From Anaerolineae bacterium (GTDB taxonomy: Bacteria > Chloroflexota > Anaerolineae > VGOG01): DNA of 64,000 bases. How positions within the stretch are numbered: the stretch's first letter is position 1; the number at the start of each line of letters is the position of its first letter. Shown piece after piece: positions 1 through 64,000 of the stretch. The stretch covers positions 28,873 to 92,872 of the forward strand of contig DAOUDK010000119.1 of assembly GCA_034431315.1 (NCBI GenBank). Direction: 5' to 3'. The position numbers were made by a program, and so were the translations under genes. The notes beneath the pieces are model-generated. The model searched no databases. It saw nothing but the letters and a program-made list of their open reading frames with translations, and had not been told where the DNA came from.

Positions 1-1862
1 CCGGAGTCATCTATGGCGATGGCAGAGACAGAGTTAGACACTAACCCAGAATTCGAGGTGTCGTAGGTCGTCCAGGTACTCCCATCGAACTTGCTCAGCC
101 CGCCCCCAGTGCCGAACCACTTGTTCCCTTCCCCATCAATGGTGATGCACCGGACATAGTTACTCGCCAGACCAGAGTTTGAGGTGTTGTAGGTTGTCCA
201 GGTAGCACCATCGAACTTGCTCACGCCGTTGGAGGTACCGAACCACTTGTTCCCCTCCTGGTCTATGGCAATGGCGTTGATAGGATTGTACGCCAATCCT
301 AACTCTACAGCATAAACAGGTGTGCCCGCAAAGACATCCTGCCGTAAAGGTGGGGCGATTTTAATAGAGCCGGACTCATGCAACGAGCGGTAGCTGATGT
401 GTGGATACTCGCCCTCATCCAGGGCTAGGGAGGTGTAGCGGCGCTCAAAGCCGTCCAGCCCTGGTTCCACGGTCTCGATGTGCCAGCCAGAGGCGGCCTG
501 GTAGGCGTACTTCAGGTCGCTGTTGGTGTAGTCATAGTAGCTGATGTGCGGATACCCGCCCTCATCCAGGGCCAGGGAGGTGTCCCTGCCGACATTCCCT
601 TCGCTGTCCACGGTCTGGATGTGCCAGCCGGAGGCGTCCTGGTAGGCGTACCTCAGGTTGCCGTTGGTGCGGTCGTAGTAGCTGATGTGCGGATACCCGC
701 TCCCATCCAGGGCCAGAGAGGTGTACGTGCCTCCCTCGCTGTCCACGGTCTGGATGTGCCAGCCGGAGGCGTTCTGGTAGGCGTACTTCAGGTCCCGGTT
801 GGTGCTGTCGTAGTAGCTGATGTGCGGATACCCGTTCCCATCCAGGGCCAGGGAGGTGTACTCGCCGACAATTCCCCCGCTGTCCACAAACTCGATGTGC
901 CAGCCGGAGGCGTCCTGGTAGGCGTACTTCAGGCCCCCGCCGCTGCTCCCGCCGCGATAGCTGATGTGCGGATACCCGCCCCCATCCAGGGCCAGGGAGG
1001 TGTAGCTGCCCCCCTCGCTATCCACGGTCTCGATGTGCCAGCCGGAGGCATCCTGGTAGGCGTACTTCAGGTCGTAGTTGGTGCGGTCGCAGTAGCTGAT
1101 GTGCGGATACCCGCTCCCATCCAGGGCCAGGGAGGTGTACTTGCCGACATCCCCTCCGCTGTCCACGGTTTCGATGTGCCAGCCGGAGGCGTCCTGGTAG
1201 GCGTACCTCAGGTTGCCGTTGGTGCGGTCGTAGTAGCTGATGTGCGGATACCCGCTCCCATCCAGGGCCAGGGAGGTGAACAGGCCGACATCCTCCTCGC
1301 TGTCCACAATCTGGGTGCGCCAGCCAGTGGCGTCCTGGTAGGCATACTTCAGGTCGCGGTTGGCGCTATACGACCTGTAGCGATAGAAGGTGGGATCGTC
1401 CCCGAACATGAAGTAGCCGGATGCAAGGGCAGCATTAGCTTCCTCTCTGCTGGCGAAGCCTACGGGGACCCATTCACTCCCAACCGGGGTATCTTCGGTC
1501 ACAGTAGCGACCTGGTCTCCCCGCTGGCTGGTGTTTTCAACGGTGTAGGTCGTCCAGTTCTCCCCGTCGAAGACGCTGACGCCCTTGTTAGTACCGAACC
1601 ACATGTTGTCTCCGTCCGCAGCCATGGACAGGACGTTATCGGACACTAATCCTGAGTTTGAAGTGTCGTAGGTCGTCCAGGTGCCTTCGTCAGTGTGGTG
1701 GAGGTTAGCGGCCTGGGATGAAGAAGCCAGCTTGCTACGAAGAGCACGAGGGAGCCCACGCTCAAGGGTGGTCAGAAGGGCCACCAGAAGAACAGAGGCC
1801 ACCATGAAATACAGCAATCTGGTGAGTATGGCAGTGATCCACTTGATAGTCGGCTTAATCAT
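1..1862 (-). CDS. Partial (C-terminus runs off window start) membrane-anchored/secreted beta-propeller repeat protein; ~40-aa tandem repeats ([47 protein letters not shown]) flanked by Reg_prop-like motifs ([19 protein letters not shown]..W)
   Basis: Own reverse-strand translation from ATG (fwd cat 1860-1862) with GGGAGG 7 nt upstream; N-terminal TM/signal segment; 120-bp DNA tandem repeats 480-1400; no stop before window edge (hence absent from ORF track). Confidence 0.55.
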   Translation of the reverse strand, partial: [620 protein letters not shown]

Positions 1863-1876
1863 AGAAATCCTCCCTG

Positions 1877-3664
1877 TTATTCACCGCCTACCGGCGGCAG
1901 CTCTTGCTTCACCCACAAAACCAGGTTGTCGGTTTGCACCGGCGTTGGGGCCTGGCGATAGAACAGCCAGTCCATCAGGCCGGATCCTGAGAGGCCCTGA
2001 AATTTCCAGGAGGACGCCAGCGCAAAATCCTGCCCGCTGTACTGGGCTCCCAGGGTCGGTTCCTGCTCCCCAGCCGGAGCGATAACCACCGTTGTATCTA
2101 TGGAAGGGCTGAGCTGGGCCACGAATTCGACATCCTCGAAATCGCGCAGGTACCAGGCCAAAGCAGGCCCCGCACCCTGATGCACGGTCACAGCAACAGA
2201 CCTGGAATCACCTTCCCTGCTGGATACCATCTCCACGGTCTCCACCAGGTCGAATAGCTCACGAGAGGTGGGGGAAGCAAGCATGATCTCGTGGGGGTCA
2301 CTGCTGCGCTGATAGTTCAAGTAACAACTGATGCTCACGGTCAGGAAAACTAAACTGAGCAGCAAGACCAGTCCTCCCGCCCGCAAGGCTGGCCCCGGCC
2401 CGAAGGAGATCCAATAGAGCACGAACAAACCAACCAGAATAAGCACGGCTACCAGGGCCAACCACAGGTAATTGCGCCCGCCCCTGGAGGCATAGCCACC
2501 CAATTCCAGACCCAAGTACACGACCATGGGGAACGCCAGAGCCACGAACAGACCTTCCCGCACCCAGGAAGCTCGCGCCACCAGCTCATCGAGCAGACGA
2601 CCGATGAACGCGCCCGCCAGCAAAGCCAGCGGCAACACGATCAGCAAGACATCGCCCGGCCCTCGACCGCCGGCGACGAGGTAGACCAAAAACGCCACCA
2701 TCGTCCAATAGGCCAGGAAAAGGGAGAAGAAGTCGCGCCGCTTCAGCAGGTAGACCACCGCTGCCAGGCCGAAGACGAGGATCAACGGTTCGTAGACGAT
2801 CAGCAACTGGAGGTGGTAGTACCACGGCTGGCCCCCAGCCTGCGGCTGGAAAGCAGACAGCCAGGCAGTGAACAGGTCTATGCCATCCTGCAAGCCTGAG
2901 AGGTGAAGCAAGAAGCCTGTGCAAACCAGGACAAAGATGAGGACGAATAAGGCTGCGCAATCTCTCAACAAGCCGTTTGTCCCGCGCGCTGCCTGCCAGG
3001 CGTCGGAAATCCTCTGCCAATACTCGCTGGTGCCTGAGAACCTGTTGGCCAGAGCGAGCACCAGCCCGACGGTGGCGACGATGAGGATGAAGGTATAGGC
3101 CCCTGCCCCCGCGCTCAAGGCCAGGCCCAGAGCAGTTGCCACCAGGTACAGATGTTTTGGCTGCCTCTGGTCGAGATAGCCAAACAGCCCCCAGGTTATG
3201 GCCAGGGCGCAGGCCGCCACGACGATCTCGCCCCCTAGATAGCGGGAGAAGAAGAGGGTCGAGGGTGAAATTGCCAGGAGAAACGAGGCCGCCAGAGCGC
3301 CCATCCGCCCCAGACGATGGCGCAGGAAGTAAGGCCCGATCACCAGCAGCGCTCCGCTTAGGGCCGGCGCCAGTCGAGCCAGGAAATCATTGGCCCCAAA
3401 CAAGGCAAAGAGGAACATGTTGCTGGTGAAGAGAATAGGGCTGGATTGTGCCAGGGCCGAGCCCTGAGGTAAGCCTTGCGCGGAGTGCCAGGCGGCCAAC
3501 GCCTGGGCCGCTTCGGGGGCCTGCATGGGCCGATCGCCCAGTCCGTAGAATCGCAGGCCCACCGCCACCAGCGCGATGATGAGATAGAGAGCCACCTCCA
3601 CCGTCAGCGACGACGGCTTGACGATTTGCCTCGTTGTTTCTCTAGTACGTTTCGCTACCGTCAT
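1877..3664 (-). CDS. Polytopic GT-C fold glycosyltransferase-like membrane protein (family 39 / ArnT-PMT-like; TIGR03663-like)
   Basis: 595 aa, many TM helices, N-terminal YGLGDRPMQ..PEAAQALAA motif region typical of phospholipid-carrier-dependent glycosyltransferases; homologous to N-terminal half of the 1504-aa protein at 11388-15902. Confidence 0.55.
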   Translation of the reverse strand: MTVAKRTRETTRQIVKPSSLTVEVALYLIIALVAVGLRFYGLGDRPMQAPEAAQALAAWHSAQGLPQGSALAQSSPILFTSNMFLFALFGANDFLARLAPALSGALLVIGPYFLRHRLGRMGALAASFLLAISPSTLFFSRYLGGEIVVAACALAITWGLFGYLDQRQPKHLYLVATALGLALSAGAGAYTFILIVATVGLVLALANRFSGTSEYWQRISDAWQAARGTNGLLRDCAALFVLIFVLVCTGFLLHLSGLQDGIDLFTAWLSAFQPQAGGQPWYYHLQLLIVYEPLILVFGLAAVVYLLKRRDFFSLFLAYWTMVAFLVYLVAGGRGPGDVLLIVLPLALLAGAFIGRLLDELVARASWVREGLFVALAFPMVVYLGLELGGYASRGGRNYLWLALVAVLILVGLFVLYWISFGPGPALRAGGLVLLLSLVFLTVSISCYLNYQRSSDPHEIMLASPTSRELFDLVETVEMVSSREGDSRSVAVTVHQGAGPALAWYLRDFEDVEFVAQLSPSIDTTVVIAPAGEQEPTLGAQYSGQDFALASSWKFQGLSGSGLMDWLFYRQAPTPVQTDNLVLWVKQELPPVGGE

Positions 3665-3680
3665 ATCTTTGTTCCTTCCA

Positions 3681-3927
3681 TCACTACAACGAATTGAGAA
3701 AGGAACGAATTTCCTACGGAGAAACCAGGTTTTTCCCCTACTTGAATGGGCGCACTATTGCTTTTGAGGCTCTCCACGGTGCGGAAAGTCATATCTTCTT
3801 CAGCCAAAAACCTGGTTTCTGAACCCCGTCGCCGAAGTCGCCAGTCCAGCGTCCGCTTGGAGCTTGCAGGAAAGCGATTCCACTGCCAAGTTGCTCTCAA
3901 TTCGTTTGTTTCTAAATTCGCTGTAGT
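3681..3927. repeat. MITE-like palindromic intergenic element, full copy 1 (end A CACTACAACGAATTGAGAAAGGAACGAAT at left, inverted end B at right; internal GAAACCAGGTTTTT / AAAAACCTGGTTTC inverted module)
   Basis: Ends match copies at 24779-25012 (opposite orientation), 27233-27300 (minimal), 32847-32895 (solo end B); fills entire intergenic gap between 3664 and 3938. Confidence 0.7.
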
Positions 3928-3937
3928 TTCGGCTCAC

Positions 3938-6514
3938 CTACGGCCGCCGTTTATAAATGGTCACATTCCCCTGCTGGAAAGCCACGTCCATGAAGCGGTC
4001 GAATTTGGCCAGGGCCGCCGGGTTGTACTTGCCTCGCTCCAATGAGCCCACATAGACATAGGTTATACCATATTTTTCAAATAGCGTCAAGATACGCTGG
4101 ACGTCCGTGCTGCTGTAGATCGCGTTTATGTCAGGCTCGCGGCGGCCTGGCTCGTCGTAGTTTCCCCGCCACTGCAACTCGTGGCCGCCCCAACCCAACA
4201 CCGTGGGCAGTCCCGTGCGGCTGGAGACCCGCGCGTACTCGGTGAAGGAGCCGCCCGTGACCTCCAGGATGACCGGCGTGCCCGACACGTTTTCGTTGAG
4301 CCATTGGACGGCGGCATACTCGTCGGGGGAATGTTGGCGCACCCAGGCCAGGCCATCCAGGGTCGGCTGGGGAGCAAAGCCACCGGCCTTGTCGAACCCC
4401 GCGGCCAGGGGGTAGACCATGCCCAGGACGACGAGCACCGCCACGCCCACCAGGAACAGCGAGCGGCCCAATCCTTTCGCCTTTTCGATGACGTAATACA
4501 CCCCGTAGGCACTGGCCAGAGCCAGCAGCACCCAGGCCTGATAATAGAACTTGAACACGGTGTTCATGCGAGTGCCGAAGGTGTCCCGCAGGTAGACGAA
4601 CTCCACGCTGAGGGTGAGCACCAGGCCGGTGGCGATAATGAGCAACACGAAGAGGGTGCTCGGCTCGGCGATTCTCCCCTCACCTTTCCCCGCTCGCAAT
4701 CTCCGCCAGAGCAGGGCCACGACCCAGGCGATCAGCAGGGCCAGGAAGAGCCAGGTCCAGGGGTTGCCAAGCCGGATGGTGATGAGCTTTCTGATCAGCG
4801 AGGCCCAATCGGCCCCGCCGATCTGCTGCCGCACCATCTCGTTCGCCAGGATGCCTCGCAGAAAGGCCTGCCCCCCGGCGGTGAGCGTGACGAGGGCGAT
4901 GGATCCCAGGATGGCCAAAGGTGGCAAGAGTATGGTCCAAAACAGAGTCTTCAGGCCGCTACTCACCAGCTTCTTGCTCTCGACCTCGACTCTCAGCCGT
5001 TTCGTCGCCAACGCTACAAAGCCAATGACCACGAACACGAACGGCCCGAAAAAGATCAAGTACTGGTGCAACCTGGTAGGGTTGAACAGGTTGGGCAGGA
5101 TGCCCCCGGCCTGCGACTGGAAGCCAACGTAGAAGGGCAGGTAGAGGAGGCCGCCGAGGAGCGCCAGGCCCACGACTGTGTAAACGACGTCCCTCACCAA
5201 AGCCCAGTTGATTTTGCCATAGTACCCATAGCGGTGCAGTCCGTAGGTCACCGCCACCAGGAGCAGGTAGATGGGGAAGTCCCAGGTGTTGAGGAAGGCC
5301 AGTGCTCCCAGGCAGAGGGCGTGGAGGAGGGGATGTTGGAGGTTGGAAAATGGAGATTGGATATTGGAGATTAGAGCTTGGATATTGGATATTGGAAGTT
5401 GGAGGTTGGAGGTTGGAGTTTGGAGTTTGGAGTTTAGTATATTTAGCGCCAGGGCCAGGGCCAGCAGGACGAAGGGCAGGGCTAACACGTGGGGGTGCAT
5501 GTCGCCTAGCATGAAGCTGAAGAAGGGGAACTCGTCAATGACCTCCACGCTGTTGCCCAGCAGGTCCTTGTCGTGGATGACGCGGGAGGCGCGCCACCAC
5601 CACCATCCGCTGCCGAGATCGAACCACTTCCCAGTGACCTGCCCCTTGGTCACCAGCTCTTTTATGTCGAGCCAACTCCAAAACCCGGCCGAGCCGAGCC
5701 CTTTGGAGTACAGCACCTCGAAGATGCCTTCCAGGTTGCCGACGATGGCGACGAAAAGGGGACCCAGGAGGGGAACGAGGTAACGAGTTGACGAGTTAAT
5801 GAGTTTTCCTCGTTGCCTCGTTACCTCGTTGCCTCGTTGCCTCGTTACCTCGTTGCCTCGTTGCCTCATTGCCTCGTTGCCTCGTCCCTCAATGAGATTG
5901 TACACCAGCCCGTAGGCCCCCGTCACGGTCAGGGCAAACAGGAGCGTGATGCCCAGGTTGAAGGCGACGGCGGAAGCCACGCCCGACAGCTTGGTGAGCA
6001 GGGCCATCATCAGGTAGCCGAAGTAGTAGTAACTGATGCCGAAGCCGGAGAGCCAGGGGTCGTGGGGAGGGAAGGTGTCGCTGCGCAGGATGGCGTTGAG
6101 GAAGGCGAACTCCATGGGCTTCTCGGTAAGCATGATCTCAGGGCTGTAGGCTCGGAAGAGGGCGAAGAGGAGGAAGGCCAGGGCGAAGAGGGCTTCGTTG
6201 GCGATGACCAGGCGCCTGTTCCCACGCAAGAAGCTGGCTATCCCCGCCTCTCGCTTTCCCCTGGAGTAGAACCACCAGGAGCAGACGGCCACCACCAGGA
6301 TCGAGAAGACGATGCCGCCCCAACTATTGCGCAGGAAGCCGAAACTGGCCCCGATCCAAAGGACATAGCTGGTCAGGAGGATGCCCAGCGGCTTGGCGAA
6401 GGCGTAGCCCCTATCGGGCAGGTTCTTGAACAGCCGATAGGTAAGGGGCAAGGCCGCCAGGCCAAGTATCTCAATTATGAACCACCAAATCAAAACAGGA
6501 ATCAAAATTGCCAC
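3938..6514 (-). CDS. DUF2298-type large polytopic membrane protein (paralog of C-terminal half of 11388-15902 protein)
   Basis: 858 aa, >15 predicted TM helices, conserved C-terminal YVYVGSLERGKYNPAALAKFDRFM shared with 1504-aa paralog (YIYVGQLERTVYDAAGLAKFDEMV). Confidence 0.55.
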   Translation of the reverse strand: MAILIPVLIWWFIIEILGLAALPLTYRLFKNLPDRGYAFAKPLGILLTSYVLWIGASFGFLRNSWGGIVFSILVVAVCSWWFYSRGKREAGIASFLRGNRRLVIANEALFALAFLLFALFRAYSPEIMLTEKPMEFAFLNAILRSDTFPPHDPWLSGFGISYYYFGYLMMALLTKLSGVASAVAFNLGITLLFALTVTGAYGLVYNLIEGRGNEAMRQRGNEVTRQRGNEVTRQRGKLINSSTRYLVPLLGPLFVAIVGNLEGIFEVLYSKGLGSAGFWSWLDIKELVTKGQVTGKWFDLGSGWWWWRASRVIHDKDLLGNSVEVIDEFPFFSFMLGDMHPHVLALPFVLLALALALNILNSKLQTPTSNLQLPISNIQALISNIQSPFSNLQHPLLHALCLGALAFLNTWDFPIYLLLVAVTYGLHRYGYYGKINWALVRDVVYTVVGLALLGGLLYLPFYVGFQSQAGGILPNLFNPTRLHQYLIFFGPFVFVVIGFVALATKRLRVEVESKKLVSSGLKTLFWTILLPPLAILGSIALVTLTAGGQAFLRGILANEMVRQQIGGADWASLIRKLITIRLGNPWTWLFLALLIAWVVALLWRRLRAGKGEGRIAEPSTLFVLLIIATGLVLTLSVEFVYLRDTFGTRMNTVFKFYYQAWVLLALASAYGVYYVIEKAKGLGRSLFLVGVAVLVVLGMVYPLAAGFDKAGGFAPQPTLDGLAWVRQHSPDEYAAVQWLNENVSGTPVILEVTGGSFTEYARVSSRTGLPTVLGWGGHELQWRGNYDEPGRREPDINAIYSSTDVQRILTLFEKYGITYVYVGSLERGKYNPAALAKFDRFMDVAFQQGNVTIYKRRP
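5325..5437. repeat. Hexanucleotide (TTGGAG/TTGGAT)n microsatellite-like repeat inside CDS, in-frame (encodes SNLQ/SNIQ repeats on minus strand)
   Basis: Direct reading: ggaggttggaaaatggagattggatattggagattagagcttggatattggatattggaagttggaggttggaggttggagtttggagtttggagtttag; paralog at the same protein position has a short unrelated loop. Confidence 0.7.
5774..5888. repeat. Tandem 9/24-bp repeat (cctcgttgc / cctcgttac) with an inverted arm, in-frame inside DUF2298 CDS (encodes GNEVTRQR x4)
   Basis: Direct reading; left arm gaacgaggtaacgagttgacgagttaatgag is reverse complement of the tandem units; 40-aa insertion relative to the 1504-aa paralog. Confidence 0.7.
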
Positions 6515-6637
6515 TTTCGTCTCCTACTCCGCATAGGGATGAAAATCTCCTTGCTCAAAGCTCAAGTGCGTCAAGGCGCACTCCCAAGAGTCAGCTTTCT
6601 AGCCGACTTGGGCTTTCAGCCGTAGCTGCCCTACGAC

Positions 6638-7834
6638 TCAGTCTGTGTATTCTGGTTCGTTGATGAATTTCACTAATGGATGAAACGCTTGCATGATACG
6701 GACCACCTCATCAACCAAAGAGCGTCCTTGGTCTTTCCGAGACAGTTCGAGAGCTGAGTCTCTGTCAATTCGTCGTGTCACGGTCAGGTCGGGCAAGGGT
6801 ACTTGTTCCAAGAGCGTCTCGATGTAGCCAAATCCATGCGGCCCTAATTCGGGATCTTTGAGGTAGTCTACTTCCAGTCTAGCAATGCGATGGAAGTCAT
6901 AGAGCGATGCTTGTCTCTGTTTTCGTTCTCCCACTTGGATGAATAGTTCATCAAATAGTTCATCAGGCAGTAGCCTTGAAATAATCTCTCTAAACACTTG
7001 TTTGTCCTGGCGTATTTTCTTTCTCAGTCTAACAATCGCAGGTTTCAGTTCCACGTTGACAAAAACGTCAAGCGCGTAGGCTTTTAGCGATACAGTCTGG
7101 TGAGCCCACTGTCGGTATTTTCGCTTTCCAGGACCAAAGGCGACCCAGCACTCTTCACCTTTGGAACGAAGAGTGCCCACGTCATAGTCTTGGTAGAACG
7201 AATCGAAGTCCCACAGCCGGGCCTGGATCTTTTCGGCAAAAGACTGCACCGTGTCACGCACCCATCGCCTGGTGTCCTGGTCATCGTGAGTGACAAAAAA
7301 GTTGAACATCCCCTCCTCAAGACCAGTAAACTCTGCCAGTATCCGTTTAGGGCCTTTCTCTGGTGTTGCTATCTCCGTACCAGGGGGTGGTAGCTCTTCC
7401 CGATCAGGGGGTAGCTCTTCCCGACGTTCCATCCCCACCTGGATAGCCTTCACTAGCCGTGTCCAACCATCCTCTTCAAACAGGTTCACCCACTGGAATT
7501 TACGCAGCCTTTCTGGCACCTCACAATCTTCCAGCCGTACTGGAATCAGATAGATATCGTCCTCCAACTTCTCCAGCCAGATATTCAGCGCATCCTCGAT
7601 TTCCTTCTGAAGGAAACCTCTTTTCTTGACCGACTTTGCCGACAGACACGCCAGAAAGAAATCAGATCGCTGGATAGCTTTCTGGATACAAGACTGCCAT
7701 ATTTCTCCCGGTAGGATGTCCTTTTTGTCCATCCAGGGTTTGAACCTCGCATCGGATAACTTTTGGTGAAGATTCTTTACCTTTTCTTCATCCTCTCGCG
7801 CATAGCTGAGAAAAATCTGAGTCATTGCTTTCAC
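6638..7834 (-). CDS. TIR-domain protein (N-terminal ~135 aa TIR, C-terminal ~260 aa domain of unknown function)
   Basis: N-terminus MTQIFLSYAREDEEKVKNLHQKL...WMD...I..G..W...I..AI..S..FLACLS..S..K..F..EI fits bacterial TIR hallmarks; GTG start overlaps TGA stop of upstream gene (GTGA) with GGAGG 7 nt upstream; GC visibly lower than flanks. Confidence 0.65.
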   Translation of the reverse strand: MKAMTQIFLSYAREDEEKVKNLHQKLSDARFKPWMDKKDILPGEIWQSCIQKAIQRSDFFLACLSAKSVKKRGFLQKEIEDALNIWLEKLEDDIYLIPVRLEDCEVPERLRKFQWVNLFEEDGWTRLVKAIQVGMERREELPPDREELPPPGTEIATPEKGPKRILAEFTGLEEGMFNFFVTHDDQDTRRWVRDTVQSFAEKIQARLWDFDSFYQDYDVGTLRSKGEECWVAFGPGKRKYRQWAHQTVSLKAYALDVFVNVELKPAIVRLRKKIRQDKQVFREIISRLLPDELFDELFIQVGERKQRQASLYDFHRIARLEVDYLKDPELGPHGFGYIETLLEQVPLPDLTVTRRIDRDSALELSRKDQGRSLVDEVVRIMQAFHPLVKFINEPEYTD

Positions 7835-9081
7835 TTGAGATCCTCCCGTCCAGATGTCTCAGAGAATCCTTTTCCGTGTCTCTTCAGGGACGAAGATGAA
7901 AAGGCCTGAGCGCTTACTATTTCTTTATGGATAACGGGCAAATAGATTCTATAGGGGGCCTGACACGCAAAAAGCAGGTATAGACCTTGACCCCAGAATT
8001 GAATTGTGTCATGAGGGATCAGGTTGTACTGCTCCACATCGTCGTAAAACCCTGTCCCCACAGAAACATCCAAGACAGTGCCATCTCCATCCACCTTCGC
8101 CTTAGCACCCTGGGCAATCTTGCTTGCCATGCCCAGGTACTCGGAGCTACAGTATTCCTCTTGAATGGCCTTCCTGATCCCATAGCCGATGGCCAGGGCG
8201 CCGGAGGTCTCCAGATAGAAGTCCGTCCGGTCAACGACGGTGTGCCAGAGACCGGATTCGTCTTGGTAGGGAGCTAATCCTCCAGCCAAGCTCTCCAGAG
8301 TCTCGATCAGCTCCCCGCGCTTGAGATGGTCGGGCGGGAGGAAGGTGAGGACCTCGGATATGCTCAGGGCCGCCCAGCCGTTTCCCCTCTGCCAGAAGGC
8401 GTTATCAAAGTGGCTGCCCGTGCTGGGCTGGTAGGCATGGTAAAAGAGGCCGCTCTCGTGCTGGAGGTGATCGGTGTAGACCGTGATCTGATGCACCGCC
8501 TCCTCAATGTAGGTGGGATCTCCCGTGACGGAGCTGAGCCTGGCGAGGAAGGGGCAAACGGCCAAGAGGCCATCCACGATTATAAAATCTCCCTTCTCCG
8601 GGTCTATGCCGATGAACTCCCCCTCGGGCCCCCGAGTGTGGTTTTCGATGAGCCAATCGGCCAGCCTGACCGCCTTGTCCAGGTACCCCTGCTTGCCAGT
8701 CTGTTCATAGACTATCAACAATGGCGCGCCAGATGTGAGGTCCACATAGCGGTCCTCTGGGACCTGGTCCAGAGTTCTATCGAGCCAATCCTTAACGAAA
8801 TCAAAGTATCTTTCGTCGTCGGTGACGCTCCATGCGGACAGGAGTCCGTAAGCCGCCAGCCCTTCCCCCCAGTTGAACTCAGGTAGCCCCATCTGCATCG
8901 TCCTCTCCGCCACCTTGATGATGGTGGGGTCGATGCAGGGCGTAGCTGTAGGGGCATCGGTTTTTACTATCGGCTCGAGGATGATCGGTTCGCTGGCCTG
9001 GCTACCTGCTGTCCTTACCCCAGTGCCAAGCAGAGCTGTCAATACAACTATTGTCGTAATTAGTAATGCTACTCTCTTCAT
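7831..9081 (-). CDS. Secreted glycoside hydrolase family 88/105-like (unsaturated glucuronyl/rhamnogalacturonyl hydrolase, YteR-like)
   Basis: 416 aa, N-terminal signal peptide, motifs DWLIENHTRGPEGEF, NAFWQRGNGWAALSISEVL typical of GH88/GH105 (alpha/alpha)6 barrel hydrolases. Confidence 0.55.
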   Translation of the reverse strand: MKRVALLITTIVVLTALLGTGVRTAGSQASEPIILEPIVKTDAPTATPCIDPTIIKVAERTMQMGLPEFNWGEGLAAYGLLSAWSVTDDERYFDFVKDWLDRTLDQVPEDRYVDLTSGAPLLIVYEQTGKQGYLDKAVRLADWLIENHTRGPEGEFIGIDPEKGDFIIVDGLLAVCPFLARLSSVTGDPTYIEEAVHQITVYTDHLQHESGLFYHAYQPSTGSHFDNAFWQRGNGWAALSISEVLTFLPPDHLKRGELIETLESLAGGLAPYQDESGLWHTVVDRTDFYLETSGALAIGYGIRKAIQEEYCSSEYLGMASKIAQGAKAKVDGDGTVLDVSVGTGFYDDVEQYNLIPHDTIQFWGQGLYLLFACQAPYRIYLPVIHKEIVSAQAFSSSSLKRHGKGFSETSGREDLK

Positions 9082-9327
9082 GGCTTTTTCACTCTAATCT
9101 CATAGGATTTATCTCTTGCGCACTCAACCATCGCTCGCCACTTGTCGTCCTCTTTTGTGTCTGATCATGCGCCTAATCGGACGCTAGCTTTGTAGCCCTA
9201 CGACCTCCTGATCCGATTGCCTGCCACGAAGATCAAACACCTCAAGCCCGCCGTTCTCCTCGATTAGTTTTAGGATTTCTTCCCTGGTGTACTCGCTCAA
9301 GGGTGCCTCCTTTCGGAAACGACGAAG

Positions 9328-9795
9328 TCATTTCCACAGCTTGCCGAGCACCCAGCAAGCAAACCACAACACGCCAAAAAATAGAGCGGCATAAAAGCCA
9401 GCTATGGCGAGGTACCCAAGAATGTCGGCATCGATCAATATCCCAAGGGGGAGCAGCAGTACAAACAGAAGGCCACCTATCACGGCCAGTGTGCCAAACA
9501 ACCTGGCAAGTCGTTTGATCATTTCCTGGAACCGCTGCGTTGGTGGTTCGGCCTTTTGCTCTGTCGGCTGTATTTCTGGCTTTGGCGGTGGCTCGACAGG
9601 TTCGCCCTGTATCACCTCAACACCCACAGCCTCCCTGCGACTCAATATCTCATTGAGCCGTGCAAGGGCATCTATAGCCTCTCGATTGGTGGCATCCAGC
9701 GCCAGCACTTTCTCAAAGTATTCACGAGCGTACTCAGGATAGCCCGCTTCTAAGTCCTTGTGGCCAAGTTCAAGCAACCGCTCAATTTCGTCCAT
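9328..9795 (-). CDS. Hypothetical protein, N-terminal TPR-like helical motif plus C-terminal transmembrane helices
   Basis: 155 aa; N-term EIERLLELGHKDLEAGYPEYAREYFEKVLALDATNREAIDALARL; tandem paralog of 9814-10356. Confidence 0.4.
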   Translation of the reverse strand: MDEIERLLELGHKDLEAGYPEYAREYFEKVLALDATNREAIDALARLNEILSRREAVGVEVIQGEPVEPPPKPEIQPTEQKAEPPTQRFQEMIKRLARLFGTLAVIGGLLFVLLLPLGILIDADILGYLAIAGFYAALFFGVLWFACWVLGKLWK

Positions 9796-9813
9796 CGTTA
9801 GCTTCTCCTGCTC

Positions 9814-10356
9814 TCACTCTCCACTAGGCCGATGTAGGCCGCCGTCGTCTTGGGGTCGCTGTGGCCCAGCATCCGCTGCACCTGCAGGAGCGTCGCGCCG
9901 TTGTCGTGTTGCATAGAATAAGCCAAAACCAACACCAAGGCACAACACAAACCCGACTCCTGCAATGAGTAATCCTGTTAGGACATCGGATGTTAAAGGT
10001 TCGCCAGGAGTAAAGAAAAGCTCGAACATTATCCCTGTACCAGAACACAGTACCCCGATAAACAGGATTGCTCCTAGACCAAAAAAGATACCCCCGAGTA
10101 TCCGCAGCAGTAGTTTAGTCACGTTCACCTCACTTTCCCGCCCACGTTTATTTACATCTGGTTCGCCCCGTACCGGCCTAACAGGCACCGCTGCCCTGCG
10201 GCGCAATTCATCAATCCGTGCAAGGGCATCTATGGCCTCTCGATTGGTGGCATCCAGCGCCAGCACTTTCTCAAAGTCCTCACGGGCCTGCTCATACTGA
10301 CCTGTTTCAAGTCCCATGCAGCCATAATCAAGTAGTCGCTCAATGTCGTCTGTCAT
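9814..10356 (-). CDS. Hypothetical protein, paralog of 9328-9795 (TPR-like N-terminus + TM helices)
   Basis: 180 aa; N-term DIERLLDYGCMGLETGQYEQAREDFEKVLALDATNREAIDALARI nearly identical motif to neighbour. Confidence 0.4.
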   Translation of the reverse strand: MTDDIERLLDYGCMGLETGQYEQAREDFEKVLALDATNREAIDALARIDELRRRAAVPVRPVRGEPDVNKRGRESEVNVTKLLLRILGGIFFGLGAILFIGVLCSGTGIMFELFFTPGEPLTSDVLTGLLIAGVGFVLCLGVGFGLFYATRQRRDAPAGAADAGPQRPQDDGGLHRPSGE

Positions 10357-10374
10357 CTTGCACTCCTTTATCCT

Positions 10375-10470
10375 CTCACCCTGTAAATCCTCGTCCTCTC
10401 ATTCTCATAAACCACTTCCAACTCCCCTCGCCGCACCATCTCATCGAACTTGGCCAAGCCGGCGGGGTCG
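10375..10470. repeat. Direct repeat copy 1: degenerate duplicate of the 3' end (last ~30 codons) of the 1504-aa GT-C/DUF2298 gene
   Basis: 10397-10470 matches 11417-11490 with 3 mismatches in 74 bp; looser similarity extends ~20 bp further left. Confidence 0.75.
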
Positions 10471-10733
10471 AACCACTGATGCCGCTGAGAGAATACTGAA
10501 GGCACTGAGGGGAGCACCACGTTCAGTGGCCTCAGTGCTGTTCAGTGCGGTCAGTGATTCCAGCTTGGCTGGCGTCAGGCCAGTCCGCTGAAAGCACCAA
10601 AGCGGGACGCTGTTTGATCATCGTCAGATCGGTGAACCTGCGTCATTATATCATACGCCAGGTGAAATCGCAATATCCAGCCCAGTTGTTCTCAGGCCAG
10701 ACACCCATTTTCCCAAAATCCTCGAACTATGCT

Positions 10734-10739
10734 ATAATC
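10734..10739 (+). promoter_or_regulatory. -10 box TATAAT upstream of hicB, followed by AGGAGG RBS
   Basis: gctataatcttcttcAGGAGGtgaacgaaATG. Confidence 0.4.
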
Positions 10740-10759
10740 TTCTTCAGGAGGTGAACGAA

Positions 10760-11095
10760 ATGACCGACAAAACCCCGTCTTTCCGCTGTTACGCCTACCG
10801 CCGAGACCCAGACCACTATATCGCTTATTGTTTAGACCTCACTCTGATAGGAGAAGGAACAACGATGCGGGAGGCCATTGGCGACTTGGAAGAGGCAATG
10901 TTAGGCTACCTCGAATCCGTCTCCGATTTAGGCTGGGAGAAAGACCTCATTCCACGTCGAGCGCGTCCCGGCAGGTGGGTGGAGTTCTATAAGCTCTTCC
11001 TGATCCACATCCTCAGAGCCCTTTTCACCGGCGAACTCGGCAACTTCCAGACCTTCCAAGAGTATTTTGAGGATAGGGGCCTGGTCTATGCCTAA
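10760..11095 (+). CDS. hicB: HicB-family antitoxin (UPF0150-like)
   Basis: FRCYAYRRDPDHYIAYCLDLTLIGEGTTMREAIGDLEEAM matches HicB N-terminal fold pattern; stop overlaps ATG of hicA (ATGCCTAA). Confidence 0.55.
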   Translation: MTDKTPSFRCYAYRRDPDHYIAYCLDLTLIGEGTTMREAIGDLEEAMLGYLESVSDLGWEKDLIPRRARPGRWVEFYKLFLIHILRALFTGELGNFQTFQEYFEDRGLVYA

Positions 11096-11380
11096 AAAGT
11101 ACCCTCCTCTTACCCCCGCCGAAGTCATTGCTATTCTCCTCGCCAGGGGGTTCGTCCTCCATCGCACCAGTGGAAGCCATGCCCACTATCGAGGCACTAT
11201 ATCAAAGGCGTCAAATGCCTGGTGACCGTAGATGTGCACTACAAAGACTTCGACGTGGAACGCATCAAAGACATGATTCAACAAGCCAATCTGTCCCGCG
11301 AGGAATTCTACGGCAGCACCAAAAGGACCGCTAAAAAGATCAACCTCATCGCCCCAAAATATCCGATTCCTCTCAAGTAG
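11088..11380 (+). pseudogene. hicA: hicA toxin gene disrupted by an 11-bp duplication (cactat-CGAGGCACTAT-atc near 11190) causing frameshift and premature stop at 11223-11225
   Basis: Frame 1: MPKKYPPLTPAEVIAILLARGFVLHRTSGSHAHYRG..*; C-terminal HicA motif (HYIKGVKCLVTVDVHYKDFDVERIKDMIQQANLSREEF) continues in another frame to 11380. Confidence 0.6.
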
Positions 11381-11387
11381 TCCCCCC

Positions 11388-14300
11388 TTACCCCCTCACC
11401 TGATAGATTCTCACCATCTCATTCTCATAAACCACCTCCAACTCCCCTCGCCGCACCATCTCATCGAACTTGGCCAGGCCGGCGGCGTCGTAGACGGTGC
11501 GCTCTAACTGGCCCACGTAGATGTAGGAGACGTGCAGCTCGCCGATGAGCTGGAGGGCGCGGGAGATGTCGGGGGTGTTGAAGAAATCGCGCGCCTTTCC
11601 ATCGCGCTCCCCTACCTGCGAAGCGTAGCGCTGCTCGTTCTGGTGAGCGCCCAAGAAAGTAGGCAGCCCCGTGTAAGTGGCTACGCGCAAGCCTCCCTCG
11701 CGATAGTAAGGTATAGCAGCCTCGGCGACGACGGGGGTGCCCTTGACGTTGGCTATCAGCCACTGGAGGGCCTGGTAATCGTACTTCAGCTCGATGCGGT
11801 TGTTGTCAGGCCAGGTGTAAGAGCCGACGGTCATGAAGGCCATCCCATCCAGGGTGCCCACGGGCGGCCTATCGCCAGGGAAGCGATCGTTCACCCGCGC
11901 CGGGGTGAAGACGAGGGGATAGAGCAGGCTGGCGAAGGACAACAAGACCAGGCCAGCAGCCCAGACTCGCCGCTGGCCCGCTGACTGCCAACGCCTCATC
12001 CTGGCCCATAGACTGGGCACGGCCACCGCCGCAGCGATGCCCAGCATCACCCAGACCTGGATGTAGAACTTGAAGATGGTGTTCATGCGCCACCAGGTCT
12101 GGTCCCCGCCCAGGTGATCCTTCAGATAGACCACCTCGCAGCCCGCCGCCACCAGCAGCCCGGTGAAGACCAGCAGGGAGACGAAAAGCTCCTCAGGCGA
12201 GGCATCGTCGCGCAACAGGAGCAGCACAGCTCCAACGACCAGGGGCAATGCAAAGGCCAGCACCCAGAACTTCAGGACAGCCAACACCACCGCCAGCAGC
12301 AACACTCCTCCCAGGCTGTAAATGGACAGGGTATAGTTCGACGTCTGCCGATGCACGAGAGCCTGGTAGATCTCAGCCAGGTGGGGCAGCACCTCCCACC
12401 GTGCTAATAGCACCCGCACAAAGCGCAGCACCCCCAGCCTGGCCCGCTGTCGCACCAACTCCACCAACAAGAAGGTGATGACGATGAACAGGAAAAAGCC
12501 CCAGACGGTGAGGAAAGCCGCCAGGTCCGTCCGTCCTCTGGTGATGGCCAGGCCCAGGCCAACGTCGAGGGTCTGGTAATGGGCGAAGAAGGGCCGGTAG
12601 AGCAGCAGGCTCAGGCCGCCAACAGCGATGGTCGAAATCGCGGGCCAGGCGAGCTTCCATTTACCCTGAGCCAACCTCTCTCGAAGGACGAAGGCGATAG
12701 CGATGAGACCTAAATAGGTCGGGAGGTCCCAGGTGTTGGTCACCGCCAAGGCCCCCAGGCAGATGGGGAGCGAGAGATAGCGAACCGCAGTCGCCAGAGG
12801 TTCGCAGCCTGCCGCCTCTCGCCGCTTCCCGTCCAAGACGATCTCTAGCGCCAGGGCCAACACCAGGATGGTGAACGGTATCCCTATCATGTGGGGGTGC
12901 AAATCGGCGAAGAGGAAGCTGAAATAGGGGAACTCGCTGATGGTGCCGGGGATGACCCGCGTGCGGCCGAAGTAATCCAAAGGAGGCATGGCCTGGCCCC
13001 GGATGACCTTCAACAGCCCCGGCCAGGCCCGCACCAGCCCCTCCAGGCCGGGGATGCTGCTCCTGAAGCCAGAGCCGCCTATCCCACCCAGCCGGTCGGC
13101 CAGGTGCACCATCCCGTCCAGGTTGCCCAACACGGCCACGAAAACCGCCGCCAGCACTCCGGTGAGGACGGGCCTCCGCGCCCGCGCCAGATTGTACCCC
13201 ATACAGAACACGTTCCCCACCGTCAGGGCAAACAGCATCGGGATGGCCAGGTTGAAGGCCAGCGAGGGCATGATGCCCGTCAGCTTGATCACCAGGCCCA
13301 CGATGAACTGGCCGTAGTAGTAATAGTTGATATACCCACCGGCGAAGTAGGGATCGTAGGGCGGAAAGTGGGGGCTCTTGAGGATGGCGTTCAGGAAGGC
13401 GAACTCCATAGGCTTCTCGCCGCCCAGCCAGGGCTGCCACAGATCAGGATTGAACATCCGAATGACGACGAAAAACAGGAAGGCCGCAGCGAAGAGAGCT
13501 TCGTTGAGCAAGATCAAACGCTTGTTATCGCGCCAGAAAGCAACCATCGTCTCTCTGTGGCGTCGGAAGAAATAGAAGGAGAGGACGGCCAGAAGGGCCA
13601 GGGCCAGTATGATAGTGGGCAGACTGTTTCGCAGCAGGCGGAGGCTGGCCGAGATCCACACCAGGTAGGCCACGATTATCAGGCCCAGGCTCTTGGCCAG
13701 GATGTAGCCCCGGTCCGAGAGATGACGGAAGACGACGAAGGTCACTGGCCAGGCAGCCAGTCCCACCAGCACCACCGCCAGCCACCAGAAGATGACGGCG
13801 AACAGATGATAGCGATTGGCCAGGCCGTTCCAGCGGAAGTCGTCAATGACGGGAAGCTCATCCACTGGCCCATCGAGGAGCAGCGTCTTGCCCTCTTCGG
13901 ATTCGCTGGGGGGCGACGCAGGTCGAGAAGTAGCGCCCCAGAAGCGAGCCAAGAGCGTCGGCGCGCCCACGTAGCCGCGGATGGCCCCCTCCCAGCTATC
14001 GCCCAGCAGGGAGTCCCATTCCGCCCCGCTCAGCTCCCGCACCTTCTGGAAGATGATGGGCTTGGGGTGATCGTAGACCGTGAAGCTCTCGTCGCTGGCA
14101 TCGTCATTGAAGACGAAGGGGCCCAGGCGAGGGTAGGTAGTGAACTCAGCCACCTTCTCGAATCCCAGTTCTCCGGCGAAGAGAAGCTGATAGTACCTGG
14201 TGCTCATGGGATAGCGCTCCGGCAGGTTGGGGACGGCCCCGTACAGGCGGTTGGTGGACAGGATGACGTAGTCCGCCTCGCTCAGGCGAGAGCGTATCTG

Positions 14301-15902
14301 GTGGTACTTCTGCTCGTTATCATCCTCATACATGGGCAGCTCGACCAGCCGATACCTGTGCGCCCCGATGTTCGCCCCCGGCTCAGGCAGCCCCAGAGGC
14401 AAGTCATCGTCCCAGTGCTCAGAGGCCAGCACCGAGCCATCGGGCACGTTGTCATAGATCCAGCGCGAGGCGATGATCCAGGAGTGTTCCGTGCCGTAGA
14501 CGCCGCCAACGAAGGCCAGCGCCCAGAAAACCGTCGCCAGCAACACAATGGCTGTTATCAGATATTGGATATTGGATATTGGCCATTGGGTTTTGGGTAT
14601 TCGTCGAGAATATCTAGTATCCAATACCCGATATCCAGCGAAAAGCATCCCTACTCCCATAACCGTGAACAGCGGCACCACCGGCACCATATACCGCACG
14701 AACTTGGCCAGGAAGAGCCCGGTTATGCCGAAGTAGGGAACGATCCAGGAGAGCAGGATCAGCTCGCCCGGCCTGGCTCGCCGCAGGAGGGTGCGCAGCA
14801 GCACCCAGCCCAAACCCAGAAAAGCGACGATGCCCAGCGGCCAACCCATCCCCCAGCGTATTTGCTGCTCGATGTGATAGAGGTAAGGAACCGTGCCTCG
14901 GTACTGGCGGGTGAAGGGCATGTCCGCCCGGCCGCTGGCCATGGCTCCCTGCTCCACAATCACCGCCTGCTTAAAGCTGTCCCAATCTAGAAAGACAAAG
15001 GGTGAGGTGAGGGCGAAAACCAGGAAGGCAACGACGAAGACTAGCAGCAACTGCCGCACAACCTGGATCCGGTCGGTTGGGCCGTCCTGTCTCGACCGCC
15101 ACGCCACGATCATAACGGCCACCACCGGCGCGGCCAGGATCGGCAACGCGCTGAACTTGGAAGCGATGGCCAGACCAGCGCCCAGGCCGGTTAGGGCTGC
15201 TGCGCCTCGCGTGCGGCGTTCCACCATCAGTATGGCGCCATACAGCGCCAGCAAGGTGAAAGTAGTGGAGATGGGATCAACGGCGAAGAAGTGGGCGAGC
15301 TGGATCTGGGTGACGGTGAAAGCGGAGAGAGCCGCCGCCAGCAACCCCGCCGCCTGCCCGTAGATGCGGCGGCCAATCAGGTAGACCAGGTAGACGGTGA
15401 AGGTGTCAGCCAGGGCCATGAGGAAGCGGCCCACGTAGGCGAAGCCCGGCGAGCCGTTGGCCGTGGCCAGGGACTGCACGATCTCAGGAGAAGCGCCGAC
15501 GCGCTCAGCCAGCGGCGCCAGGTTGTGCACCGCGTTGGCAGTGATGGTCAACAAGTAGAGCGGGAAGTGGCCATAGGTGTAGCTTCGGCGATGCTGGCCG
15601 TTGAGGTCCCAGAGGGGGTTGAAGGTAGACTTCTTGGGGTCCAAGGCCGTTGACCAATCCTTTGGCAAATGCATCGTCGGGGCGTAGAAGGCCACCGTCG
15701 AGCGCTCATCCGGGTGGGTCAGCTTGCCGTCATCCCAGGTGATGTTGTAGCAGCGCAAGGCAGCGGCGGCCAACAGCACGGCCAGCAGCGCCAGCTGAGT
15801 CCAATTTCTCTTTAATCTAATCATTGCCTTCTGCATAGTCCTGATTCCTTGTGAAGATGGGGTTATTTTATCACTATTGGGGCTGGATGACAAATGGAAC
15901 AA
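11388..15902 (-). CDS. Giant fused polytopic membrane protein: N-terminal GT-C (family 39/ArnT-like) glycosyltransferase-like half + C-terminal DUF2298 half
   Basis: 1504 aa; N-half homologous to 1877-3664 product, C-half to 3938-6514 product; AGGAGG-like RBS context; dozens of TM helices. Confidence 0.6.
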   Translation of the reverse strand: MFHLSSSPNSDKITPSSQGIRTMQKAMIRLKRNWTQLALLAVLLAAAALRCYNITWDDGKLTHPDERSTVAFYAPTMHLPKDWSTALDPKKSTFNPLWDLNGQHRRSYTYGHFPLYLLTITANAVHNLAPLAERVGASPEIVQSLATANGSPGFAYVGRFLMALADTFTVYLVYLIGRRIYGQAAGLLAAALSAFTVTQIQLAHFFAVDPISTTFTLLALYGAILMVERRTRGAAALTGLGAGLAIASKFSALPILAAPVVAVMIVAWRSRQDGPTDRIQVVRQLLLVFVVAFLVFALTSPFVFLDWDSFKQAVIVEQGAMASGRADMPFTRQYRGTVPYLYHIEQQIRWGMGWPLGIVAFLGLGWVLLRTLLRRARPGELILLSWIVPYFGITGLFLAKFVRYMVPVVPLFTVMGVGMLFAGYRVLDTRYSRRIPKTQWPISNIQYLITAIVLLATVFWALAFVGGVYGTEHSWIIASRWIYDNVPDGSVLASEHWDDDLPLGLPEPGANIGAHRYRLVELPMYEDDNEQKYHQIRSRLSEADYVILSTNRLYGAVPNLPERYPMSTRYYQLLFAGELGFEKVAEFTTYPRLGPFVFNDDASDESFTVYDHPKPIIFQKVRELSGAEWDSLLGDSWEGAIRGYVGAPTLLARFWGATSRPASPPSESEEGKTLLLDGPVDELPVIDDFRWNGLANRYHLFAVIFWWLAVVLVGLAAWPVTFVVFRHLSDRGYILAKSLGLIIVAYLVWISASLRLLRNSLPTIILALALLAVLSFYFFRRHRETMVAFWRDNKRLILLNEALFAAAFLFFVVIRMFNPDLWQPWLGGEKPMEFAFLNAILKSPHFPPYDPYFAGGYINYYYYGQFIVGLVIKLTGIMPSLAFNLAIPMLFALTVGNVFCMGYNLARARRPVLTGVLAAVFVAVLGNLDGMVHLADRLGGIGGSGFRSSIPGLEGLVRAWPGLLKVIRGQAMPPLDYFGRTRVIPGTISEFPYFSFLFADLHPHMIGIPFTILVLALALEIVLDGKRREAAGCEPLATAVRYLSLPICLGALAVTNTWDLPTYLGLIAIAFVLRERLAQGKWKLAWPAISTIAVGGLSLLLYRPFFAHYQTLDVGLGLAITRGRTDLAAFLTVWGFFLFIVITFLLVELVRQRARLGVLRFVRVLLARWEVLPHLAEIYQALVHRQTSNYTLSIYSLGGVLLLAVVLAVLKFWVLAFALPLVVGAVLLLLRDDASPEELFVSLLVFTGLLVAAGCEVVYLKDHLGGDQTWWRMNTIFKFYIQVWVMLGIAAAVAVPSLWARMRRWQSAGQRRVWAAGLVLLSFASLLYPLVFTPARVNDRFPGDRPPVGTLDGMAFMTVGSYTWPDNNRIELKYDYQALQWLIANVKGTPVVAEAAIPYYREGGLRVATYTGLPTFLGAHQNEQRYASQVGERDGKARDFFNTPDISRALQLIGELHVSYIYVGQLERTVYDAAGLAKFDEMVRRGELEVVYENEMVRIYQVRG
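11395..11490. repeat. Direct repeat copy 2 (authentic 3' end of 1504-aa gene) matching 10375-10470
   Basis: See copy 1; spacing of cores exactly 1020 bp, enclosing hicB-hicA. Confidence 0.75.
14560..14600. repeat. (GATATTGG)n / TTGGAT hexamer-type repeat in-frame within 1504-aa CDS (encodes WPISNIQYL)
   Basis: cagatattggatattggatattggccattgggttttgggtattcg; same motif family as 5325-5437 and 43168-43228. Confidence 0.6.
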
Positions 15903-15926
15903 CGGAGACGCCGAATGGAATTCGAC

Positions 15927-15992
15927 GTCTGAAACTGAGAAGCGCCCTCAGGCGCTAGACCGAGGCCCTGAGGGGCCTTCTCAGTTTCAGAC
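15927..15992 (-). promoter_or_regulatory. Compound hairpin: 16-bp outer stem (GTCTGAAACTGAGAAG / CTTCTCAGTTTCAGAC) enclosing two small palindromes (GCGCC-TCAG-GCGC, GGCCC-TGAG-GGGCC); terminator/attenuator between yqeB-like gene and 1504-aa gene
   Basis: Direct reading of perfect inverted repeats. Confidence 0.5.
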
Positions 15993-16907
15993 GGGGATTT
16001 CTAATCCTCGGCCTCTCAACAAATACAGAACAGCCTCCAACACTCCCCCACCGATGGCCCGCGCCTTGTCGGAGATGGTGAAGCAATGCTCGCGCACGCC
16101 CCGCGGGTCTACGTCGCCCACTTTCAGGCCGGCCTTCACCGGTAGCCCGTCGGCCAGCAGCCCCCTGAGCACGCCTGATATTTTTGCCACGACGGGCTGG
16201 CCAGCGACGGAGGCCACTACCTGGCCTGCTTCCACTGGATCGCCGATGCGCCGCTGGCCCGTGAAAGCGCCCTCGCAGGGGGCGCGGAGCACTCGCTCAG
16301 CGGTGAAGCCTGCCGTCGGGCCGGGCACGCCGGTGTGCGGCTCCGCGCTGCCCGACAGGATGACCCGCCCCAGATGGTGCCCGCGATTGGTCTCGATCAC
16401 CGCGTGGACGTCCACGCCAGCGGTGAAGCCCGGTCCCAGGCCGATGACGATGGGAGCGTCGGTGATGGCGGTGGCGCCAGTGTTGCGCTTGGCCATGATG
16501 GCATCAACGACCGCGGTGGGGCGCAGCCGAGTAATCACCTCCCCGCGCGGATCTAGAACCACGGGAACCTGACCTCCAGCCAGGGCGGCGCGTATCTCTT
16601 GATCGCCTTCGGCCAGCCGGGCCACCAATCCCTCCACCTCTACCTGCCCTTCGTAGACGGCAGAGGCCACGGCCACCGCCCGGCGGATGACCGTAGGCTG
16701 GGCCAGTTCCGTGACCACCACCCGCATCCCAGCCCGATGCAAGCGATGCACCACGCCAGTGGCCAGGTCACCCCCACCTTTGATCACCACCAGGATGTCT
16801 TCAAGCATTGGTTTGTCTCCTGTGAGCTCCCTCAGCAAGTGCTCGGAGCCCCGTCCGCGGGGCGGATCTTGCGGCTCGACTTCGCCAGCGACGATATCCT
16901 CAAGCAT
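15987..16907 (-). CDS. YqeB/EF2563-family selenium-dependent molybdenum hydroxylase system protein
   Basis: Rossmann-like motif ILVVIKGGGDLATGVVHRLHRAGMRVVVTELAQP...RRAV..A.AVYEG typical of TIGR03309 family; adjacent to xdhC; true start may be internal Met. Confidence 0.5.
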   Translation of the reverse strand: MLEDIVAGEVEPQDPPRGRGSEHLLRELTGDKPMLEDILVVIKGGGDLATGVVHRLHRAGMRVVVTELAQPTVIRRAVAVASAVYEGQVEVEGLVARLAEGDQEIRAALAGGQVPVVLDPRGEVITRLRPTAVVDAIMAKRNTGATAITDAPIVIGLGPGFTAGVDVHAVIETNRGHHLGRVILSGSAEPHTGVPGPTAGFTAERVLRAPCEGAFTGQRRIGDPVEAGQVVASVAGQPVVAKISGVLRGLLADGLPVKAGLKVGDVDPRGVREHCFTISDKARAIGGGVLEAVLYLLRGRGLEIPV

Positions 16908-16950
16908 CTCTTTCTCTCCTATCTACCACTAAGACACCAAGGCACCAAGA

Positions 16951-18270
16951 TTACGACATATTTACTTCGTGTCTTTGTGTCTTAGTGGTTATCAACCTCG
17001 GCTCTTGCAACCTCAAAGCCAAGAAAAAGGCCACGGCATAAAAGGCCAGGGCCAACGAGAAAAGCACGGTAAAGCCTGTTATATCAACGATCAGGCCTCC
17101 CACCGACGAGGCCAACAGAGCTATCCCCATGGTGGTGTTGGTGAAGCCGATGTAGAGGGGCCGACTATCGGCCGGGGCAATCTCCAGCAGGAAATTCATG
17201 TTGCCGATCATGGCTCCCGATTTGTAGCCGCCAGATAGGACGAAAACCAGGGCGAAAAGGCTCGGAGCTAACTCCCTCAGCCCAGGCCACATATCGGCCA
17301 GCGGCCCGATGGATAGAGCCGTTAGAGGTATCAACAGCCCCAGCGCGCTGGACAAGATGAGGAGCAATTTGTTGCCCCGCCGGTCGCTGATGCGGCCCCA
17401 CAGCAAGTTGGAGGCGAAACTGGCCAGGGTGGCCCCAGTCAGGTAGACCCCCACCATGCCCACCGACACGGAGAGAGCCCGTTTGGCGTAAACGATGTAG
17501 AAAGGAGTGGCTATCTCCGCCGCCATCAGCAGCAGGCGCATGGTCAAGAAGCGGCGGTAGTTTGCGTCTCGACGCGGCAGATCCAAAGCCCGCCTGAATT
17601 GCCTGCCCAGGGACACTCTCTCCTCATTAACCGGCTCAACAGGTTCCACCACCAGGGTAAAGCTGCCCAGACCCACGCAGAGGGCAAAGAAGGAGAGCAA
17701 GAAGAGAATGGCATAGTTATCGGGGAAAGTCAGGCCGCGCCCTTCGTCGAGGATGTACTTAACCAACAGACTACCGCCCAGGGCCAAGAATCCCCCAGAA
17801 AAGCGACGCCAGCCGAAGAATGCCCCGCGTCGGGTGGCTGGGATGGCTTTAGCCACGATGTCTATGAAGCTGATGCCAGCCAGGCCCGCCGTCAGGCTAT
17901 AAGCAGCCAGCAGGGTGAAAAAGACGACGAGAAGCAAAGCGGGGTCCTCAATGAGGAAGACGGCCAGGGTCATCAGTCCCCAGATTGCCACCCTTGCCCC
18001 AGCCACGCGAGCGTAGAAGGGCAGTTTTCGCTGGCGCCTCTGTAGATAGCTGGAGATCACGAGCTGGGGTAGAAACCAGCCACCACCCTGAATGGGCGTG
18101 ATCAGGCCAATGAGGAAGTTGGAGGTCGTCAGTTGGCTGACGAACCAGCTCAGCACCAAAGAGGGGTCCAGCAGCGCGCTGTAGAAATTGGAGAAAGCGC
18201 CATTGAGCACCCCAAAGATGAAATTGCGCTTCAGGTGGCGTTGGGCCGTAGCATTGATGGTATGGGCCAA
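16951..18270 (-). CDS. MFS transporter
   Basis: 439 aa, 12 predicted TM helices, MFS-type loop motifs. Confidence 0.6.
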   Translation of the reverse strand: MAHTINATAQRHLKRNFIFGVLNGAFSNFYSALLDPSLVLSWFVSQLTTSNFLIGLITPIQGGGWFLPQLVISSYLQRRQRKLPFYARVAGARVAIWGLMTLAVFLIEDPALLLVVFFTLLAAYSLTAGLAGISFIDIVAKAIPATRRGAFFGWRRFSGGFLALGGSLLVKYILDEGRGLTFPDNYAILFLLSFFALCVGLGSFTLVVEPVEPVNEERVSLGRQFRRALDLPRRDANYRRFLTMRLLLMAAEIATPFYIVYAKRALSVSVGMVGVYLTGATLASFASNLLWGRISDRRGNKLLLILSSALGLLIPLTALSIGPLADMWPGLRELAPSLFALVFVLSGGYKSGAMIGNMNFLLEIAPADSRPLYIGFTNTTMGIALLASSVGGLIVDITGFTVLFSLALAFYAVAFFLALRLQEPRLITTKTQRHEVNMS

Positions 18271-18286
18271 GGGAAGCTATTCCTTT

Positions 18287-19195
18287 TCAGTTGCCAGGCA
18301 CTTTCACCGAGGATTTCACAGCAAAAGCGCTTTTCGAATTGCCTTTGGCGTTCGGACAGACAGCCTTTTCGGAAGTGCCTGGCAACTTGGATGTGCCCCT
18401 CCCGGCGCTCAGCGACCGGCCCTCACGCCCCTGGCGCAACATGAGCATCTCGGCCATGATGCTGAGAGCGATCTCCGCAGGCGAGTCCGCCCCCAGGTCC
18501 AGGCCCACTGGAGCATACACCCGCACCAACTGCTCCTCACCTACCCCCGCCTCCCGCAGGACCTTGAAGACGAGGCTCACCTTGCGGCGGCTGCCCAGCA
18601 GCCCGATGTAGGCCGCTGGGGACTCGATGACCGCCCGCAACGCAGCCGCGTCACTTTCGTGGCTGCGGGAAGCGATGACTATCCAGGTACTTGGGGTTAT
18701 ATCGAGCGCGCTCAAACCGGCTTCGAAATCCTCGACCAGTATCTCTTCGGCCTGGGGGAAGCGATCGCGGTTGGCGTATTCGGCGCGGTCGTCGAACACC
18801 GAAGTGCGGAATCCCAGCAACGGTGCCAGTTCGGCCAGGGGGATGGCCACGTGGCCTGCCCCGATGAGCAGCAGGGTGAGCTGCGGGGAGATCACGTCAA
18901 CGAAGACGTCCAGGTCTCCTCCACAAACGCCCAGGTCTTGCTCGTGCTTATCGGCGCGCAAACCGTAGTGAACCAGGCGCGACCTCCCTTCGTCCAAAGC
19001 TTCCTGGGCGGCCTCAATGATGGCAGCCTCCAGCGCTCCTCCTCCGACGGTGCCTATGCTGGTGCCGTCGGGGCGAATCAGCATTTTGGTTCCCACCTGG
19101 CGGGGCGTTGAGCCACGGGTCTGGACAATGACAGCCACAGCCACAGATTCCCGCCGACGCACAGCCTCAGTGATAGCCTCGTAGATCGTGTTCAT
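18287..19195 (-). CDS. xdhC: XdhC/CoxI family molybdenum hydroxylase accessory protein
   Basis: 302 aa; N-terminal XdhC_CoxI domain and C-terminal Rossmann domain (LLLIGAGHVAIPLAELA). Confidence 0.7.
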   Translation of the reverse strand: MNTIYEAITEAVRRRESVAVAVIVQTRGSTPRQVGTKMLIRPDGTSIGTVGGGALEAAIIEAAQEALDEGRSRLVHYGLRADKHEQDLGVCGGDLDVFVDVISPQLTLLLIGAGHVAIPLAELAPLLGFRTSVFDDRAEYANRDRFPQAEEILVEDFEAGLSALDITPSTWIVIASRSHESDAAALRAVIESPAAYIGLLGSRRKVSLVFKVLREAGVGEEQLVRVYAPVGLDLGADSPAEIALSIMAEMLMLRQGREGRSLSAGRGTSKLPGTSEKAVCPNAKGNSKSAFAVKSSVKVPGN

Positions 19196-19258
19196 TCACC
19201 TACCTCCTTCTGAGCAGGTCTTTATTATACCATCTTCCAGTGTTCGGAGCAATAAAAC

Positions 19259-19312
19259 GTGATTCGTGTTGCGTGGTCCGTCAAATCCAACGCACCACGC
19301 AACACGAATCAC
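19259..19312 (-). terminator. Perfect 19-bp inverted repeat hairpin (GTGATTCGTGTTGCGTGGT ... ACCACGCAACACGAATCAC) overlapping stop of activase gene
   Basis: Direct reading; 16-nt loop. Confidence 0.5.
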
Positions 19313-20085
19313 TTCGCTTTCTCTCTAGCCAGCAGTGCCGCCCCTAACGCACCAACAAGTTGGGGTTCCGGTGGCAGGAGGATGGCCAAGCCTATCTGCT
19401 TCTCCAGGGCTCTCACCACGCCGATGTTCACGGCTACTCCGCCGCTCATGACCACCGCCTCCTCCAGGCCCACCTGCCCTGCCAGCCCTGCCACCCGGTT
19501 GGCGATGGCCACGTGGATGCCAGCCACGATGTCGGCCTTGGGCGCTCCCCTGCTCATCTGACCTATGACCTCCGACTCGGCGAAGACGGTGCAGGTGCTG
19601 GAGATGCTTACCGGGTGCCGGGACTGCTGGGAAAGAGGCCCCAGCTCCTCGACTTCCAGCTCCAGAGCCTCGGCCATCACCTCCAGGAAGCGGCCCGTGC
19701 CAGCGGCGCACTTGTCGTTCATGGCGAAGTCGGTGACGTATCCACGGGGATGCACCCTGATCACCTTGCTGTCCTGCCCGCCGATGTCTATCACGGTGCG
19801 CGTGGTGGGGAAAAGATGTGTCGCGCCCCGGGCGTGACACGTTATCTCCGAGACCTCCTCGTTGGCCGCGTCGTACGTCACCCGCCCGTAGCCGGTGACC
19901 ACTGTGTAACCCACATCATCGGCAGCGACGCCCTCCCGCTCCAGCAACCCTTCCACCAACCGCGCCGCCACCTGGCAGCTATCGTGTCTGGATCTGGCCA
20001 GATCGCTGGCGACCACGGCACCAGCCCCATCCAATACCACCGCTTTGACCGTCAGCGCGCCGATGTCTATCCCCACAAAGTACAT
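19309..20085 (-). CDS. BadF/BadG/BcrA/BcrD-type ATPase (CoA-substrate-specific enzyme activase, HgdC-like)
   Basis: MYFVGIDIGALTVKAVV... acetate/sugar-kinase fold ATPase with Cys residues for [4Fe-4S] bridging; start chosen at ATG 20083-20085 preceded by CCAGGAGG. Confidence 0.65.
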   Translation of the reverse strand: MYFVGIDIGALTVKAVVLDGAGAVVASDLARSRHDSCQVAARLVEGLLEREGVAADDVGYTVVTGYGRVTYDAANEEVSEITCHARGATHLFPTTRTVIDIGGQDSKVIRVHPRGYVTDFAMNDKCAAGTGRFLEVMAEALELEVEELGPLSQQSRHPVSISSTCTVFAESEVIGQMSRGAPKADIVAGIHVAIANRVAGLAGQVGLEEAVVMSGGVAVNIGVVRALEKQIGLAILLPPEPQLVGALGAALLAREKAK

Positions 20086-20178
20086 GGCATCCTCCTGGTA
20101 AGCGAGACCCCAGGTTTTTCCCCGTCTGAGCAAGCAGATCGTTTCATAGCACGTCAAAGCGGGGGGGTGAGGGTAACT

Positions 20179-20263
20179 GTCAACGGATTCCGGGAACGAA
20201 TTGAACGGATTGGAGTTCCGCACGTGACTTTTTCCGTTCAATCCGTTCAAAGAATCCGTTGAC
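20179..20263. repeat. Large imperfect palindrome built from AACGGATT / AATCCGTT motifs (GTCAACGGATTC ... GAATCCGTTGAC); related to AACGGATT variant of the MITE family
   Basis: Direct reading. Confidence 0.55.
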
Positions 20264-20425
20264 AGCAATCCATGCTTTCTATCCCCCTACTTTGGGGTGC
20301 TATGGATCATTTTGGGGGGACTTCTGGGATACGAAAAAATGTCTCTCATTAACCAAAAAACCCTGGTTTCTGATTCCTACCTCCGGTAGCGTATTATACC
20401 AGGAATCCCCCACAGTTCAAGGAGA

Positions 20426-20454
20426 TTGACAATTTCTCCCCCGAGTAGTATGAT
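20426..20454 (+). promoter_or_regulatory. Sigma70-like promoter TTGACA-17-TATGAT for response regulator gene
   Basis: ggagaTTGACAatttctcccccgagtagTATGATaagg. Confidence 0.5.
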
Positions 20455-20486
20455 AAGGGCACCGACTTCAAAGAGAGGACCGCAAC

Positions 20487-21218
20487 ATGGTTTCGACTGA
20501 AAACAAGCTTATCCTGATAGTGGACGATGAGCCACGGATGATCAAGTTCATTCGCTTGAACCTGGATCTGGAGGGATATCGAGTTAGCGAGGCGTCCAAC
20601 GGCCTGGAGGCCCTGGATAAAGTTCGCCAGGAGCTGCCCGATCTCGTCTTGCTGGACGTGATGATGCCTGAGATGGACGGGTTCGAGACCCTGGAGCGCG
20701 TCCGCGAGATCTCGAACGTGCCGGTCATCATGCTCACCGTCAAGGCCGAGGAGGAGGACAAAGTGCGGGGCCTGGAGCTGGGGGCCGATGACTACGTCAC
20801 CAAGCCCTTCAGTCCCAGGGAGCTCTCCAGCCGCATCAAAGCCGTGCTGCGCCGGACGGCGATGCCGTCGCCGGTCGAGAAGACTATCCTGAAAATTGAC
20901 GACGATGGCTTCGGCTTATCCATTGACTTCAATCGGCGGGAGGTCTTAGTGCGAGGCGAGAGGATCAAGCTGCGCCCGACCGAGTACCGCTTGCTCTATC
21001 ACCTGGTCAACAACGCCGGCTGGGTGATGACCCACGAGATGCTGCTTTCCAAAGTCTGGGGCTACGCCTATCGGGACGACACCCACCTTTTGCGCGTCTA
21101 CATCACCTACCTGCGCCAGAAGATCGAGCCGGATCCTTCCAATCCCAGGTACATTTTCACCGAGCGGGGCATAGGCTACCGCTTCGTGGATTTCAAGCAA
21201 AAAACCCAGGGTGGCTGA
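20487..21218 (+). CDS. OmpR-family winged-helix response regulator (orphan; no adjacent histidine kinase)
   Basis: 243 aa; receiver domain (LIVDDEP...D...MP.MDG) + trans_reg_C (LT..E..LL..L). Confidence 0.8.
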
Positions 21219-21222
21219 ACGA

Positions 21223-21270
21223 ACACACAAGCCCCGGCGATTCAGATCCTCGCCGGGGCTTGTGTGTTTA
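21223..21270. terminator. Rho-independent terminator hairpin (CACACAAGCCCCGGCGA ... TCGCCGGGGCTTGTGTG + TTTAT); homolog at 23987-24029
   Basis: Direct reading. Confidence 0.7.
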
Positions 21271-21293
21271 TTACTACGATTCTCTTAAAAGGC

Positions 21294-21503
21294 TTAGAGC
21301 TTCACTACGTTGGCGGCCTGAGGACCTTTGTCGCTGTCCTCGATGGTGAACTCCACCTGCTCGCCTTCTTCCAGATTGCGGAAACCTTCGCCCTGGAGAG
21401 CTGAAAAGTGGACGAAGACGTCCTCGCCACCCTCGCGCTCAATGAAGCCGTAACCCTTGGCACGGCTAAACCACTTCACCGTGCCTGTAATTCTCTCGCT
21501 CAC
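21294..21503 (-). CDS. csp: Cold-shock protein (CspA family)
   Basis: 69 aa; GTVKWF..KGYGFI...[12 protein letters not shown] motifs. Confidence 0.85.
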
Positions 21504-21696
21504 TGACTGGCATACCTCCTTCCCTTGTGATATACTGTAGGGCGGAGTTAGTTTGTTCTTGGTTCTGCCTGTCAGCCTGTGCCGATGACGGCCCTAGCTA
21601 TACCACGTTAGAACTACGAAACAAGAGCTTACTGCGTCCTACGTGCTATATCATATCATACTTTCACTTTTCTGTCAAATCTCGATCTCCAAGAGC

Positions 21697-21725
21697 TTGA
21701 CTTTTTAGGGTATTTATGATACAAT
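21697..21725 (+). promoter_or_regulatory. Sigma70-like promoter TTGACT-17-TACAAT
   Basis: agcTTGACTttttagggtatttatgaTACAATac. Confidence 0.45.
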
Positions 21726-21731
21726 ACAAAC

Positions 21732-21860
21732 GAGTAACTTCATAAACTGAGGATTGGTAACGGGGGCGACGATGCTCAGCCTGTGGGCATGGATGCTTGG
21801 GCTAGGTGGAGCCAATAGCATAACCGACCGTTGACGTGATATCTGTAACGGTCGGTTTTT
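21732..21860 (+). ncRNA. Candidate small RNA or leader/attenuator: ~130-nt unit from promoter to intrinsic terminator (ACCGACCGTT..AACGGTCGGT + TTTTT at 21823-21860)
   Basis: Promoter and terminator read directly; no ORF with RBS inside; lies upstream of beta-helix protein gene. Confidence 0.3.
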
Positions 21861-22040
21861 GTGTTTTACCACACTTTGCCCCGCCTGCAAAGTCAAAGGA
21901 GGGTAGCCTATGGAAGATGTCGTCTTATCAGCCGAACGCTTATGAAATTCTGCAAAGGAGGCAGAGAAATGGCAAGCCAATCGTTGTTCGATTCGCTGAG
22001 TAACAATACACAAAAATCCGCAAAGGAGGGAAAAGGTAAG

Positions 22041-23897
22041 ATGAGGACGAATACAAGGAAGTTCAGACTGGCGCTGAGCGCGCTGACGTTGGTAGCACTG
22101 CTGCTTTCGGTCTTTGGAGCGGTTCCGGTGTGGGCACAGACGACTTGGTATGTGGATGATGACAATTGCCCCGGCCCTGGTGCTGGTACGCAGGTTGATC
22201 CCTTCTGCAGCATCCAGGACGCCATTGATGCTGCCACTGCTGGCGACACCATCAACGTGGCGGCGGGGACGTACACCGAGCACGTTACTATCGACAAGTC
22301 ATTAGCCCTTCAGGGGGCTGGCGCATCACAAACTACTATTGATGTCTCCGGTTTGCTGATACAGAATCCGCATGTCGCGGTCGAGGTTCAAAATGGTGTC
22401 AACAACGTTGTTGTAGATGGATTCACGATAATTGGAGTTCCAGCGTTCCATCACTCTGACGACTCGGTTATACGATGTGGCGGGAGCAGTGGCACCAATA
22501 ATGACATAACTATAAGCAACAACGTTATAGACGGATATGTAGGCATCCTGTTTAAGAATGGCGACAGTTTTACAGTGCAACAGAACGATATTACCTTCAA
22601 TAAAAATGCTATCGTCATTCAAAGTGGATGCACCAACGTCGACATTTCAGATAATACGATGACTGGCGGAACCAGTATGCAAACAGACCCCTATGGGATT
22701 TACATCACTTCCACCACTGGTTCTATCACAGGAAACACTATAGAGAATGTCATTGGACCTGATGACGGGGGTAAAGGTATTGGCGGAAGCAGTAACCATG
22801 ATCTGGTTATTGACGACAACGTCATCAATAACACGGGATATGATGGCATTTCCTTCTGGAGTAACACCCACCATGTCACCATCAGCAACAACACCCTGAG
22901 CAATAACGCACAGACGTATTACAAAGGTGGTGGAATAACCATCAAAGGCGACGACATCACCATCATAAACAACGACATTACCGGCAGCGGACATGACGGT
23001 GTCATCATTGACACCCATGTGCTCGACAGCGTACGTATTGACATCAATTACAACAATATATGGGGAAATGCTGATTATGGTGTCAATGTGAAGAATGCGG
23101 GTGAGACTGTCGATGCCGAGAACAACTGGTGGGGTCATGCCAGTGGGCCTGATGATGATGCAGGAGTTATTAATGGCACTGGTGATAAGATCAGCACCAA
23201 TGTTGATGCCGACCCCTGGATTGGGAAGACAGGTGAGCCGTCGGGGCACGGGGATGCCACCAATGGAGGCACAGCCACGGTCAGCGCGGGCAACAGTTCT
23301 GTGTACGTGGATGCAGACCCTGGGAAAAGCGGCGGGGTGAGTGTGGTCGAAGAAACAGCAGCTCCGCCGCAGGGCTTTGCCGGCATGGGCAGCGGCGCAA
23401 AGCTTAACAAATACCTTGTGATCACCAGCGACTTCGCCGACGGCGACTTCTTCGCCACCGTCAAGCTCCACTACACCCAGGCTGAGTATGAGGCCATGGG
23501 TAACCCCAGCAACCTGGCGCTGTTCTGGTGGGACGCGGCCAACAGTACGTGGATGCTGGCCGTGGACGCCAATACGACCGGCGGCAAAAGCTACAAAGGC
23601 AATAGTAACCCCGCGGACCATGCCACCCTCGGCGACTATGGCTTTTACGACCAGGGCGCGGCCGGGGGAATCATCTGGGCCAACGTTGACCACTTCAGTG
23701 ACTTCGGCGGCGCGGAAGTCGGTTCTGGAGGCGGCCCCACCGCCATCACCCTCTCCTCCTTCGCCGCCAGGTCAAGCGCAGGTCTGGGAACTCCCCTCGT
23801 TTGGTCGTGGCCGGTCGGGGTAGCAATGCTGGCCATGGGCGGCGTCCTCTGGGTGAGGCGGCGGCGGTCGAATAGGCCTAGAAGTGACCCCAACTGA
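22041..23897 (+). CDS. Secreted right-handed parallel beta-helix repeat protein with C-terminal hydrophobic helix + poly-Arg tail (sorting signal or anchor)
   Basis: Start at ATG 22041 after AAGGAGGG; signal peptide MRTNTRKFRLALSALTLVALLLSVFGAVPVWAQ; repeated N..I..N beta-helix rungs; C-term VWSWPVGVAMLAMGGVLWVRRRRSNR. Confidence 0.55.
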   Translation: MRTNTRKFRLALSALTLVALLLSVFGAVPVWAQTTWYVDDDNCPGPGAGTQVDPFCSIQDAIDAATAGDTINVAAGTYTEHVTIDKSLALQGAGASQTTIDVSGLLIQNPHVAVEVQNGVNNVVVDGFTIIGVPAFHHSDDSVIRCGGSSGTNNDITISNNVIDGYVGILFKNGDSFTVQQNDITFNKNAIVIQSGCTNVDISDNTMTGGTSMQTDPYGIYITSTTGSITGNTIENVIGPDDGGKGIGGSSNHDLVIDDNVINNTGYDGISFWSNTHHVTISNNTLSNNAQTYYKGGGITIKGDDITIINNDITGSGHDGVIIDTHVLDSVRIDINYNNIWGNADYGVNVKNAGETVDAENNWWGHASGPDDDAGVINGTGDKISTNVDADPWIGKTGEPSGHGDATNGGTATVSAGNSSVYVDADPGKSGGVSVVEETAAPPQGFAGMGSGAKLNKYLVITSDFADGDFFATVKLHYTQAEYEAMGNPSNLALFWWDAANSTWMLAVDANTTGGKSYKGNSNPADHATLGDYGFYDQGAAGGIIWANVDHFSDFGGAEVGSGGGPTAITLSSFAARSSAGLGTPLVWSWPVGVAMLAMGGVLWVRRRRSNRPRSDPN

Positions 23898-23986
23898 TCA
23901 CCATCCCCTGTCCCGGACTTCAGGGTCAGGAATAACGAGAAGCCACCTGTGCGCTCGCACAGACGGCTTCTCTTTTTCACCAAAAA

Positions 23987-24029
23987 CGCAAGCCCCGGCG
24001 ATCACGATCATCGCCGGGGCTGGTGTGTT
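23987..24029. terminator. Terminator hairpin (GCAAGCCCCGGCGAT ... ATCGCCGGGGCTGGTG), ~85% identical to 21223-21270
   Basis: Direct reading. Confidence 0.65.
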
Positions 24030-24097
24030 ATGGCAATTCTCTCTTAAGCTCAGAGCCTCACTTCGTCATTGCTAGCCCACGAAAGCCGCAATAGGCT

Positions 24098-24760
24098 CTA
24101 CAGACTCGGACTTTGGGAAAGCATCAGGAGCCGCTCCCGTCGAACAACGTAAGGCTTTTCGGCCAGGCCCAGGGCGTCCAGCACCTCGTCGGGCCGCCCG
24201 GCGCCCTGACTACCGGCCCGAAGGCGCATTCCCAAGACCCAACCGTCAGTCTCTTTCCCCTCAACCCACAAGTCCTCGATCAAAGGGCGCAAATCGTAAT
24301 CCTTGCCCCGACGCTGGCGCGGCAGTTGCTCGGTCGAAAGCAACTCCTCCAGTTTCCCCTCCATCTCCTCCTGCGACCCATCCCAGAACACCGTCACCCG
24401 ATACTCCGCCGCGCGCACCTGAGACTGCAGGGAGGGTAACTTGGGATAAACCTCCTCCACGGAGAGCACCTCCAGCCCCGGCGGCAGATGGGGCACTAAT
24501 CCCTTAACGAAGTTGTAGGGAGAGATGTGGCGCTCCAGGACGACGTCCATCACCTCGCCGCGACTGGTGAAGCCCACGGGCAAGGGGGCAGCGACGGCTA
24601 TTTTGGGCCGGGGGTTGAAGCCGTGGGAGTAAGCCAGAGGCACTCGCGCCCGGCGCAAAGTCCTCTCCCACAGCCGCATCAGATCCAGGTGAGAGATGTA
24701 TTTTATCTCCTCGCCCTTGGCGAAGGTTATGCGCAAGCGCTGCTGTATTGTTGGCCTCAT
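24098..24760 (-). CDS. TIGR03936-family (DUF2344) protein, partner of TIGR03960 radical SAM
   Basis: 220 aa; ITFAKGEEIKYISHLDLMRLWERTLRRA... characteristic family N-terminus; adjacent to radical SAM gene. Confidence 0.55.
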   Translation of the reverse strand: MRPTIQQRLRITFAKGEEIKYISHLDLMRLWERTLRRARVPLAYSHGFNPRPKIAVAAPLPVGFTSRGEVMDVVLERHISPYNFVKGLVPHLPPGLEVLSVEEVYPKLPSLQSQVRAAEYRVTVFWDGSQEEMEGKLEELLSTEQLPRQRRGKDYDLRPLIEDLWVEGKETDGWVLGMRLRAGSQGAGRPDEVLDALGLAEKPYVVRRERLLMLSQSPSL

Positions 24761-24778
24761 TAAACTAAACTCCGTCGC

Positions 24779-25012
24779 ATCACTACAACGAATTCAGAAA
24801 TCAACGAATTGAGAGCAAGCAACTTGTACTAAGCGCAACTGCTCACCTCGCTCGGCCCGGATTGCCAAATCCGGGCCAGACGGGCCCCGACCAGTCGAAT
24901 TCAGCTCGTTAAGCCGCCGGATCTGGCGATCCGGCGGGAACAGGTGAGTAATCACCGCTAAGCTTGTCGAGGCATTCGTTCCTTTCTCAATTCGTTGTAG
25001 TGTCATAGTAAC
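24779..25012. repeat. MITE-like element copy 2 (end B at left, inverted end A at right); internal hairpins GGCCCGGAT..ATCCGGGCC and CCGCCGGATC..GATCCGGCGG
   Basis: Right end cattcgttcctttctcaattcgttgtagtg is the reverse complement of copy-1 left end; supplies last 5 codons + stop (DTTTN*) of radical SAM gene. Confidence 0.7.
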
Positions 25013-26825
25013 AACAAAACTCGTCAGAAACCCCGCAGTAAATGCAGCCTTCCCGACAATCAATGGTCGTCTCGCCGCGGAGGCTGCGCTGGTACTCTTC
25101 AATCAGGAATTCCTTCCTGACCCCCACGTCAATGTGATCCCAGGGGAGCACCTCATTGAGGGCGCGCTCCCTCCGAGCGTAGAAGTTGGGATCGAGGCCG
25201 GCGTCGGCGAAGGCCCGCCACCAAAGGTCCTCGTCGAGGAGCTCGTCCCAGGCATCGAATTTGGCTCCCCATTGCCAGGCACGGTGGATGACCTGGCCTA
25301 GCTGCCGGTCGCCGCGGGAGAGGGCGGCTTCCAGCAAGGTGGTGCGGGGGTCGTGCCAACTGAAGCTGATGCCAGGCCCCCTGAGCCCCCGCCGCAGCAA
25401 CGCCTGTCTCTCCTCCAAAGTTGCCTCATCAACCAGGGGCAGCCACTGGAACGGCGTGAAAGGCTTGGGCACGAAAGTGCCGAGGCTGACATTCACCTGA
25501 GTCCTCTTCCGCTGGTGACGCCGGCCGATGGCCCGCACCTTCTTCACCAAATCCACGATGGCCGCCACGTCCTCCAGGGTCTCCGTGGGCAGGCCCACCA
25601 TGAAGTACAGCTTGATCCGCCGCCAGCCGCTGGAATAGGCCGCCTCGGCCGTGCGCAGCAGGTCCTCTTCGGTGACGTTCTTGTTGATCACGTCCCGCAG
25701 GCGCTGGCTGCCCGCCTCCGGGGCGAAGGTCAGGCCCGTTTTGCGCCGCCCCTGAAACATCTCCGCTAGCTCAACTGAGAAAGAATCAGTGCGCAAGGAG
25801 GGCAGGGAAACGGCCAACGGCGGATGCTGATAGTCCGTGGTAAGCCGTCGCACCAGAGGCTCGATCTGGCTGTGATCACTGGAGCTCAGGGAGACCAGGG
25901 CCACCTCCTCGTAGCCCGTCTCCTTAACGATGTCCTCCACCGTTAGCAGCACCTCATCCAGAGGCCGCTCGCGCAGGGGGCGATAGATGAAACCCGCCTG
26001 GCAGAAGCGGCAGCCCTGGGTACAGCCCCGCTGGATCTCGATCATGGCCCGATCATGGATCACGTCAATGTAGGGCATGACAAATTTGGTCGGCGCCGGA
26101 GGCAGAGTCTCCACGACGCGCTTTCGGATCATGGCCCTGGCTTCGGGAACCAGCGGCTCCACGGCAGCCACCGTGCCATCGTCGTGGTAGCGAACATCGT
26201 AGAGACTGGGCACGTAGATGCCCTCTATCTTCGCCGCCTCTCGCAGGAAATCCGCCTTCGAAGCTCGAAACTCCCGATAAGCCAGCACCAACTCCAGCAG
26301 CACCTCTTCCCCCTCTCCGATCACGAACAGGTCGAAGAAGTCGGCCAGAGGCTCGGCGTTGTAGGTGCCACTCCCGCCTCCGATGATCAGCGGATCGGCG
26401 TCGCCTCGCTCCGCCGCCAGGGGTGAGAGGCCGGCCAGATCCAGCATGTTCAGCACGTTGGTGTAGTTCAGCTCGTACTGCAACGAGAAGCCAATTATAT
26501 CAAAATCGGCCAGGGGGCGCCGCGACTCCAGACTGTAGAGGGGGATGCCCACGCCTCGCATGGCCTCTTCCATGTCTATCCAGGGCGCATAGACCCGCTC
26601 GGCAAGGACGCCCTCCTCCCTGTTGAGGATGTCGTAGAGGATCATCAGACCCAGGTTGGACATGCCCACTTCGTAGGTGTCGGGATAGGCCAGGGCTACT
26701 TTGACCTCAACCTGGTCCCAATCCTTGACCACGCTGTTCCACTCGTGACCAGTGTACCGGGCGGGTTTGGCTACCTTGGGCAAAATGCGATCCAAAACTC
26801 GCTGCGTTATATCCATCCTAGTCAC
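24987..26825 (-). CDS. TIGR03960-family B12-binding-domain radical SAM protein
   Basis: 612 aa; CxxxCxxC (QRGCTQGCRFCQAG) radical SAM core, N-terminal B12-binding-like domain; conserved pairing with TIGR03936. Confidence 0.65.
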   Translation of the reverse strand: MTRMDITQRVLDRILPKVAKPARYTGHEWNSVVKDWDQVEVKVALAYPDTYEVGMSNLGLMILYDILNREEGVLAERVYAPWIDMEEAMRGVGIPLYSLESRRPLADFDIIGFSLQYELNYTNVLNMLDLAGLSPLAAERGDADPLIIGGGSGTYNAEPLADFFDLFVIGEGEEVLLELVLAYREFRASKADFLREAAKIEGIYVPSLYDVRYHDDGTVAAVEPLVPEARAMIRKRVVETLPPAPTKFVMPYIDVIHDRAMIEIQRGCTQGCRFCQAGFIYRPLRERPLDEVLLTVEDIVKETGYEEVALVSLSSSDHSQIEPLVRRLTTDYQHPPLAVSLPSLRTDSFSVELAEMFQGRRKTGLTFAPEAGSQRLRDVINKNVTEEDLLRTAEAAYSSGWRRIKLYFMVGLPTETLEDVAAIVDLVKKVRAIGRRHQRKRTQVNVSLGTFVPKPFTPFQWLPLVDEATLEERQALLRRGLRGPGISFSWHDPRTTLLEAALSRGDRQLGQVIHRAWQWGAKFDAWDELLDEDLWWRAFADAGLDPNFYARRERALNEVLPWDHIDVGVRKEFLIEEYQRSLRGETTIDCREGCIYCGVSDEFCCYYDTTTN

Positions 26826-27216
26826 CCACCAATTTCACCAACACGCGGCGGCGGCGCGGCCCGTCGAACTCGGCCAGGTAAATCCCCTGCCAGGCGCCCA
26901 GCACCAGGCGGCCATCCTCCACCAGGATGGTTTGGGAAGCTCCCATCAGGCTAGCTTTGATGTGGGCGGCAGAGTTGCCCTCCCCATGACGGTAGTTGTC
27001 ATTCCAGGGCACGATCTTGCCCAGCTCCATCAGCATATCCGCCCGCACGCTGGGGTCCCAATTCTCGTTGAGGGTCAGGCCAGCCGTGGTGTGCGGCACG
27101 AAGACGTGGCAGACGCCGCTCTGCATTCCCTTTTCCTTCACGGTTTGCTGCACTTCGGTTGTTATGTCCACCAGCTCCGCCACCGACTTGGTGGCTATCT
27201 CCAGTTGAGCGATCAT
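26818..27216 (-). CDS. YjbQ/UPF0047 family secondary thiamine-phosphate synthase-like protein
   Basis: 132 aa; ...CHVFVPHTTAGLTLNEN...NSAAHIKASLMG... family signature. Confidence 0.7.
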   Translation of the reverse strand: MIAQLEIATKSVAELVDITTEVQQTVKEKGMQSGVCHVFVPHTTAGLTLNENWDPSVRADMLMELGKIVPWNDNYRHGEGNSAAHIKASLMGASQTILVEDGRLVLGAWQGIYLAEFDGPRRRRVLVKLVGD

Positions 27217-27232
27217 CTTTATCTCCCCCCAA

Positions 27233-27300
27233 CACTACAACGGATTGAGAAAGGAACAGATTTCTTGCTCTCAATCCGTTATATTCTAAATCCGTTGTTG
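27233..27300. repeat. Minimal 68-bp MITE copy (end A and inverted end B directly abutting; AACGGATT variant)
   Basis: cactacaacggattgagaaaggaacagatttcttgctctcaatccgttatattctaaatccgttgttg; encodes last residues (NNGFRI*) of ROK gene. Confidence 0.7.
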
Positions 27301-28256
27301 TCTTCCTGCAGTAGTACCAGTGCAACCGCGCCCAGGAGAGCCACGTCGTCGCCGAGAGTAGCGGGCACAATGGGAGTGTTCTCCCAATAATAGCTGACCA
27401 TAGCCCGTTGGCGCACCGTGGCCCGGATAGGCTCGAAGAGGAGGTCGCCGGCTTTGGTCACGCTGCCTCCGATGACGATCAGGCTGGGGTTGAGGATGTG
27501 CAGCAGGTTGACGATGCCGACCCCGATGTAGAACCCGGCCTGGCGGAAAATCTCGATGGCTATGGGATCACCCGCCTGGGCAGCCTGGTTGACGTCTTTG
27601 GCGGTGATCTTGTCCAGGTCGCCGCCAACCAAGTCGGTGATGGCTGTCTCGGCTCCATCTCTGATGAGTTCCCTGGCGCGGCGAGCGATGGCCGGGCCCG
27701 CCGCCAGAGCCTCCAGGCAGCCTATGTTGCCGCACTTGCAGCGGGGGCCATGAGCCTCGACGGTCTGATGGCCTACCTCCCCCGCCAGACCATGAGCTCC
27801 CAGCAGCAGCCTGTTATCAACGATGACGCCGCCGCCAATGCCGGTGCTGACAGTGATGTAGATCAGATCAGCGACGCCCTGGCCGGCCCCGAAGCGCTGC
27901 TCCGCCAAAGCGGCCAGGTTAGCGTCGTTGCCCACCACGACGGGCAAATCGAACTCCGCTTCCATGAGATCCTTCAGGGGGACATTCTTCCAGCCGGGCA
28001 GGTTGGGGGCGTCCCTGACGATCCCTCGCCAGGGATCCAAAGGCCCAGGCGCAGCGATGCCGATGGCGCTCACCTGGCCGATGTCGGCAGGCAACACCTG
28101 GCGGATGGACTCCTCGATGCGCTCCAGCACTGCCCCTAGCCCCTCGTCGGCCATAGTCGGCCGGCTCACCCGCTGGATGATTTCGCCCTGAGCATCGGCC
28201 AGCGCGGCCCGAATCTGGGTACCGCCCAGGTCTACGCCAACGATCAGCTTTTCCAC
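27279..28256 (-). CDS. ROK-family sugar kinase (glucokinase-like)
   Basis: IVGVDLGGTQIRAAL...; zinc motif GPRCKCGNIGCLE; 325 aa. Confidence 0.7.
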   Translation of the reverse strand: MEKLIVGVDLGGTQIRAALADAQGEIIQRVSRPTMADEGLGAVLERIEESIRQVLPADIGQVSAIGIAAPGPLDPWRGIVRDAPNLPGWKNVPLKDLMEAEFDLPVVVGNDANLAALAEQRFGAGQGVADLIYITVSTGIGGGVIVDNRLLLGAHGLAGEVGHQTVEAHGPRCKCGNIGCLEALAAGPAIARRARELIRDGAETAITDLVGGDLDKITAKDVNQAAQAGDPIAIEIFRQAGFYIGVGIVNLLHILNPSLIVIGGSVTKAGDLLFEPIRATVRQRAMVSYYWENTPIVPATLGDDVALLGAVALVLLQEDNNGFRI

Positions 28257-28332
28257 TGTAGCTCCTCCTCGTTCGATTGCGCCTCAAGTATACCACGATT
28301 TCGCGCCTTGCGCCAACTCGTTTGGCAACAGC

Positions 28333-28366
28333 AAAAAGCCACCCCTCGGAAACGGGGTGGCTTCGC
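28333..28366 (-). terminator. Rho-independent terminator downstream of glnA (GCCACCCCG..CGAGGGGTGGC + T-run on minus strand)
   Basis: Direct reading. Confidence 0.6.
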
Positions 28367-28402
28367 TTTACGAAGTCGGCAACCTGTTGATGAAAACTCC
28401 TA

Positions 28403-29743
28403 TCACAGCGTCTCCAGATAGCGATTGAGCTCCCAGTCGGTTACCTGGATGCGGTACTCGTCCCACTCCGCCTTTTTGGCCCGCACAAAAGCCCGATAGG
28501 CGTGCTCCCCTAGCGCCTGCTGCAAGACCTCATCTTTCTCCAGCTCGTCAATGGCCTCCCTCAGAGTGCTCGGCAAAGTGGCGATGTCAAGCTCCCGCAA
28601 TTTGGCGTCGTCGAAATCATATACGTTTTCCTCTACCGGGGGAGGTGGTTCCAGCTCCCGCTCGATGCCATCCAGACCTGCCCACAGCATGGCGGCGAAG
28701 GCCAGGTAAGGGTTGCAGCTCGGGTCAGGGCAGCGTAGCTCAAGGCGAGTGGACTGCTCCCGGCCAGGCGAGTATCTCGGAACGCGGATCAGCGCGGAGC
28801 GGTTGATCTGGCCCCAGCAAACGTAGACCGGGGCCTCATAGCCGGGCGTCAGTCGCTTGTAAGAGTTGACAGTCGGCGATGCGATGGCGGATAAGGCTCT
28901 AGCATGCTTTATCTGGCCGGCCATGAAAGCATAGGCTGTCCTGGTGAGATTGTACTTATCGCTCAGGTCAAAGAAAGCGTTTTCACCATTGAGAGTATAG
29001 AGGCTTTGATTGGTGTGCATGCCCGAACCGTTGATGCCGAAGATGGGCTTGGGCATAAAGGTGGCATAGAGGCCAAAGGTCTGCGAGACAGCCTTGACGG
29101 TGTAGCGCAGAGTCATGACGTTGTCGGCGCTGGTCAAGGCATCGGCGTAGCGGATATCAATCTCGTGCTGACCCGTCGCCACCTCGTGATGCGCCATCTC
29201 TACCTCCATCCCCAGGCTTTCTAAGGTCACAGCAATATCCCCCCGCACCTGAGAAGCCAGATCTCGGGGCGAGAAATCGAAATAACCGCCCACATCGTGG
29301 GGAACGGGCTTCATCCTGGGTTCGGTGTTCATCTTGAACAGGAAGAACTCCAGCTCGGGACCTACGTTGTAAAGATAGCCCCTCTCCCTTGCCGCCCTGA
29401 TGGCCCGTTTTAGGATGTAGCGCGGGTCGCCTTCAAAAGGCTCGCCATCGGGCCGATGGACATCGCAGATGATGCGAGCTACCTTCCTGGCCTGGGGTTC
29501 CCAGGGGAGAAGGCGATAGGTGTTGACATCGGGCCTCAAAACCATATCGCTCTCGTAGATGCGAGCAAAACCCTCGACGGAGGAGCCGTCAAACCAGATC
29601 CCCTTCTCAATGACCTCCTCCAGCCGGCCCACGGGGATGGCAACGTTTTTGATGGTGCCCACGACGTCAGTAAACTGCAAACTGACGAACCTCACGTTAT
29701 CTGCTTTTACCCTGTCCAAAACCTCCTGCTTATCTGAAAACAT
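28403..29743 (-). CDS. glnA: Glutamine synthetase type I
   Basis: 446 aa; N-terminal beta-grasp and catalytic domain motifs (FDGSS, NPYLAFAAML). Confidence 0.85.
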   Translation of the reverse strand: MFSDKQEVLDRVKADNVRFVSLQFTDVVGTIKNVAIPVGRLEEVIEKGIWFDGSSVEGFARIYESDMVLRPDVNTYRLLPWEPQARKVARIICDVHRPDGEPFEGDPRYILKRAIRAARERGYLYNVGPELEFFLFKMNTEPRMKPVPHDVGGYFDFSPRDLASQVRGDIAVTLESLGMEVEMAHHEVATGQHEIDIRYADALTSADNVMTLRYTVKAVSQTFGLYATFMPKPIFGINGSGMHTNQSLYTLNGENAFFDLSDKYNLTRTAYAFMAGQIKHARALSAIASPTVNSYKRLTPGYEAPVYVCWGQINRSALIRVPRYSPGREQSTRLELRCPDPSCNPYLAFAAMLWAGLDGIERELEPPPPVEENVYDFDDAKLRELDIATLPSTLREAIDELEKDEVLQQALGEHAYRAFVRAKKAEWDEYRIQVTDWELNRYLETL

Positions 29744-29761
29744 TTTGTCCTCCTTTCATAA

Positions 29762-29934
29762 TTGTAATCTTAACTGCTCAGGCTACCCTTTGCCGCGATT
29801 GAAATCGCCTCTCCAGGGCTTTCAGCCGGGCGTCCACCTGCGTGGACGTCGCTGTCCACATAGGTGGACAGTCAGCTTTAGCTCTCCAGGCGCGGTTTCA
29901 ACCGCCAGCCTGAGTAGTAACTTGTAATCTTAAC
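29762..29934 (-). promoter_or_regulatory. glnA leader/upstream region: 13-mer TTGTAATCTTAAC duplicated (29762-29774, 29922-29934) flanking two tandem palindromes GTCCACCTGCGTGGAC (29832-29847) and TGTCCACATAGGTGGACA (29854-29870)
   Basis: Direct reading; located between glnA start and nadE stop, upstream of ANTAR regulator pair. Confidence 0.35.
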
Positions 29935-30017
29935 CGAGAGAGGCCCCCTCAACGAAATGAGGCAGCCTCGGCTCATTGCTCTCTCTCGCGGCCAAAACCT
30001 GTCAGGTCTGGCTTCTT

Positions 30018-30737
30018 TCAAAGCTCACAGATCGGTATCGGCTCCCTCTTGTGCTGGGAGGCAGCCATCATGGCCCTCACGCGAGCCAATGCTTCCTGGT
30101 TGCACTCGCCGGTATCACCGGACTCGATGGCCACGAGGATACTGTCCAATTCATCATAGCTGATACCCATTTCCCCTTCGTCCGTCTGCCCCTCCCACAG
30201 GCCCGCGCTGGGGGGCTTGACGATAATCTCCTCCGGGATGCCCAGCTCGCGGGCTAACTCTCGCACCTGTTTTTTGAGCAGGCTCCCCAGGGGCAGGATG
30301 TCAGCGCCGGAGTCGCCATACTTGGTCGTATAACCTACCATGATTTCACTCTTGTTTCCCGACCCCACCACCAGGTAGTTGCGACTATTGGCGAAGTAGT
30401 ACCATACGGCCATCCGCAGCCGAGCTTTCAGATTACCCGCCGCCACCCTGTCCCCAGGAGGCAAAGCCCCCAAAAGGCGGTCGAAGACGGGGGTCAAGTC
30501 CACGTATTCGGTCTCGATGCCGAATTTGGCGGCCACCAGTCGGGCGTATTCCATGTCGGTCGAGTCGCTATGGCAGGGCATGATCACGCCCAACACCCCA
30601 TCGCCCAACGCCTTTTTGGCCAGGACGGCCGTCAAGGACGAATCAATCCCGCCGCTCATCCCCAACACCACGCCCTCGGCTCCCGCCTCCTCGACCCTTT
30701 CCCTGATCCAACTGCTGATCCGTTCAGCGGTTTTCAT
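30018..30737 (-). CDS. nadE: NH3-dependent NAD+ synthetase
   Basis: 239 aa; PP-loop SGGIDSS. Confidence 0.8.
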   Translation of the reverse strand: MKTAERISSWIRERVEEAGAEGVVLGMSGGIDSSLTAVLAKKALGDGVLGVIMPCHSDSTDMEYARLVAAKFGIETEYVDLTPVFDRLLGALPPGDRVAAGNLKARLRMAVWYYFANSRNYLVVGSGNKSEIMVGYTTKYGDSGADILPLGSLLKKQVRELARELGIPEEIIVKPPSAGLWEGQTDEGEMGISYDELDSILVAIESGDTGECNQEALARVRAMMAASQHKREPIPICEL

Positions 30738-30744
30738 TTTCCCC

Positions 30745-31338
30745 TCACTCGTTACTGGCTAGTGATGCCTGTTGGGCCAGGATGATCGCTTCCGCAACCT
30801 CTTTCATAGGCTTGCGGGTGTTCATGCTCATCTTCTGGATCTTGCGGAAGGCCTCGGCCTCGGTTATGCCCTGCGTGTCCATCAAGATACCCTTGGCCCG
30901 GTCAACCAGCTTCCTGGTCTCCAGCGCCAGCTTGAGGTCGCCAACTTCTTTTTCCAGGGCCCGGAACTCGGCAAAACGGGCCACAGCCACTTCGATAGCC
31001 GGCGACAGATCAGACTCCCGGAAGGGCTTGACGATGTAGCCTACCACGCCCGCATCCTTGGCCCGCTCAATGAGCTCCTGTTGGCTATAGGCAGTGAGCA
31101 GCAAGACAGGGGAGACCCTCTCCTCCGTCAGGATCTTGGCTGCATCAATGCCATCCATGTCTGGCATCTTGATGTCCATAATCACCACATCGGGCCTCAG
31201 CTCCCGCGCCAAATTCACCGCGCTGCGTCCATCGCCCACCTCGCCGATGACGAGATAACCCAGGTTGGTCAACATCTCCCTGAGATCCATGCGGATAATA
31301 GATTCATCGTCGGCGATGATCACTCTCGTTCGTTCCAC
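30745..31338 (-). CDS. ANTAR-domain response regulator (AmiR/NasT family)
   Basis: Receiver domain + C-terminal ANTAR (LETRKLVDRAKGILMDTQGITEAEAFRKIQKMSMNTRKPMKEVAEAII). Confidence 0.75.
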   Translation of the reverse strand: MERTRVIIADDESIIRMDLREMLTNLGYLVIGEVGDGRSAVNLARELRPDVVIMDIKMPDMDGIDAAKILTEERVSPVLLLTAYSQQELIERAKDAGVVGYIVKPFRESDLSPAIEVAVARFAEFRALEKEVGDLKLALETRKLVDRAKGILMDTQGITEAEAFRKIQKMSMNTRKPMKEVAEAIILAQQASLASNE

Positions 31339-32822
31339 GCTTCTTCACCTCCCAGTGTTTGTTTGGGGAAGGTCACGATGGCCGACACCCCATCCCCCTC
31401 CCTCAGTTCGAATTGTCCTTTGAGATCGTCCTGGACCAAGGTTTGGACTATCTGCAAGCCCAGACTGTCGGCTTGCTCCAGGCTGAAATCCTCTGGCAAT
31501 CCCTGCCCGTCGTCCACCACGGTGATGACCACCCTGTCGCCATCGTCCCGCAGGTTGACCGAGATGGTGCCGCCGGGCTTGCGCTCGTAGCCATGCTCCA
31601 CCGCGTTCTGCAGCAGCTCGTTAATGATCAGGGCGCAAGTCGTCGCTTGTTGGGCAGGCAGATAAATGCCAGGCCCACTTAAGCTCAGGCGAATCCGCTT
31701 ATCTGGCTGCAGAATCCCCTGCCGGGTGTGGTTCACGATACGCTGACTCACATCTGTGATGTTGATAATCTTTGCTTCCTGCTGCGCGAAGAACTCGTGC
31801 ACGACGGCCACGCTGAGGATACGCGCCACGCTATCGTTCAGAGCGCGTCTGACCTCCTCCGACTCGCTGCGCCTACTTTGCATCCGTAACAAGGCAGCTA
31901 TGACTTGCAGGTTATTCTTCACTCGATGATGAATCTCCTGGATCATGGCCGACTTGACCTTCAGCTCCCGCTCCTTACGTCGCACCTCGGTCTCATCGTG
32001 AACCGTTAGCAGCACTCCCACCAGACGGGGCTCGAGGGAAGGCGAGCCCAGAAAGCGGCGTAAACCGACCAACCGCTCCCCATGAGAGATCAGAGGAATG
32101 GCCTTCTTGATCCAGACGCGATGGCCCTCCTGGGTTTCCTCTTCGAGGCAACGCTTTTCCTGCCAAGCCCTGACCACCAGAGCTTCGTCCTCTGTCTCCA
32201 GATCGAAGGTGCGTTTCCCCAGGAGGCTATCCAGATAGCCCAGCCGGCGATAGAGGCTGGTAGCGATACCGCTGGCATATCGAATCTGCCCCTGGCTATC
32301 CACGACCATGATGCCGTCGTGCTCGCCGAAAGGAGAAAGCTGCTGCGCGCCTTCGATCTCCCCCCGCAGCAGCATCTCCTGCAATTGCCTCACCGCCCGC
32401 TGGAAGACCTTGCTGCGCCGATGATGCCGCTCGTGCTCGATGAGGTTGGTCTCAATGATTAGAACCCCAAGCAACTTCCCCTCCTCGTTGCGGATGGGGC
32501 GAACTTCTTGTAGTACTGGAGCACCATCAGGGATCAGCGTCCTGTTGCCGTGCACCGAGCGCCCCCTGCCCAGGGCCTGGCAAACGAGAGGCTCCTCAGC
32601 CGCCGTCATCGTCCGTCCGACGATGGGCTCTGGGTGAATCGGGGCAATGGAGTGAGGCCGCGCCTGGGCTACCACTGCTGCACGATTGAGCGAGAGCAGG
32701 CAATAGATCAACAGGTCGGCGCGGCTAACGTCGGCCACGATGGGCATATCGTTTTCTATTTTTTGTAGAAATGCGATGTCCTCCTCGGTCAGGTCACCGC
32801 ATTTGTAGACCACTTCGTCCAT
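31320..32822 (-). CDS. Sensor histidine kinase (PAS/GAF + HisKA_2/HWE-type H-box HHRVKNNLQVIAALLRMQ + HATPase)
   Basis: 500 aa; overlaps ANTAR RR start by 19 bp. Confidence 0.7.
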   Translation of the reverse strand: MDEVVYKCGDLTEEDIAFLQKIENDMPIVADVSRADLLIYCLLSLNRAAVVAQARPHSIAPIHPEPIVGRTMTAAEEPLVCQALGRGRSVHGNRTLIPDGAPVLQEVRPIRNEEGKLLGVLIIETNLIEHERHHRRSKVFQRAVRQLQEMLLRGEIEGAQQLSPFGEHDGIMVVDSQGQIRYASGIATSLYRRLGYLDSLLGKRTFDLETEDEALVVRAWQEKRCLEEETQEGHRVWIKKAIPLISHGERLVGLRRFLGSPSLEPRLVGVLLTVHDETEVRRKERELKVKSAMIQEIHHRVKNNLQVIAALLRMQSRRSESEEVRRALNDSVARILSVAVVHEFFAQQEAKIINITDVSQRIVNHTRQGILQPDKRIRLSLSGPGIYLPAQQATTCALIINELLQNAVEHGYERKPGGTISVNLRDDGDRVVITVVDDGQGLPEDFSLEQADSLGLQIVQTLVQDDLKGQFELREGDGVSAIVTFPKQTLGGEEAWNERE

Positions 32823-32846
32823 GGCTAGCTCGACTTTGAAGCTGAG

Positions 32847-32895
32847 AGACTACAACGAATTGGGAATAAAACGAATTGAGAGCAAGAAACTTGTG
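32847..32895. repeat. Solo end-B-type MITE arm (ACTACAACGAATTGGGAATAAAACGAATTGAGAGCAAGAAACTTGT)
   Basis: ~80% identical to left arm of copy 2. Confidence 0.55.
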
Positions 32896-32976
32896 CTGAT
32901 CCCTCAGCCTGAGGACCTCGACTCATACTTCGACGGTGAGCTCAGCCCTGGCCTGCCTTGGTCGGTCAGGCCAGAA

Positions 32977-33288
32977 TCAGGCGGGAAGGCGTTGCGGATA
33001 TGCGCTTACAGGTATCTTGCTGCTGAAGATCGGCTCGCTCACAGGTTCTTCCTCAGCCTCTAACTCATACAGTGCCTCTGGTGCAAAATCGGCTTCGTTG
33101 GGCCAGACCACTGTACCTGCCACAGGGTCTATAACCACACGGGCAAAATAGGTCGGGTCATGCAACGGCTCAAAAATAGGGCCGTCTAGCAACGATAGTA
33201 GGTTCACCCGTTTGCGCGTGCCATCACTGAACGTCAACCGCAGTGAGTGGGGCCCACAGACTTTAGCCTCAAGGATATGCAAAATCAT
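32977..33288 (-). CDS. DUF2442-domain protein
   Basis: 103 aa; typical partner of DUF4160; ILHILEAKVCGPHSLRLTFSDG. Confidence 0.5.
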   Translation of the reverse strand: MILHILEAKVCGPHSLRLTFSDGTRKRVNLLSLLDGPIFEPLHDPTYFARVVIDPVAGTVVWPNEADFAPEALYELEAEEEPVSEPIFSSKIPVSAYPQRLPA

Positions 33289-33305
33289 CGCTCATCCTCC
33301 CGTTT

Positions 33306-33566
33306 TCATTCAAGCGGCGGGATGCGCTGCAGTGGTTGGCCCGCTCGCGCCAGCTCCCAATTGACCTGCAACTCATCCTGATACATGGATGCCCATTCAA
33401 AGACCAGTGACTGTACCCGCCGGGGTAAAATCCCCTTTAGCACCTCCACTGGGTCAATGCCAATCGCGGCGTCATATTGAGCGTAGATGGCATGGAAATG
33501 CGGTGGCACGTGATCCTTGTAGTACATGTAGACTGCAATCCCGAAGAACTCAGAGATTCTCGGCAT
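33306..33566 (-). CDS. DUF4160-domain protein
   Basis: 86 aa; MPRISEFFGIAVYMYYKDHVPPHFHA signature. Confidence 0.5.
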   Translation of the reverse strand: MPRISEFFGIAVYMYYKDHVPPHFHAIYAQYDAAIGIDPVEVLKGILPRRVQSLVFEWASMYQDELQVNWELARAGQPLQRIPPLE

Positions 33567-33656
33567 CGTTGCTCCTCAGCACCTTGTTACTCGTTGACTT
33601 GTTCCTCAATATGAACAATGGCCGACAGCGTGAGGCCATCGGCCATCTAGTCACAG

Positions 33657-33730
33657 TCGGGGCGGCCGGATTTGAACCGGCGGCCACTTGAACCCCATTC
33701 AAGTGCGCTACCTGGCTGCGCTACGCCCCG
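33657..33730 (-). tRNA. tRNA-Pro (anticodon GGG), no encoded CCA
   Basis: Cloverleaf folded by hand: acceptor CGGGGCG/CGCCCCG, D-stem GCGC, anticodon stem CTTGA/TCAAG loop ATGGGGT, T-stem GCCGG/CCGGC loop TTCAAAT. Confidence 0.8.
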
Positions 33731-33738
33731 TCAGAGTA

Positions 33739-33767
33739 ATTATAACAGATAGCTATGAATTTGGCAA
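33739..33767 (-). promoter_or_regulatory. Sigma70-like promoter TTGCCA-17-TATAAT for tRNA-Pro
   Basis: Minus strand: TTGCCAaattcatagctatctgtTATAATtactctgaCGGGG. Confidence 0.55.
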
Positions 33768-34149
33768 ATTAACCGGGGTGGCGCCGCTGGTTGCCGAAGC
33801 CCACGCTGAACAACGTGCCCAACGTCCGCGTCGGAGAGGTCGTCCCAAGGGAGTGCCCTTCGCCAGCAGAATCGACATGGCTTACGAAGAGGCCACCACC
33901 TTCGGGCCACCACCGGATACCCATACCCATCTGCTGATTGATACCTGGTACATGGCCAAGCGCATCTGGCGGGCTGCTCGCCGACGGAATTGGGATGTCA
34001 GCGGTGGGTTGAAGGGCAATCGGGCGATGCGCGTGATCGACACTACTGATCTTCTATAACGACGCAGAATTAACCAAAATAGCCGTTTTGCAACCCCAAT
34101 TGCCCAGTTTCGCCTACAGGTTGTCCCTAACTCGAAACGCTCTCGCCCC

Positions 34150-35430
34150 TCACGGTTCGCGGGCCGGGGATTGGCCAGTCCGGGGCGACCACAAGGCCAT
34201 CAACACCGCTGCCATGAGTGCTAACACCCCGCCAAAGAGAAACGGCGCCGACGGGCCAAAGCCGTCCCATCCCCACGACGGCATGCCCGACCACAGCAGC
34301 CCGGCGATGAGCGAGGCCGGGAAGTCCAAGATGCCCAGCACGGCATTGTACGTCCCGTAGGCTGTGCCCCGCAGCTCGGCCGGCACGATGTCGGCCACCA
34401 TCGCTTTGGTCGTGCCGTAGGCCAGGCCGTAGTAGGCTCCGTAAACAGCGTACAGCGCCCACACGTGCCAGCCTGTCCCCGCCACCGCGAAGCCGAAGTA
34501 GATCAGCGCGTAGATCAGCCAGCCGCCGATGATGAGCTTGCGCCGCCCGATGCGGTCGGACAGCGACCCGGCGGGGGTGGAAAGCAGGGTGTACACCAGG
34601 TTGAAAGTGACGAGCATCCCCAGCACCTGCACCACGTTCAGTCCCCGCTCGTTCGCCCGCAGTATCAGGAACGCATCCGACGAGTTGCCCAGGTCGAAGA
34701 CGCCGACGATGACCATGAAGATAGCAAAGCGACGGCCCAGTCCTCGGAAGGAAACTTTCGGGGCCTCGCGCTCTCCTTTCACCGACACGTCCCGCGCACC
34801 TATGGCCAACGAGAGCACGGCCAGGAAAGCCGGCACCAGGCTGATGAGCACTATTGTCTGAAAGGTAGCGCGCCCCAAAACCATGTTGCTGCGCTGCGCC
34901 ATCCACACCACGATCAGGGCGATGATCAGCCCCAGCATCGCCCCACCGGTGTCGGCGGCGCGGTGCAGGCCAAAGGCCAGACCCCGATGCCGCTCGTCAA
35001 TGCTATCGGCCACCAGCGCGTCGCGGGGCGCGGTGCGGATGCCCTTGCCCACCCGGTCGGCCCAGCGCACGCTCGCCACCACCAGCCACGAGTTGGCGAC
35101 GTAGAAGAATGGCTTGACCAGCGCGGACAGTCCGTACCCGGTCACCGCCAGCCACTTGCGCGCCCGCAGCTTATCCGAAAGCCAGCCGGAGAACACCTTG
35201 AGCAGGCTGGCCGTGGCCTCGGCGACGCCTTCGATCAGGCCGATGACGTTGGTCTTCACCCCCAGCACGTTGGACAGGAACAGCGGCAGGATGTTGATCA
35301 CCATCTCGCTGGAGATGTCCATGAAGAAGCTGGTCAGGCTGACGGCCCAGACGTTGCGCGGCAGCGACCGCCAGGCGGGTTTATGGTTTCCAGGTTCAGG
35401 GTTTGGAGTTTCAAGTTGCTTGTCGGTCAT
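34150..35430 (-). CDS. MFS transporter
   Basis: 426 aa, 12 TM helices. Confidence 0.65.
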   Translation of the reverse strand: MTDKQLETPNPEPGNHKPAWRSLPRNVWAVSLTSFFMDISSEMVINILPLFLSNVLGVKTNVIGLIEGVAEATASLLKVFSGWLSDKLRARKWLAVTGYGLSALVKPFFYVANSWLVVASVRWADRVGKGIRTAPRDALVADSIDERHRGLAFGLHRAADTGGAMLGLIIALIVVWMAQRSNMVLGRATFQTIVLISLVPAFLAVLSLAIGARDVSVKGEREAPKVSFRGLGRRFAIFMVIVGVFDLGNSSDAFLILRANERGLNVVQVLGMLVTFNLVYTLLSTPAGSLSDRIGRRKLIIGGWLIYALIYFGFAVAGTGWHVWALYAVYGAYYGLAYGTTKAMVADIVPAELRGTAYGTYNAVLGILDFPASLIAGLLWSGMPSWGWDGFGPSAPFLFGGVLALMAAVLMALWSPRTGQSPAREP

Positions 35431-35498
35431 GTTGACTCCTCAATGAAGTGGCCCCCGATGCTAAAGACATCGGGCTGAGAGAGCAAAGCCCTTCGGGC

Positions 35499-37388
35499 TC
35501 ATGATCCATCCGTATTCAAGATAGTGAGCAGCCGCTCTATCCGCCCCACGCTGTCGGCCAGTCCGCCCGGACGATTGCGGGCCAGCCACAGCCGCCGATA
35601 TTCGGCCACGATTCCCTCCAGCTCGCTGGCCAGAGCCCGCCGCATCTCCATCGCGATGGAGGCGATCTCGCCGCTCTCTGTTTGCAGGCGGGCGATTCCC
35701 AGGCGACAGGCGTGCCGCAGCAAAGCGGCGGCGTTGCGGAACTCGTCAGCGATCAGCTCCGCGTCGGGACGGGCCATGCGCGCCTGGGAAAGAGGAGCCA
35801 TCGTTCGATCCACGTACTTCAGCGTTCGCTCCAGCCCCTCAGCTAGCTCCCCCCCTTCCCCCCAACTTTGGGGGGCCAGGGGGGCAAAGTCGGGATGAAG
35901 CAGCAGCAAGGCCAGCAGGGAGGCGTTGGGGACGAGCACGCCGGCCTCCTGGTAGGCATTGCCTAAATCGTAGGCCAGGCGGCCCATCACGCCAGCCCCA
36001 TCCTGAAAGGCGTGGAGATCGAGAGCGCGCGGCAGGTCGAGGTCCCGATTGGCCTGCGCTGCCCAACTCACCGCCGCACCGTAGGCGTAGCCCAGAAAGG
36101 AGATGGGCAAATGCTGCCAATGGCCGTTGTCGCCCCAGTCGGTGATCAGGTAGCCGATGGCGTCGTGGGCTTGGCCGCTCTCGGCAGCGTTCCACAGATT
36201 GCCCAGCGCGTTGGCCGTGCGGCCAGCGATGGAGTTCCAACTGGAGGTGCCGGGACAGACGTAGTAGGGCACGCCCGCCTGCTCGAACTTCCGGCCATTC
36301 CTGGCGAAGGGGTGGTCGGCCTCGTAGCCCCATTCCAGAGCGATGATGTCTTTCGGCAATTCGGAAATGATGTCGGGATAATGTAGGACGATGTCGCCCC
36401 AGAACTGCATCGTCCGCCCGTGCCGCTGCACCAACTGGTGAATCTTCAGCAGGAACTCCAGGTACACCCGCCCCACGCCCCTCTCCTCGCAAGCCGCCCG
36501 ACTCCTCCCCTGCCCCAGCTCGAAGGTCTCATCGCAGCCCACGTTGAATTGACGGCTGGAGAAGTGGGGGAGAAGCTCATCGTAGAGCTCGGCCAGCAGC
36601 TCCAGGGAGCCGGGCTCCAGTGGACATAAGCTGAAGGGATCGTCGCCCCAGGGACTCTGGAAGCCGTCGGGGGTTTCAGCCAGGCGCCGATAGCGGGCAT
36701 GCTTCAGCCAGCGGTGCAGGTGGCCGAAGGAGTTCTGATTGGGCACCAGCTCAATGAAGCGCTGGCGGCAGTAGGCATCCAGGGCCATGACCTGCTCCCC
36801 GGTCATGGGCGAGGCGTTTTTCCACACCTCCCGATGCTGGCGATAGGCAAAGGTGTGCTCGGTGTAGAGTTGAAACTGATTGATTCTCCATTCCGCCAGC
36901 AGATCCACCAGCGCGTACAGGGTCTCCATGGTGGGGACCTTGTCGCGGCTGATGTCCAGCATGACGCCTCGGTGGGGAAAGTCGGGCCAGTCCTCGATGC
37001 GCAAGCAGGGCAGTTCCCCCGCGCCGACGCACTGGCGAGCGAGCTGCCTCATCGCCATGGCGGCGTAGAACGCGCCTGCCGCGTCGTGGGCCGCGACGTG
37101 GATGCTATCGGCGCTGATGTTCAGGCGATACCCTTCGGGCTGGGGAACCTGCGCTGGGTCCACGTGGACGATGGCCCCCAGGCGGCTCACATCATCGCCT
37201 GGAGCCGCCGTCAACTCGCATCGAGGCCCGATGGAGGCTAACGCTTCCTGAAGGACCCGCCCCGTGCGCAGAAAGGCATCGGAGATGTCCCCTCGCAGCC
37301 AGATGAAACGCTCAGATTGAAGGCGATGGCTTCCCTCCCGGCGGTGGAGACGTTGGGGCATTGGTAGAAGAATGAGTTCGTCGGTCAT
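35499..37388 (-). CDS. GH20 beta-N-acetylhexosaminidase
   Basis: 629 aa; catalytic pair in FNVGCDETFELG; HRGVMLDISRDKVP TIM-barrel motif. Confidence 0.75.
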   Translation of the reverse strand: MTDELILLPMPQRLHRREGSHRLQSERFIWLRGDISDAFLRTGRVLQEALASIGPRCELTAAPGDDVSRLGAIVHVDPAQVPQPEGYRLNISADSIHVAAHDAAGAFYAAMAMRQLARQCVGAGELPCLRIEDWPDFPHRGVMLDISRDKVPTMETLYALVDLLAEWRINQFQLYTEHTFAYRQHREVWKNASPMTGEQVMALDAYCRQRFIELVPNQNSFGHLHRWLKHARYRRLAETPDGFQSPWGDDPFSLCPLEPGSLELLAELYDELLPHFSSRQFNVGCDETFELGQGRSRAACEERGVGRVYLEFLLKIHQLVQRHGRTMQFWGDIVLHYPDIISELPKDIIALEWGYEADHPFARNGRKFEQAGVPYYVCPGTSSWNSIAGRTANALGNLWNAAESGQAHDAIGYLITDWGDNGHWQHLPISFLGYAYGAAVSWAAQANRDLDLPRALDLHAFQDGAGVMGRLAYDLGNAYQEAGVLVPNASLLALLLLHPDFAPLAPQSWGEGGELAEGLERTLKYVDRTMAPLSQARMARPDAELIADEFRNAAALLRHACRLGIARLQTESGEIASIAMEMRRALASELEGIVAEYRRLWLARNRPGGLADSVGRIERLLTILNTDGS

Positions 37389-37413
37389 GTCATTACCTCA
37401 TTGGCGAACTTCT

Positions 37414-37490
37414 GAAACACGGAAGCACGGAAAAGCGGAATACACGGAATCCCTTTCCGTGCTTCCGTGCCCTCCGCACTTCCGTGTTCC
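37414..37490. repeat. Long imperfect inverted repeat with CACGGAAG/CTTCCGTG repeated three times per arm
   Basis: gaaacacggaagcacggaaaagcggaatacacggaat-ccc-tttccgtgcttccgtgccctccgcacttccgtgttcc. Confidence 0.5.
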
Positions 37491-37514
37491 AGGGGGAGAG
37501 CCGGGGCAGCCACC

Positions 37515-40500
37515 TTATTCGATAGGCCAAGCAGATATCAGCTCGTCAATCTCACTCATCAACCGCATGGTCTCTTTCAGGGCCACGACGATCTTCTGGT
37601 AGTGGAAGAAGTCGTCGAAGATGAGCTTGCGGCCTTTGCGGTCTTTGAGCCACTTGTGCAAGACCTGGTAGCCGCCGATCTGGAACTCCCAGACCTCTGG
37701 CTCGATTCCCTCGAAGTACTGGGTTTTGTTGATGTAGACACGGCCCGTGGGCCTCGGCTTGGGCTTGGGTCGGATCTTTACCTGCGTTTGGTGCTCGAAG
37801 ACAAGCGGCAATCTACGGTTGGACACTCTCACTGACGCGGGAGAAGTACCAGTGGGGACTTTCTTTTCCTCCGTGACCTTCTCCACATAGCGGACTTTCT
37901 CCACCCTGTCGGAGCCGGACACGCCAAAGTTGGTGATGAGGTGGTTCAGCTCTGGTGACTCCATCAGGTGCAGGCTCACCAGTTCCTCGCCCCTCTCGGC
38001 CAGGGCCTTGAACAGCGCCCGGTCGGAGGTGAGGGGCAGGCGGGGGAAGTCAATCTTGAGGAGTTCGGCGTAGCGCTCGCGGTAGGTGGGGGAGTGGAAG
38101 ACGGCGTAGGCGTAGTGGAGGATGTCCTCCGGGCCGAAGGTGGTTTCCAGGTCCCCCTTGCCTTCCGTCACGAATTCCAGACCCAGCTTCTCCTCGACGG
38201 CGGCGATGAACTCGGGCGAGAGGTTGGGATCGCGGGTCTTGTACTCCGCTTTGGGCTCAAACAGCGTGAGGGCGATGACGCTTCCGCCCGCCTTCGTGGG
38301 TTTCTTTTCAGGGGTGGTGTAGAGGTAGAGGGGGAAAACATTATACGGAGCAAAAGGCTGCGAACTAATTTCGGTTATAAGCTGAGTTACAAACAACACA
38401 AAATGTTTACGAGCCGCAAGCTGCCTTGCTGCAACTAACGCCATATTCTTGTGCGTCATATGGTGCATTACTTCAAACCGTGGCCACTCGACAACATTGT
38501 GGCTGTAATAGATGGAACGAATATCGAAGGGGCGATAGAGGCATTTTGTAAACCTATCTTCCCATTTCTTGTCCCCTTGGATTCCCTTTCTTGCTTCCGA
38601 AAGCTTCCAATCACGAGTGTCCCTTAGCCCGAATCGCTCCCTCACCTCATAATCGGAAAATGTCTTGTCTCGGAAGGTGGCAATGCGTGACCGCAGACGC
38701 TTTTCCTCGAAGTCAATGACGAAGCGGTCACGGTGAGTTTTGATACCGCTGCTGTTCACTGGGAAAATATCTGGCACCCTCCATCCCCGCTCGTACTCAC
38801 TCAGCAAGTCAAAGTCCTTGGGCACGAAAAAGAAATATGGCGACACTGGCTCAAGCGCCTGCCAATCCGTAGTGCTGACGTCGTTCTCCCACAGGTGGCG
38901 GTATTTGCCCTCCCGCAGGCCCCACAAATCGGTGTAGTAGACCTTTGAGGTTTCGGAAACCTCAAAGGTCTGGGCGGGCCGCTTCACAAAGAGGGAAATC
39001 GCCACTCCCTGCCTGATGTCGAAGACGTTCTCATCTGGACCGCCATCGGGCGTGGTCTCCCCCATCAAGGCGTTGCCGTGCAGGTTCAGCACGTAGATCT
39101 CATCGAAGGACTTCATCAACTCCTCCCTCATCCCCCGGTGGATCAGGCCGGAGAGGTAGGAGTGGTTGGTGATCATACCGATGACGCCGTAGCCGGTGCG
39201 CTCGATGCGGTCGTGGGCGAAACGGATGAACTTGATGTAGTCGTCGGAGAGGGGCTGGATGTTGCGCTCATCACGGACGGCGGTTTTGTAGCGTTCCATC
39301 AGTCCCTCGATGTGCTCTCCCTTGTTGGCCGAACTGACCGAATAGGGGGGATTGCCCAGCACCACCATGATGGGCTTGTCCCGCTTGATCTCCGCAGCGG
39401 CGTTGGCCTCCTCGGTGATGAACCTGGCAAAGCCAAGAGTCTGGGCCTGGGTGATCGCCTCCTCCAGCGAATTGGTCAGGTAGATGCCCAGCCGCTGGTC
39501 GCCCGTGAAGTCGTAGCCGGTCTCCTGCAACAGAATGCCCAGCTTTATATGGGCCACGGCGTAGGGAGCCATCAGCAGCTCGAAGCCAAAGACGCGGGGC
39601 AGGAGATGGGTTTCGACGTAGTCGTTCCAGGCGCCGGCCTGGCCCATCGCTATCAAGGTCTCGTGGATCTGCTGGATGACGAAGTAGAGGAAGGTCGCCG
39701 TGCCAACGGCCGGGTCGAGGATGAGGGTGTTGGTGTCGGCCAGGCCCAGGGGGCGGTCGAAGCGGGTCTTGACGATGTGATCGAGAGAACGAACGATGTA
39801 TGAAACCACCGGCTCAGGGGTGTAGTAGACGCCACGGGCTTTGCGCGTCTGGGGGGCGTAGGCGCGGAGGAATGTCTCGTAGAAGTGGACCACTGGGTCC
39901 TCCTGCCGCGTCCGCCTGCCGAAGTCGCGCAGGATCTCCGCCATGTCCGCCCGTGCCAGCAGGTGAGCCAGGTCGTCCACCAGCCAGGCAATGCGGTCGT
40001 CCAGTCCCGGCCCAGCGATCTGGTTGAAGAGCCTGCGCAAGAAGGGGTTGGTCTTGGGCAGGTTCCAGGCCGCCTTCTCACGGGTGAAATCCTGCCCGGT
40101 CGGGACACGGACGCGGGCGGCAAAGAGGCCGTAGGTGATGGTCTGGGCGTACATATCGGCGAATTCAGCCGGGGTGAGGAAGGGGATCAGCGTCTCTCGG
40201 AAGGCTTTCAATTGGGCGTGCAGTGCGCCCTCTTCGCTCTCCCGCTTGAAGGTCTCCTCGATGAGATCGCGGGTCATGCGAGCCAGAGCGGCCATGCGTT
40301 GGGCCAGCTCTTTGGGAGTGCCCACCGTGGGCACCACCTGGGCCAAGAACTTCTGCAACAGCCCCGAAACGGCCTGGATGCCGCCCCTTCGTATCCTGAT
40401 CCTCCCATCAATGGTCAGCGTAGCCAGGCGTGCCGTCTCCCGGTGCTCGCCCTCCACGTACCAGCGGAACTCCAGGTAGTCGGTGAGGATCAGGTTGTTG

Positions 40501-40784
40501 AGCGATTCGCGGTAGCGGCGCAGTTGCTCGGACCGCTCCGCCGCGTCCAGGCTCCTTCCCACGTCCTTGGCCTCGACGTAGCCGACGGGCGTACCGGCGC
40601 GGGTGATGATGTAATCGGGCGCGCCGCACTCGATGCGCTTGGGCTCGTTGATGGCGGTGATGTTCTCGCCGACGGCCTCCAGGAGGGCTTTGAGGGCCGG
40701 GCGGTGGGTGTGTTCGGTAGCGCTCCCCGTCGCCAGGCTCTTCTCTATATTTCTCAGGTAATCTCGGAAAACATCGGGGGACAT
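37515..40784 (-). CDS. Single-chain Type IIG/IIL restriction-modification enzyme (N-terminal PD-(D/E)XK nuclease, gamma-class N6-adenine methyltransferase NPPY, C-terminal specificity domain)
   Basis: 1089 aa; PDYII...VEAKD nuclease motif; VVLGNPPYSVSS; C-terminal YFEGIEPEVWEFQIGGYQVLHKWLKDRKGR motif typical of MmeI/type ISP-like C-termini. Confidence 0.65.
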   Translation of the reverse strand: MSPDVFRDYLRNIEKSLATGSATEHTHRPALKALLEAVGENITAINEPKRIECGAPDYIITRAGTPVGYVEAKDVGRSLDAAERSEQLRRYRESLNNLILTDYLEFRWYVEGEHRETARLATLTIDGRIRIRRGGIQAVSGLLQKFLAQVVPTVGTPKELAQRMAALARMTRDLIEETFKRESEEGALHAQLKAFRETLIPFLTPAEFADMYAQTITYGLFAARVRVPTGQDFTREKAAWNLPKTNPFLRRLFNQIAGPGLDDRIAWLVDDLAHLLARADMAEILRDFGRRTRQEDPVVHFYETFLRAYAPQTRKARGVYYTPEPVVSYIVRSLDHIVKTRFDRPLGLADTNTLILDPAVGTATFLYFVIQQIHETLIAMGQAGAWNDYVETHLLPRVFGFELLMAPYAVAHIKLGILLQETGYDFTGDQRLGIYLTNSLEEAITQAQTLGFARFITEEANAAAEIKRDKPIMVVLGNPPYSVSSANKGEHIEGLMERYKTAVRDERNIQPLSDDYIKFIRFAHDRIERTGYGVIGMITNHSYLSGLIHRGMREELMKSFDEIYVLNLHGNALMGETTPDGGPDENVFDIRQGVAISLFVKRPAQTFEVSETSKVYYTDLWGLREGKYRHLWENDVSTTDWQALEPVSPYFFFVPKDFDLLSEYERGWRVPDIFPVNSSGIKTHRDRFVIDFEEKRLRSRIATFRDKTFSDYEVRERFGLRDTRDWKLSEARKGIQGDKKWEDRFTKCLYRPFDIRSIYYSHNVVEWPRFEVMHHMTHKNMALVAARQLAARKHFVLFVTQLITEISSQPFAPYNVFPLYLYTTPEKKPTKAGGSVIALTLFEPKAEYKTRDPNLSPEFIAAVEEKLGLEFVTEGKGDLETTFGPEDILHYAYAVFHSPTYRERYAELLKIDFPRLPLTSDRALFKALAERGEELVSLHLMESPELNHLITNFGVSGSDRVEKVRYVEKVTEEKKVPTGTSPASVRVSNRRLPLVFEHQTQVKIRPKPKPRPTGRVYINKTQYFEGIEPEVWEFQIGGYQVLHKWLKDRKGRKLIFDDFFHYQKIVVALKETMRLMSEIDELISAWPIE

Positions 40785-40888
40785 AGACTCGTCTCCTTTT
40801 TTAAGAACACTGATGCGCGGGATTTACGGATTCCGCTTCAGCCCAAGTCACTTGATCCGTTAATCCTGCCCACCCGCTGTTCTACACC

Positions 40889-42064
40889 TCACTCCCCCGC
40901 CCTGACCGCCACGGCAACCGGCTCCGGCGGCGTGCGCATGAACTGCGTCAGCACCAGCGAGACCAGCACAATGCCGACTCCCGCCAGAAACGGGGCCCGC
41001 GAGCCGAACAGTTGCCACACCGCGCCGCCAAGCACTGGCACCACAATGGCCGCGACGTGATTGATGGTCTGCTCCACTGACAGGTTGCTGGTGATCTCCC
41101 CGGTCGTGACGGCGATCTTTTGAAAATAGGTTACCAGCGCCAGGTTGAAGCCGAACAAGACGTTGTCAATCACGTACAGGACAAACAGTGCTGGCAGGTA
41201 GGTCACGTAGGCGTAACCCAGGAAGACAAAGGTCAGGGTACCGAAGGCGACGCTCAGCATCAGTCGCTCGCCCAGCCTGCTCACTAATTTGCCCACCAAT
41301 TGCAAAGCGTAGATATTGATCAAGCTGTTGACCAGGAACAGCATCGCCGTCGTCTGGACGCTGATCCTATATTCGCGCACCAGCAGGAAAATGGCGAAGG
41401 TGGTAAAGATGTGGCGGCGACTGCCCATCAAAAACGCCAGCGCATAGTAGAGCCAGTATCGTCGCCGCAGGACGACCCGGCGACGCGGCGGTAGACCCTC
41501 CTTGGCGCCGCTCAGCGGCAACAGCAGCAGTCCCCCCGCAGCAACCAGCACTCCCACGACCATGAACAATCGCCGATAGCCCCACGACTCTGCCAGCAGA
41601 TAGACCGCGCCGGTGGCCGCGAGCGAGGCTATCGCCGCCAGGCTTCTCAGTTGACCCAGCGCCTTGGGCGTGTGCCGCTTATCCACGGCCATCAGCACCA
41701 CGGCGTTGTTGGTGGGATAGAAGAAGTGGAAGCCAAAGCTCATCACCACCGTGCTGAGCAGCAGGAAAGGAATGTTGGCTGCCTGTCCGGTCATAAACAT
41801 GCCCACGCCCAGCAGGATGACGCTCAAGGCCATGATGCGGACTTCGGACAGAAAGAGGGCCAGGAAGCCGACCAGAAAGCCCATCAGCCCTGGCAGCTCG
41901 CGCACCGCCTGTATCCAGCCGATGCTCCCTGGCCCAACGCCCATCTCTTCCACGGCGAAGTTGTTGAACATCGCCTGCCAGACGCGGAAGCCAAAGAAGA
42001 GCATGAAGTTGGAGACGACGAGGTAGACCAGCATCCGCCGGTTTTCTTTCCACATTTCGCTCAT
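40889..42064 (-). CDS. MFS transporter
   Basis: 391 aa, 12 TM helices. Confidence 0.6.
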   Translation of the reverse strand: MSEMWKENRRMLVYLVVSNFMLFFGFRVWQAMFNNFAVEEMGVGPGSIGWIQAVRELPGLMGFLVGFLALFLSEVRIMALSVILLGVGMFMTGQAANIPFLLLSTVVMSFGFHFFYPTNNAVVLMAVDKRHTPKALGQLRSLAAIASLAATGAVYLLAESWGYRRLFMVVGVLVAAGGLLLLPLSGAKEGLPPRRRVVLRRRYWLYYALAFLMGSRRHIFTTFAIFLLVREYRISVQTTAMLFLVNSLINIYALQLVGKLVSRLGERLMLSVAFGTLTFVFLGYAYVTYLPALFVLYVIDNVLFGFNLALVTYFQKIAVTTGEITSNLSVEQTINHVAAIVVPVLGGAVWQLFGSRAPFLAGVGIVLVSLVLTQFMRTPPEPVAVAVRAGE

Positions 42065-43137
42065 GTGGCTGGCTTCAACCCCAGGTCAGTGTACAGGGCA
42101 TCGAAGTCGAAACGCTCGTCGAGCATCTCCTGGAAACGCTGCACCTTCTTCTCTTGATGGAGGCGGGTCTTGCCGAAGAATTGCTCGATGATCTCCACCG
42201 TGGTCAGGGTGTCCTGCTTGGTCAGGATCACCGGCACTCCCACCTCCTCAGCCCGGCCGAGGATGAGGGGGCTGGGGTAGAGGTTGCCCGTCAGGATGAG
42301 GCACTTGGTCGAGGTCTCCAGAGCCGCCAGTTGGATGTCGGAGCGGTCGCCGCCGGTGATGACGGCCTTGTTGGGTTTGCGGCGGAAGTAGGTCAAAGCC
42401 GAATCCACGTTCATAGCTCCAACCATCAGGTACTCCACCAGTTCCTCGTTTGCTTCGGGACAGCAGAGGATTTCAGCGCCCAGGCACTCGGCCAGTTGAC
42501 CCACGCTGATGGACATGAGCAGCCTCTCCTGGGGCAAGATGGCGAAGACCTTGACGCCCCGCTCCTCCAGATAAGGCTTGACTATCTCCTGGACAAAGCG
42601 CATCCGCTGGCGCGGCACGGCGTTGACGACGATTCCGAGCATGGAATCCCCGAACAACATTTTGGCTCCCAGGGCATCGTCCACCACCAGGTCGCTGGTG
42701 TACTTGATCACCACCAGCTCTCTAGCCTTCAGGAGGTCAGCCACCAGGGGTGCGGACAGGCCAACCAGAGAACCCTCCATACAGTGCGCCCCCCCTTCCA
42801 GGATGACCACATCTTTCCCCTGGGCGACCTTGGCGTAGGCCTCTCCGAGGCGAGCCACGAAGTCGGTCTCCTCTTCGCCCGTTAATATGCCCTCCACCAC
42901 CTTAGGCGTCAAGGCAATGGGAGCGATGGCATCCAGGGGTTCGGCCAGATCGAAAGCCTGCCGCATGAACTGGGCGTCCTCGTCAACCACCCGGCCAGCC
43001 ACCTTTCTGGCTGTGGTGCTCAACGGCTTCATGTAGCCGATGGTGAAGCCGTCGCGTCTGAACTTGTTTCCCAGGCCAATGCAAAGAGCCGTCTTGCCCG
43101 AGAAAGTCGCCGTTGAAGTTATGTATAGCGTGTTCAT
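42061..43137 (-). CDS. DRTGG/P-loop (phosphotransacetylase N-terminal-like, CobQ/MinD-type NTPase) protein
   Basis: 358 aa; Walker-A-like TSTATFSGKTALCIGL; co-operonic with ADP-forming acetyl-CoA synthetase. Confidence 0.5.
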   Translation of the reverse strand: MNTLYITSTATFSGKTALCIGLGNKFRRDGFTIGYMKPLSTTARKVAGRVVDEDAQFMRQAFDLAEPLDAIAPIALTPKVVEGILTGEEETDFVARLGEAYAKVAQGKDVVILEGGAHCMEGSLVGLSAPLVADLLKARELVVIKYTSDLVVDDALGAKMLFGDSMLGIVVNAVPRQRMRFVQEIVKPYLEERGVKVFAILPQERLLMSISVGQLAECLGAEILCCPEANEELVEYLMVGAMNVDSALTYFRRKPNKAVITGGDRSDIQLAALETSTKCLILTGNLYPSPLILGRAEEVGVPVILTKQDTLTTVEIIEQFFGKTRLHQEKKVQRFQEMLDERFDFDALYTDLGLKPAT

Positions 43138-43167
43138 ACTCCCTCCTTATTAGTCTGATGGTCAGCC

Positions 43168-43228
43168 TTTGGAGGTTAGAGGTTGGATGTTGGAACACCT
43201 TCCAACTTCCACCTTCCAACTTCCACTT
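43168..43228. repeat. Intergenic hairpin built from GGAGGTTGGA/TTCCAACTTCC hexamer-type repeats
   Basis: ggaggttagaggttggatgttggaacaccttccaacttccaccttccaacttcc; same motif as coding repeats at 5325 and 14560. Confidence 0.6.
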
Positions 43229-43231
43229 TCC

Positions 43232-45325
43232 TTACGCCGCTAACACCAGCCGCATGTCAACGCCCACCACTCCCCGCCCGGCCTCGAACACGATGAGCGG
43301 GTTGATGTCCATCTCCATGATCTCGGGGAAATCGGTCACCAACTGCGAAAGCCGCAGCAGTGTGTCCACGATGGCTTCGATGTCCGAGGGCCGCTCACCG
43401 CGGACTCCCTTGAGCAGGCTGTAAGCGCGGATCTCCGTGATCATCTCCTGGGCCTCCTGCCGCGAGAAGGGCGCTATGCGAAAGGCCACGTCTTTGAGAG
43501 CCTCGACGTAGATCCCACCCAGGCCGAACATCATCAGCGGGCCGAACTGGGGGTCGCAGTTCATGCCCACGATGACCTCTTTGCCCCCCCGCACCATCTC
43601 CTGCACCAGACAGCCCCAGATCTCGGCGTCGGGCATGTAGCGGGTGGCCCGGTAGACTAACAGGTCGAAGGCATCCCGCACATCGGTGGCGCTGGCAATG
43701 CCCAGCTTGATGCCGCCGATGTCGGTCTTGTGGAGGATGTCCGGAGAAGTGATCTTCATCACCACCGGATAGCCGATCTCCTCGGCGATCTCCACCGCCT
43801 CATCGGCCGAGGTGGCCAGCTTGGACGCGGGGATGCGGATGCCGTAGGCTTCCATTATGTCCCGCGCCTCGGCGTCGCCGATGGTCTGCCGTCTGTCGGC
43901 CTTCACCCGCTCAAAGATGCCCCTCACCCTCTCCCGATCAACGTCAAACTCCTCGATCTCCAGGGGAGGGCGATCCAACCAGCGCCGGTATTCCAGCATG
44001 GCCCTCAGCGCCCCCACCGCCCGCTCAGGAAAGGAGTAGTTGGGTATCCTATGTTCGTTGAGCACCTTGATCCCCGCGCGGACCCTGGCCTCCCCCATGA
44101 AGCAGCCCAGGACAGGCTTATCGTAGCCAGCGGCGATCCGACCCACCGCCTCGGCTGTCTCCTCAATCCTGGTCATCACCTGGGGGGTGAGGATGACGAT
44201 GACGCCGTTCACGCCTTCGTCCTCAAGGGCAGCCTCCAGGGCCAGGGCGTAGCGGTCGGTCGGAGCATCTCCCAGGACGTCTATCGGATTGTAGATGTTG
44301 GCGGCGGCGGGGAGATTGTCCCGCAGGACATCAATCGTCTCCCGACTCAGCGAGGCCAGCGAGAGGCCCTCCCGCTCCAGGGCGTCGGTGGCCATCACGC
44401 CCGGCCCGCCGGCGTTGGTGACGATAGCGATGCGACCCCCTCGGAGCACTGGCTGGTAAGCGAAAGCTAGCGAATAGTCGAACAGGTGTTGGATGGACTC
44501 GGCCCTGAGCACCCCGCTCTGGCGGAAGGCCGACTCGTAAGCCCGCGCCGACCCCGCCAGAGAGCCAGTGTGAGAGGAGACGGCCCGTGAACCGGCGTCG
44601 GTAGAGCCGGACTTCACGGCGATGACCGGGATGCGGCGAGTGACCCTGCGGGCGACCTCCATAAACTCCTTGCCTTCGGAGAGGCCCTCGATGTAAGTGA
44701 GAATCACTTTGGAATGGGGATCGTCCTCCCAGGCCGCCAGCAAGTCAACCTCGTCCACGTCGGCCTTGTTGCCCAGGCTCACGAAGCGAGAGAAGCCGAT
44801 CCCAACGGCGAGGGCCCAGTCGAGGATGGCGGTGCAGAGAGCCCCCGACTGGGACATGAAGGCGATCTCTCCCTGGGGAGGCATCCCGGCGGCGAAGGAA
44901 GCGTCGAGCGGGCATAAGGTGTCTATGACCCCCAGGCAGTTGGGGCCGATGAGCCGCATCCCATGCCGTCTGGCGATGGCGACCAGCTCCCGCTCCATCC
45001 TCACCCCCTCCAGCCCGGCCTCGCGGAAGCCCGCGCTGATGATTATGACCCCTTCGACGCCTTTCTGGCCACATTCTTCCAGCGCCGTAGCAACGTACTT
45101 GTTGGGGATAACCATGACCGCCAAATCTATGGGCCCCGGGGCATCCAGGACGCTGGGGTAACACTTGAGCCCCAGGATCTCATCGGCCTTAGGGTTGATG
45201 GGGTAGACCTGGCCTGGGTAGCCATGTTCGATGATATTCGACAGCACCCCGTGACCCAGTTTCTCCTTGTCGCGAGAGGCGCCGATCACAGCCACCGCCT
45301 GGGGGCAGGAAAACATTTCAAGCAT
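43232..45325 (-). CDS. Acetate--CoA ligase (ADP-forming), fused alpha/beta
   Basis: 697 aa; CoA-binding N-term (AVIGAS), succinyl-CoA-synthetase-like flavodoxin domain, ATP-grasp C-term. Confidence 0.75.
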   Translation of the reverse strand: MLEMFSCPQAVAVIGASRDKEKLGHGVLSNIIEHGYPGQVYPINPKADEILGLKCYPSVLDAPGPIDLAVMVIPNKYVATALEECGQKGVEGVIIISAGFREAGLEGVRMERELVAIARRHGMRLIGPNCLGVIDTLCPLDASFAAGMPPQGEIAFMSQSGALCTAILDWALAVGIGFSRFVSLGNKADVDEVDLLAAWEDDPHSKVILTYIEGLSEGKEFMEVARRVTRRIPVIAVKSGSTDAGSRAVSSHTGSLAGSARAYESAFRQSGVLRAESIQHLFDYSLAFAYQPVLRGGRIAIVTNAGGPGVMATDALEREGLSLASLSRETIDVLRDNLPAAANIYNPIDVLGDAPTDRYALALEAALEDEGVNGVIVILTPQVMTRIEETAEAVGRIAAGYDKPVLGCFMGEARVRAGIKVLNEHRIPNYSFPERAVGALRAMLEYRRWLDRPPLEIEEFDVDRERVRGIFERVKADRRQTIGDAEARDIMEAYGIRIPASKLATSADEAVEIAEEIGYPVVMKITSPDILHKTDIGGIKLGIASATDVRDAFDLLVYRATRYMPDAEIWGCLVQEMVRGGKEVIVGMNCDPQFGPLMMFGLGGIYVEALKDVAFRIAPFSRQEAQEMITEIRAYSLLKGVRGERPSDIEAIVDTLLRLSQLVTDFPEIMEMDINPLIVFEAGRGVVGVDMRLVLAA

Positions 45326-45642
45326 ATTTATCTCCTACACGTTTGACAATGATATAACACAACCTCAAAAATGGCAAATCCGAACAGCAACCAAGGATTT
45401 CGATATGCCTGAAAACTACTCAATCGGCGCTCGCCAGTCTCCCGCCTGAGAACCGAATAGCCCTGCAATGCAACGGCTACGACTTGACCTCTGGTTGAAA
45501 ATAGGTTATACTTCCAGAAGACGTTGCACCAAACCGAGAGCAACTGACGGTTAGTGGCAAGAGGTGACTGAAACGATAGGCATTGAGTATACCAGCATTA
45601 AGGTGAGAAATCCTTTGAAAGACGGAGCAGAGGAGTTGTGCT

Positions 45643-46065
45643 ATGTCTCAGACTATCACGATCAGCTTATCTGACACTTTGTACAAGCAATTGAAACGGG
45701 CAGCCCAGTTGTCTCGCCAGCCGACCGAGACCATTATCATACAAAGCCTGACCCACACTCTGCCTGCCTTGTTGGAGGAGATTCCTGCTCGTTACCAATC
45801 GGACGTCTATCCGCTCTTACAAATGAGTGATGCTAACTTGCAACGAGAAGCAAACCGCACCTTCTCTTCGCAGCGTTGGGCCGAGTATGAAGCGTTGCTC
45901 GACAGGAAAAAGACGAAGCCATTGACACCTGAGGAAGAAACGCGTCTTGATACCCTCCGTCGTGAAGCTGATGTGCTCATGTTTCGCCGGGGCTACGCGG
46001 CGGTTCTTCTCAAAAGGCGTGGCCATCGTCTGCCGACACTACATGAACTGGCGCAGTCGAGATGA
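45643..46065 (+). CDS. Hypothetical protein with RHH-like N-terminus (ITISLSDTLYKQLKRAA), possible antitoxin/partner of HNH nuclease
   Basis: 140 aa; stop overlaps start of HNH gene (ATGA). Confidence 0.35.
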   Translation: MSQTITISLSDTLYKQLKRAAQLSRQPTETIIIQSLTHTLPALLEEIPARYQSDVYPLLQMSDANLQREANRTFSSQRWAEYEALLDRKKTKPLTPEEETRLDTLRREADVLMFRRGYAAVLLKRRGHRLPTLHELAQSR

Positions 46066-46481
46066 CCCCCTCTGCCCAAGCATTGCGCCAACGCATCGCA
46101 GAACAGGCACACCACCGGTGCGGTTATTGCCAGACACAGGAGGTCATTAGCGGAATACCGCTGACCCTGGAGCACATCGTCCCCAAAGCAAAAGGTGGGC
46201 AGGACGCAGAAGAGAACCTATGGCTTTCTTGCCGCTTATGCAACGAGGCCAAAAGTGTTTCGACTGAAGCCATTGATCCAGAGACCGGTGTCACAGCGCC
46301 GCTTTTCAACCCTAGAACACAAACTTGGCTAGAGCATTTTACCTGGAGCGAGGACGGTACACGTATCACAGGTCAGACGCCAACAGGCCGGGCCACGGTC
46401 GCCGCATTGTCTCTCAACAGCGAGTTGCGGGTGCGTGCTCGAGCCATCTGGGTTGAAGCTGGCTGGCACCCGCCGGAGTAG
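46062..46481 (+). CDS. HNH endonuclease
   Basis: 139 aa; HHRCGYC...LEHIVPKAKGG..NLWLSCRLCN HNH/zinc-finger motif. Confidence 0.7.
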   Translation: MTPSAQALRQRIAEQAHHRCGYCQTQEVISGIPLTLEHIVPKAKGGQDAEENLWLSCRLCNEAKSVSTEAIDPETGVTAPLFNPRTQTWLEHFTWSEDGTRITGQTPTGRATVAALSLNSELRVRARAIWVEAGWHPPE

Positions 46482-46861
46482 GCTGCCAGATGCAGGAAAA
46501 TGGCGGCCCACCCCATGTCTACATCGTAATCCATTGCGTAGTGGCGACCTCCTGTTCCACCGTCTTTAATTTGACGTTGCCCCGCTTCTGGGCTGATTCG
46601 CCAAATCAACCGCATTCACAGTAGCCTCGACCTTTGCGAAGTAACACTCACCCCATTCGAGTTGACCCTGTAGCGATGCCCAGACCGTCTGATTTGATCA
46701 TTGGTGAGTTGTGCACCGCCCTGGCGCAGTTATCGTATCTGCCCAGGGCCTTTGTTTTGGTGTGGGCTGCTGCGCGGCGTGGGCCAGGCTGCTGTAGGTG
46801 TAGGGCCTTCAGCCTGAGCTCAGGCCGGCCGGCTTTGTCGTGAAATCCCGCCCAACCATCC

Positions 46862-46890
46862 TTGACAGAAACCAGTGGACGTGCTAGAAT
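46862..46890 (+). promoter_or_regulatory. Consensus sigma70 promoter TTGACA-17-TAGAAT for cysteine desulfurase gene
   Basis: cTTGACAgaaaccagtggacgtgcTAGAATaaccc. Confidence 0.6.
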
Positions 46891-46917
46891 AACCCAGACG
46901 ATTGGCGGAGGAAGAAA

Positions 46918-48099
46918 ATGCAAAAACCATCGAGAACGATTTACCTGGACCACGCCGCCACCACCGCCGTTGATCCGCGAGTGGTGGAGGCCATGCTCCC
47001 CTATTTCAACCCCCAGTACGGCAACGCCTCCAGCATCTACAGGCTGGGGCAAGAAGCTGGCAAAGCTATTGACGACGCCCGGCGCATGGTGGCCGATATC
47101 CTGGGCTGCCAGCCCAGGGAGGTGATTTTCACCAGTTGTGGGACCGAGAGCGATAACCTGGCTCTGCGCGGCGTGGGTTGGGCGCGGCGCAACCTGGGAA
47201 AAGGAAACCACATCATCACCTCCCCCATCGAGCACCACGCCGTGAGCCACACCTGCGAGCAATTGGAGAAACACTTCGGCTTCGAGATCACCTACCTGCC
47301 GGTTGATAAGTATGGGATGGTTGATCCCGATGACGTCCGCCGAGCTATCAAGGACGACACCATCCTCATCAGCATCATATACGCCAACAACGAGGTGGGC
47401 ACCATTGAGCCCCTCGCCGAAATCGGCAGAATCGCCAAAGAAAAGGGCGTGCCTTTCCACACCGATGCCGTGCAGGCTGGCGGCTCTCTGAGCCTGGACG
47501 TGAACGAGCTGAACGTTGACCTCCTTTCCCTCTCGGCGCACAAGTTCTACGGCCCCAAGGGAGTCGGCGTGCTCTATGCGCGCCAGGGCGTGTCCCTGCT
47601 GCCCACCCAAACTGGCGGCGGCCACGAGCGCAATCGCAGGGCCGGCACCGAGAACGTGCCCTACATCGTCGGGTTAGCCACAGCACTAAGGATAGCCTAC
47701 GATGAACTGGAGGCCAACAACCAGCGCATATCCGCCCTGCGGGATCGCCTGATCGCAGGCGTTCTGGAGAGCATAGATGAGGTGGAACTTACCGGCCACC
47801 CCACCAGCCGCCTGCCCACCAGCGCCAGCTTCGCCTTCAAGTACATCGAGGGGGAGTCCGTGCTGCTCAATCTAGACCTGGCAGGGATCTCCGCCTCCAG
47901 CGGCTCGGCCTGTACCTCGGCCTCCCTGGAGGCCTCCCACGTGCTGCTGGCCATGGGCATCCCCCCCGAACTAGCCCAGGGCAGCTTGCGCCTGACCCCG
48001 GGCAGGGAGAACACCACAGAGGACATTGACTACGTGCTGGGCATACTGCCCAGCATCGTTCAAAAGCTGCGGGACATGAGCCCACTCTACTCAAACTAG
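46918..48099 (+). CDS. Cysteine desulfurase (NifS/IscS family, class V aminotransferase)
   Basis: 393 aa; PLP lysine motif [10 protein letters not shown]; C-terminal active-site Cys SSGSACTS. Confidence 0.8.
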
Positions 48100-48153
48100 C
48101 CCTTCTCAGAGTTTTGTGCTATAATCTCCAGCGAGAAAGGAGAGTACTGATAA

Positions 48154-49419
48154 TTGAAAGTAGAGACCGAGAGACTAGAAAATTGTCAAATGGCCTTGAC
48201 CATCGAGGTTGATGAGAAGCGGGCTAAGCGGGCCTTGCGCAGCGTTGCCCGGCGCATCTCGCGACGGGCCAAGATTCCGGGCTTTCGCCCCGGCAAAGCA
48301 CCCTACAACGTCGTGGCGCGCTATTTTGGCAAGGAGGCTTTATACGAGGAAGTACTGGACGAGCTGGGAGACGCTGTCTACAAAGAGGCCTTAGACAAAG
48401 CAGGCCTCGAGCCCTTCGGCCAGGCACAGCTTACGGATTACGAAACCAACCCCCTGGTGTTAAAGATGGTGGTGCCCCTGGCTCCGGTGGTTGAACTAGG
48501 CGATTACCGACAGATGCGATTAGAGCCTGAGGAGGAGGCACCCGGAGAGGAGGAGGTCAATGAGACCCTCAGAAGAATCCAAGAGCAGAATACCTTCTGG
48601 GAGCCTGTGAAACGACCTGCTCAATGGGACGATCTGGCGATAGTGGACATCGAGGGCACAGTCGAAGGAGAAACAGTTGTCGAAAACACAGCGACGGAGA
48701 TGATCCTGGAGGCCGATTCCCCTGATCCACTACCGCCTGACTTCAGCGCCGAACTCTTGGGCATGACCTTCAACGAGCAAAAGGAATTCACGTTGACTTA
48801 CCCTGAAGAGTACGAGGACAGGGAACTCGCTGGCCAGCAAGTTCACTTCAAGGTCCAACTCCAGGATCTGAAAGAAAAGGGGGTGCCCGACATTGACGAC
48901 GACCTGGCTCGCACCGTCGGCAGCTATGAAACCCTGGAGGATCTCAAAGCCGAATTGCGCCGCAACTTGCAAGCCAAAGCCAAACAGGAATTCGCCAACC
49001 AGGTTTTGGCAGCCCTGGTCGAGAGATCCCAGATAGAGTTCCCGCCCATGATGCTGGAACGAGAAATTGATGACTGGCTCAAAGAACTCGACCGGAGCCT
49101 CAGGCGGCAGAGTTTGAACCTCGAAAACTACCTGAAGATGGAAAAAAAGACCGAAGAAGAGTTTCGCCAAGAGGTCTCCCCCCAGGTCGAGGAGAGGCTA
49201 AAGCGTTCCCTTGCCCTGGGCAAGCTCGTCGAGCTAGAAGACCTGGATATCGAATCTGACGGAGTGGAGAAAGCCCTGGAGCGACTGGCGGCCATTGCCA
49301 GGGGTGAACTGGAGGAAGAAGAACCTTCGCCTGATGAGGAGGCTCCCCCCGAAGAAGAGACGGAAAGCACAGAGCAACAAGCTGTAGAGAACGAGAGCGA
49401 AAGGAGTGAAATAGAATGA
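48154..49419 (+). CDS. tig: Trigger factor
   Basis: 421 aa; ribosome-binding GFRPGKAP motif. Confidence 0.85.
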
Positions 49420-50036
49420 AATCCCTGATCCCCTATGTCATCGAGAGCACAGGCCGCGGCGAGCGGATGTACGATATCTATTCCTTGCTTCTCAAGGAGC
49501 GTATCATTTTCCTCGGCACGCCTATCAACGGTCAGGTAGCTAACGTGATCGTGGCCCAACTGCTTTTCCTGGATCGAGAGGACCCGGAGAAAGAGATCTC
49601 CATCTATGTCAATTGCCCCGGCGGCGAGATATATCCTGGCCTGGCCATCTACGACACCATGCAACAGGTGCAGGCTCCTATCTCCACCATCGCCGTGGGC
49701 TGGACGGCCAGCCTGGGCACTGTTCTCTTGGCCGCTGGCATGAAGGGCCGTCGCTACGCCCTACCCCATGCTACCATCCACATGCACCCCGCCGGCGGCG
49801 GAGCACGGGGTTACGCCCCCGACGTGGAGATCCAGGTCCGCGAGCTGCTGCGCATGCAAGACCTGCTCAAAAACCTCCTCTCCAGCCACACAGGGCAGTC
49901 GGTGGAGCGAATCACCAAGGACTTCGACCGAGATTACTTCATGAACGCTCAAGAAGCTGTCGAGTACGGCATCATTGACGAGGTGTTGACCCCTCGCAAG
50001 GAAAAAGTCGAACGTGAAACTGATACTGAAACGTAA
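49416..50036 (+). CDS. clpP: ATP-dependent Clp protease proteolytic subunit
   Basis: 206 aa; Ser/His/Asp triad context conserved. Confidence 0.9.
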
Positions 50037-50076
50037 AACGTGAAACGTAAATCACGTTAAAGAAAGGTAGGCCAGG

Positions 50077-51363
50077 ATGGCCAGAATGCGACAGGAAGAA
50101 CGATACTGCTCTTTTTGCCGGCGAGGTCAGGATGAAGTCAATCGCCTGATAGCCGGCCCCGACTCGATCCATATCTGCGATGAGTGCATCTACTTGTGCC
50201 TGGAGATTTTGAAAGAGGAAGTCCCAGACTCACCCGAAGAGGGATTCTTCTTGGACACGATTCCCTCGCCCAAGGAGATCTACGATCGCCTCAATGAATA
50301 CGTGGTCGGCCAGGATGACGCCAAGAGGGTGCTCTCGGTGGCGGTGTATAACCACTACAAGCGCATCAACGCCAAAGCCGAAGCCAACGACGTGGAGCTG
50401 GAGAAGAGCAACATCCTGCTCATCGGGCCTACCGGCTGCGGCAAGACGCTGCTGGCTCAAACCCTGGCCAAAATCCTGGACGTCCCCTTCACCATCGCCG
50501 ATGCCACCGCCCTGACCGAGGCTGGGTACGTGGGCGAGGATGTAGAGAACATCCTGCTGCGCCTGATACAAGCCGCCGATTACAACCTGCCCCGCGCCGA
50601 GAAGGGCATCATCTACATTGACGAGCTCGACAAGAAGGCTCGCAAGACAGCAGACAACCCCTCCATCACCCGTGACGTGTCAGGCGAGGGAGTGCAGCAA
50701 GCCCTCCTGAAGATCATCGAGGGCACAATAGCCAACGTCCCTCCCCAGGGCGGTCGGAAGCATCCCCACCAGGAGTTCATCCATCTTGACACCACCAACA
50801 TCCTTTTCATCTGCGGCGGCACCTTTGACGGCCTGGAAAAGATCGTGGGCGAGCGCGTCGGGACGAAGGGGCAGCTAGGCTTTTTGAGAGGAGAGGCAGC
50901 CGAGTTGCAGAAGGAAGAGCGAGAAAAGAGAATCGCCAGGCTCCTCAAGCAAGTCGTTCCGGATGACTTGATGAAATACGGCATGATCCCGGAGATGGTG
51001 GGGCGCTTGCCGGTGATAACCAGCGTTGAACCTCTGAGCAAGGAGGACATGATGGGGATCCTGACCCGGCCCAGGAACGCCATCACCAAGCAATTTCAGC
51101 GGCTCCTGGCCCTGGATAACGTGGAGTTGATCTTCACCAAAGAGGCGTTGGCTACGGCAGCCGAGGAGGCCATGAAGCACGAAGCTGGCGCTCGTGGCCT
51201 GAGGACCATCATGGAGAGAGCTTTGCTGGACGTGATGTACGAGATACCCTCACGGCGCGACGTCAAGAAGTGCATCATCAGCGCGGAGGCCATCTTAGGC
51301 AAGACCTCCCCTTTGCTCCTCACCCAGTCGGAGCGCCCCATTAACTTGAAAGAGACGGCCTGA
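50077..51363 (+). CDS. clpX: ATP-dependent Clp protease ATP-binding subunit ClpX
   Basis: 428 aa; N-terminal zinc-binding C4 (CSFC...CDEC), Walker A GPTGCGKT. Confidence 0.9.
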
Positions 51364-51464
51364 TGCCCTAAAACCGCTATCAAGGGGCGTCCCCGCCCCG
51401 GCCAAGAGCAGAATCGGGGCGAGACGCCCCTCCGTAGCAGGAGCATCGCGCCGACCCGGACGAG

Positions 51465-51503
51465 AAAAGGGAGCAGATCCAGGCTTCGATCTGCTCCCTT
51501 TTT
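51465..51503. terminator. Bidirectional rho-independent terminator (GGGAGCAGATC..GATCTGCTCCC flanked by A-run/T-run)
   Basis: Direct reading. Confidence 0.75.
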
Positions 51504-51567
51504 GCGTTGTCAATAGATCACGACTCTGTCAGCAGAGCCACCCAGCGAGGATTTGCTGCTTTGATCG

Positions 51568-52947
51568 TTACTCGACGGTCACCCAGGCGGAACCGAAGAG
51601 ATGGGTCTTACTCTCGTCCCAGACCTCCACGTGGTAGGTGCCCGGGGGCAGATCGGGGATCCGGGCGCTGAGGTCGAAAGGGCACAAGCAGTAGCAAGGG
51701 CCACCCTGAGAATAGGTCTCCCGCTCGATGAGCTGTAGCAGGGGCCGCTGGTCAACGAGGTCCACGACCATAGTAGCGCAGCAGTTGTAGATGGCCCCGC
51801 GGTGCTCCATCACGATGTCGTGTCCCTCCACCCAGATCTCGACCTGATCTCCGTCGTCAGCCCTTTTCAATGCCTCAAGACAATCGCTAGCCTCGTAGCT
51901 GAAACCCACTCCTGAGTAGCCCTTCAAGACCAGGGGCAACAAGACCTTATACTCCCTCACCCAGATGCGGACGCGCACTTGGTCAGCAACTCCGTCGTTC
52001 GGACGGCGGAAGAAGTTGATAGTCGTATCGGTCAGGTTCTCCCAGTTGGCTCCAAAGAAGCTGCCACCCGCCTCAAAACCGCCCGCAAAGCGGTGGTTGA
52101 TGCCAATGCCGCCTTGCGAGGTATCCCTCTGCCATCCACGGACGAGGTAGAGACCCGGATTTCCGCCCAGGTTGTGGGTGAATATCTGCGCCGTGTTTGT
52201 GGCAACGCTCGTCCAGCCGCTGTCCCAATCGGGCGGGTCGGGGGCGAAGATGCGGACGCGCACCTGATCGGCCCAGTCGTCATTGGGATAGCGCCAGACG
52301 TCTATCGTGATGTTCGTCAAGTTCTGCCAGGCCGCACCCTGACGCTGGCCATCCGCTTCCAGCCCGCCGTAACACCGCGTATTGATGCCTATGCCGTCCG
52401 GCGTCGTGTCCTTGAACCACAGGCCGACGACGTAGTCGTCCACGTTTCCGCCTCGATCGTGGGTCAGCGACTTCAATTCGTCTGTGGCAATGCTCACCCA
52501 GTCGCTGTCCCAGACGGGGGGATCGGGAATCCAGACCCGCACGCGCACCTGATCGGCAAAGATGTCGTCCTCGCGACGGACTACCTCGATAGTCGTGTCG
52601 GTCAGGTTCTGCCAATGTGCCCCCCGGAAGTTGCCCCCAGCTTCGAACCCGCCAATACCCCAACTGTTGATGCCTTTGCCGCCTGTTGCCGTGTCCCTGA
52701 GCCACAGCTCAACGGCGTAGTCATCTGGGTCTCCGCCCAAATCGTGGGTGAACACCGTCGCCGTGTCCGTGGCGATGTCCACCCAGCCGCTGCTCCAGCC
52801 TGAGGTGGTCTGGAAAGCAACGGCGTCAGGGTAGACATCGGGGCCAGCGGCCCGGTTGCCGGCTACGGCACTGCCAGCCAGGAGGAGCAAGGCCATCAGT
52901 GCCAAGCCTCCCACCGTTATCCAAATGTACATTCGACTCTCGTTCAT
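51568..52947 (-). CDS. Secreted hypothetical protein with three ~100-aa tandem repeats and Cys-rich C-terminal domain
   Basis: 459 aa; signal peptide; repeats DW.S.W..IAT.....FTH.LGG..DDY.V.LW..DT..GG.GIN....GG.EAGG...GA.WQNLT.TTI...R...D..ADQVRVR.W. Confidence 0.4.
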   Translation of the reverse strand: MNESRMYIWITVGGLALMALLLLAGSAVAGNRAAGPDVYPDAVAFQTTSGWSSGWVDIATDTATVFTHDLGGDPDDYAVELWLRDTATGGKGINSWGIGGFEAGGNFRGAHWQNLTDTTIEVVRREDDIFADQVRVRVWIPDPPVWDSDWVSIATDELKSLTHDRGGNVDDYVVGLWFKDTTPDGIGINTRCYGGLEADGQRQGAAWQNLTNITIDVWRYPNDDWADQVRVRIFAPDPPDWDSGWTSVATNTAQIFTHNLGGNPGLYLVRGWQRDTSQGGIGINHRFAGGFEAGGSFFGANWENLTDTTINFFRRPNDGVADQVRVRIWVREYKVLLPLVLKGYSGVGFSYEASDCLEALKRADDGDQVEIWVEGHDIVMEHRGAIYNCCATMVVDLVDQRPLLQLIERETYSQGGPCYCLCPFDLSARIPDLPPGTYHVEVWDESKTHLFGSAWVTVE

Positions 52948-52996
52948 TTTTTCCTCCTTTTTGTATTATGTTTCAGCTACCTTCCCGCAGGATGAT

Positions 52997-53629
52997 TCAT
53001 CCCTCCTGGGTGAGGATAGCCACTTCCACTTCGCACAGGTCGCTGAAGCGCTGGGCGTCCTCGGCGGACCCCACGATAGCGCCCCAGTGCATGGGGATGG
53101 CTACCTGGGGCTGGATCCTGTTCGCCACCTCGGCAGCCTCGTCAGCGGTCATGGTGTAAGTCCCCCCCACGGGCAATAGCGCGACGTCGGTCTCGATGTC
53201 ATCCATCTCAGGAATGACGTCGGTGTCGCCAGCATGATAGATGCGCACCCCTCCCACGGTGATGATGAAGCCCACGTGGCCGCTCTCTTTCGGATGAAAG
53301 GGCACGCCGGGACTGCGGAACTTGCTCACGTTGTAGGCGGGGACCGTCTCGATGGGGATGCCCTGCACAACGAGGCTCTCACCCGGCTTCACCACCCGCA
53401 CGTCGCCCTTCAGATTCTGGGCCGCCGCAGCGATGGTTACGATCACGGTGTCGCCTTTGACTAGCTTGGCCACGTCGTCCGGAGAACAATGGTCGAAGTG
53501 GTCGTGAGTAATGAGGATCAGGTCAGCCTTTAGCGGCCTGCCCGTCAGTTTAATGGGATCAATGTAGATGGTCTTGTCGTTCTCAATTCTGAAAGTGTCG
53601 TGCCCTAGCCAATGGATGTTCTCTATCAT
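52997..53629 (-). CDS. MBL-fold metallo-hydrolase
   Basis: 210 aa; ITHDHFDHC metal-binding motif. Confidence 0.7.
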   Translation of the reverse strand: MIENIHWLGHDTFRIENDKTIYIDPIKLTGRPLKADLILITHDHFDHCSPDDVAKLVKGDTVIVTIAAAAQNLKGDVRVVKPGESLVVQGIPIETVPAYNVSKFRSPGVPFHPKESGHVGFIITVGGVRIYHAGDTDVIPEMDDIETDVALLPVGGTYTMTADEAAEVANRIQPQVAIPMHWGAIVGSAEDAQRFSDLCEVEVAILTQEG

Positions 53630-53728
53630 TTTGCACCTCCAGTTAGTTGTTTGATTCCCAGCTTAATAGTGATGCCGGGTGTCTTGATACTTCACAGTAT
53701 ATCACCTTTCTCGTCCTTAGTCAACAGC

Positions 53729-53757
53729 TTGTCCTTTGGGCCAGGGTGTGTTATAAT
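53729..53757 (+). promoter_or_regulatory. Sigma70-like promoter TTGTCC-17-TATAAT
   Basis: cTTGTCCtttgggccagggtgtgtTATAATgct. Confidence 0.5.
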
Positions 53758-53793
53758 GCTGTTCGCAAAAAACAAAATCAGGAAAGGTTCACT

Positions 53794-54915
53794 ATGATGA
53801 AACTCGAAGAGCTCAGACAAGAGTTCCCTCTGACGGAGGAACTCGCCTATCTAGACCATGCGGCTACCTCACCCCTGCCTGGCCGGACGCGGGCGGCTAT
53901 GACCAGCTTCGTAGAGGCGCGCCGTTTCGTTCGCCGAGCCTGGGAGGAGTATGAAACGTTGGACCAGGATTTGCGCCAGTCCCTGGGCCAACTGATCAAC
54001 GCCTCCCCCGAAGAGATCGCCCTGGTGCAGAACACAGCGGAGGGCATCAACATCGCCGCCCACGCCATCCCCTTCCAGCCCGGCGACAACGTGGTCTTTT
54101 GCGACATGGAGTATCCGGCCAACGTCTACCCCTGGCTGAATCTGGAGCGACGCGGAGTGGAGGCCCGCATCGTCCCCCACCGCGAGGGAGGGCTGGCTTT
54201 GGATGACCTCGAAGAATACCTTGACCAGCGGACCAGGGTGGTGGCAGCAAGCTCGGTGGAGTTTATTACCGGCTTCCGAAACGACCTCCAGAGCATCGGG
54301 GAGCTATGCAAAGCCAGGGGCATCTACTTCGTGGTGGACGGCATTCAGTCCCTGGGGGCGATCCCGCTCGACGTGAGGGAATGTCACATTGACATGCTCT
54401 CTTGCGGCGGCCCCAAGTGGCTGCTGGGGCCTTGCGGCCAGGGCTTCCTCTTCTGCCGTCGGGAGATACTCGAAGAGATGAAGCCGGCTTATGCCGGTGC
54501 CACGAGTGTGGTGGACTTTCTGAACTTTCGCGATTACGACCTCACCTTCCTGCCCGACGCCAAGCGCTTCGAGTTGGGGACACCGAACCTGGTGGGCATA
54601 GTGGGGCTGTTGGCTTCTGTTAACCTGCTACAGGAAGTGGGCATTGAAGAGATCCGGCGCTGGACGCTGCACCTCACCGATGTCCTCATTGACGACCTGC
54701 AAGAGCGGGGCTACCAGATCGCCAGTTGCCTGCGACCCAAGCACCGCTCGGCCATCGTCTCTTTCCCCACACCCGACGTCGAGGCCGACTACGAAAAACT
54801 CATCGCCCACAAGATCATCGTCTCCCTGCGCGAGAACTACATCCGCGTCTCCCCCCACTGCTACAATACCGAGGAGGAAGTGCTGCGGGTGGGCCAGGTT
54901 CTTGATGGAATTTAG
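53794..54915 (+). CDS. Class V aminotransferase (cysteine desulfurase/SufS-like)
   Basis: Start at ATGATG after AGGAAAGG; AYLDHAATSPLP N-terminus typical of class V PLP enzymes. Confidence 0.65.
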   Translation: MMKLEELRQEFPLTEELAYLDHAATSPLPGRTRAAMTSFVEARRFVRRAWEEYETLDQDLRQSLGQLINASPEEIALVQNTAEGINIAAHAIPFQPGDNVVFCDMEYPANVYPWLNLERRGVEARIVPHREGGLALDDLEEYLDQRTRVVAASSVEFITGFRNDLQSIGELCKARGIYFVVDGIQSLGAIPLDVRECHIDMLSCGGPKWLLGPCGQGFLFCRREILEEMKPAYAGATSVVDFLNFRDYDLTFLPDAKRFELGTPNLVGIVGLLASVNLLQEVGIEEIRRWTLHLTDVLIDDLQERGYQIASCLRPKHRSAIVSFPTPDVEADYEKLIAHKIIVSLRENYIRVSPHCYNTEEEVLRVGQVLDGI

Positions 54916-55011
54916 AAACCAGGTTTTTGACTCAAAAGATGTGAGTTCTCGCATCGTGGAGAGTTCTAAAAGCGGCGGTCTGTCCATTCAATTGAGGAAA
55001 AACCTGGTTTC
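54915..55011. repeat. Intergenic palindromic element carrying GAAACCAGGTTTTT ... AAAAACCTGGTTTC module (shared with MITE copy 1 interior)
   Basis: Direct reading. Confidence 0.55.
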
Positions 55012-55031
55012 TTAAAAAGGAGTTGTTACCA

Positions 55032-55928
55032 ATGGGCAAGAGCAAACTAGATGATCTCTACCAGGATAGGGTGTTGAACTTCGCCCACCGGGGGGCCAGC
55101 CACGACGCTCCGCAGAACACTCTGGCCGCCTTTCGCCTGGCCGTGGAGATGGGAGCCGATGGCGTGGAGTTGGACGTGCAGGTTTCCAAGGACGGCGAGG
55201 CCGTGGTCATCCACAACTTCACGGTAGACGCCACCACCGACGGCCAGGGGCGAGTCGCAGACAAGACCCTGGCCGAGCTGAAGGAGCTGGATGCCGGGTC
55301 TTGGTTCGATGCCAGGTTCACCAGCCAGCGCATCCCCACCCTGCAGGAGGTCATCGTCGAGGTCGGCCACCAACTGCTCCTGAACATCGAATTGAAGACC
55401 AGGGTGTTTGGCAGCGCTAGCCTGACAGCCGAGGTGGTGCGGCTCATCGAGGATCACAACCTCACCCATCGGACCATAGTTTCCTCGTTCAACCCCTTCG
55501 CCCTGCGTCGGGTCAAGAGGCTCAACCCTCGCATCAACACTGGCCTCATCTATTCCTTCGACCTGCCGGCTCACCTGGCTCGGAGCGTGCTTTTGTCCCT
55601 GGCTGGCTCCGGCGCCCTGCACCCAGAGAAGCACCTGATCAATCAGAAATACATGGCTTGGGCAAAAGAACGAGGCTATCGCGTGAACGCCTGGACGGTG
55701 GACGAACCCGCCGAGATGAAGCGCCTCATCGCCCTGGGCGTGGACGGCATCATCACCAACCGTCCCGACGTGCTGAGAGAGGTGTTAGATGAGGAGAGAG
55801 TAGAATGTCCCACCTGCGAAACGAAATCTTCGAGCAGCCGGAGGTGCTGGAGAGGTTCATCGTCGGCCAATGGGAAACGGCAGTGGCCATCGCTCAGGCC
55901 ATTCAGAGAAGCGAAGTGGAGTTCGTGA
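55032..55928 (+). CDS. Glycerophosphodiester phosphodiesterase
   Basis: FAHRGAS...ELDV...GxWF...E.K GDPD motifs; C-terminal ~45 aa extension overlaps next gene. Confidence 0.7.
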   Translation: MGKSKLDDLYQDRVLNFAHRGASHDAPQNTLAAFRLAVEMGADGVELDVQVSKDGEAVVIHNFTVDATTDGQGRVADKTLAELKELDAGSWFDARFTSQRIPTLQEVIVEVGHQLLLNIELKTRVFGSASLTAEVVRLIEDHNLTHRTIVSSFNPFALRRVKRLNPRINTGLIYSFDLPAHLARSVLLSLAGSGALHPEKHLINQKYMAWAKERGYRVNAWTVDEPAEMKRLIALGVDGIITNRPDVLREVLDEERVECPTCETKSSSSRRCWRGSSSANGKRQWPSLRPFREAKWSS

Positions 55929-56842
55929 TCATCGCCGCTCGCGGCACCTCGGACAACGCAGCCACCTACGGCAAATACATCCTGGCGCAGGCCAACGGTC
56001 TGCCCGTCGCCCTGGCTACGCCCTCCCTGTTCACTATTTACCAGGCTCCGCCACGGCTGACCAGGGCCTTGGTGATGGGAATCTCCCAATCGGGGGAATC
56101 AACGGACATCGTCGAGGTGGTGGCCGAGGGACGGCGCCAGGGAGCTTTGACCCTGGCTATCACCAACCAGGCCCACTCACCTCTGACCCAGGCAGCAGAG
56201 CACGTCCTCCTCTGCCAGGCCGGGCGGGAGCGAAGCATCGCCGCCACCAAGACCTACACGGCCCAGTTGGCCGCCCTGGCCCTGCTCTCGGTAGCCCTCG
56301 ATGGAGATGGGGAACGGCTGGCAGCTCTGAGGAAGCTGCCCACGGCGGTGGAGAGGACACTGGCTTTGGAGGAGAGAGTGCAAAGAGCCGTGGAGCGCTA
56401 TCGTTACATGGAATCGTGCGTGGTCATCGGGCGGGGCTACAACTACGCCACGGCCTACGAGATCGCCCTCAAGCTCAAGGAGCTGACCTACATCATGGCC
56501 GAGCCGTATTCGCCGGCCGACTTCCTGCACGGCCCCATCGCCATGGTCGAGGGGGGCTTCCCAGCCATCGTGGTAGCCCCTGATGGAACGATCTTCGAGA
56601 ACGTGCGCACCTTCACCGAGGAGCTGCAAGGGCGAGGAGCAGAACTGGTGGTCGTCTCCGACCGCGACGAAGTCCTCTCCCTGGCCACCACGCCATTGCC
56701 CCTCCCCGTTTCCGTTCCTGAGTGGCTCTCGCCCATCACCAGCGTAGTGCCTGGCCAGCTCTTCGCCCTCTACCTCACCCTGGCCAAGGGATACGACCCC
56801 GATCATCCCAGGGGTCTGAAAAAGGTGACAAGAACAAGCTGA
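55805..56842 (+). CDS. Two-SIS-domain sugar-phosphate isomerase/deaminase (GlmS C-terminal / AgaS / NagB-II like)
   Basis: 345 aa; SIS motifs IIAARGTSDNAA, GISQSGES. Confidence 0.65.
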   Translation: MSHLRNEIFEQPEVLERFIVGQWETAVAIAQAIQRSEVEFVIIAARGTSDNAATYGKYILAQANGLPVALATPSLFTIYQAPPRLTRALVMGISQSGESTDIVEVVAEGRRQGALTLAITNQAHSPLTQAAEHVLLCQAGRERSIAATKTYTAQLAALALLSVALDGDGERLAALRKLPTAVERTLALEERVQRAVERYRYMESCVVIGRGYNYATAYEIALKLKELTYIMAEPYSPADFLHGPIAMVEGGFPAIVVAPDGTIFENVRTFTEELQGRGAELVVVSDRDEVLSLATTPLPLPVSVPEWLSPITSVVPGQLFALYLTLAKGYDPDHPRGLKKVTRTS

Positions 56843-56895
56843 ACCCATTCAGCTACCCTCCCGAAAGTCTTAACCCTGAAAAGAGGCAGACAACT

Positions 56896-59136
56896 ATGAA
56901 CGAGACCGGTTGGACTATCATCGAAACTGAATTTGACCCCGCTCGTCTGCACCACCAGGAGACGGTGTTCACCCTGGGCAACGGCTACCTGGGAACGCGA
57001 GGGGCTTTAGAGGAGGGGTATCCTGGCACCAGACCGGCCACGCTGATCCACGGCGTCTTCGACGATATCCCCATCGTGCATACCGAACTGGCCAACGCGC
57101 CCGACTGGCTACCCTTTGTCCTCCTCGTGAACGGCGAGCGCTTTGGCCTGGATCGCGGAGATGTACTGGCCTACGAGCGGACGCTGGATTTGCGTCGCGG
57201 CCTGTTGACTCGCAAGGTGCGATGGCGCAGCCCGGCTGGGCGCACTGTGGACATCCACATCGAGCGCTTCGCCAGCCTGGCCGACCCGCACGTGCTGGCC
57301 ATCCGCTACCAGGTGACGCCTTTGGATTTCGATGGTCGGATCGAGTTTCGGGCCGGAATCAACGGCCATGTGGATAACGACGGTCTGGTGCACTGGGATT
57401 GGGTGGATCAAGGGAACGAGGCGGGTCTGGTCTGGCTGCACAGCCTCACGCGACACTCAGGCCTTGAGCTGGGCCAGGCAGCGGGGCTGTTGATCCGTGG
57501 CAGCTCTAGGGTGCGAAAGCAGGTAATGGATTGCCACAACAACCCCACCATCGTGGCCAACTGTCAGGTTAAGCAAGGCTGCGCGATTACGGCCGAAAAA
57601 CTGGTCACGGTCTTCACCTCACGGGATCTGGAGCCGGAACGCCAGGTCGTTGACGCAGCTTTGAACAAATGGGGGGGATTCTCTGAGACCCGGTCGCATT
57701 ATGAAGAGCTCCGCGCCGCGCACGAGACGGCCTGGGCCGAGGTGTGGGACGCCTCAGACGTCATCATCGAGGGAGATGATGCCACGCAGCAAGCCGTGCG
57801 CTACAACCTCTTCCAGCTTATCATCGCGGCGCCCCGCCACGACGACCGGGTCAGCATCCCGGCCAAGACGCTCTCCGGCTTTGGCTACCGGGGCCACGTT
57901 TTCTGGGACACCGAAATCTTCATCGTCCCCTTCTTTACGCACACGCAGCCGGAGATTGCCCGCAACCTGCTGATGTACCGTTACCACACGCTGCCCGGCG
58001 CACGAAGGAAAGCGAAGGAGAACGGCTACGAAGGCGCACAGTACGCCTGGGAGAGCGCGGCCACTGGCGACGAGACGACACCCCGTTGGGTGCCTGGCCC
58101 TGCCGGGGAATTGATTCGCATCTGGACCGGCGATATTCAGATTCACATCAGCGCTGACATAGCTTACGCTGTCTGGCATTACTGGCAGGTCACGGGCGAC
58201 AACGAGTTCATGCGCGACTATGGTACGGAGATCATCCTCGACACCGCCGCCTTCTGGGGCAGCCGCGCAGAATACAACGCCGAGTGGGATCGCTACGAGT
58301 TCAACGACGTCATTGGCCCCGACGAAAACCACGAACACGTGAATAACAACGTCTTCACCAACCGCATGGTGCAATGGCATCTGGAGACGGCGCTGGAGAC
58401 GCTGGCCTGGCTGCGGCGCGAACATTCCAGCCAAGCGGCCGAGCTGGAGGAGCGGCTGGCTCTGAGCCCAGAGCGGCTGGCTCATTGGGCCGACGTCATC
58501 GGCCGCTTGCACATCTTGCACGACCCGGAGACGGGGCTGATGGAGCAGTTCGAGGGGTTTTTCGAGTTGGAAGACATTGACTGGCAGGCTTTGGAGCCTA
58601 GAAGGCGGTCTGTCCAGTCACTATTGGGGATCGAACGTACCAATCAGGTGCAGGCGCTCAAGCAGGGGGATGCATTGATGCTCCTGTACCTGCTGGGCGA
58701 CCGCTACGACCTGGAGACCAAACGGGTCAACTGGGACTACTACAGCCCGCGCACCGACCACACCTATGGCTCATCGCTCGGCCCGGCCATCCAGGCCATC
58801 CTGGCCTGCGAGCTGGGCATGCCTGAAGTAGCCTACGAGCATTTCATGCGCGCCGCGCTGGTGGACCTGGATGACGTGCGGGGGAACGCCGCCGAAGGCA
58901 TTCACGCCGCCTCCGCCGGCGGACTGTGGCAGGCGGTCATCTTTGGCTTTGGCGGCCTCCGCCTCACCGACGCCGGCCCGGTCGCCAACCCGCGCCTGCC
59001 CTCCCACTGGACCCGCCTCCAATTCCGCATCCAGCACAAAGGCCAATGGTACGATTTTGACTTGCGGCAAGAATCAGCAAAGGGCTTTGCTACCGAACAC
59101 TTTTCCAGTAAGTCGGTTTTGCCAATCGCTACCTGA
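56896..59136 (+). CDS. GH65-family glycoside phosphorylase (maltose/trehalose/kojibiose phosphorylase-like)
   Basis: 747 aa from ATG 56896; N-terminal beta-sandwich, (alpha/alpha)6 catalytic domain with conserved acid E and Ser-x-Ser phosphate site context. Confidence 0.7.
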   Translation: MNETGWTIIETEFDPARLHHQETVFTLGNGYLGTRGALEEGYPGTRPATLIHGVFDDIPIVHTELANAPDWLPFVLLVNGERFGLDRGDVLAYERTLDLRRGLLTRKVRWRSPAGRTVDIHIERFASLADPHVLAIRYQVTPLDFDGRIEFRAGINGHVDNDGLVHWDWVDQGNEAGLVWLHSLTRHSGLELGQAAGLLIRGSSRVRKQVMDCHNNPTIVANCQVKQGCAITAEKLVTVFTSRDLEPERQVVDAALNKWGGFSETRSHYEELRAAHETAWAEVWDASDVIIEGDDATQQAVRYNLFQLIIAAPRHDDRVSIPAKTLSGFGYRGHVFWDTEIFIVPFFTHTQPEIARNLLMYRYHTLPGARRKAKENGYEGAQYAWESAATGDETTPRWVPGPAGELIRIWTGDIQIHISADIAYAVWHYWQVTGDNEFMRDYGTEIILDTAAFWGSRAEYNAEWDRYEFNDVIGPDENHEHVNNNVFTNRMVQWHLETALETLAWLRREHSSQAAELEERLALSPERLAHWADVIGRLHILHDPETGLMEQFEGFFELEDIDWQALEPRRRSVQSLLGIERTNQVQALKQGDALMLLYLLGDRYDLETKRVNWDYYSPRTDHTYGSSLGPAIQAILACELGMPEVAYEHFMRAALVDLDDVRGNAAEGIHAASAGGLWQAVIFGFGGLRLTDAGPVANPRLPSHWTRLQFRIQHKGQWYDFDLRQESAKGFATEHFSSKSVLPIAT

Positions 59137-59272
59137 GTTTTTCGCCACAAATTGCACGAACTCGGAAGTGGATACGGCTTTCACTAATTCTTGTCCCCCC
59201 CTGAAGTTGGGCGAGACGTTTGTAACAAGTGAATAGCTCAGGGCAATCGCGTCGCAATTCAAAAGGGGCAAA

Positions 59273-60436
59273 ATGACGGTGTCTACCACTCGTTCACAAC
59301 TCCTCAGCTTCCGAGCCCGCCGACAGTATCTCACTCCTGACGCTCGCGGTCGCACGCCTGAAGATGTCTTTGCCATCCTGAGGGCGCTTCAGCCATTTCC
59401 ACCGATTGCCGGCGCGATGCCTGGGTCAGCCCCCCACCCGCGCAGCCGGGTCGTGGGATACCAGGATGAATGGTCTCAGCGATGGCGGGCTGGTGGCCGG
59501 CTGGTCAAGGGTCGTTTCATGAAGGGCAATGTTGCCTATGTCACTGACGCTGATCTCACTCTCTACGCCGCTGCTTTCCGTCGTCCGCTGCGTCGTCCCA
59601 TTCCGCGGCCCGCACGCCGCATCCTGGATCTGTTGGAGCAACATGGCCCGATGCCCAAATACATGCTGAGGGAGATGACAGGTATCGAACGCGGCCGTTT
59701 TGATCGCGCGCTGCTCTCCCTGAATCGGGCTTTCGAGGTGATGGAAATCCAGCGCGAAGTGGATTGGGACAGTCCGTGGGATCTTCTTTGGCGCGCTTTT
59801 CCCAACGCTGACCCTGATGCCTGGGAGCAGACTGATGCGCGGGATGAAGTGCTGCGTCGTTTCACAAGGGCCTTCGGCCCGGCCACCGTCGTCGAGATAT
59901 CTGATTGGTCGGGTTGGAACCAGCGGACGATCACCAAACTGGTTGATCGTCTGGTTGCACATCACACTTTCGTCCGTGTCGGGATCGAGGGAGAGACTGA
60001 AGAGGCATATCTTGCTAGCGAAGACGCTGAGGAACTACAGGCATGTGTACCGGTCAACAGGTTCATCGTCGTTCTGCCGACCAACGATCCCTTTGTGATG
60101 CCGCAGTGGTCGCACCTGAATCTGCAGTACCGGCCTTATCCTCTGCCCTACTGCTACGGTGTGATCGTGGTGGACGGTGAGATTGCTGGCGCCGCCTGGG
60201 GGCACTACAAACGACGTTACATTCATATCGAGGAGCTAAGCCTGGCGCCAGCCATCGTCCACGACCCACCACGGATGGACGAGGTGCTGGCAACACTCGA
60301 ATCCCAGGTGGGCGCTGGTCAGGCGCCGATCCACATCTACGGCATCAACGAAGTCGCCGAAGCACCTTGGATCGGCGAAATTTTGACGCGCAATGGCTTC
60401 GTGTGGCAAGCTGGATACTACGTCAAAGAGAGATAA
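59273..60436 (+). CDS. Winged-helix protein, possibly YcaQ/AlkZ-like (HTH_42) DNA glycosylase family
   Basis: 387 aa; weak motif-level resemblance only. Confidence 0.3.
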   Translation: MTVSTTRSQLLSFRARRQYLTPDARGRTPEDVFAILRALQPFPPIAGAMPGSAPHPRSRVVGYQDEWSQRWRAGGRLVKGRFMKGNVAYVTDADLTLYAAAFRRPLRRPIPRPARRILDLLEQHGPMPKYMLREMTGIERGRFDRALLSLNRAFEVMEIQREVDWDSPWDLLWRAFPNADPDAWEQTDARDEVLRRFTRAFGPATVVEISDWSGWNQRTITKLVDRLVAHHTFVRVGIEGETEEAYLASEDAEELQACVPVNRFIVVLPTNDPFVMPQWSHLNLQYRPYPLPYCYGVIVVDGEIAGAAWGHYKRRYIHIEELSLAPAIVHDPPRMDEVLATLESQVGAGQAPIHIYGINEVAEAPWIGEILTRNGFVWQAGYYVKER

Positions 60437-60540
60437 ACGCCCAGAGACATTGTCGAGCGTTTCCAGGGCAACTCCATCCTCACAGCAGTTTGTTATCCAT
60501 GCCGAATGAGGCGTGGTAAACACTTGCTGCCTCCAGCCCC

Positions 60541-60576
60541 AAAACTCCCCGGTTGGCCGTTGCGCCGGGGAGTTTT
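60541..60576. terminator. Hairpin AAAACTCCCCGG..CCGGGGAGTTTT (terminator/attenuator) upstream of lipoprotein gene
   Basis: Direct reading; near-identical copy at 62917-62952. Confidence 0.6.
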
Positions 60577-60729
60577 CTGTGTTATACTGTGGGCGGAACT
60601 TTTTCAGCCTTCGATGCGTCTAAAACACGGAAAGGCCAAACCGAGGACCACCAAGAACAAAAATCGGGAGGCGAGAACTGGAAAATTGCATCGGTCAACA
60701 GCTTCGCCAACTATGAGGAGGTAACAGCA

Positions 60730-62889
60730 ATGAAACACACAAGAACACTTGGATTACTCGTACTGTTGATGGGGTTCACTCTGTCAGTTGTGGGGTGCGC
60801 CGTATCAGAGAAAACACCTGAGAATGAGCCAACGCCTATGCCTGCGCCGATGGTGGTGGTCACAAGAATGACCGCGCTGCGCACTGAGCCACTGACGATG
60901 GTTGACAGCTGCCTGCGCATTGGCGATAGCGAGGCCAGCAATCTAGTCGTGTGGCCGCCCGACTTTGAGGTCAGCATCGAGAATGACACCATCTGGGTTC
61001 TTTACGACGACCATGAAGTTGAGGTGCAGCTTGGACAGGTGGTCCGCCTCGGCGGCGGTGAAGTCAAGTCGCTCGAGGCCTTTGACGAGCGCACTCGGCA
61101 GGGAGTCCCTGCTGACTGCCCGGGCCCCTATTGGCTGGTCGGCAGCATCAGTCCAGGCGAGGAGACCGAACGGCCTGAAGCTCCAGCAGACCTTGACGGC
61201 GCCGAGTGGGTGCTCACCTCGCTGAACGGCGAGAGCCTCATAGAGGACACTGAAATCACGCTGTACTTTGAAGAAGCGCTTCTCGGCGGGTCTATGACCT
61301 GCAACGGCTACGGCGGCGGACGCGATAGCGGCAAATACATCGCCACAGACGATGGTAGCCTGACGATCCCCATGATCGCTGTGACCTTGCAGCTCTGTTC
61401 GGAGCCCAAGGGCCTCATGGAGCAGGAGGCGGCCTACATTGAGGCTCTCCAAGACGCCGCTTCCTACCGGGTGACGGGTGACCGCCTGGAGATCGCCAAT
61501 GCTGCTGGCGAAACAACTCTCGTTTTCGCCAGGGAAGCGGACGCAGCCGTGCAGGCCCCCGACGACATCCGGGCCGCCCGCGACTCGGCCCTGGCTTACG
61601 TCAGCAAACACCACGGCGAGCAGGCCCCTCCACCAGGCCTCACCTGGACGGCGGAAGACGCAACACCAGAAGGGCTAATCGGCGGGGTAACCTACCAGTT
61701 CAGGGCCGAGGACTGGGTAGTCGCGATAGGTCATGCAGTGGTACCGCCCGAAATGCGGGTGTATCAGGTCTCGGTGAGCAACCCAACTACCGGGTTCTGG
61801 TGGGAGGGCCGGATAGATGCAGAGGAGTTCGCGACGGAGGGGACTGAGATCGTGCTGACCGCCCGCGACGCAGGCCTGAGCTACATCAGTGAACACTACG
61901 GCGAGCAAGCTCCCCCGTCAGACCTCGCCTGGGAGGGGGGGCGCGCTACACCAGAAGGGCTGGTCGGCGGTGAGACCTTCCAGTACACCGCCGACGACTG
62001 GGTGGTCACGATCACCTATCCGGTAGTGGCCCCAGAAAACGTCGTCTACCACATCGTTGTGGCCAACCCCAGCACGGGCTTCCAGTGGGAGGGAGAGCTA
62101 GACGCGGAGCGATACCTGACCGAGACGGCCGCCCCAGAAGCCAGCGTCCCGCAGGTCATGCTCGATAGAATCGGCGCTCGTGACGCCGCGCTGAGCTACA
62201 TCTTTGAACAGTACCAGTACCCGCCCGTGGAATCGCTGGCCTGGGAAGAGGAGCTAGTCACGTCTGAGGGACTGGTAGGCGCGGAGACATATCGGTACAC
62301 GGCGTTCGATTGGGTCGCGGAAATCTCCTACAACGTTGTGGCTCCGGCGGCGATGATCTACCAGGTGAAGGTGACAAATCCCACCCTCGGTCTCAACTGG
62401 CAGGGAGAGGTGGACGCAGTGGGGCAGGTGACGGAAACGGGTGGTGTCCCAACCGGGGGCGACTTCCAACCGTTGAGCCCCGCCGCGTGCAGCGATCTGG
62501 CCAACGCGATGGCGCAGACGCTGGGCGTCGAGGTGGCAATGATGGCGGAAACGCCTTTCCAGGACTACATCAGTCGGGAGACAGGCTCGGGTTGCCAGGC
62601 GACGGCCACCGGCACCGGCCTGGATTTCGAGGATTTCTGGTCTGTCGCCGAGGATCTGAAGGAAATGCTCAATGCCCAGGGATGGCAAGAAGACATCAGT
62701 TACATGGCCGGTGGCCCCACCGGTGCCGGCAGCGGTTTCCGCAAGGACAACGGCTTGTGCCTATTGCTGGCGGGTTGGGAGCCGTCAGAGGACGCCGATT
62801 GCCCCACCGACAAGCCGATTGGGCTGTGCGAGCTGTCGACTGAGCAGCAGTTGTACACCATCACGCTCAACTGCGCTCAGGATTCATAA
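60730..62889 (+). CDS. Lipoprotein with META (HslJ-like) domain followed by four ~93-aa tandem repeats and Cys-rich C-terminus
   Basis: Start ATG 60730 after GAGGAGG; lipobox LSVVGC; repeats RDAALSY.SEHYGEQAPP..LAWE...ATPEGLVGG.T.QY.A.DWVV.I.YPVVAPE...Y.V.V.NP.TGF.WEG..DAE. Confidence 0.5.
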   Translation: MKHTRTLGLLVLLMGFTLSVVGCAVSEKTPENEPTPMPAPMVVVTRMTALRTEPLTMVDSCLRIGDSEASNLVVWPPDFEVSIENDTIWVLYDDHEVEVQLGQVVRLGGGEVKSLEAFDERTRQGVPADCPGPYWLVGSISPGEETERPEAPADLDGAEWVLTSLNGESLIEDTEITLYFEEALLGGSMTCNGYGGGRDSGKYIATDDGSLTIPMIAVTLQLCSEPKGLMEQEAAYIEALQDAASYRVTGDRLEIANAAGETTLVFAREADAAVQAPDDIRAARDSALAYVSKHHGEQAPPPGLTWTAEDATPEGLIGGVTYQFRAEDWVVAIGHAVVPPEMRVYQVSVSNPTTGFWWEGRIDAEEFATEGTEIVLTARDAGLSYISEHYGEQAPPSDLAWEGGRATPEGLVGGETFQYTADDWVVTITYPVVAPENVVYHIVVANPSTGFQWEGELDAERYLTETAAPEASVPQVMLDRIGARDAALSYIFEQYQYPPVESLAWEEELVTSEGLVGAETYRYTAFDWVAEISYNVVAPAAMIYQVKVTNPTLGLNWQGEVDAVGQVTETGGVPTGGDFQPLSPAACSDLANAMAQTLGVEVAMMAETPFQDYISRETGSGCQATATGTGLDFEDFWSVAEDLKEMLNAQGWQEDISYMAGGPTGAGSGFRKDNGLCLLLAGWEPSEDADCPTDKPIGLCELSTEQQLYTITLNCAQDS

Positions 62890-62916
62890 GTCTTCACTGC
62901 GAAGAAGACACCCCTC

Positions 62917-62952
62917 AAAACTCCCTGGCTGGCCACTGCGCCGGGGAGTTTC
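62917..62952. terminator. Hairpin AAAACTCCCTGG..CCGGGGAGTTT downstream of lipoprotein gene
   Basis: Direct reading. Confidence 0.6.
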
Positions 62953-63129
62953 TTCGTGTGTATGCACTCAGGCAAGTTGCCGTGTTGCAAGAGTGGACAA
63001 AACGTGATAAGATTATGTCATCGGCCCGACTGGCCCCGAAGCTCTGGGGTCGTGTTTTCGGCGCATGATTTTCAAAAGGGTGAAAGAGAGAAAGCCACCT
63101 GCGTTAACCGCACGGTGGCTTTTTCGCTA

Positions 63130-63158
63130 TTGCCAAACGAGCTGAAATATGATATAAT
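63130..63158 (+). promoter_or_regulatory. Sigma70-like promoter TTGCCA-17-TATAAT preceding a ~310-nt leader
   Basis: aTTGCCAaacgagctgaaatatgaTATAATacc. Confidence 0.5.
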
Positions 63159-63476
63159 ACCTAGTAATCCCCCAGAAAAGGGGTGAAGAGTGGCAGCTCT
63201 AGTAATCATAGAATGTTAGCCTGAATTCGCCCGCCCCTTTTGAGAGGAGGTCGAAAATGCGCAAGGGTTGAAGATCATGTTTCTTATCCACGCAACTGTG
63301 GCCCTTGTCTCCGGCATCGAGATGTATCTTACCTAGGGACGTGGGCCACACAGGTCGACTCCGTGCCTTTCGATTGATGATCCTCAATGCTTACCGTTAG
63401 GTCCCTCCCTTCACTTCGCCGGACGGGATGCGGACCTTAATCCCTGATTTTTATCGGGGGAAAGGAGATCAGAAAA

Positions 63477-64000
63477 TGACGAGGCCCAGAATCATAATGG
63501 TAATAGTAGCGGTCGCCGTGGGTCTTCTCTGCGCCTGGCCGGCAATGGGGGCGGTGTATCTTGGGGAGTTGGAGTTCGTGGGCTTCCCCAGCGAGATAGC
63601 CGTCACGGGCGAGGAGGTACAACTCGAAGGATCGCTGAAGTTCATTGACAAAGGCAACCTTTATGCCGAGAATATTCGATTATGGGTGAGTGGGCATGAG
63701 GGGCGAATTGAGCCGAACTTCATAGCCGGCCCTCTGTACGATGGGGAGACTGCTCCGATCATGGTCTATCTCGAAGGGGTCCCAGGGGCCGCAATCCTGA
63801 ACGCCGACGAGGCTCGGTGTCCACGCGGCTATTTTTCGATCCAGCTCTCACAGGCAACCCCGACGAGCACGCCCCCCCCCACGAGCACGCCTACTCCGAC
63901 GAGCACCTCCACACCTACTCCAACACCCCCCACGAGTACGCCTACTCCAACAAGCACACCTACACCGACGAGTACCTCCACACCTACCCCAACACCCACA
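63477..64000 (+). CDS. Partial (runs off window end) secreted hypothetical protein with Pro/Thr/Ser-rich linker (TPTSTP repeats)
   Basis: ATG 63477 after AAAGGAGAT; signal peptide MTRPRIIMVIVAVAVGLLCAWPAMGA; no stop before window end. Confidence 0.5.

Follow-up and report, generated by a model that had tools for sequence, protein, structure and literature searches.

The window analyzed here, the whole 64,000-nucleotide (64-kb) stretch of Anaerolineae DNA, contains seven related sequence arms at four intergenic loci. The first lies between a PMT_2-family gene (1877-3664, minus strand) and a DUF2298 gene (3938-6514, minus strand), the second between a DUF2344 gene (24098-24760, minus strand) and a radical-SAM gene (24987-26825, minus strand), the third between genes of the ROK and YjbQ families, and the fourth upstream of a PdtaS-type histidine kinase gene (31320-32822, minus strand). 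The arms share the consensus A[CG]T-ACAACGRATT-nRGAAWnn-AACGRAT. A search of the window with an nhmmer profile built from 155 arms taken from other genomes recovered exactly these seven (E = 1e-9 to 9e-6), with no other notable match. The octamer AACGRATT occurs 16 times in the 64 kb versus 1.7 expected, and all 16 occurrences fall within five intergenic gaps; the 14-mer core, with up to 2 mismatches allowed, matches 7 times versus 2.2 expected. The window holds four insertions and one variant belonging to a widespread family of short, palindromic repeats between genes, together with members of a second family:

3682-3710, plus strand: copy 1 arm A (CACTACAACGAATTGAGAAAGGAACGAAT), E = 1e-9
3720-3820, unstranded: second-family hairpin (AGAAACCAGGTTTTT ... 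AAAAACCTGGTTTCT), 101 bp, nested between the copy 1 arms
3887-3927, minus strand: copy 1 arm B, degenerate (ACTACAGCGAATTTAGAAACAAACGAATTGAGAGCAACTTG), E = 9e-6
20177-20265, unstranded: related palindrome of 89 bp, each arm of which has several AACGRATT octamers, spaced differently; z = -7.4
20355-20373, unstranded: second-family remnant, one end (AGAAACCAGGTTTTT family)
24781-24827, plus strand: copy 2 arm B with loop and partner-arm stub, from inverted-repeat comparison and the nhmmer profile
24854-24937, unstranded: copy 2 interior, two GC-rich hairpins (GGCCCGGAT...ATCCGGGCC at 24854-24877 and CCGCCGGATC...GATCCGGCGG at 24914-24937)
24974-25002, minus strand: copy 2 arm A
27233-27302, unstranded: copy 3, canonical hairpin of about 68 to 70 bp (AACGGATT variant), with arm A at 27233-27257 (plus) and arm B at 27256-27302 (minus); DNA fold z = -5.1 and -5.2
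32847-32894, plus strand: copy 4, solo arm B with loop stub, from the nhmmer profile and inverted repeats
54914-55012, unstranded: second-family full copy, 99 bp, in the opposite orientation to 3720-3820 and with a homologous interior

A previous sequence-only reading had assigned arms to copies 1 to 4, and all of them were found in place; arm A of copy 1 and arm A of copy 2 are 100% complementary and lie on opposite strands. Each arm consists of two direct AACGRATT octamers, 16 nt apart, with a purine-rich GAA spacer between them, and a single arm does not fold on itself. The basic unit is an imperfect hairpin of 65 to 70 bp made of two inverted arms. Copy 3, correctly described before as A joined to inverted B in about 68 bp, is the canonical hairpin of the family. 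Arms are 29 to 47 nt long with a mutual complementarity of 78 to 100%, and their boundary is sharp, as conservation begins exactly at A[CG]TACAACG. The 56 hairpins counted have loops of 3 to 55 nt, and folding z scores range from -5 to -15. The proposal that A and B are separate, unrelated ends did not survive comparison, since their first 29 nt are common to both (90% complementary). The ~16 nt by which arm B is longer comprise the loop (TGAGAGCAAGAA) and a stub of the canonical hairpin's partner arm; copy 3 and other genomes show this arrangement. Copy 4 is a solo B arm as proposed, with a loop stub, and positions 32926-32951 are a possible remnant of its partner arm.

The longer copies 1 and 2 consist of the same two arms around other material, either nested small elements or resident sequence. 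Their interpretation as cargo-carrying forms is doubtful. The interior of copy 1 holds a nested element of another family: the GAAACCAGGTTTTT module, present at 3720-3820 and 54914-55012, is a second, independent hairpin family. At the site orthologous to copy 2 in the relative L189, the CCGCCGGATC hairpin is present without arms, indicating that the copy 2 interior is probably resident sequence or another small element. The interior modules had also been reported to recur elsewhere in the window. This holds for the full copy at 54914-55012 and for the remnant at 20355-20373, at whose orthologous place contig L188 has a full copy; it does not hold for 20177-20265, which is a separate AACGRATT palindrome and a subfamily variant of the arm family. 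The full copy in L188 adjoins a response-regulator gene.

The copies had been described as lying exactly in intergenic gaps. The gaps are indeed filled, copy 3 occupying the whole ROK-YjbQ gap in the order arm A, loop, inverted arm B, but the arms also enter genes. Arm A of copy 2 supplies the last five codons and the TGA of the radical-SAM gene, whose ORF ends in ...DTTTN*, and the TAA of the ROK ORF, which ends in ...EDNNGFRI*, falls inside arm B of copy 3. Elsewhere the arms stop just short of coding sequence: the outer end of copy 1 arm A is 17 nt upstream of the ATG of the PMT_2-family gene, copy 1 arm B abuts the stop codon of the DUF2298 gene, the outer end of copy 2 arm B is 20 nt upstream of the DUF2344 ATG, and copy 4 is 24 nt upstream of the histidine kinase ATG. 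The repeats in the window thus alter the ends and 5' leaders of ordinary housekeeping genes.

These positions raise the question of whether the arms are mobile at all. They could instead be operators, sites for an architectural protein, or RNA hairpins that stabilize or process polycistronic mRNAs, kept by selection. Consistent with such a role, arms in the window end 17 to 24 nt upstream of start codons, just before the ribosome-binding site, the folding is strong (z = -5 to -15), and the element persists at orthologous sites over roughly 10 to 14% protein divergence. At the ROK-YjbQ site, the window shares the element with L189 and L191, L188 has half of it, and L190 lacks it. None of the orthologous gaps compared was a clean empty site, and unrelated hairpins or repeats were found there instead. 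In other genomes, however, the distance from arm to start codon is not fixed (median, 142 nt), orientation is not clearly biased (7 versus 3), and the neighboring genes are functionally unrelated (188 Pfam families). The arrays, the nested elements, the truncation of some arms, and the stop codons replaced by arm sequence resemble debris left by insertions. Together with the absence of any Rfam match, these features make a purely regulatory or structural role improbable. A promoter or 5'-leader function was rejected as a general rule, given that within each pair one arm points toward a gene's 3' end and that neither distance nor orientation is fixed elsewhere; no sigma-70-like match was found in the arms.

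A pattern scan of genomes, in which loci were selected by the motif itself, gave at least 115 loci in Anaerolineae, Caldilineae, Ardenticatenaceae, Thermoflexia, Thiomargarita, Parabeggiatoa, and Marithrix. In the metagenome-assembled genome W31_78, identical copies of ~110 to 125 bp are found in unrelated contexts. With its sharp ends, its presence in many genomes, and identical copies at unrelated loci, this is a real multicopy, noncoding inverted-repeat family. Whole hairpins form tandem arrays in L037 and L214. Those in L037 gave matches with a period of 72 to 76 nt that might suggest a CRISPR array; they are head-to-tail whole hairpins with a constant short linker and without unique spacers. 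In L214, arms within 20 kb are found solely beside the gene described below, and some carriers may therefore lack a dispersed population. Arms were also present on 16 IMG/VR contigs. The impression that the family had not been described was borne out: literature searches based on the sequence, on names of families, and on repeats in Beggiatoaceae found nothing matching the arm family. In Rfam, the window gave only tRNA-Pro, and five repeat-rich loci gave only sub-threshold generic microRNA-hairpin matches.

Clustering of the ORFs around the arms identified a protein of ~265 amino acids with two PDDEXK_3 (GxxExxY) domains at L037, L051, L095, L112, and L108. Its only matches in Pfam and NCBIfam are PDDEXK_3 and TIGR04256, each twice per protein. 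The fold is that of the PD-(D/E)XK superfamily; a shallow alignment yielded an AF2 model of mediocre quality (pLDDT, 71), which was superseded by one from a more diverse alignment. Domain 1 retains the E-D-ExK catalytic residues, and domain 2 has lost them. The full E...D...ExK set in one domain and its loss in the other suggest a pseudo-dimer with a single predicted active site. The apparently intact nuclease site of domain 1 is a further point against arms that serve solely as operators or RNA structures. No PDB relative was found by sequence, and neither PADLOC nor PHROGs gave a match to a defense or phage family.

The association of this gene with the arms was examined in 72 metagenome loci that were chosen by the tandem protein alone. 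In these loci, the density of AACGRAT was 10.15/kb in the 300-bp flanks, 0.33/kb in distal sequence, and 0.13/kb inside the gene. In 62 of the 72 loci, the gene had two or more motifs on at least one side, mostly forward upstream and reverse downstream, and three loci below this number that were read individually (L154, L159, and L160) carry variant arms such as AACGGAA. The gene occupies the position of the loop between two inverted arms or arm arrays. It is absent from the 64-kb window and from the 16 IMG/VR contigs. The tandem gene is carried, with arms upstream, by contig L188; the radical-SAM proteins of this contig and of the window are 94% identical. In roughly 30 Beggiatoaceae loci examined, where the repeats are abundant, no partner gene was found. 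A Uma2 nuclease adjoins some arms there and was not counted, as that family is highly multicopy.

The identity of the enclosed gene bears on two more conventional explanations. In the first, the family would be a classical MITE: the arms would be terminal inverted repeats recognized in trans by an unsampled DDE-type or other conventional transposase, with the PDDEXK_3 gene as a mere frequent passenger. The small noncoding elements, inverted ends of 29 to 45 nt, high copy number, sharp boundaries, unrelated interiors of the long forms, and identical copies at unrelated loci would all be expected of MITEs. However, no target-site duplication of the kind that the sequence-only reading had proposed to define was seen by eye at any copy inspected, including the window arms and the listed hairpin flanks. 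The autonomous transposase partner that it envisaged was likewise not found: a Pfam scan of 150 arm-adjacent ORFs (188 families matched) revealed no recurring DDE or HUH transposase family, and the partner that emerged was the tandem PDDEXK_3 gene. Moreover, arm pairs 0.4 to 3 kb apart enclose nothing except this gene or noncoding DNA. We consider a classical MITE very unlikely. Of the two possibilities left open before, a MITE or a modular REP-like system, the REP-like one fits better.

In the second explanation, the repeats would be an ordinary REP/REPIN family whose enzyme is a conventional RAYT (an IS200-like tyrosine transposase of the HUH type) with its gene at another place in the genome. 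The elements are palindromic, extragenic, and clustered, they flank a gene, and the Chloroflexota termini bear CTAC/GTAG tetranucleotides. Against this, single arms are not palindromic, and the terminal CTAC/GTAG belongs to the inter-arm palindrome and is GTAC in Beggiatoaceae. In addition, the repeat-flanked gene encodes PDDEXK_3 rather than Y1_Tnp, and no Y1 transposase is among the recurring families of arm-adjacent ORFs. Of all the explanations considered, we give this one the least credence. An IS200/IS605-derived PATE was also rejected, as no TnpA or TnpB recurs among the arm-adjacent families and the ends are mutually inverted rather than each having its own hairpin.

The tandem gene looks like a resident with one locus per lineage rather than an insertion sequence. 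One protein sequence was found on 14 contigs from several samples with the same neighbors every time, and synteny is common to the diverged loci L159, L160, L166, and L178, as well as to L116 and L125. This pattern is relevant to a reversal of causality, in which the tandem gene would be a selfish, homing-endonuclease-like element lodging in preexisting hairpin loops, and the repeats would owe their spread or persistence to something else, for instance recombination by the host or an enzyme not yet known. The gene does lie in the loop position between inverted arms, hairpin loops demonstrably take other insertions, PD-(D/E)XK homing endonucleases such as I-Ssp6803I exist, and one family member lies inside a cas4-cas1 operon. 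A homing gene would nevertheless be expected to occupy many hairpins, in contrast to the single locus per lineage with conserved synteny. We regard this reversal as unlikely, if somewhat less so than a MITE.

If the protein recognizes the arms, the sequences of the two should change together. The AACGAAT and AACGGAT variants follow the protein clades. Single elements contain both A and G at this octamer position, however, so this part of the covariation is weak, and covariation within single hairpins is uninformative on base pairing versus protein recognition. All five distant tandem relatives that were fetched have their own repeats, of other sequence and the same architecture, with the motifs ACCACGGATG..ACACGAT, ACAACGGAA..AACGGAC, ACCACAGAT..ACACAGAT, AACAGGATT..GCAGGAT, and CCCAACGGATT..AGCGGATGG. 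In four of these relatives, the gene lies between inverted arms, with complementarity of up to 97%; in the fifth, L219, repeats were seen only downstream. The shift of repeat sequence along with the protein fits arm recognition and does not tell which partner drives the spread. Such co-divergence is not expected of a passenger gene in a MITE family, and its extension to very distant members also argues against a homing gene in preexisting hairpins.

We therefore favor, with moderate confidence, a REPIN/RAYT-like system of repeats and nuclease that is based on another enzyme, the tandem PDDEXK_3 protein. Its observed foundation comprises the membership of the family, its spread, the gene linkage, the co-divergence of repeat and protein, and the conservation of the catalytic residues. 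Binding, cleavage, and mobilization by the protein would complete the system as follows. The arms would serve as cognate sites on the DNA for a dedicated protein whose gene is located elsewhere in the genome. The tandem PDDEXK_3 protein would bind the paired octamers and might nick or cut at or near the arm termini, after which host replication or repair could copy, excise, or reinsert hairpin units. The outcome would be a dispersed repeat population with mostly vertical inheritance and occasional transfer between phyla. As a hydrolytic PD-(D/E)XK nuclease cannot join strands alone, the copying step in this scheme is without a known enzyme. More tentatively, with somewhat less than even confidence, we suggest that this is a second, independently evolved symbiosis between a repeat and a domesticated enzyme, relying on an active/inactive PD-(D/E)XK pseudo-dimer and host repair, without an HUH, DDE, serine, or tyrosine recombinase.

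The resemblance to REP/REPIN-RAYT systems extends to several features. In both cases, short palindromic extragenic repeats are present in many copies and form doublets that fold into hairpins (PMC3116915, PMC3337134, PMC5581495, PMC8266576). Each has a dedicated gene that is single copy, inherited vertically, and surrounded by its own repeats or clusters of them, where our counterpart is a per-lineage locus rather than a whole-genome count. Repeat sequence covaries with gene lineage, and single insertions persist for long periods. The enzyme differs: it is a tandem PD-(D/E)XK pseudo-dimer and not an HUH Y1 transposase (Y1_Tnp, PF01797), so covalent strand-transfer chemistry is not available. 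The arm is a pair of direct octamers without an external GTAG, whereas a REP is a palindrome preceded by GT(A/G)G, and the hosts are Chloroflexota and Beggiatoaceae rather than the Pseudomonas and enterobacteria of RAYT systems. The mosaic build also recalls BIMEs of Escherichia coli and BOX elements of Streptococcus pneumoniae, which are mosaics of a few short modules in variable number and order and form tandem clusters. Their sequences are unrelated to the arms, and here one protein-coding gene is consistently embedded among the modules.

Bacterial MITEs such as Correia, ERIC, and Nezha (PMC2229807) are similarly small, noncoding, and intergenic, with terminal inverted repeats, a long hairpin, and occasional fusion to gene ends. 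The arms differ from them in their internal direct repeats and conserved A/B asymmetry, in that no target-site duplication was seen, and in that no insertion sequence encoding a conventional transposase emerged as their parent. Closer in host is the hupL MITE of "Candidatus Thiomargarita nelsonii," for which an origin in an element with a YhgA-like PD-(D/E)XK_2 "transposase" was proposed (PMC4853749). Here, too, a MITE-like repeat in a giant sulfur bacterium was tentatively tied to a PD-(D/E)XK protein rather than to a DDE or HUH enzyme, a link that rested on a single BLAST hit and not on a systematic association (PMC4853749). That protein belongs to PF12784/PF04754 and not to PF13366, the hupL MITE combines a direct repeat of 10 bp with an inverted repeat of 19 bp (PMC4853749), and no match between its sequence and the arms was found. 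TnsA of Tn7 likewise uses the PD-(D/E)XK fold for element-specific cleavage, with partner or host functions completing the move; unlike the tandem protein, it acts with the DDE protein TnsB in a large transposon and without genome-wide hairpin repeats (PMC3424549). As for homing endonucleases, they share the nuclease fold and are not flanked by genome-wide hairpin repeats. They sit in introns or inteins, and I-Ssp6803I is a PD-(D/E)XK member.

These results point to a so far undescribed counterpart of the REP/RAYT repeat systems. To our knowledge, REPIN/RAYT is the sole well-described example in bacteria of a short-repeat population that is maintained by one dedicated enzyme with a single-copy gene. 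Were another such pair to rest on an unrelated nuclease fold, this lifestyle would have evolved more than once, the mechanistic question would arise of how a purely hydrolytic nuclease propagates DNA, and transfer across phyla between Chloroflexota and giant sulfur bacteria would be documented. The function of the PDDEXK_3/GxxExxY family is listed as "unknown" (PMC3424549). Our reading gives its tandem branch a testable function, which, if correct, would be the first for part of this large family. The natural pairs of protein and DNA site, with at least six distinct motifs, also offer material for studies or engineering of specificity. Many clusters of the tandem gene are known only from ~1-kb contigs, a length that would be explained if assemblies break at the arm repeats.

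The arm sequences were present where the sequence-only reading had placed them, and a repeat search of the window recovered every arm pair. Arms A and B are the inverted ends of a hairpin repeat and occur in four copies.

3681-3927: copy 1, arm A at 3682-3710 and arm B at 3887-3927
24779-25012: copy 2, arm A at 24974-25002 and arm B at 24781-24827
27233-27302: copy 3, canonical hairpin, arm B at 27256-27302
32847-32894: copy 4, solo arm B

In this search, the two A arms were 100% complementary across 29 nt, and the four B arms matched one another at 78-89%. A 14-nt core gave 7 matches with up to 2 mismatches in the window (2.2 expected), the octamer AACGRATT occurred 16 times (1.7 expected), always within five intergenic loci, and a profile built only from arms of foreign genomes returned exactly the same seven window arms (E values of 1e-9 to 9e-6). 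The arm signal is far above chance. The window itself is an unremarkable stretch of bacterial chromosome with ~59% GC, most closely related to Anaerolineae MAGs, and the genes around the copies are unrelated housekeeping genes (PMT_2 glycosyltransferase, DUF2298, radical SAM TIGR03960 with DUF2344, YjbQ, ROK, and PdtaS kinase). The window copies are ordinary members of a hairpin-repeat family; what deserves attention is that family, together with its partner.

Several details of the sequence-only reading had to be redrawn. Ends A and B, described as two distinct ends, share their first 29 nt (90%), although a conserved spacer difference between them is real (GAGAAAGG in A, TRGAATAN in B). What looks like an extension of B is the loop (TGAGAGCAAGAA) followed by the opening bases of the canonical hairpin's partner arm, a layout shown by copy 3 and many foreign copies. 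The A/B asymmetry recurs in other Chloroflexota genomes; the Beggiatoaceae hairpin is perfect, with both arms symmetric. The proposed interior module at 20177-20265 is a separate palindrome built from the same octamers, and the GAAACCAGGTTTTT module, read as an interior of copy 1, belongs to a different hairpin family nested there, with a second copy at 54914-55012. Nor are the copies exactly confined to gaps: arms extend into the coding sequence of the radical-SAM and ROK genes, supplying their last codons and stop codons.

A second hairpin family has perfect 15-nt ends (AGAAACCAGGTTTTT / AAAAACCTGGTTTCT), a near-constant length of 99-101 bp, and interiors that are unrelated between genomes; in "empty" forms the two ends are 18-19 nt apart. 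Its occurrences, with L-numbers denoting loci fetched from other genomes or metagenomes, are as follows.

Window: 3720-3820; 54914-55012; remnant at 20355-20373
L188: 7599-7707
L008: 7276-7386
L047: 5959-6067
L105: 5515-5624
L017: ~3463-3495
L082: ~7457-7490
L108: ~3353-3386

The arm-bearing family also occurs in many other genomes. A scan with the pattern ACAACGRATTNRGAANNNAACRRAT, using one genome per species and thus yielding motif-selected loci, found at least 115 loci, against ~4 expected by chance (our estimate). Among the matches listed, the hosts included Chloroflexota (Anaerolineae, Anaerolineales, Caldilineaceae, Ardenticatenaceae, Promineifilaceae, and Thermoflexia MAGs) and gammaproteobacterial giant sulfur bacteria (Thiomargarita, Parabeggiatoa, and Marithrix), and several genomes held at least 5-7 loci each. 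The commonest form was a 65-70-bp hairpin with a loop of mostly 12-19 nt, in which conservation sets in sharply at A[CG]T-ACAACG; in L037 and L214, entire hairpins were arrayed head to tail. Three copies in MAG W31_78, each in an unrelated place, were identical across ~110 bp, and a fourth had another small element inserted in its loop. The sequence-only reading had not recognized the family as described, and the literature searched gave no paper containing the sequence or linking the families involved; Rfam returned no family at gathering or relaxed thresholds.

The core hairpin of W31_78 lies within a longer palindromic unit of ~125 bp with outer ends TCTCGGAAAGT.

L005: 2030-2160
L090: ~500-690
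L102: ~2440-2620
L101: ~180-310
L024: 4240-4540; loop element with ends TGTARTGGTCAAC, flanked by a ~13-bp duplication (AAAGAAGAATAAT)

A recurrent insert of ~23 nt (TACTTCGACAGGCTCAGTACAGG) splits one hairpin arm at the same position in several genomes (L189, 1882-1904; L191, 1441-1463; L043, 3598-3620), with similar pieces in L180, L131, and L107; a related stretch lies at 32926-32951 of the window, beside the solo arm of copy 4. The arm pattern also occurred in 16 stretches of IMG/VR contigs classed as viral (L192-L207; 57-66% GC; up to 5 arms per contig), for example, UViG_3300031673_000256 and UViG_3300017963_005169.

We compared orthologous sites in relatives whose contigs were fetched via the radical-SAM protein. 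The window, L189 (91% protein identity), and L191 (86%) had the same hairpin in the ROK-YjbQ gap, with one arm interrupted by a 23-nt insert in L189 and L191. In L188 (94%), only the gene-proximal half was left, and L190 (89%) had an unrelated 90-nt hairpin-bearing sequence instead. This pattern indicates that individual insertions survive considerable divergence and are nevertheless subject to turnover. The radical-SAM-DUF2344 gap was hypervariable.

Window: 226 bp with arms
L188: 165 unrelated bp
L189: ~14 bp, CCGCCGGATC hairpin present, no arms
L190 (5820-6357): four ~110-bp tandem repeats
L191: an extra gene

This variability, including the CCGCCGGATC hairpin without arms in L189, argues against the view that the interior of copy 2 is cargo. 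The intergenic gaps of the YjbQ/radical-SAM/DUF2344 cluster are hot spots for small repeats. Neither a target-site duplication nor a clean empty site was found at the orthologous sites compared. Between YjbQ and radical SAM, L189 also carries ~130-bp tandem units (2342-2742).

ORF clustering over the 115 loci listed yielded no transposase. Instead, a conserved protein of ~265 aa directly adjoined the arms in L037, L051, L095, and L112; L108 has it as a pseudogene. Pfam and NCBIfam assign it two PDDEXK_3 (GxxExxY) domains, and in L037 and L095 this tandem gene is surrounded by arm arrays, upstream and downstream alike. An unbiased Pfam search with 150 arm-adjacent ORFs matched 188 families, of which FGE-sulfatase (4), PDDEXK_3 (3), Uma2 (3), and response regulators (3) recurred; no transposase family was among the recurring ones. 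The tandem gene was absent from the 16 arm-bearing IMG/VR stretches.

Genes of Uma2/DUF820, another PD-(D/E)XK family, adjoin arms in both phyla: in Thiomargarita, L103 (2685-3650 and 5504-6364, two copies sharing the same arm-bearing upstream flank) and L015 (1017-1946), and in Chloroflexota, L007, L078 (381-977), and L083. This adjacency could be chance in Uma2-rich genomes or a second association.

The association was also evident from the protein side. In 72 short metagenome loci selected by protein similarity alone, with the protein alignment as the query, AACGRAT occurred at 10.15 per kb within 300 bp either side of the tandem gene, against 0.33 per kb elsewhere in these loci (approximately the random expectation, by our estimate) and 0.13 per kb inside the gene. 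At least two motifs were present on one or both sides in 62 of the 72, and the below-threshold loci that we read (L154, L159, and L160) had variant motifs such as AACGGAA. Motifs were mostly forward upstream and mostly reverse downstream, which places the tandem gene between inverted arms and frequently between entire hairpins or arrays. Whether the octamer carried A or G at its variable position tracked protein clades.

A profile search of 1.84 billion representatives gave 59 clusters at E ≤ 1e-30, with ~45 full-length tandem representatives down to roughly 25% identity. All five distant members fetched were flanked by repeats of their own, different in sequence (ACCACGGATGGAGGAAATACACGAT; ACAACGGAAAAGAAAACACAACGGAC; ACCACAGATAAGTACCAACACAGAT; GAGAACAGGATTTGCAGAATGGCAGGAT; GCCCAACGGATTCGAGAAAACAGCGGATGG) and identical in architecture: two short direct motifs ~16 nt apart with a GAA-rich spacer. 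Four had inverted arms on both sides of the gene, with complementarity across it of up to 97%; in the fifth, L219, repeats were seen downstream only. This co-divergence of repeat and protein is the strongest evidence that the arms are the protein's cognate sites.

Among 35 sequences with 24-64% identity to the reference P0122, domain 1 had invariant E30, D69, and K82 and nearly invariant E80, together the PD-(D/E)XK catalytic set. The equivalent positions of domain 2 hold H/F/W, R/N/H, A, and F or similar residues, suggesting a fused active/inactive pair with a single active site per molecule. Restriction and nicking enzymes with a single active site are typically nickases or act on asymmetric or structured DNA, and the tandem protein may act likewise.

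The gene appeared to be resident. One protein sequence occurred on 14 contigs from different samples, always with the same neighbors. Across diverged loci, the same pair of genes encloses it in L159, L160, L166, and L178, and one downstream gene is common to L116 and L125; contexts differ between lineages. In this respect the gene is closer to RAYTs, which are single-copy and mostly vertically inherited (PMC5581495), than to an active insertion sequence. For many clusters, the only known contigs are ~1 kb long, as would be expected if assemblies break at the flanking repeats. No tandem gene lies within the 64-kb window. L188, whose radical-SAM protein is 94% identical to the window's, carries the beginning of a tandem gene, with window-type arms before it, ~3 kb away from the YjbQ-radical-SAM-DUF2344 cluster. 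Between that gene and YjbQ, where the window has ROK, L188 has a large serine recombinase gene (606-2432), possibly reflecting a rearrangement or the integration of an element. The divergent tandem gene of L219 (1501-2292; also L220), which has its own repeat array downstream, lies in a CRISPR-Cas locus of a 40% GC organism, with cas4 on one side and cas1 on the other.

Most likely, these components form a REPIN/RAYT-like system built around another enzyme, in which a resident tandem PD-(D/E)XK nuclease would recognize paired octamers in hairpin repeats that form a dispersed, long-lived population. The sequence data show the family, its spread, its linkage to the tandem gene, the co-divergence, and the conserved catalytic residues; from these we infer arm binding, the cleavage position, and any copying role of the protein. 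Since a hydrolytic nuclease is unable to join DNA, completion of any move would fall to host replication or repair or to another factor, and this is the proposal's weakest step. The likeness to REPIN/RAYT is in the way of working, but two defining features of that system are missing: the repeat unit here is not itself a GTAG-led palindrome, and the enzyme is not an HUH Y1 transposase. The anatomy is that of MITEs, but no target-site duplication and no transposase-bearing parent were found at the loci examined. A classical MITE with an unsampled transposase, a homing-type selfish gene merely lodging in hairpin loops, non-mobile regulatory or RNA hairpins, and a conventional RAYT system all account less well than the REPIN/RAYT-like system for co-diverging repeats around one gene family. 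For a PD-(D/E)XK link, the nearest precedent is the hupL-MITE/YhgA connection suggested speculatively in Thiomargarita (PMC4853749), where the protein family and the repeat are both different.

Other repeats in the window were recorded as well.

387-1427 (left end): 6-7 coding tandem units, each ~141 bp
5317-5437 and 5789-5900: 7-nt GGAGNTT run and 8-nt CCTCGTTG run, in or beside the DUF2298 gene
51961-52653: three 285-bp coding tandem units
63855-63992 (right end): 18/33-nt proline/threonine-type coding repeat
21222-21269 and 23982-24029: two 48-nt GC-rich hairpins (AAGCCCCGGCGA...TCGCCGGGGCTT), 79% mutually complementary

The last pair, 2.7 kb apart on either side of the 21861-23897 ORF region, look like terminators or another small repeat.

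Follow-up and report, generated by a model that had tools for sequence, protein, structure and literature searches.

How does a toxin–antitoxin (TA) cassette of about 1 kb come to lie between two copies of the 3′ end of a coding gene, with that gene still reading through to a stop codon? The question is raised by a locus in a 64,000-nt stretch of DNA from an Anaerolineae bacterium, which we call the window. Here, a hicB–hicA pair separates a large membrane glycosyltransferase gene (a PMT_2 + DUF2298 fusion, hereafter the DUF2298 gene) from a TPR/transmembrane gene (Table 1). A preliminary description had interpreted the pair as a small element, inserted into the gene end with an attL/attR-like duplication and followed by decay of the toxin gene. 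We examined the origin of each repeat half, the corresponding loci in related contigs (given by L numbers) and the lesion in hicA.

Table 1. Features of the insertion locus, in window coordinates.
Feature	Coordinates	Strand	Basis or remarks
TPR/transmembrane gene, 180 aa	9814–10356	−	translation; weak TPR Pfam matches
Native DUF2298 3′ end, displaced	10368–10470	−	34 codons + stop, ending FDPAGLAKFDEMVRRGELEVVYENERTRIYRVRG
a_orig, stop-proximal part of the displaced native end	10368–10396	−	
Left copy of 74-bp repeat b, part of the displaced native end	10397–10470	−	
pal, imperfect palindrome, 95 nt, conserved cassette delimiter	10471–10565	+	
Remnant of another cassette, mazF/pemK-like gene fragment	10566–10700	−	ORF 10575–10673, MIKQRPALVLSADW..
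hicB promoter, TTCCCA-17-TATAAT, TG extended −10	10710–10738	+	promoter scan
hicB-like antitoxin gene, 111 aa, intact	10760–11095	+	ORF upstream of hicA
hicA toxin pseudogene, frameshifted	11088–11380	+	premature stop 11223–11225
a_elem, cassette-borne surrogate gene end	11381–11416	−	last 9 codons, stop 11388–11390, 7-nt gap
PMT_2 + DUF2298 (Chlor_Arch_YYY) fusion gene, 1504 aa, insertion target	11388–15902	−	translation + Pfam
Right copy of 74-bp repeat b, joined to the gene body, proposed crossover segment	11417–11490	−	

The two copies of the gene end differ in origin

Pairwise alignment of the two b copies matched 71 of 74 bases, with mismatches at 10416, 10457 and 10466 and a spacing of exactly 1020 bp, in agreement with the preliminary description. 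The additional similarity reported beyond the repeat is present leftward only, in weaker form (10350–10396 against 11370–11416, 62%); past the right edge the alignment showed none. The right copy had been taken for the real 3′ end of the gene and the left copy for a non-coding relic. The right copy is indeed the in-frame 3′ end of the 1504-aa gene, but the last nine codons that the gene now uses (11388–11416) match sequence found after hicA elsewhere. Specifically, a_elem, which includes the 7-nt gap up to the hicA stop, is 91% identical to the sequence 3′ of hicA in L013 and 83% in L054; the sequence after hicA in L046 also matches it, and degenerate sequence of this type follows hicA in L001, L022 and L053.

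The left copy keeps its frame and stop codon (10368–10370) and is severed from any gene body, which makes it a relic. Nevertheless, its gene end, ENERTRIYRVRG followed by the stop, is identical to that of DUF2298 orthologues with an empty site, and the a_orig stretch TTATCCTCTCACCCTGTAAATCCTCGTCC recurs unchanged at the native gene ends of L015 and L016, with one base different in L021 and two in L017. By this comparison, the left copy holds the native gene end and the last nine codons of the right copy came in with the cassette; what the relic preserves is the original end, displaced, and it was not copied from the present one. Across the 29 nt nearest the stop, a_elem and a_orig share only 66% identity. 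A repeat core 96% identical next to a stop-proximal part of 62–66% is what a crossover within b, between ends that had already diverged, would be expected to leave. The insert thus has the duplicated target 3′ end on both sides, with the element-borne copy in frame, as in surrogate-3′-end insertions.

Empty sites in related contigs

Comparison with relatives, suggested in the preliminary description, revealed an empty site in L015 and L017, where the DUF2298 gene is directly followed by the TPR gene, whose orthologues begin 1–8 nt past the DUF2298 stop. The gene bodies at these loci are 91% and 86% identical, respectively, to that in the window. These empty sites support an insertion into the gene 3′ end with duplication of that end; ancestrally, the TPR gene lies directly downstream of the DUF2298 gene. 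The segment b has diverged less than the gene body in several orthologues (94% versus 86% in L017, 94% versus 85% in L016 and 93–96% versus 92% in L028), suggesting that it would make a good landing pad; the b allele of L015 and L022, though, is a different one. When the loci are ranked by sequence identity, filled sites fall among empty ones, which leaves gain and loss indistinguishable in individual lineages.

The insert belongs to a family of palindrome-delimited cassette arrays

The insert opens with pal, which contains three CACTGA and four TCAGTG motifs and occurs once in the window. Folded as DNA, its two strands reach −28.2 and −27.9 kcal/mol (z −3.9 and −4.6). We collected 31 distinct copies, 72–98% identical, from Anaerolineae MAGs and metagenomes; five of the 12 genome matches to a pal 21-mer (Devosia, a cyanobacterial MAG, Colidextribacter, Pseudoflavonifractor and Oscillospiraceae) were dropped because their flanking sequence was unrelated. 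The consensus hairpin has 31 pairs, conserved across an alignment with a single compensatory pair, the copies being too similar for a test of structure selection. A known RNA family was considered and rejected, as an Rfam search of 10300–11500 on both strands returned just a chance snoRNA match (E 3.2). Neither pal nor a HicB relative was found in viral contigs, leaving a phage vehicle unsupported.

In several Anaerolineae assemblies, this DUF2298 gene end carries polymorphic, same-orientation arrays in which pal and DUF2298 3′-end fragments set apart hicBA, parE–phd and tumE cassettes. At the same site, L028 has pal, b′, pal, a truncated parE with a phd-like gene, and pal, while L054–L058 have five pal copies and a TumE-free set of contents: HNH and small ORFs, an orphan hicB paralogue, and hicB with intact hicA. 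In L021, L032 and L044, tumE with a partner and truncated parE with phd occupy the gene end. Same-orientation imperfect palindromes thus lie between short cassettes whose content varies among relatives, and the cassette family (hicBA, parE–phd, tumE with its partner, and others) is found in a clade of uncultured Anaerolineae. The left edges of the b fragments vary and parE is truncated at a 4-nt microhomology (CGCA), pointing to illegitimate events as well.

With a probability of about 0.7, we explain window positions 10471–11416 as a cassette insertion between the DUF2298 gene and its co-oriented TPR neighbour, drawn from this family of TA-cassette arrays through recombination at b. With the same confidence, the insert would itself be a small array, comprising pal, a mazF-like remnant and a hicB–hicA cassette that ends in its own copy of the gene end. 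The small element of the preliminary description is accordingly an insertion, as proposed, yet it does not stand alone: it is one state of a polymorphic, pal-delimited multi-cassette array and also contains the mazF-like ORF. Since the cassette has no integrase, the term attL/attR serves as an analogy and no more.

A site-specific system resembling integrons or dif modules is a less probable source of these arrays, to which we give minor credence. Here pal, with or without a b fragment, would be the site, a recombinase encoded elsewhere would excise and insert cassettes, and the DUF2298 gene end would be the primary attachment site. Lineage-conserved imperfect palindromes of ~95 nt, in one orientation between cassettes of 0.6–1 kb that are mostly TA systems with their own promoters and differ between related genomes, resemble sedentary chromosomal integrons carrying TA cassettes (PMC13108822), and integrons are present in Chloroflexi (PMC4889954). 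Stem variation in pal is mostly A/G on the 5′ arm, so that G–T pairs survive on just one of the strands, the pattern predicted for a site that folds single-stranded. However, attC ends (R″ RYYYAAC, R′ GTTRRRY) were absent by inspection from the 31 pal copies and their flanks on both strands and in both orientations. No recombinase or integrase was detected in precomputed Pfam annotations spanning 8 kb to each side, among 20 ORFs adjoining pal arrays or, besides a weak DDE_5 fragment, among 17 other window ORFs scanned; no intI or attI was found nearby. The coding content of the insert is limited to hicB, the hicA pseudogene and the mazF-like remnant, with no element-encoded integrase. Solitary pal copies in ordinary intergenic DNA (L025, L017, L029) and the variable b-fragment edges also argue against a dedicated site-specific system. 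The DDE_5 fragment lies at 33688–34056, 23 kb from the cassette.

Could pal instead be a REP- or MITE-like selfish repeat that spreads by itself, with the arrays and the duplicated end as by-products of unequal crossing-over and no mobility of the cassettes? Its termini show inverted similarity (AACCACTGA...TCAGTGATT), contigs often break at it (L013, L017, L022, L043), and both the solitary intergenic copies of L025 and L029 and the tandem [b′+pal] units of L028, 154 bp apart with nothing between, would suit such a repeat. No consistent target-site duplication was evident at pal copies, however, and within each multi-pal locus all copies run in one direction. The hicBA + a_elem unit, moreover, recurs in unrelated flanks, beside parE in L013 and a CHAT/STAND gene in L001, and a_elem has diverged too far from a_orig to be a mere local duplicate of the gene end already in place. 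Self-spread of pal is therefore very improbable as the origin of the locus.

An intact hicB-like gene precedes a frameshifted hicA

The promoter scan supports the proposed TATAAT-driven transcription of hicB and identifies the promoter as an extended −10 type, with a ribosome-binding site (GGAGGTGA) 3′ of it; TATGCTATAAT and GGAGGTGA are unchanged throughout the cassette alignments. The hicB-like ORF overlaps hicA by 8 nt. In the window and in every relative, the antitoxin-like gene is the first of the two, unlike canonical hicAB, where the toxin gene lies upstream of the antitoxin gene (PMC11594946). The protein had been described as HicB/UPF0150-like; searches of Pfam and NCBIfam at E values up to 10 returned no family for it, and the assignment is carried by gene position and weak fold evidence. 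A profile of eight homologues matched the PDB HicB entries 6g1c and 6g1n (E 0.011–0.019, residues 29–62). The AlphaFold model, built from seven sequences and of low confidence (pLDDT 48), begins with a β-β-β-α arrangement (strands 10–16, 19–24 and 27–32; helix 36–57), and its top eight PDB matches in Foldseek are HicB-type antitoxin chains, the best with probability 0.99 and E 0.03 over 52 aligned columns. Residues 63–111 are modelled as low-confidence helix and coil, and no C-terminal RHH/HTH DNA-binding domain was detected by Pfam, NCBIfam or the model, a further difference from canonical hicAB. The name hicB is thus a weak, provisional one.

Upstream of hicB, the mazF-like remnant contains a promoter-like site (10673–10645, promoter scan). 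Its segment 10580–10636 is 91% identical to L054 8506–8562, inside a 57-aa ORF with a weak PemK_toxin match (E 3.2e-4, below the gathering score).

As previously described, the hicA frame is broken by a premature stop and its C-terminus continues out of frame, where we found no further damage; with the 111-aa ORF intact, the toxin is inactivated and the antitoxin ORF retained. The lesion itself proved to be smaller than the 11-bp duplication first suggested. Alignment with intact hicA genes (L013, L001, L054) showed one extra TA at 11198–11201, the window reading ACTATATC where intact hicA has ACTATC. All intact homologues are 96 aa long with HYRG(T/I)IKG, which marks the supposed 11-bp duplicate as native sequence; because every other cassette has a HicA of this length with an unbroken frame, the lesion must be +TA. 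In the same alignment, CGAGGCACTAT encodes conserved HicA residues, and the bases ahead of the two CACTAT copies are unlike (ATGCC versus CGAGG). Removal of 11 bp in silico does give a HicA-like ORF (39.5 bits), yet not one matching the 96-aa homologues; the 11-bp model was dropped because the 2-bp repair alone fits them. The repaired product has 96 aa, differs from L013 HicA in three residues and scores 37.1 bits against PF07927 (gathering cut-off 27 bits), covering profile positions 3–58 of 58. As encoded, the 45-aa ORF scores 25.6 bits, under the cut-off, so the HicA_toxin assignment is reached solely after repair, and hicA lacks the intact frame of about 60–100 aa sought for a HicA gene. 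By these alignments, hicA is a pseudogene of a HicA family member.

The frameshift might instead have arisen in assembly or consensus calling, or belong to a minority variant, with the toxin intact in the living population. The frameshift and the exact locus are known from one assembly only (the exact HicB occurs on two records, which are the same scaffold in ENA and NCBI), and hicA is otherwise undamaged and close to that of L013; the repaired HicA was absent from the protein collection searched. On the other hand, no other long ORF in the window is interrupted, not even the 4.5-kb one next door, which indicates that indel errors are rare in this scaffold and makes a random one in hicA unlikely. 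A 2-bp insertion outside a homopolymer is an unusual assembly error, and the extra TA has no homopolymer context. Loss of the toxin with the antitoxin kept also recurs in related arrays (L041, L009–L012, L007 and the truncated parE loci). We consequently regard this alternative as improbable.

Proposed route of insertion and comparison with known systems

The cassette-insertion reading suggests a simple pathway. DNA carrying [b′–pal–...–hicB–hicA–a_elem] would recombine with the chromosome inside the conserved 74-bp b, the simplest route being through a circular intermediate and homologous recombination, to give the order TPR – a_orig – b′ – pal – cassette – a_elem – b – gene body. The replacement end from the cassette would keep the gene intact, and the native end would stay as a relic. 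Recombination of b with b would excise the array and give back the native gene, and such reversibility would account for the patchy filled and empty sites. Later, hicA may have been knocked out by a TA slippage insertion, with hicB and its promoter remaining as an orphan antitoxin. Like the pathway and its reversibility, whatever role pal or the orphan HicB may have is one that we infer.

Both cassette arrays and surrogate-3′-end insertions are already known, and we rate this locus as a variant of these. One such case is the integration of e14 and phage 21 into E. coli icd (icd/icdC), described in PMC13626634, which cites Hill et al. 1989. As here, the insert in that account lies in the 3′ end of a coding gene, a slightly different replacement end keeps the gene functional and the displaced native C-terminal fragment is a pseudogene at the far end. 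Excision of e14 recombines both copies (PMC13626634), whereas removal through b is only proposed here. In addition, e14 is a prophage of 15 kb that encodes an integrase and has a defined att core, unlike the present insert of about 1 kb, which has a TA pair only, no recombinase gene and a place in a multi-cassette array.

Sedentary chromosomal integrons, such as the Vibrio cholerae superintegron with its VCR repeats, likewise have cassette arrays with lineage-homogeneous, same-orientation imperfect palindromes, TA cassettes with their own promoters and content that varies between relatives (PMC13108822, PMC4889954). Unlike integrons, the arrays described here have no intI or attI found nearby and no R″/R′ consensus in pal; their repeat unit includes a host coding-sequence fragment, they are anchored in a gene 3′ end, and their cassettes are so far almost all TA or small defence-like genes. 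The pdif (dif) modules of Acinetobacter plasmids are also small, recombinase-free and often TA pairs, bounded by short recombination sites, and are shuffled between replicons by host enzymes (PMC6449649, PMC13141974). Their sites are 28-bp XerC/XerD sites of alternating orientation on plasmids, in contrast to the directly oriented, chromosomal 95-nt hairpin of pal, in which no dif-like 11-6-11 site was recognised. The hicAB pair of Haemophilus influenzae, originally reported as an insert within the cluster of pilus genes, is similarly a HicA-family TA pair at a fixed chromosomal site with strain-variable presence, which supports horizontal mobility of hic cassettes (PMC11594946). Our literature search found nothing specific on palindrome-delimited TA cassettes in Anaerolineae.

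The locus suggests how, in an uncultured phylum-level lineage, a 1-kb TA cassette without a recombinase gene may enter a coding gene undamagingly by carrying a copy of the gene's own tail. The DUF2298 gene end serves as a shared, probably reversible docking point for different TA cassettes, with the conserved palindrome as a searchable marker for such arrays. Should a dedicated recombinase be found, the arrays would represent a new, non-integron way of capturing cassettes. As a tentative and rather unlikely extension, pal and the DUF2298 3′-end fragment could form the recombination site of an undescribed integrase-in-trans platform in Chloroflexota (Anaerolineae). Such a platform would stockpile TA and small defence cassettes at the tail of a glycosyltransferase gene that looks essential, each with a surrogate gene end that makes insertion harmless, and would be a functional integron analogue with a different site architecture. 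The arrays also offer natural snapshots of TA decay, in which toxins are lost by frameshift, deletion or truncation and antitoxins persist.

Surrogate gene end at the insertion site

Realignment recovered the direct repeat reported in the preliminary description, the observation as a whole being largely confirmed and its reading as an insertion supported. The two copies (10397–10470 and 11417–11490) agree over 74 bases except at 10416, 10457 and 10466 (71 of 74 identical), and are spaced by exactly 1020 bp. Similarity is 62% leftward of the repeat (10350–10396 versus 11370–11416) and ends immediately rightward (25%). The right copy forms the in-frame 3′ end of the 1504-aa gene; the left copy retains the frame as far as a stop codon at 10368–10370, with no gene body attached.

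We located close orthologues of the 1504-aa gene and read their contigs. In two of them, L015 and L017, whose gene bodies show 91% and 86% identity, an orthologue of the neighbouring TPR/transmembrane gene lies 1–8 nt after the stop codon, and these are the empty sites for which a comparison of relatives had been proposed. Native gene ends at such sites read ENERTRIYRVRG up to the stop codon and match, at the DNA level, the relic left of the window cassette (10368–10396), exactly so in L015 and in a further orthologue contig, L016. The present end of the window gene, ENEMVRIYQVRG plus stop (11388–11416), differs from these native ends and matches sequence found directly after the hicA stop codon in other contexts. 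This cassette-borne end (a_elem, 11381–11416) follows hicA in L013, a contig without the DUF2298 gene body, and in L054, and decayed copies of it persist in L001, L022 and L053. Since the left relic corresponds to native ends and the right end to post-hicA sequence elsewhere, the cassette brought a surrogate gene end and displaced the native one, as the e14 prophage does in icd of E. coli (PMC13626634). The earlier proposal of insertion into the gene 3′ end thus holds, with the roles of the copies reassigned: the left is the displaced native end, and the right end is cassette-derived.

In L016, where the site is otherwise empty, the orthologous DUF2298 gene (3589–8273) is split into three ORFs, with a frameshift in the C-terminus immediately ahead of the conserved GLAKFD motif; such breaks are probably sequencing errors of that assembly. 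Downstream of the window insertion lie two tandem paralogous TPR/transmembrane genes (9328–9795 and 9814–10356) sharing a 143-nt repeat (79%, 558 bp apart), and L015 and L017 each carry at least one such gene. A split PMT_2 gene (1880–3664) and a separate 858-aa DUF2298 gene (3938–6514) lie 5 kb from the 1504-aa gene, in which PMT_2 and DUF2298 are fused; the neighbourhood holds split and fused paralogues of one two-domain system.

Features of the window locus and module order in related loci (b, 74-bp repeat segment; b′, its other copies or fragments; pal, cassette-delimiting palindrome)
Feature or locus	Position	Strand	Description
1504-aa gene	11388–15902	minus	PMT_2 and DUF2298/Chlor_Arch_YYY domains
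pal	10471–10565		95-nt imperfect palindrome just inside left repeat; CACTGA and TCAGTG motifs
mazF-like remnant	ORF 10575–10673, within 10566–10700	minus	between pal and hicB promoter; reads MIKQRPALVLSADW
Promoter	10710–10738		TG-extended TATAAT, between repeat copies
HicB-like ORF	10760–11095		intact, 111 aa, between repeat copies
hicA	11088–11380		frameshifted; 8-nt overlap with 111-aa ORF
Premature stop in hicA	11223–11225
L013, L022			[b′ pal] hicB hicA a_elem b [pal], then another cassette
L026, L050, L052			pal, parE + phd-like gene, pal
L028			flanks as in window (TPR gene, DUF2298 gene); relic, pal, b′, pal, truncated parE + phd, pal, gene end
L021, L032, L044			tumE pair and truncated parE plus phd at DUF2298 gene end
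L054–L058			syntenic with window 11387–21196; at least 5 pal copies; HNH + small ORFs, orphan hicB paralogue, hicB + intact hicA

Cassette content and toxin decay

The promoter ahead of hicB, the broken hicA frame and its premature stop were found as previously described, whereas the lesion itself was not an 11-bp duplication. Six sets of related cassettes (L001–L006, L009–L012, L013, L022, L053 and L054–L058) encode an intact 96-aa HicA, invariably with GSHAHYRG(T/I)IKGVKC, and when the genes are aligned as DNA, ACTATC of L013 corresponds to ACTATATC in the window, so the lesion is one extra TA at 11198–11201. The 11-bp segment CGAGGCACTAT was rejected as the insertion, as it codes for conserved residues, and as a tandem duplication, because the bases preceding the two CACTAT copies differ. 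When the suggested in silico removal of the 11 bp was carried out, the product passed the HicA Pfam model (39.5 bits), as did the 2-bp repair (37.1 bits); the profile by itself is unable to choose between them. The 2-bp-repaired protein differs from L013 HicA at three residues only, so the inactivation is recent. None of the other long ORFs in the window is broken, which argues against random indel error as the source of the frameshift; even so, the locus is known from a single assembly, one and the same scaffold being deposited in ENA and NCBI.

The ORF described as HicB/UPF0150-like is intact, but its family match did not hold: the 111-aa protein matched no Pfam or NCBIfam family at any threshold. 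Its homologues amounted to just eight representatives of 90%-identity clusters, and a profile built from them gave weak matches to the HicB crystal structures 6g1c and 6g1n (E 0.011–0.019). A low-confidence model (pLDDT 48) has three strands and a long helix at its start, and its best eight Foldseek matches in the PDB are all HicB-type antitoxin chains. Position beside hicA and this weak fold evidence suggest a HicB-like protein, in which no DNA-binding domain is recognisable. Its gene precedes hicA, the reverse of the canonical hicAB order (PMC11594946).

Toxin loss with the antitoxin gene kept recurs, in the window frameshift and four other cases: hicA is deleted beside hicB in L041 (1691–2613), a second, duplicated hicB lacks hicA in L009–L012, hicA is degenerate in L007 (8323–8612), and in seven contigs (L028 5389–5741 and six similar) parE is truncated at a 4-nt microhomology beside an intact phd-like gene. 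Decay in these arrays usually ends with an orphan antitoxin.

Palindrome-delimited cassette arrays

Both strands of pal fold well (z −3.9 and −4.6), and the palindrome occurs once in the window. A search with a 21-mer from it returned 23 metagenome contigs, along with seven loci in five MAGs of Anaerolineae or Chloroflexota; five further genome matches were discarded as unrelated sequence. Within any one locus, all pal copies share one orientation, and the ParE and TumE identities were confirmed by Pfam. The 136-bp "spacer" at 10566–10700 is what is left of a mazF-like gene; a longer, 57-aa ORF in L054, which has a weak PemK/MazF match, contains a stretch 91% identical to it. From the varied arrays of relatives and this remnant, we conclude that the window locus is one state of a polymorphic toxin–antitoxin (TA) cassette array anchored at this gene end; their module maps replace the earlier picture of a lone att-flanked element.

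In L001 (3076–3233), hicBA lacks pal, lies beside a CHAT/STAND NTPase gene and is followed by a decayed DUF2298 3′-end remnant, in which ~100 nt of the gene body persists at 71% identity. Since the remnant is there without pal, the link between hicBA and this gene end is older than the pal arrays sampled.

A promoter-like TG-TATAAT site (10673–10645) faces outward, towards pal, the relic and the TPR genes. Short-read contigs often end inside pal or b (L013 at position 1; the ends of L017, L022 and L043), so that metagenome assemblies and counts probably under-represent the arrays.

Possible mechanism

As the simplest pathway we infer homologous recombination. If a circle with [b′ pal ... hicBA a_elem] underwent a single crossover with the chromosome inside b, the product would have the order TPR gene, native end (a_orig, 10368–10396), b, pal, cassette, a_elem, b, gene body, and this is the order observed. 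The two b copies are 96% identical, versus 62–66% for the flanking a segments, and several orthologues conserve b more strongly than the gene body; both fit such a crossover. Recombination between the b copies would restore the native gene intact, and filled and empty sites are interleaved among relatives, consistent with this reversal.

A less likely alternative is a site-specific system, of integron or Xer type, that would act on pal. The direct orientation of the palindromes and the predominance of TA systems among the cassettes would suit it, although pal lacks the attC end consensus and also occurs singly. Stem variation keeps pairing on one strand only, and integrons are known in Chloroflexi (PMC4889954, PMC13108822), but several junctions look illegitimate, and neither the surroundings of the arrays nor the scanned window ORFs yielded a recombinase gene.

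In kind, the locus combines two known themes, surrogate-3′-end insertion and cassette arrays with TA modules. The literature searched gave no description of this combined form.

Neighbouring genes

A weak DDE_5 transposase fragment (33688–34056; E 3.9e-4) and a 1089-aa Type ISP restriction-modification enzyme (37518–40784) lie elsewhere in the window; in L009, an intact DDE_5 transposase adjoins hicB copies. At 45643–46478, a 140-aa ORF with no family match abuts a 139-aa HNH endonuclease gene, base 46062 being the last of the one and the first of the other. The L054 array includes a cassette of an HNH gene and a small upstream partner, and the window pair may represent a similar module of two genes that lies apart from pal arrays. 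Between a GH88 hydrolase and the DUF2298 gene lies a 398-aa protein (6638–7834) that begins with a TIR_2 domain (E 5e-28). In L054–L057 the array, too, has TIR/pentapeptide proteins at its flanks, which may hint at a defence-gene neighbourhood.

Follow-up and report, generated by a model that had tools for sequence, protein, structure and literature searches.

Exchange of the DNA-reading core in a DrdV-like restriction–modification enzyme of an Anaerolineae bacterium

Has a single-chain restriction–modification (RM) enzyme of an Anaerolineae bacterium had its DNA-reading core replaced, and is an AT-rich patch inside its gene the mark of that event? Recombinational replacement of the DNA-reading core is a known route to a new target for such enzymes. 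The gene lies in a 64,000-nt stretch of contig DAOUDK010000119.1 (assembly GCA_034431315.1), which is called the window here, and an initial annotation had proposed an exchanged target recognition domain (TRD) largely from the composition of the patch. The comparisons described below favor, with a probability of roughly 0.85, a stand-alone DrdV-type RM enzyme whose DNA-reading core was replaced by recombination; the enzyme would be active, and its target would have changed with the core. The enzyme belongs to an already known kind, and TRD exchange is already known elsewhere.

Architecture and type of the enzyme

The open reading frame (ORF) is intact, and its translation confirms the single polypeptide of 1089 aa given in the initial annotation. 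Pfam places an N6_Mtase domain at aa 294-543 (E 5e-13) and a Type_ISP_C domain at aa 672-1077 (E 1.3e-92), and the PADLOC model REase_MTase_IIG matches the 1089-aa protein with an E-value of 3.6e-283. Among solved structures, the relatives found by sequence are DrdV (E 5e-45), LlaBIII (1e-44), and LlaGI (1e-38). When the predicted fold is compared with DrdV (7lo5) in Foldseek, the match is colinear and covers 1011 columns of the 1014-residue chain (E 2e-39). DrdV ranks top by sequence as well as by fold, followed in both by LlaBIII and LlaGI, with MmeI, BpuSI, and PglX well behind by fold. The global TM-score to DrdV is about 0.4, a low value that may reflect differing domain orientations in a four-domain protein. 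The protein has the features of a Type IIL enzyme, namely a PD-(D/E)xK nuclease, a gamma-class N6-adenine methyltransferase, a C-terminal TRD, and no ATP-dependent translocase; Pfam, NCBIfam, and PADLOC found no helicase or ATPase domain in it. The Pfam, PADLOC, and DrdV matches thus bear out the solitary nuclease-methyltransferase-TRD chain first proposed, and no separate methyltransferase or specificity gene adjoins it (Pfam, PADLOC), as had also been noted.

Table 1. Features of the locus, with positions counted along the window
Feature	Position	Strand	Basis
Single-chain DrdV-like Type IIL RM enzyme, complete ORF	37515..40784	-	Pfam, PADLOC, DrdV match
PD-(D/E)xK nuclease domain, ~aa 1-150 (limits approximate)	40335..40784	-	motifs, invariance, HSDR_N, fold alignment
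Putative helical connector, ~aa 151-295 (limits approximate and inferred)	39900..40334	-	predicted structure, order compared with DrdV
Gamma-class N6-adenine methyltransferase domain, ~aa 296-650	38835..39899	-	Pfam, motifs, DrdV alignment
Perfect in-frame palindrome, 16+1+16 (33 nt)	38939..38971	.	inverted-repeat search
Synonymous-site AT-rich trough, aa ~640-840	38265..38867	-	GC, GC3, family-wide comparison
Exchanged TRD-core cassette, aa 681-836	38277..38744	-	DNA identity contrasts, DrdV/Type ISP alignment
Conserved C-terminal part of the TRD, approximately the "guide" subdomain, aa 837-1089	37518..38276	-	identity profile
Lineage-specific insertion, predicted disordered, aa 956-1012	37749..37919	-	gap fraction, pLDDT
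Long hairpin, within the 126 nt that separate RM stop codon and GH20 start	37412..37492	.	inverted-repeat arms

All four motifs quoted in the initial annotation could be located. In the nuclease domain, PDYII (aa 56-60; 40605-40619) and VEAKD (aa 70-74; 40563-40577) fall among the candidate catalytic residues E24, D57, and E71-x-K73, which are invariant in the 59 homologues over which invariance was assessed, out of a family of more than 8000 matches. A weak Pfam match to HSDR_N (aa 55-96) lies over the nuclease motif, and the nuclease residues of DrdV are E25, D64, E79, and K81 (DrdV paper). The predicted structure is all-helical over aa 134-316. In DrdV a "helical connector" makes the dimer interface (DrdV paper), and aa ~151-295 would be its counterpart, judging by the order of the domains. 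In the methyltransferase domain, motif I (LDPAVGTATF, aa 356-365, 39690-39719) precedes motif IV (NPPY, aa 478-481, 39342-39353), and the motif residues do not vary among the 59 homologues either. The alignment pairs N448-Y451 of DrdV with N478-Y481, and F562, the residue that stacks onto the flipped adenine, with F588.

The fourth motif, IGGYQVLHKWLKDR (aa 1036-1049; 37638-37679), is inside the conserved C-terminal part of the TRD, where close homologues are 91-97% identical over aa 860-940 and over aa 1020-1080. In Type ISP enzymes no part of the TRD is better conserved than the guide subdomain, which reads no bases (PMC4872093). Between these two stretches is an insertion with a gap fraction of 0.43-0.47 among homologues, and pLDDT is below 50 over aa 943-1043. 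Orthologue P0010 has the insertion as well (0.85 DNA identity), and it is missing from P0007, P0013, and P0016.

Exchange of the recognition-domain core

The strongest evidence for exchange comes from genes that are otherwise nearly the same. Four syntenic orthologues have a DNA identity of 0.92-0.94 to this gene in aa 1-580 and of only 0.43-0.58, which is unalignable, in the cassette; orthologues with different cassettes include P0007, P0010, P0013, and P0016. The opposite is seen in P0006 and P0078, in which the cassette is 0.89 identical in DNA and the backbones 0.85-0.87. The conflict between cassette and backbone, judged from DNA identities and informative sites, gives Fisher p values of 1e-36 to 1e-58. 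Unalignable cassettes in orthologues this close, together with the same cassette in more distant backbones, show that the cassette has been replaced.

The protein family repeats the pattern. The 16 closest homologues are 90-99% identical to the protein over aa 1-580 and aa 860-940 and only 34-58% identical over aa 700-840; the homologue alignment suggested as a check in the initial annotation thus places the divergence in the block. Of the 132 protein pairs whose cores are at least 90% identical, 77 share less than 45% identity in the cassette. Where the core matches best (95-97%), the cassette is only 31-52% identical; where the cassette matches best (85-90%), the core is at 88-89%. The cassette is phylogenetically incongruent with the remaining gene, and half-cassette mosaics occur as well: L056 and L058 are 98% identical in the core, 88% in the left half of the cassette, and 38% in the right half. 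On the left the cassette has a gradual edge at aa 640-700 that varies with the partner, and on the right it ends at aa 817-850. No donor with a near-identical cassette (>95%) was found, and the exchange may be older than this genome. Neither a further copy of the cassette nor a silent, inverted one is present in the window. Within the sample compared, no cassette is shared between backbones less than 70% identical, and exchange therefore seems confined to related genes.

What has been exchanged is the core of the recognition domain. The DrdV TRD base contacts N673, R721, Y764, D803, and K807 align with H684, E730, W767, S807, and P813, a residue-by-residue mapping that is approximate at the ~22-25% identity of the DrdV alignment in the cassette. 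Recognition loops IV-VI of Type ISP enzymes sit in the TRD core (PMC4872093). By homology, the cassette probably carries the equivalents of these loops and of the DrdV contacts, and different cassettes would be expected to read different sequences. An exchanged TRD, as first proposed, is hence upheld by the divergent block, the incongruent tree, and the base-contact positions within it. The placement of the patch was mistaken, as it sits within Type_ISP_C rather than between the methyltransferase and the C-terminal domain.

The backbone itself holds one conserved chromosomal position in an Anaerolineae lineage. The neighbours are GH20, MFS, DRTGG, and CoA-ligase genes, none of which matches a defence model. 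The gene order of L085 is that of the window from 45325 to 35499 (acetyl-CoA-synthetase-like, DRTGG, MFS, RM, GH20), and in L083 GH20 is likewise downstream of the RM gene. The gap before GH20 contains a hairpin with 16-nt arms of 100% and 20-nt arms of 85% complementarity; it gives no Rfam match above threshold and is a candidate terminator or processing site.

Base composition and competing explanations

The composition of the gene is far from uniform. GC is 0.487 over 38320-38880 and drops to 0.45 in 200-nt windows at 38300-38600, against 0.593 for the whole gene and ~0.615 outside the patch. The original figure of ~45% GC in a ~62% gene is thus fair for the minimum. GC at third codon positions (GC3) is 0.86 in aa 1-580, 0.54 in aa 681-836, and 0.89 in aa 837-955. 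Four-fold-site GC falls from 0.87 to 0.52 in aa 681-836, and codon positions 1+2 shift only from 0.52 to 0.45, so the AT-rich patch is mainly a synonymous-site effect. Judged against the window alone, the patch is only modestly significant: it ranks among the lowest 2.4% of 560-nt windows and, for GC3, among the lowest 2.6% of 140-codon windows, with five patches elsewhere lower still.

The trough is not special to this gene. Of 78 genomes, 75 have it, low-GC hosts among them (Wilcoxon p 4e-14), and the five unrelated cassettes of this gene and its four syntenic orthologues have a GC3 of 0.46-0.61 compared to 0.82-0.86 in their cores. Because the trough is family-wide, low GC alone neither dates nor proves a recent swap; the comparative data do. 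Of the argument that low-GC mosaicism marks the swap, the swap stands, by comparison, and the gene-specific meaning of low GC does not.

The origin of the trough can be explained in another way, which we consider possible though rather doubtful. The cassettes could be ancient alleles kept by balancing (frequency-dependent) selection which, being unpaired, escape GC-biased gene conversion and drift to AT, while the flanks recombine and stay GC-rich. On that account composition would be uninformative about foreign origin. It would fit a trough that is found in nearly all hosts, is deeper in GC-rich ones (correlation -0.45), and is not reversed in AT-rich ones, as a common donor pool would predict. 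It would also fit the three copies of the window's cassette, which have kept a GC3 of 0.53-0.54 despite ~10% divergence, and the sharing of cassettes among related backbones, which fits poorly with low GC imported from distant AT-rich donors. However, biased gene conversion in these organisms rests on no direct evidence, and mobile or recently transferred DNA, if generally AT-richer than its host, would explain the same sign. Weaker GC3 dips are also seen at aa 481-510 and 571-600, bins that hold the base-reading loops of the methyltransferase domain, in segments that align well between orthologues.

It is unlikely that the protein is in practice a methyltransferase only, or a decayed RM enzyme serving as an orphan (epigenetic) methylase or a PglX-like component. 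The gene is solitary among metabolic and transport genes, a stable hairpin lies within the ORF, and methyltransferase models for PglX and MAD2 match weakly and in part. Nevertheless, the ORF is unbroken, the nuclease residues are invariant across the family, and the entire chain aligns with that of DrdV, which is active in restriction. The scores themselves are far below threshold (PglX 16.6 bits against a cut-off of 400, MAD2 16.8 against 720), and no BREX or MADS genes are close by. The top homologues are accordingly not the nuclease-free PglX-type methyltransferases that the initial annotation had named as a refuting outcome.

Rapid accumulation of point mutations in situ, driven by diversifying selection without recombination and with low GC as a by-product of AT-biased mutation, is very improbable. 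The segment is the most variable of the family, and a trough this widespread resembles a general mutational effect. Yet orthologues that differ by 6-8% elsewhere are down to the level of roughly unrelated sequences here, the 89% identical cassette in more distant backbones brings the trees into conflict, half-cassette mosaics exist, and the other amino-acid-variable segments (aa 121-150 and 961-1020) have no GC3 dip. Lastly, a compositional accident or the amino-acid content (K, F, Y, D, E, and R are abundant in the segment) might be suspected from the unexceptional rank of the patch and the lower patches elsewhere in the window, and is refuted by the third-codon and four-fold drop and by its recurrence through the family.

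The palindromic repeat, the proposed action and the known systems

Replacement of the core by recombination being the preferred reading, its most likely mechanism would be homologous recombination in the conserved flanks, that is, where the methyltransferase domain ends and in the TRD guide. The structures of DrdV and Type ISP enzymes suggest how the protein may act. The methyltransferase and recognition domains would clamp an asymmetric site of ~6-7 bp, one adenine would be flipped and methylated on a single strand, and cleavage at a fixed distance would require several enzyme molecules on unmethylated sites. Replacing the base-reading loops would then alter the restriction and methylation targets together in one step; the bases read by the TRD would change, and the methyltransferase-proximal part of the site would probably be kept.

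Upstream of the cassette, the gene contains a perfect palindrome, AGACCTTTGAGGTTTC-G-GAAACCTCAAAGGTCT, which encodes part of QTFEVSETSKVY (aa 605-616). It is the only copy in the window and was matched in none of 100 shuffles, and the orthologues have a different perfect palindrome at the equivalent position. The palindrome belongs to a dispersed repeat that unrelated Anaerolineae genes also carry in frame, for example in surface loops of ValRS, OMP decarboxylase, glycine dehydrogenase, and several DNA methyltransferases. Two tailed-phage lineages have it densely packed in the gaps between their late genes. In the metagenome sample the repeat is mostly genic, and in phage genomes intergenic. 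Its length of 11 codons means that the reading frame is never shifted; copies are translated in all three frames, and one orientation of the central base yields TGA in one frame. Within the RM family, copies occupy both variable linkers flanking the cassette, at aa 605-616 here and at the equivalents of ~825 and ~850-880 in distant homologues, and another homologue has a RAYT-like Y1 transposase inserted at the equivalent of ~aa 880. The searchable literature yielded no description of the palindrome or its peptide, and no mobilising enzyme for the repeat was identified. Tentatively, and with the odds somewhat against it, the palindrome could be a copy of an undescribed mobile or self-propagating repeat. 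More boldly, cassette exchange might be promoted by hairpin-forming repeats at the cassette junctions.

The repeat can be likened to Rickettsia palindromic elements (RPE), which also have in-frame copies within protein-coding genes at surface loops. RPE are ~100-150 nt long; the repeat here, perfectly palindromic around one central base, is far shorter. As in REP/RAYT and IS200/IS605-type mobilisation, there is no target-site duplication; unlike REPs, the repeat lacks GTAG or CGTC end tags. If confirmed as propagating, it would be a very small, gene-dwelling selfish element linking a bacterial class with its phages.

Part of the significance of the locus lies in the orthologue series. Outside the cassette, five orthologous enzymes share 92-94% DNA identity, and each has an unrelated 156-aa core; together they would make up a natural specificity-swap series, and more than half of the close family pairs differ likewise. 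The DrdV-like Type IIL family has a single solved structure and a large uncharacterised membership of more than 8000 matches, and there the series could tie TRD-core sequence to target and could guide the choice of cut-and-paste sites for engineering. The trough, which covers only the TRD core and the stretch leading up to it, with shallower dips at the methyltransferase loops, also offers a clean case for weighing repeated import against escape from GC-biased conversion.

Of the known systems, DrdV of Deinococcus wulumuqiensis (Type IIL, PDB 7lo5/7lvv) is the nearest. Both are single chains of ~1000-1100 aa with the same order of nuclease, connector, methyltransferase, and Type_ISP_C-type TRD, both lack an ATPase, and their catalytic motifs are equivalent. 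Identity is only ~22%, the phmmer alignment begins at aa 298 and leaves the nuclease and connector undetected by sequence, and the insertion predicted to be disordered is extra relative to DrdV. The MmeI family (Type IIL, PDB 5hr4) shares the general architecture and the logic of single-strand modification. Membership in that family in the strict sense was rejected, as the Pfam domains MmeI_N, MmeI_hel, MmeI_TRD, and MmeI_C are unmatched; MmeI_Mtase is sub-threshold (E 0.0064, 16.1 bits against a cut-off of 27) and the fold match is distant (E 1.7e-11, compared to 2e-39 for DrdV). "MmeI-like" was therefore a loose label. BREX PglX/BrxX was likewise rejected on its BREX_2_MTaseX score (NCBIfam) and the lack of BREX genes nearby, the remaining likeness being a partial PADLOC match to PglX (E 1.3e-5) and a weak fold match to BrxX (E ~1e-9).

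The methyltransferase-TRD unit has homologues in the Type ISP enzymes LlaBIII and LlaGI (E 1e-38 to 1e-44), whose TRD belongs to the same Pfam family, and the split of the Type ISP TRD into a variable base-reading core and jaw and a conserved guide fits the conservation profile seen here (PMC4872093). Type ISP enzymes differ in having a RecA-like translocase between nuclease and methyltransferase and in cleaving far from the site upon collision. The protein here has no such RecA-like SF2 ATPase or coupler, the LlaBIII and LlaGI alignments begin at their methyltransferase domains, and its 1089 aa fall short of the 1570-1580 aa of full-length Type ISP enzymes (1578 aa for the LlaBIII chain), so it is not a member. 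LlaGI and LlaBIII have more than 95% similarity outside the TRD and differ in the TRD, which is the pattern described here (PMC3553950). In Type I hsdS, Type III mod, and Type IIG S genes, recombination in conserved flanking sequence replaces or moves TRDs, as Furuta and Kobayashi have described (PMC3575425, PMC3077401). Those cases come mainly from Helicobacter and from separate specificity or mod genes, whereas this one is a single-chain DrdV-like enzyme of an uncultured Anaerolineae; in both, orthologues carry allelic recognition domains, exchange takes place at conserved flanks, and a switch of target is expected.

Class and setting of the enzyme

The restriction-modification (RM) gene is an intact minus-strand open reading frame (ORF) by ORF call and translation, at the position and with the length given in the initial annotation, and all of the motifs quoted there are found in its product (see the table). 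E24, D57, E71, K73, motif I and NPPY are invariant across 59 family members; the nuclease residues of DrdV are E25, D64, E79 and K81 (bioRxiv 10.1101/2021.01.06.425610). The domain search returned neither a helicase nor an ATPase domain, and the Type IIG model of PADLOC matches the protein with an E value of 3.6e-283. Alignment A1 and the structure model start after Met1, so their residue numbers run one below the true ones.

When solved structures are ranked by sequence, DrdV (7lo5, E 5e-45), LlaBIII and LlaGI are the top matches. In a comparison of an AlphaFold model (mean pLDDT 74.8) with the PDB, the top fold match is again DrdV (E 2e-39), in a colinear alignment of 1011 columns with a chain of 1014 residues, followed by LlaBIII and LlaGI and, much more weakly, by MmeI (1.7e-11), BpuSI and BrxX/PglX (about 1e-9). 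The TM-scores are low, about 0.4, which may reflect the orientation of domains within a four-domain protein. The protein had been described as MmeI-like and Type ISP-like; the second likeness stands, and the first gives way, the closest families being DrdV and Type ISP. It is not itself a Type ISP enzyme because it has no helicase or ATPase domain. BREX PglX-type homologues had been raised as the competing identity, and the PglX and MAD2 models score far under their cut-offs. From its domains, fold rank and motifs, these sub-cut-off scores and its non-defence neighbors, we class the RM protein among the DrdV-like Type IIL enzymes.

In DrdV, the methyltransferase and the DNA-reading domain (TRD) clamp an asymmetric site; one strand is methylated slowly, and cleavage is fast only once several bound sites assemble (bioRxiv 10.1101/2021.01.06.425610). 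By analogy, the RM protein would also clamp an asymmetric site, methylate one strand slowly and cleave fast in a manner that depends on multiple sites.

The gene had been called solitary, and its neighbors bear this out: they are of metabolic or transport type (a GH20 hydrolase, two MFS transporters, a DRTGG protein and an ADP-forming acetyl-CoA-synthetase-like protein), and none matches any defense model of PADLOC or Pfam. The gene order of JAUWOY010000025 (L085) is that of the window (acetyl-CoA-synthetase-like, DRTGG, MFS, RM, GH20, MFS), and in the related locus L083, GH20 likewise lies downstream of the RM gene; the orthologues are in the same chromosomal place. In relatives, genes for SIR2_2-TPR and SIR2_2-nSTAND1 proteins, a PALP enzyme and a DUF2804 protein are inserted beside the RM gene, and the window has none of the four. 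The locus behaves as a small variable islet, partly of defense.

Promoter and terminator scans within the RM gene gave nothing above shuffles, and Rfam gave nothing above its gathering scores. The stop codon of the RM gene is separated from the start of the GH20 gene by 126 nt, and a long, almost perfect hairpin lies in this gap. With 16-nt arms that are 100% complementary and nested inside 20-nt arms, the hairpin is a candidate terminator or processing site.

Exchange of the TRD core and its low GC

The RM protein family has at least 8000 matches (best identity 85%), mainly in Chloroflexota and Anaerolineae. Against its 16 closest homologues, the RM protein is 90-99% identical over aa 1-580 and 860-940 and 34-58% identical over aa 700-840. 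The nearest cores (aa 1-580; 95-97%) carry cassettes, or TRD cores (aa 681-836), that are 31-52% identical to that of the RM protein; the nearest cassettes (85-90%) sit in 88-89% backbones. At the DNA level, identity to the syntenic orthologues P0007, P0010, P0013 and P0016 is 0.92-0.94 over the core and 0.43-0.58 over the cassette, which amounts to being effectively unalignable. For P0006 and P0078, more distant backbones that share the cassette, the values are 0.85-0.87 for the core and 0.89 for the cassette. Informative sites change allegiance between core and cassette (Fisher p 1e-36 to 1e-58). Among 198 family members, 132 pairs have cores that are at least 90% identical; 77 of these pairs have unrelated cassettes, and a few pairs have only half a cassette in common.

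Such a pattern is what is left when recombination in conserved flanks replaces the TRD core again and again. The proposal of an exchanged TRD is thereby supported, since the block diverges among orthologues and recurs in more distant backbones. A cassette-only search of a 5.8-billion-protein index returned two weak matches and missed P0006 and P0078 despite their 85-90% cassette identity, and its result is therefore no evidence against the existence of donors. No cassettes are common to backbones with cores below 70% identity among the 198 proteins, so long-range transfer cannot be claimed.

Within the TRD of DrdV, bases are touched by N673, R721, Y764, D803 and K807 (bioRxiv 10.1101/2021.01.06.425610), which align with H684, E730, W767, S807 and P813 of the RM protein; all five fall within the cassette, in a mapping that is approximate at this low identity. 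The TRD "core" of Type ISP enzymes holds base-reading loops IV-VI, whereas no DNA is read by the C-terminal "guide," where conservation within the TRD is highest (PMC4872093); this division matches the conservation profile of the RM protein. K682 and H684 stand at loop IV positions, at an identity too low for the target to be read from the Type ISP code. From these parallels, we infer that the cassette sets specificity and that a swap would alter the target sequence. The guide part of the RM protein carries a K/P/R-rich, lineage-specific insertion, predicted to be disordered, that is also present in P0010 and missing from most of the family.

The AT-rich patch reported at the outset is real: GC is 0.487 over 38320-38880, with 200-nt windows down to 0.45, and 0.593 over the whole gene. 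GC3 falls from 0.86 over aa 1-580 to 0.54 over the cassette (four-fold degenerate codons: 0.52) and is back at 0.89 over aa 837-955; GC at codon positions 1 and 2 shifts only from 0.52 to 0.45 between core and cassette. Synonymous sites account for the drop. The remaining genes of the window have a GC3 of about 0.76, and the patch ranks in the lowest 2.6% of 140-codon GC3 windows there. Five other patches have a GC below it, so it is not extreme alone, and the case is carried by the comparison with homologues.

The trough is a property of the family. Of 78 homologous genes drawn from many phyla, 75 have a lower GC3 in the segment that aligns with the cassette than in the one that aligns with aa 1-580 (median -0.17, Wilcoxon p 4e-14). 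It spans about aa 571-840, is deepest at aa 691-810, and is deeper in GC-rich hosts with no reversal in AT-rich ones; the five unrelated cassettes of the window gene and its four syntenic orthologues have a GC3 of 0.46-0.61. The two methyltransferase-domain loops with which DrdV reads bases (bioRxiv 10.1101/2021.01.06.425610) fall in bins aa 481-510 and 571-600, and these bins have weaker dips. Low GC thus marks the specificity module, as the initial annotation had proposed, but, being family-wide, is alone no proof of recent import. The trough may arise because cassettes are acquired again and again from sources that are mobile or richer in AT, or the cassettes may be long-lived alleles that never pair with a homologue and so escape GC-biased conversion. 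Low GC3 in any amino-acid-variable segment is ruled out by aa 121-150 and 961-1020, which vary and have no dip, and regression of cassette GC to a common pool mean is ruled out because cassettes of AT-rich hosts are not GC-richer than their flanks.

Elsewhere in the window, one of the lowest-GC patches holds a TIR_2-domain protein, a candidate defense gene of foreign origin. The lowest of all lies in a beta-helix/NosD-like ORF, possibly another mosaic gene. Another low-GC stretch is followed by two small ORFs, the first without a Pfam match and the second an HNH endonuclease. A DUF4160/DUF2442 gene pair and an adjoining DDE_5 transposase fragment, between PdtaS/PdtaR-like two-component genes and an MFS gene, resemble small remnants of a mobile element or of a toxin-antitoxin-like system.

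Features of the RM gene, its relatives and the window (nucleotide positions are those of the window unless a locus is named)
Feature	Position	Strand	Remark
RM gene	37515-40784	-	1089 aa
PDYII	aa 56-60		
VEAKD	aa 70-74		
NPPY	aa 478-481		
IGGYQVLHKWLKDR	aa 1036-1049		
HSDR_N	spans PD...ExK motif		Pfam, weak match
N6_Mtase	aa 294-543		Pfam
Type_ISP_C	aa 672-1077		Pfam, E 1.3e-92
K/P/R-rich insertion	aa 956-1012 (37749-37919)	-	
Perfect 16+1+16 palindrome	38939-38971		in frame, encodes part of QTFEVSETSKVY (aa 605-616)
Further repeat copies	L081:3675-3705; L086:2878-2908; L087-L206; L207-L210; L117; L212		
Inserted genes beside RM gene in relatives	L083:3872-6211; L086:4290-7430; L085:8752-9918; L085:13222-14482		
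Genes compared for GC3 trough	L002-L080		78 homologues; segment aligned to aa 571-840
Hairpin	37412-37492		
TIR_2-domain protein	6638-7834	-	398 aa, GC3 0.52
Lowest-GC patch	21511-23060		GC 0.434
Beta-helix/NosD-like ORF	21861-23897	+	local GC3 0.45
DUF4160 gene	33306-33566	-	
DUF2442 gene	32977-33288	-	
DDE_5 transposase fragment	33688-34059	+	DUF4160/DUF2442/DDE_5 stretch 32977-34059
Low-GC stretch, then two ORFs	45311-46481	+ (ORFs)	GC 0.47
HNH endonuclease	46062-46481	+	second ORF

A dispersed palindromic repeat

The RM gene also contains a perfect 33-nt palindrome, with no second one of its kind in the window and a sequence unrelated to that of the hairpin. In the structure model, the residues it encodes form a low-confidence surface loop where the methyltransferase domain gives way to the TRD. 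At this site, P0007 and P0016 carry another perfect palindrome, with five arm positions changed and each change matched in the opposite arm; other close orthologues have none there. Covariation in place is discounted as the source of these compensated differences from P0007, because both variants are also dispersed elsewhere. The peptide signature or decayed remnants occur in about 25 of 120 homologues, and distant Type_ISP_C homologues have the palindrome beyond the opposite end of the TRD core, at positions equivalent to aa ~825 and ~850-880.

The palindrome belongs to a repeat family whose arms read AGAC[YTYYRARG]TYTC and whose copies lie in frame in many unrelated genes of Anaerolineae. 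A degenerate pattern is found in at least 120 places in metagenomes; among the matches listed, 110 are perfect palindromes and only 3 places are accounted for by homologues of the RM gene. The copies have unrelated flanks, on contigs with GC of 0.41-0.69, and the flanks examined have neither a target-site duplication nor an extension of the palindrome. Of the 120 listed copies, 79 lie where 150 codons or more run without a stop, in all three frames, and of 75 ORFs that span a copy, at least nine are genes for DNA methyltransferases or RM enzymes. Copies lie inside or between Pfam domains of a class I tRNA synthetase, OMP decarboxylase, glycine dehydrogenase, a homocysteine-methyltransferase/MTHFR fusion and a TIR protein. 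The synthetase is an Anaerolineae ValRS, whose frame stays intact after removal of the 33 nt and whose relatives have the 11-residue insert present, absent or decayed at one loop. An adapter or assembly artefact is unlikely, given copies inherited at orthologous sites, decayed remnants and several data sources. The ValRS homologues P0213, P0215, P0223 and P0235 have other inserts at the same loop (e.g., SPLPxGEGxRGEGE) that seem to stem from another palindromic repeat, rich in GC, which suggests several palindromic repeat families in these genomes.

The repeat is also dense in the intergenic gaps of late genes in two tailed-phage lineages: four IMG/VR contigs have 4-7 copies per 8-13 kb, and on one of them (L210), six of seven copies are in short gaps after structural genes. 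PLSDB plasmids and INPHARED phages had no copies, and the searchable literature had no match for the repeat sequence or the peptide. In another homologue (P0097, 1316 aa), a RAYT/IS200-like Y1 transposase segment (aa 1029-1089) is inserted in frame within the TRD, just ahead of the conserved TFGPED motif (equivalent to aa ~880), splitting Type_ISP_C into two stretches. No Y1 transposase was found beside palindrome copies in the loci compared. In our reading, the element is a dispersed palindromic repeat that puts up with coding loops or is put up with by them, and we take its nearest comparators to be the Rickettsia RPEs and the REP/RAYT repeats.

Relation to known systems

The initial observation is confirmed, and its interpretation is supported with two corrections, to the closest family and to the meaning of the low GC. 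The locus provides a natural series for linking TRD-core sequence with target; the synonymous trough that runs through the family and the palindromic repeat, seen in passing, are also of interest. The enzyme belongs to a known kind, and its mechanism of diversification is already known in principle. TRD replacement by recombination at conserved flanks occurs in Type I hsdS, Type III mod and some Type IIG genes (PMC3575425), and the same pattern is known between LlaGI and LlaBIII (PMC3553950).
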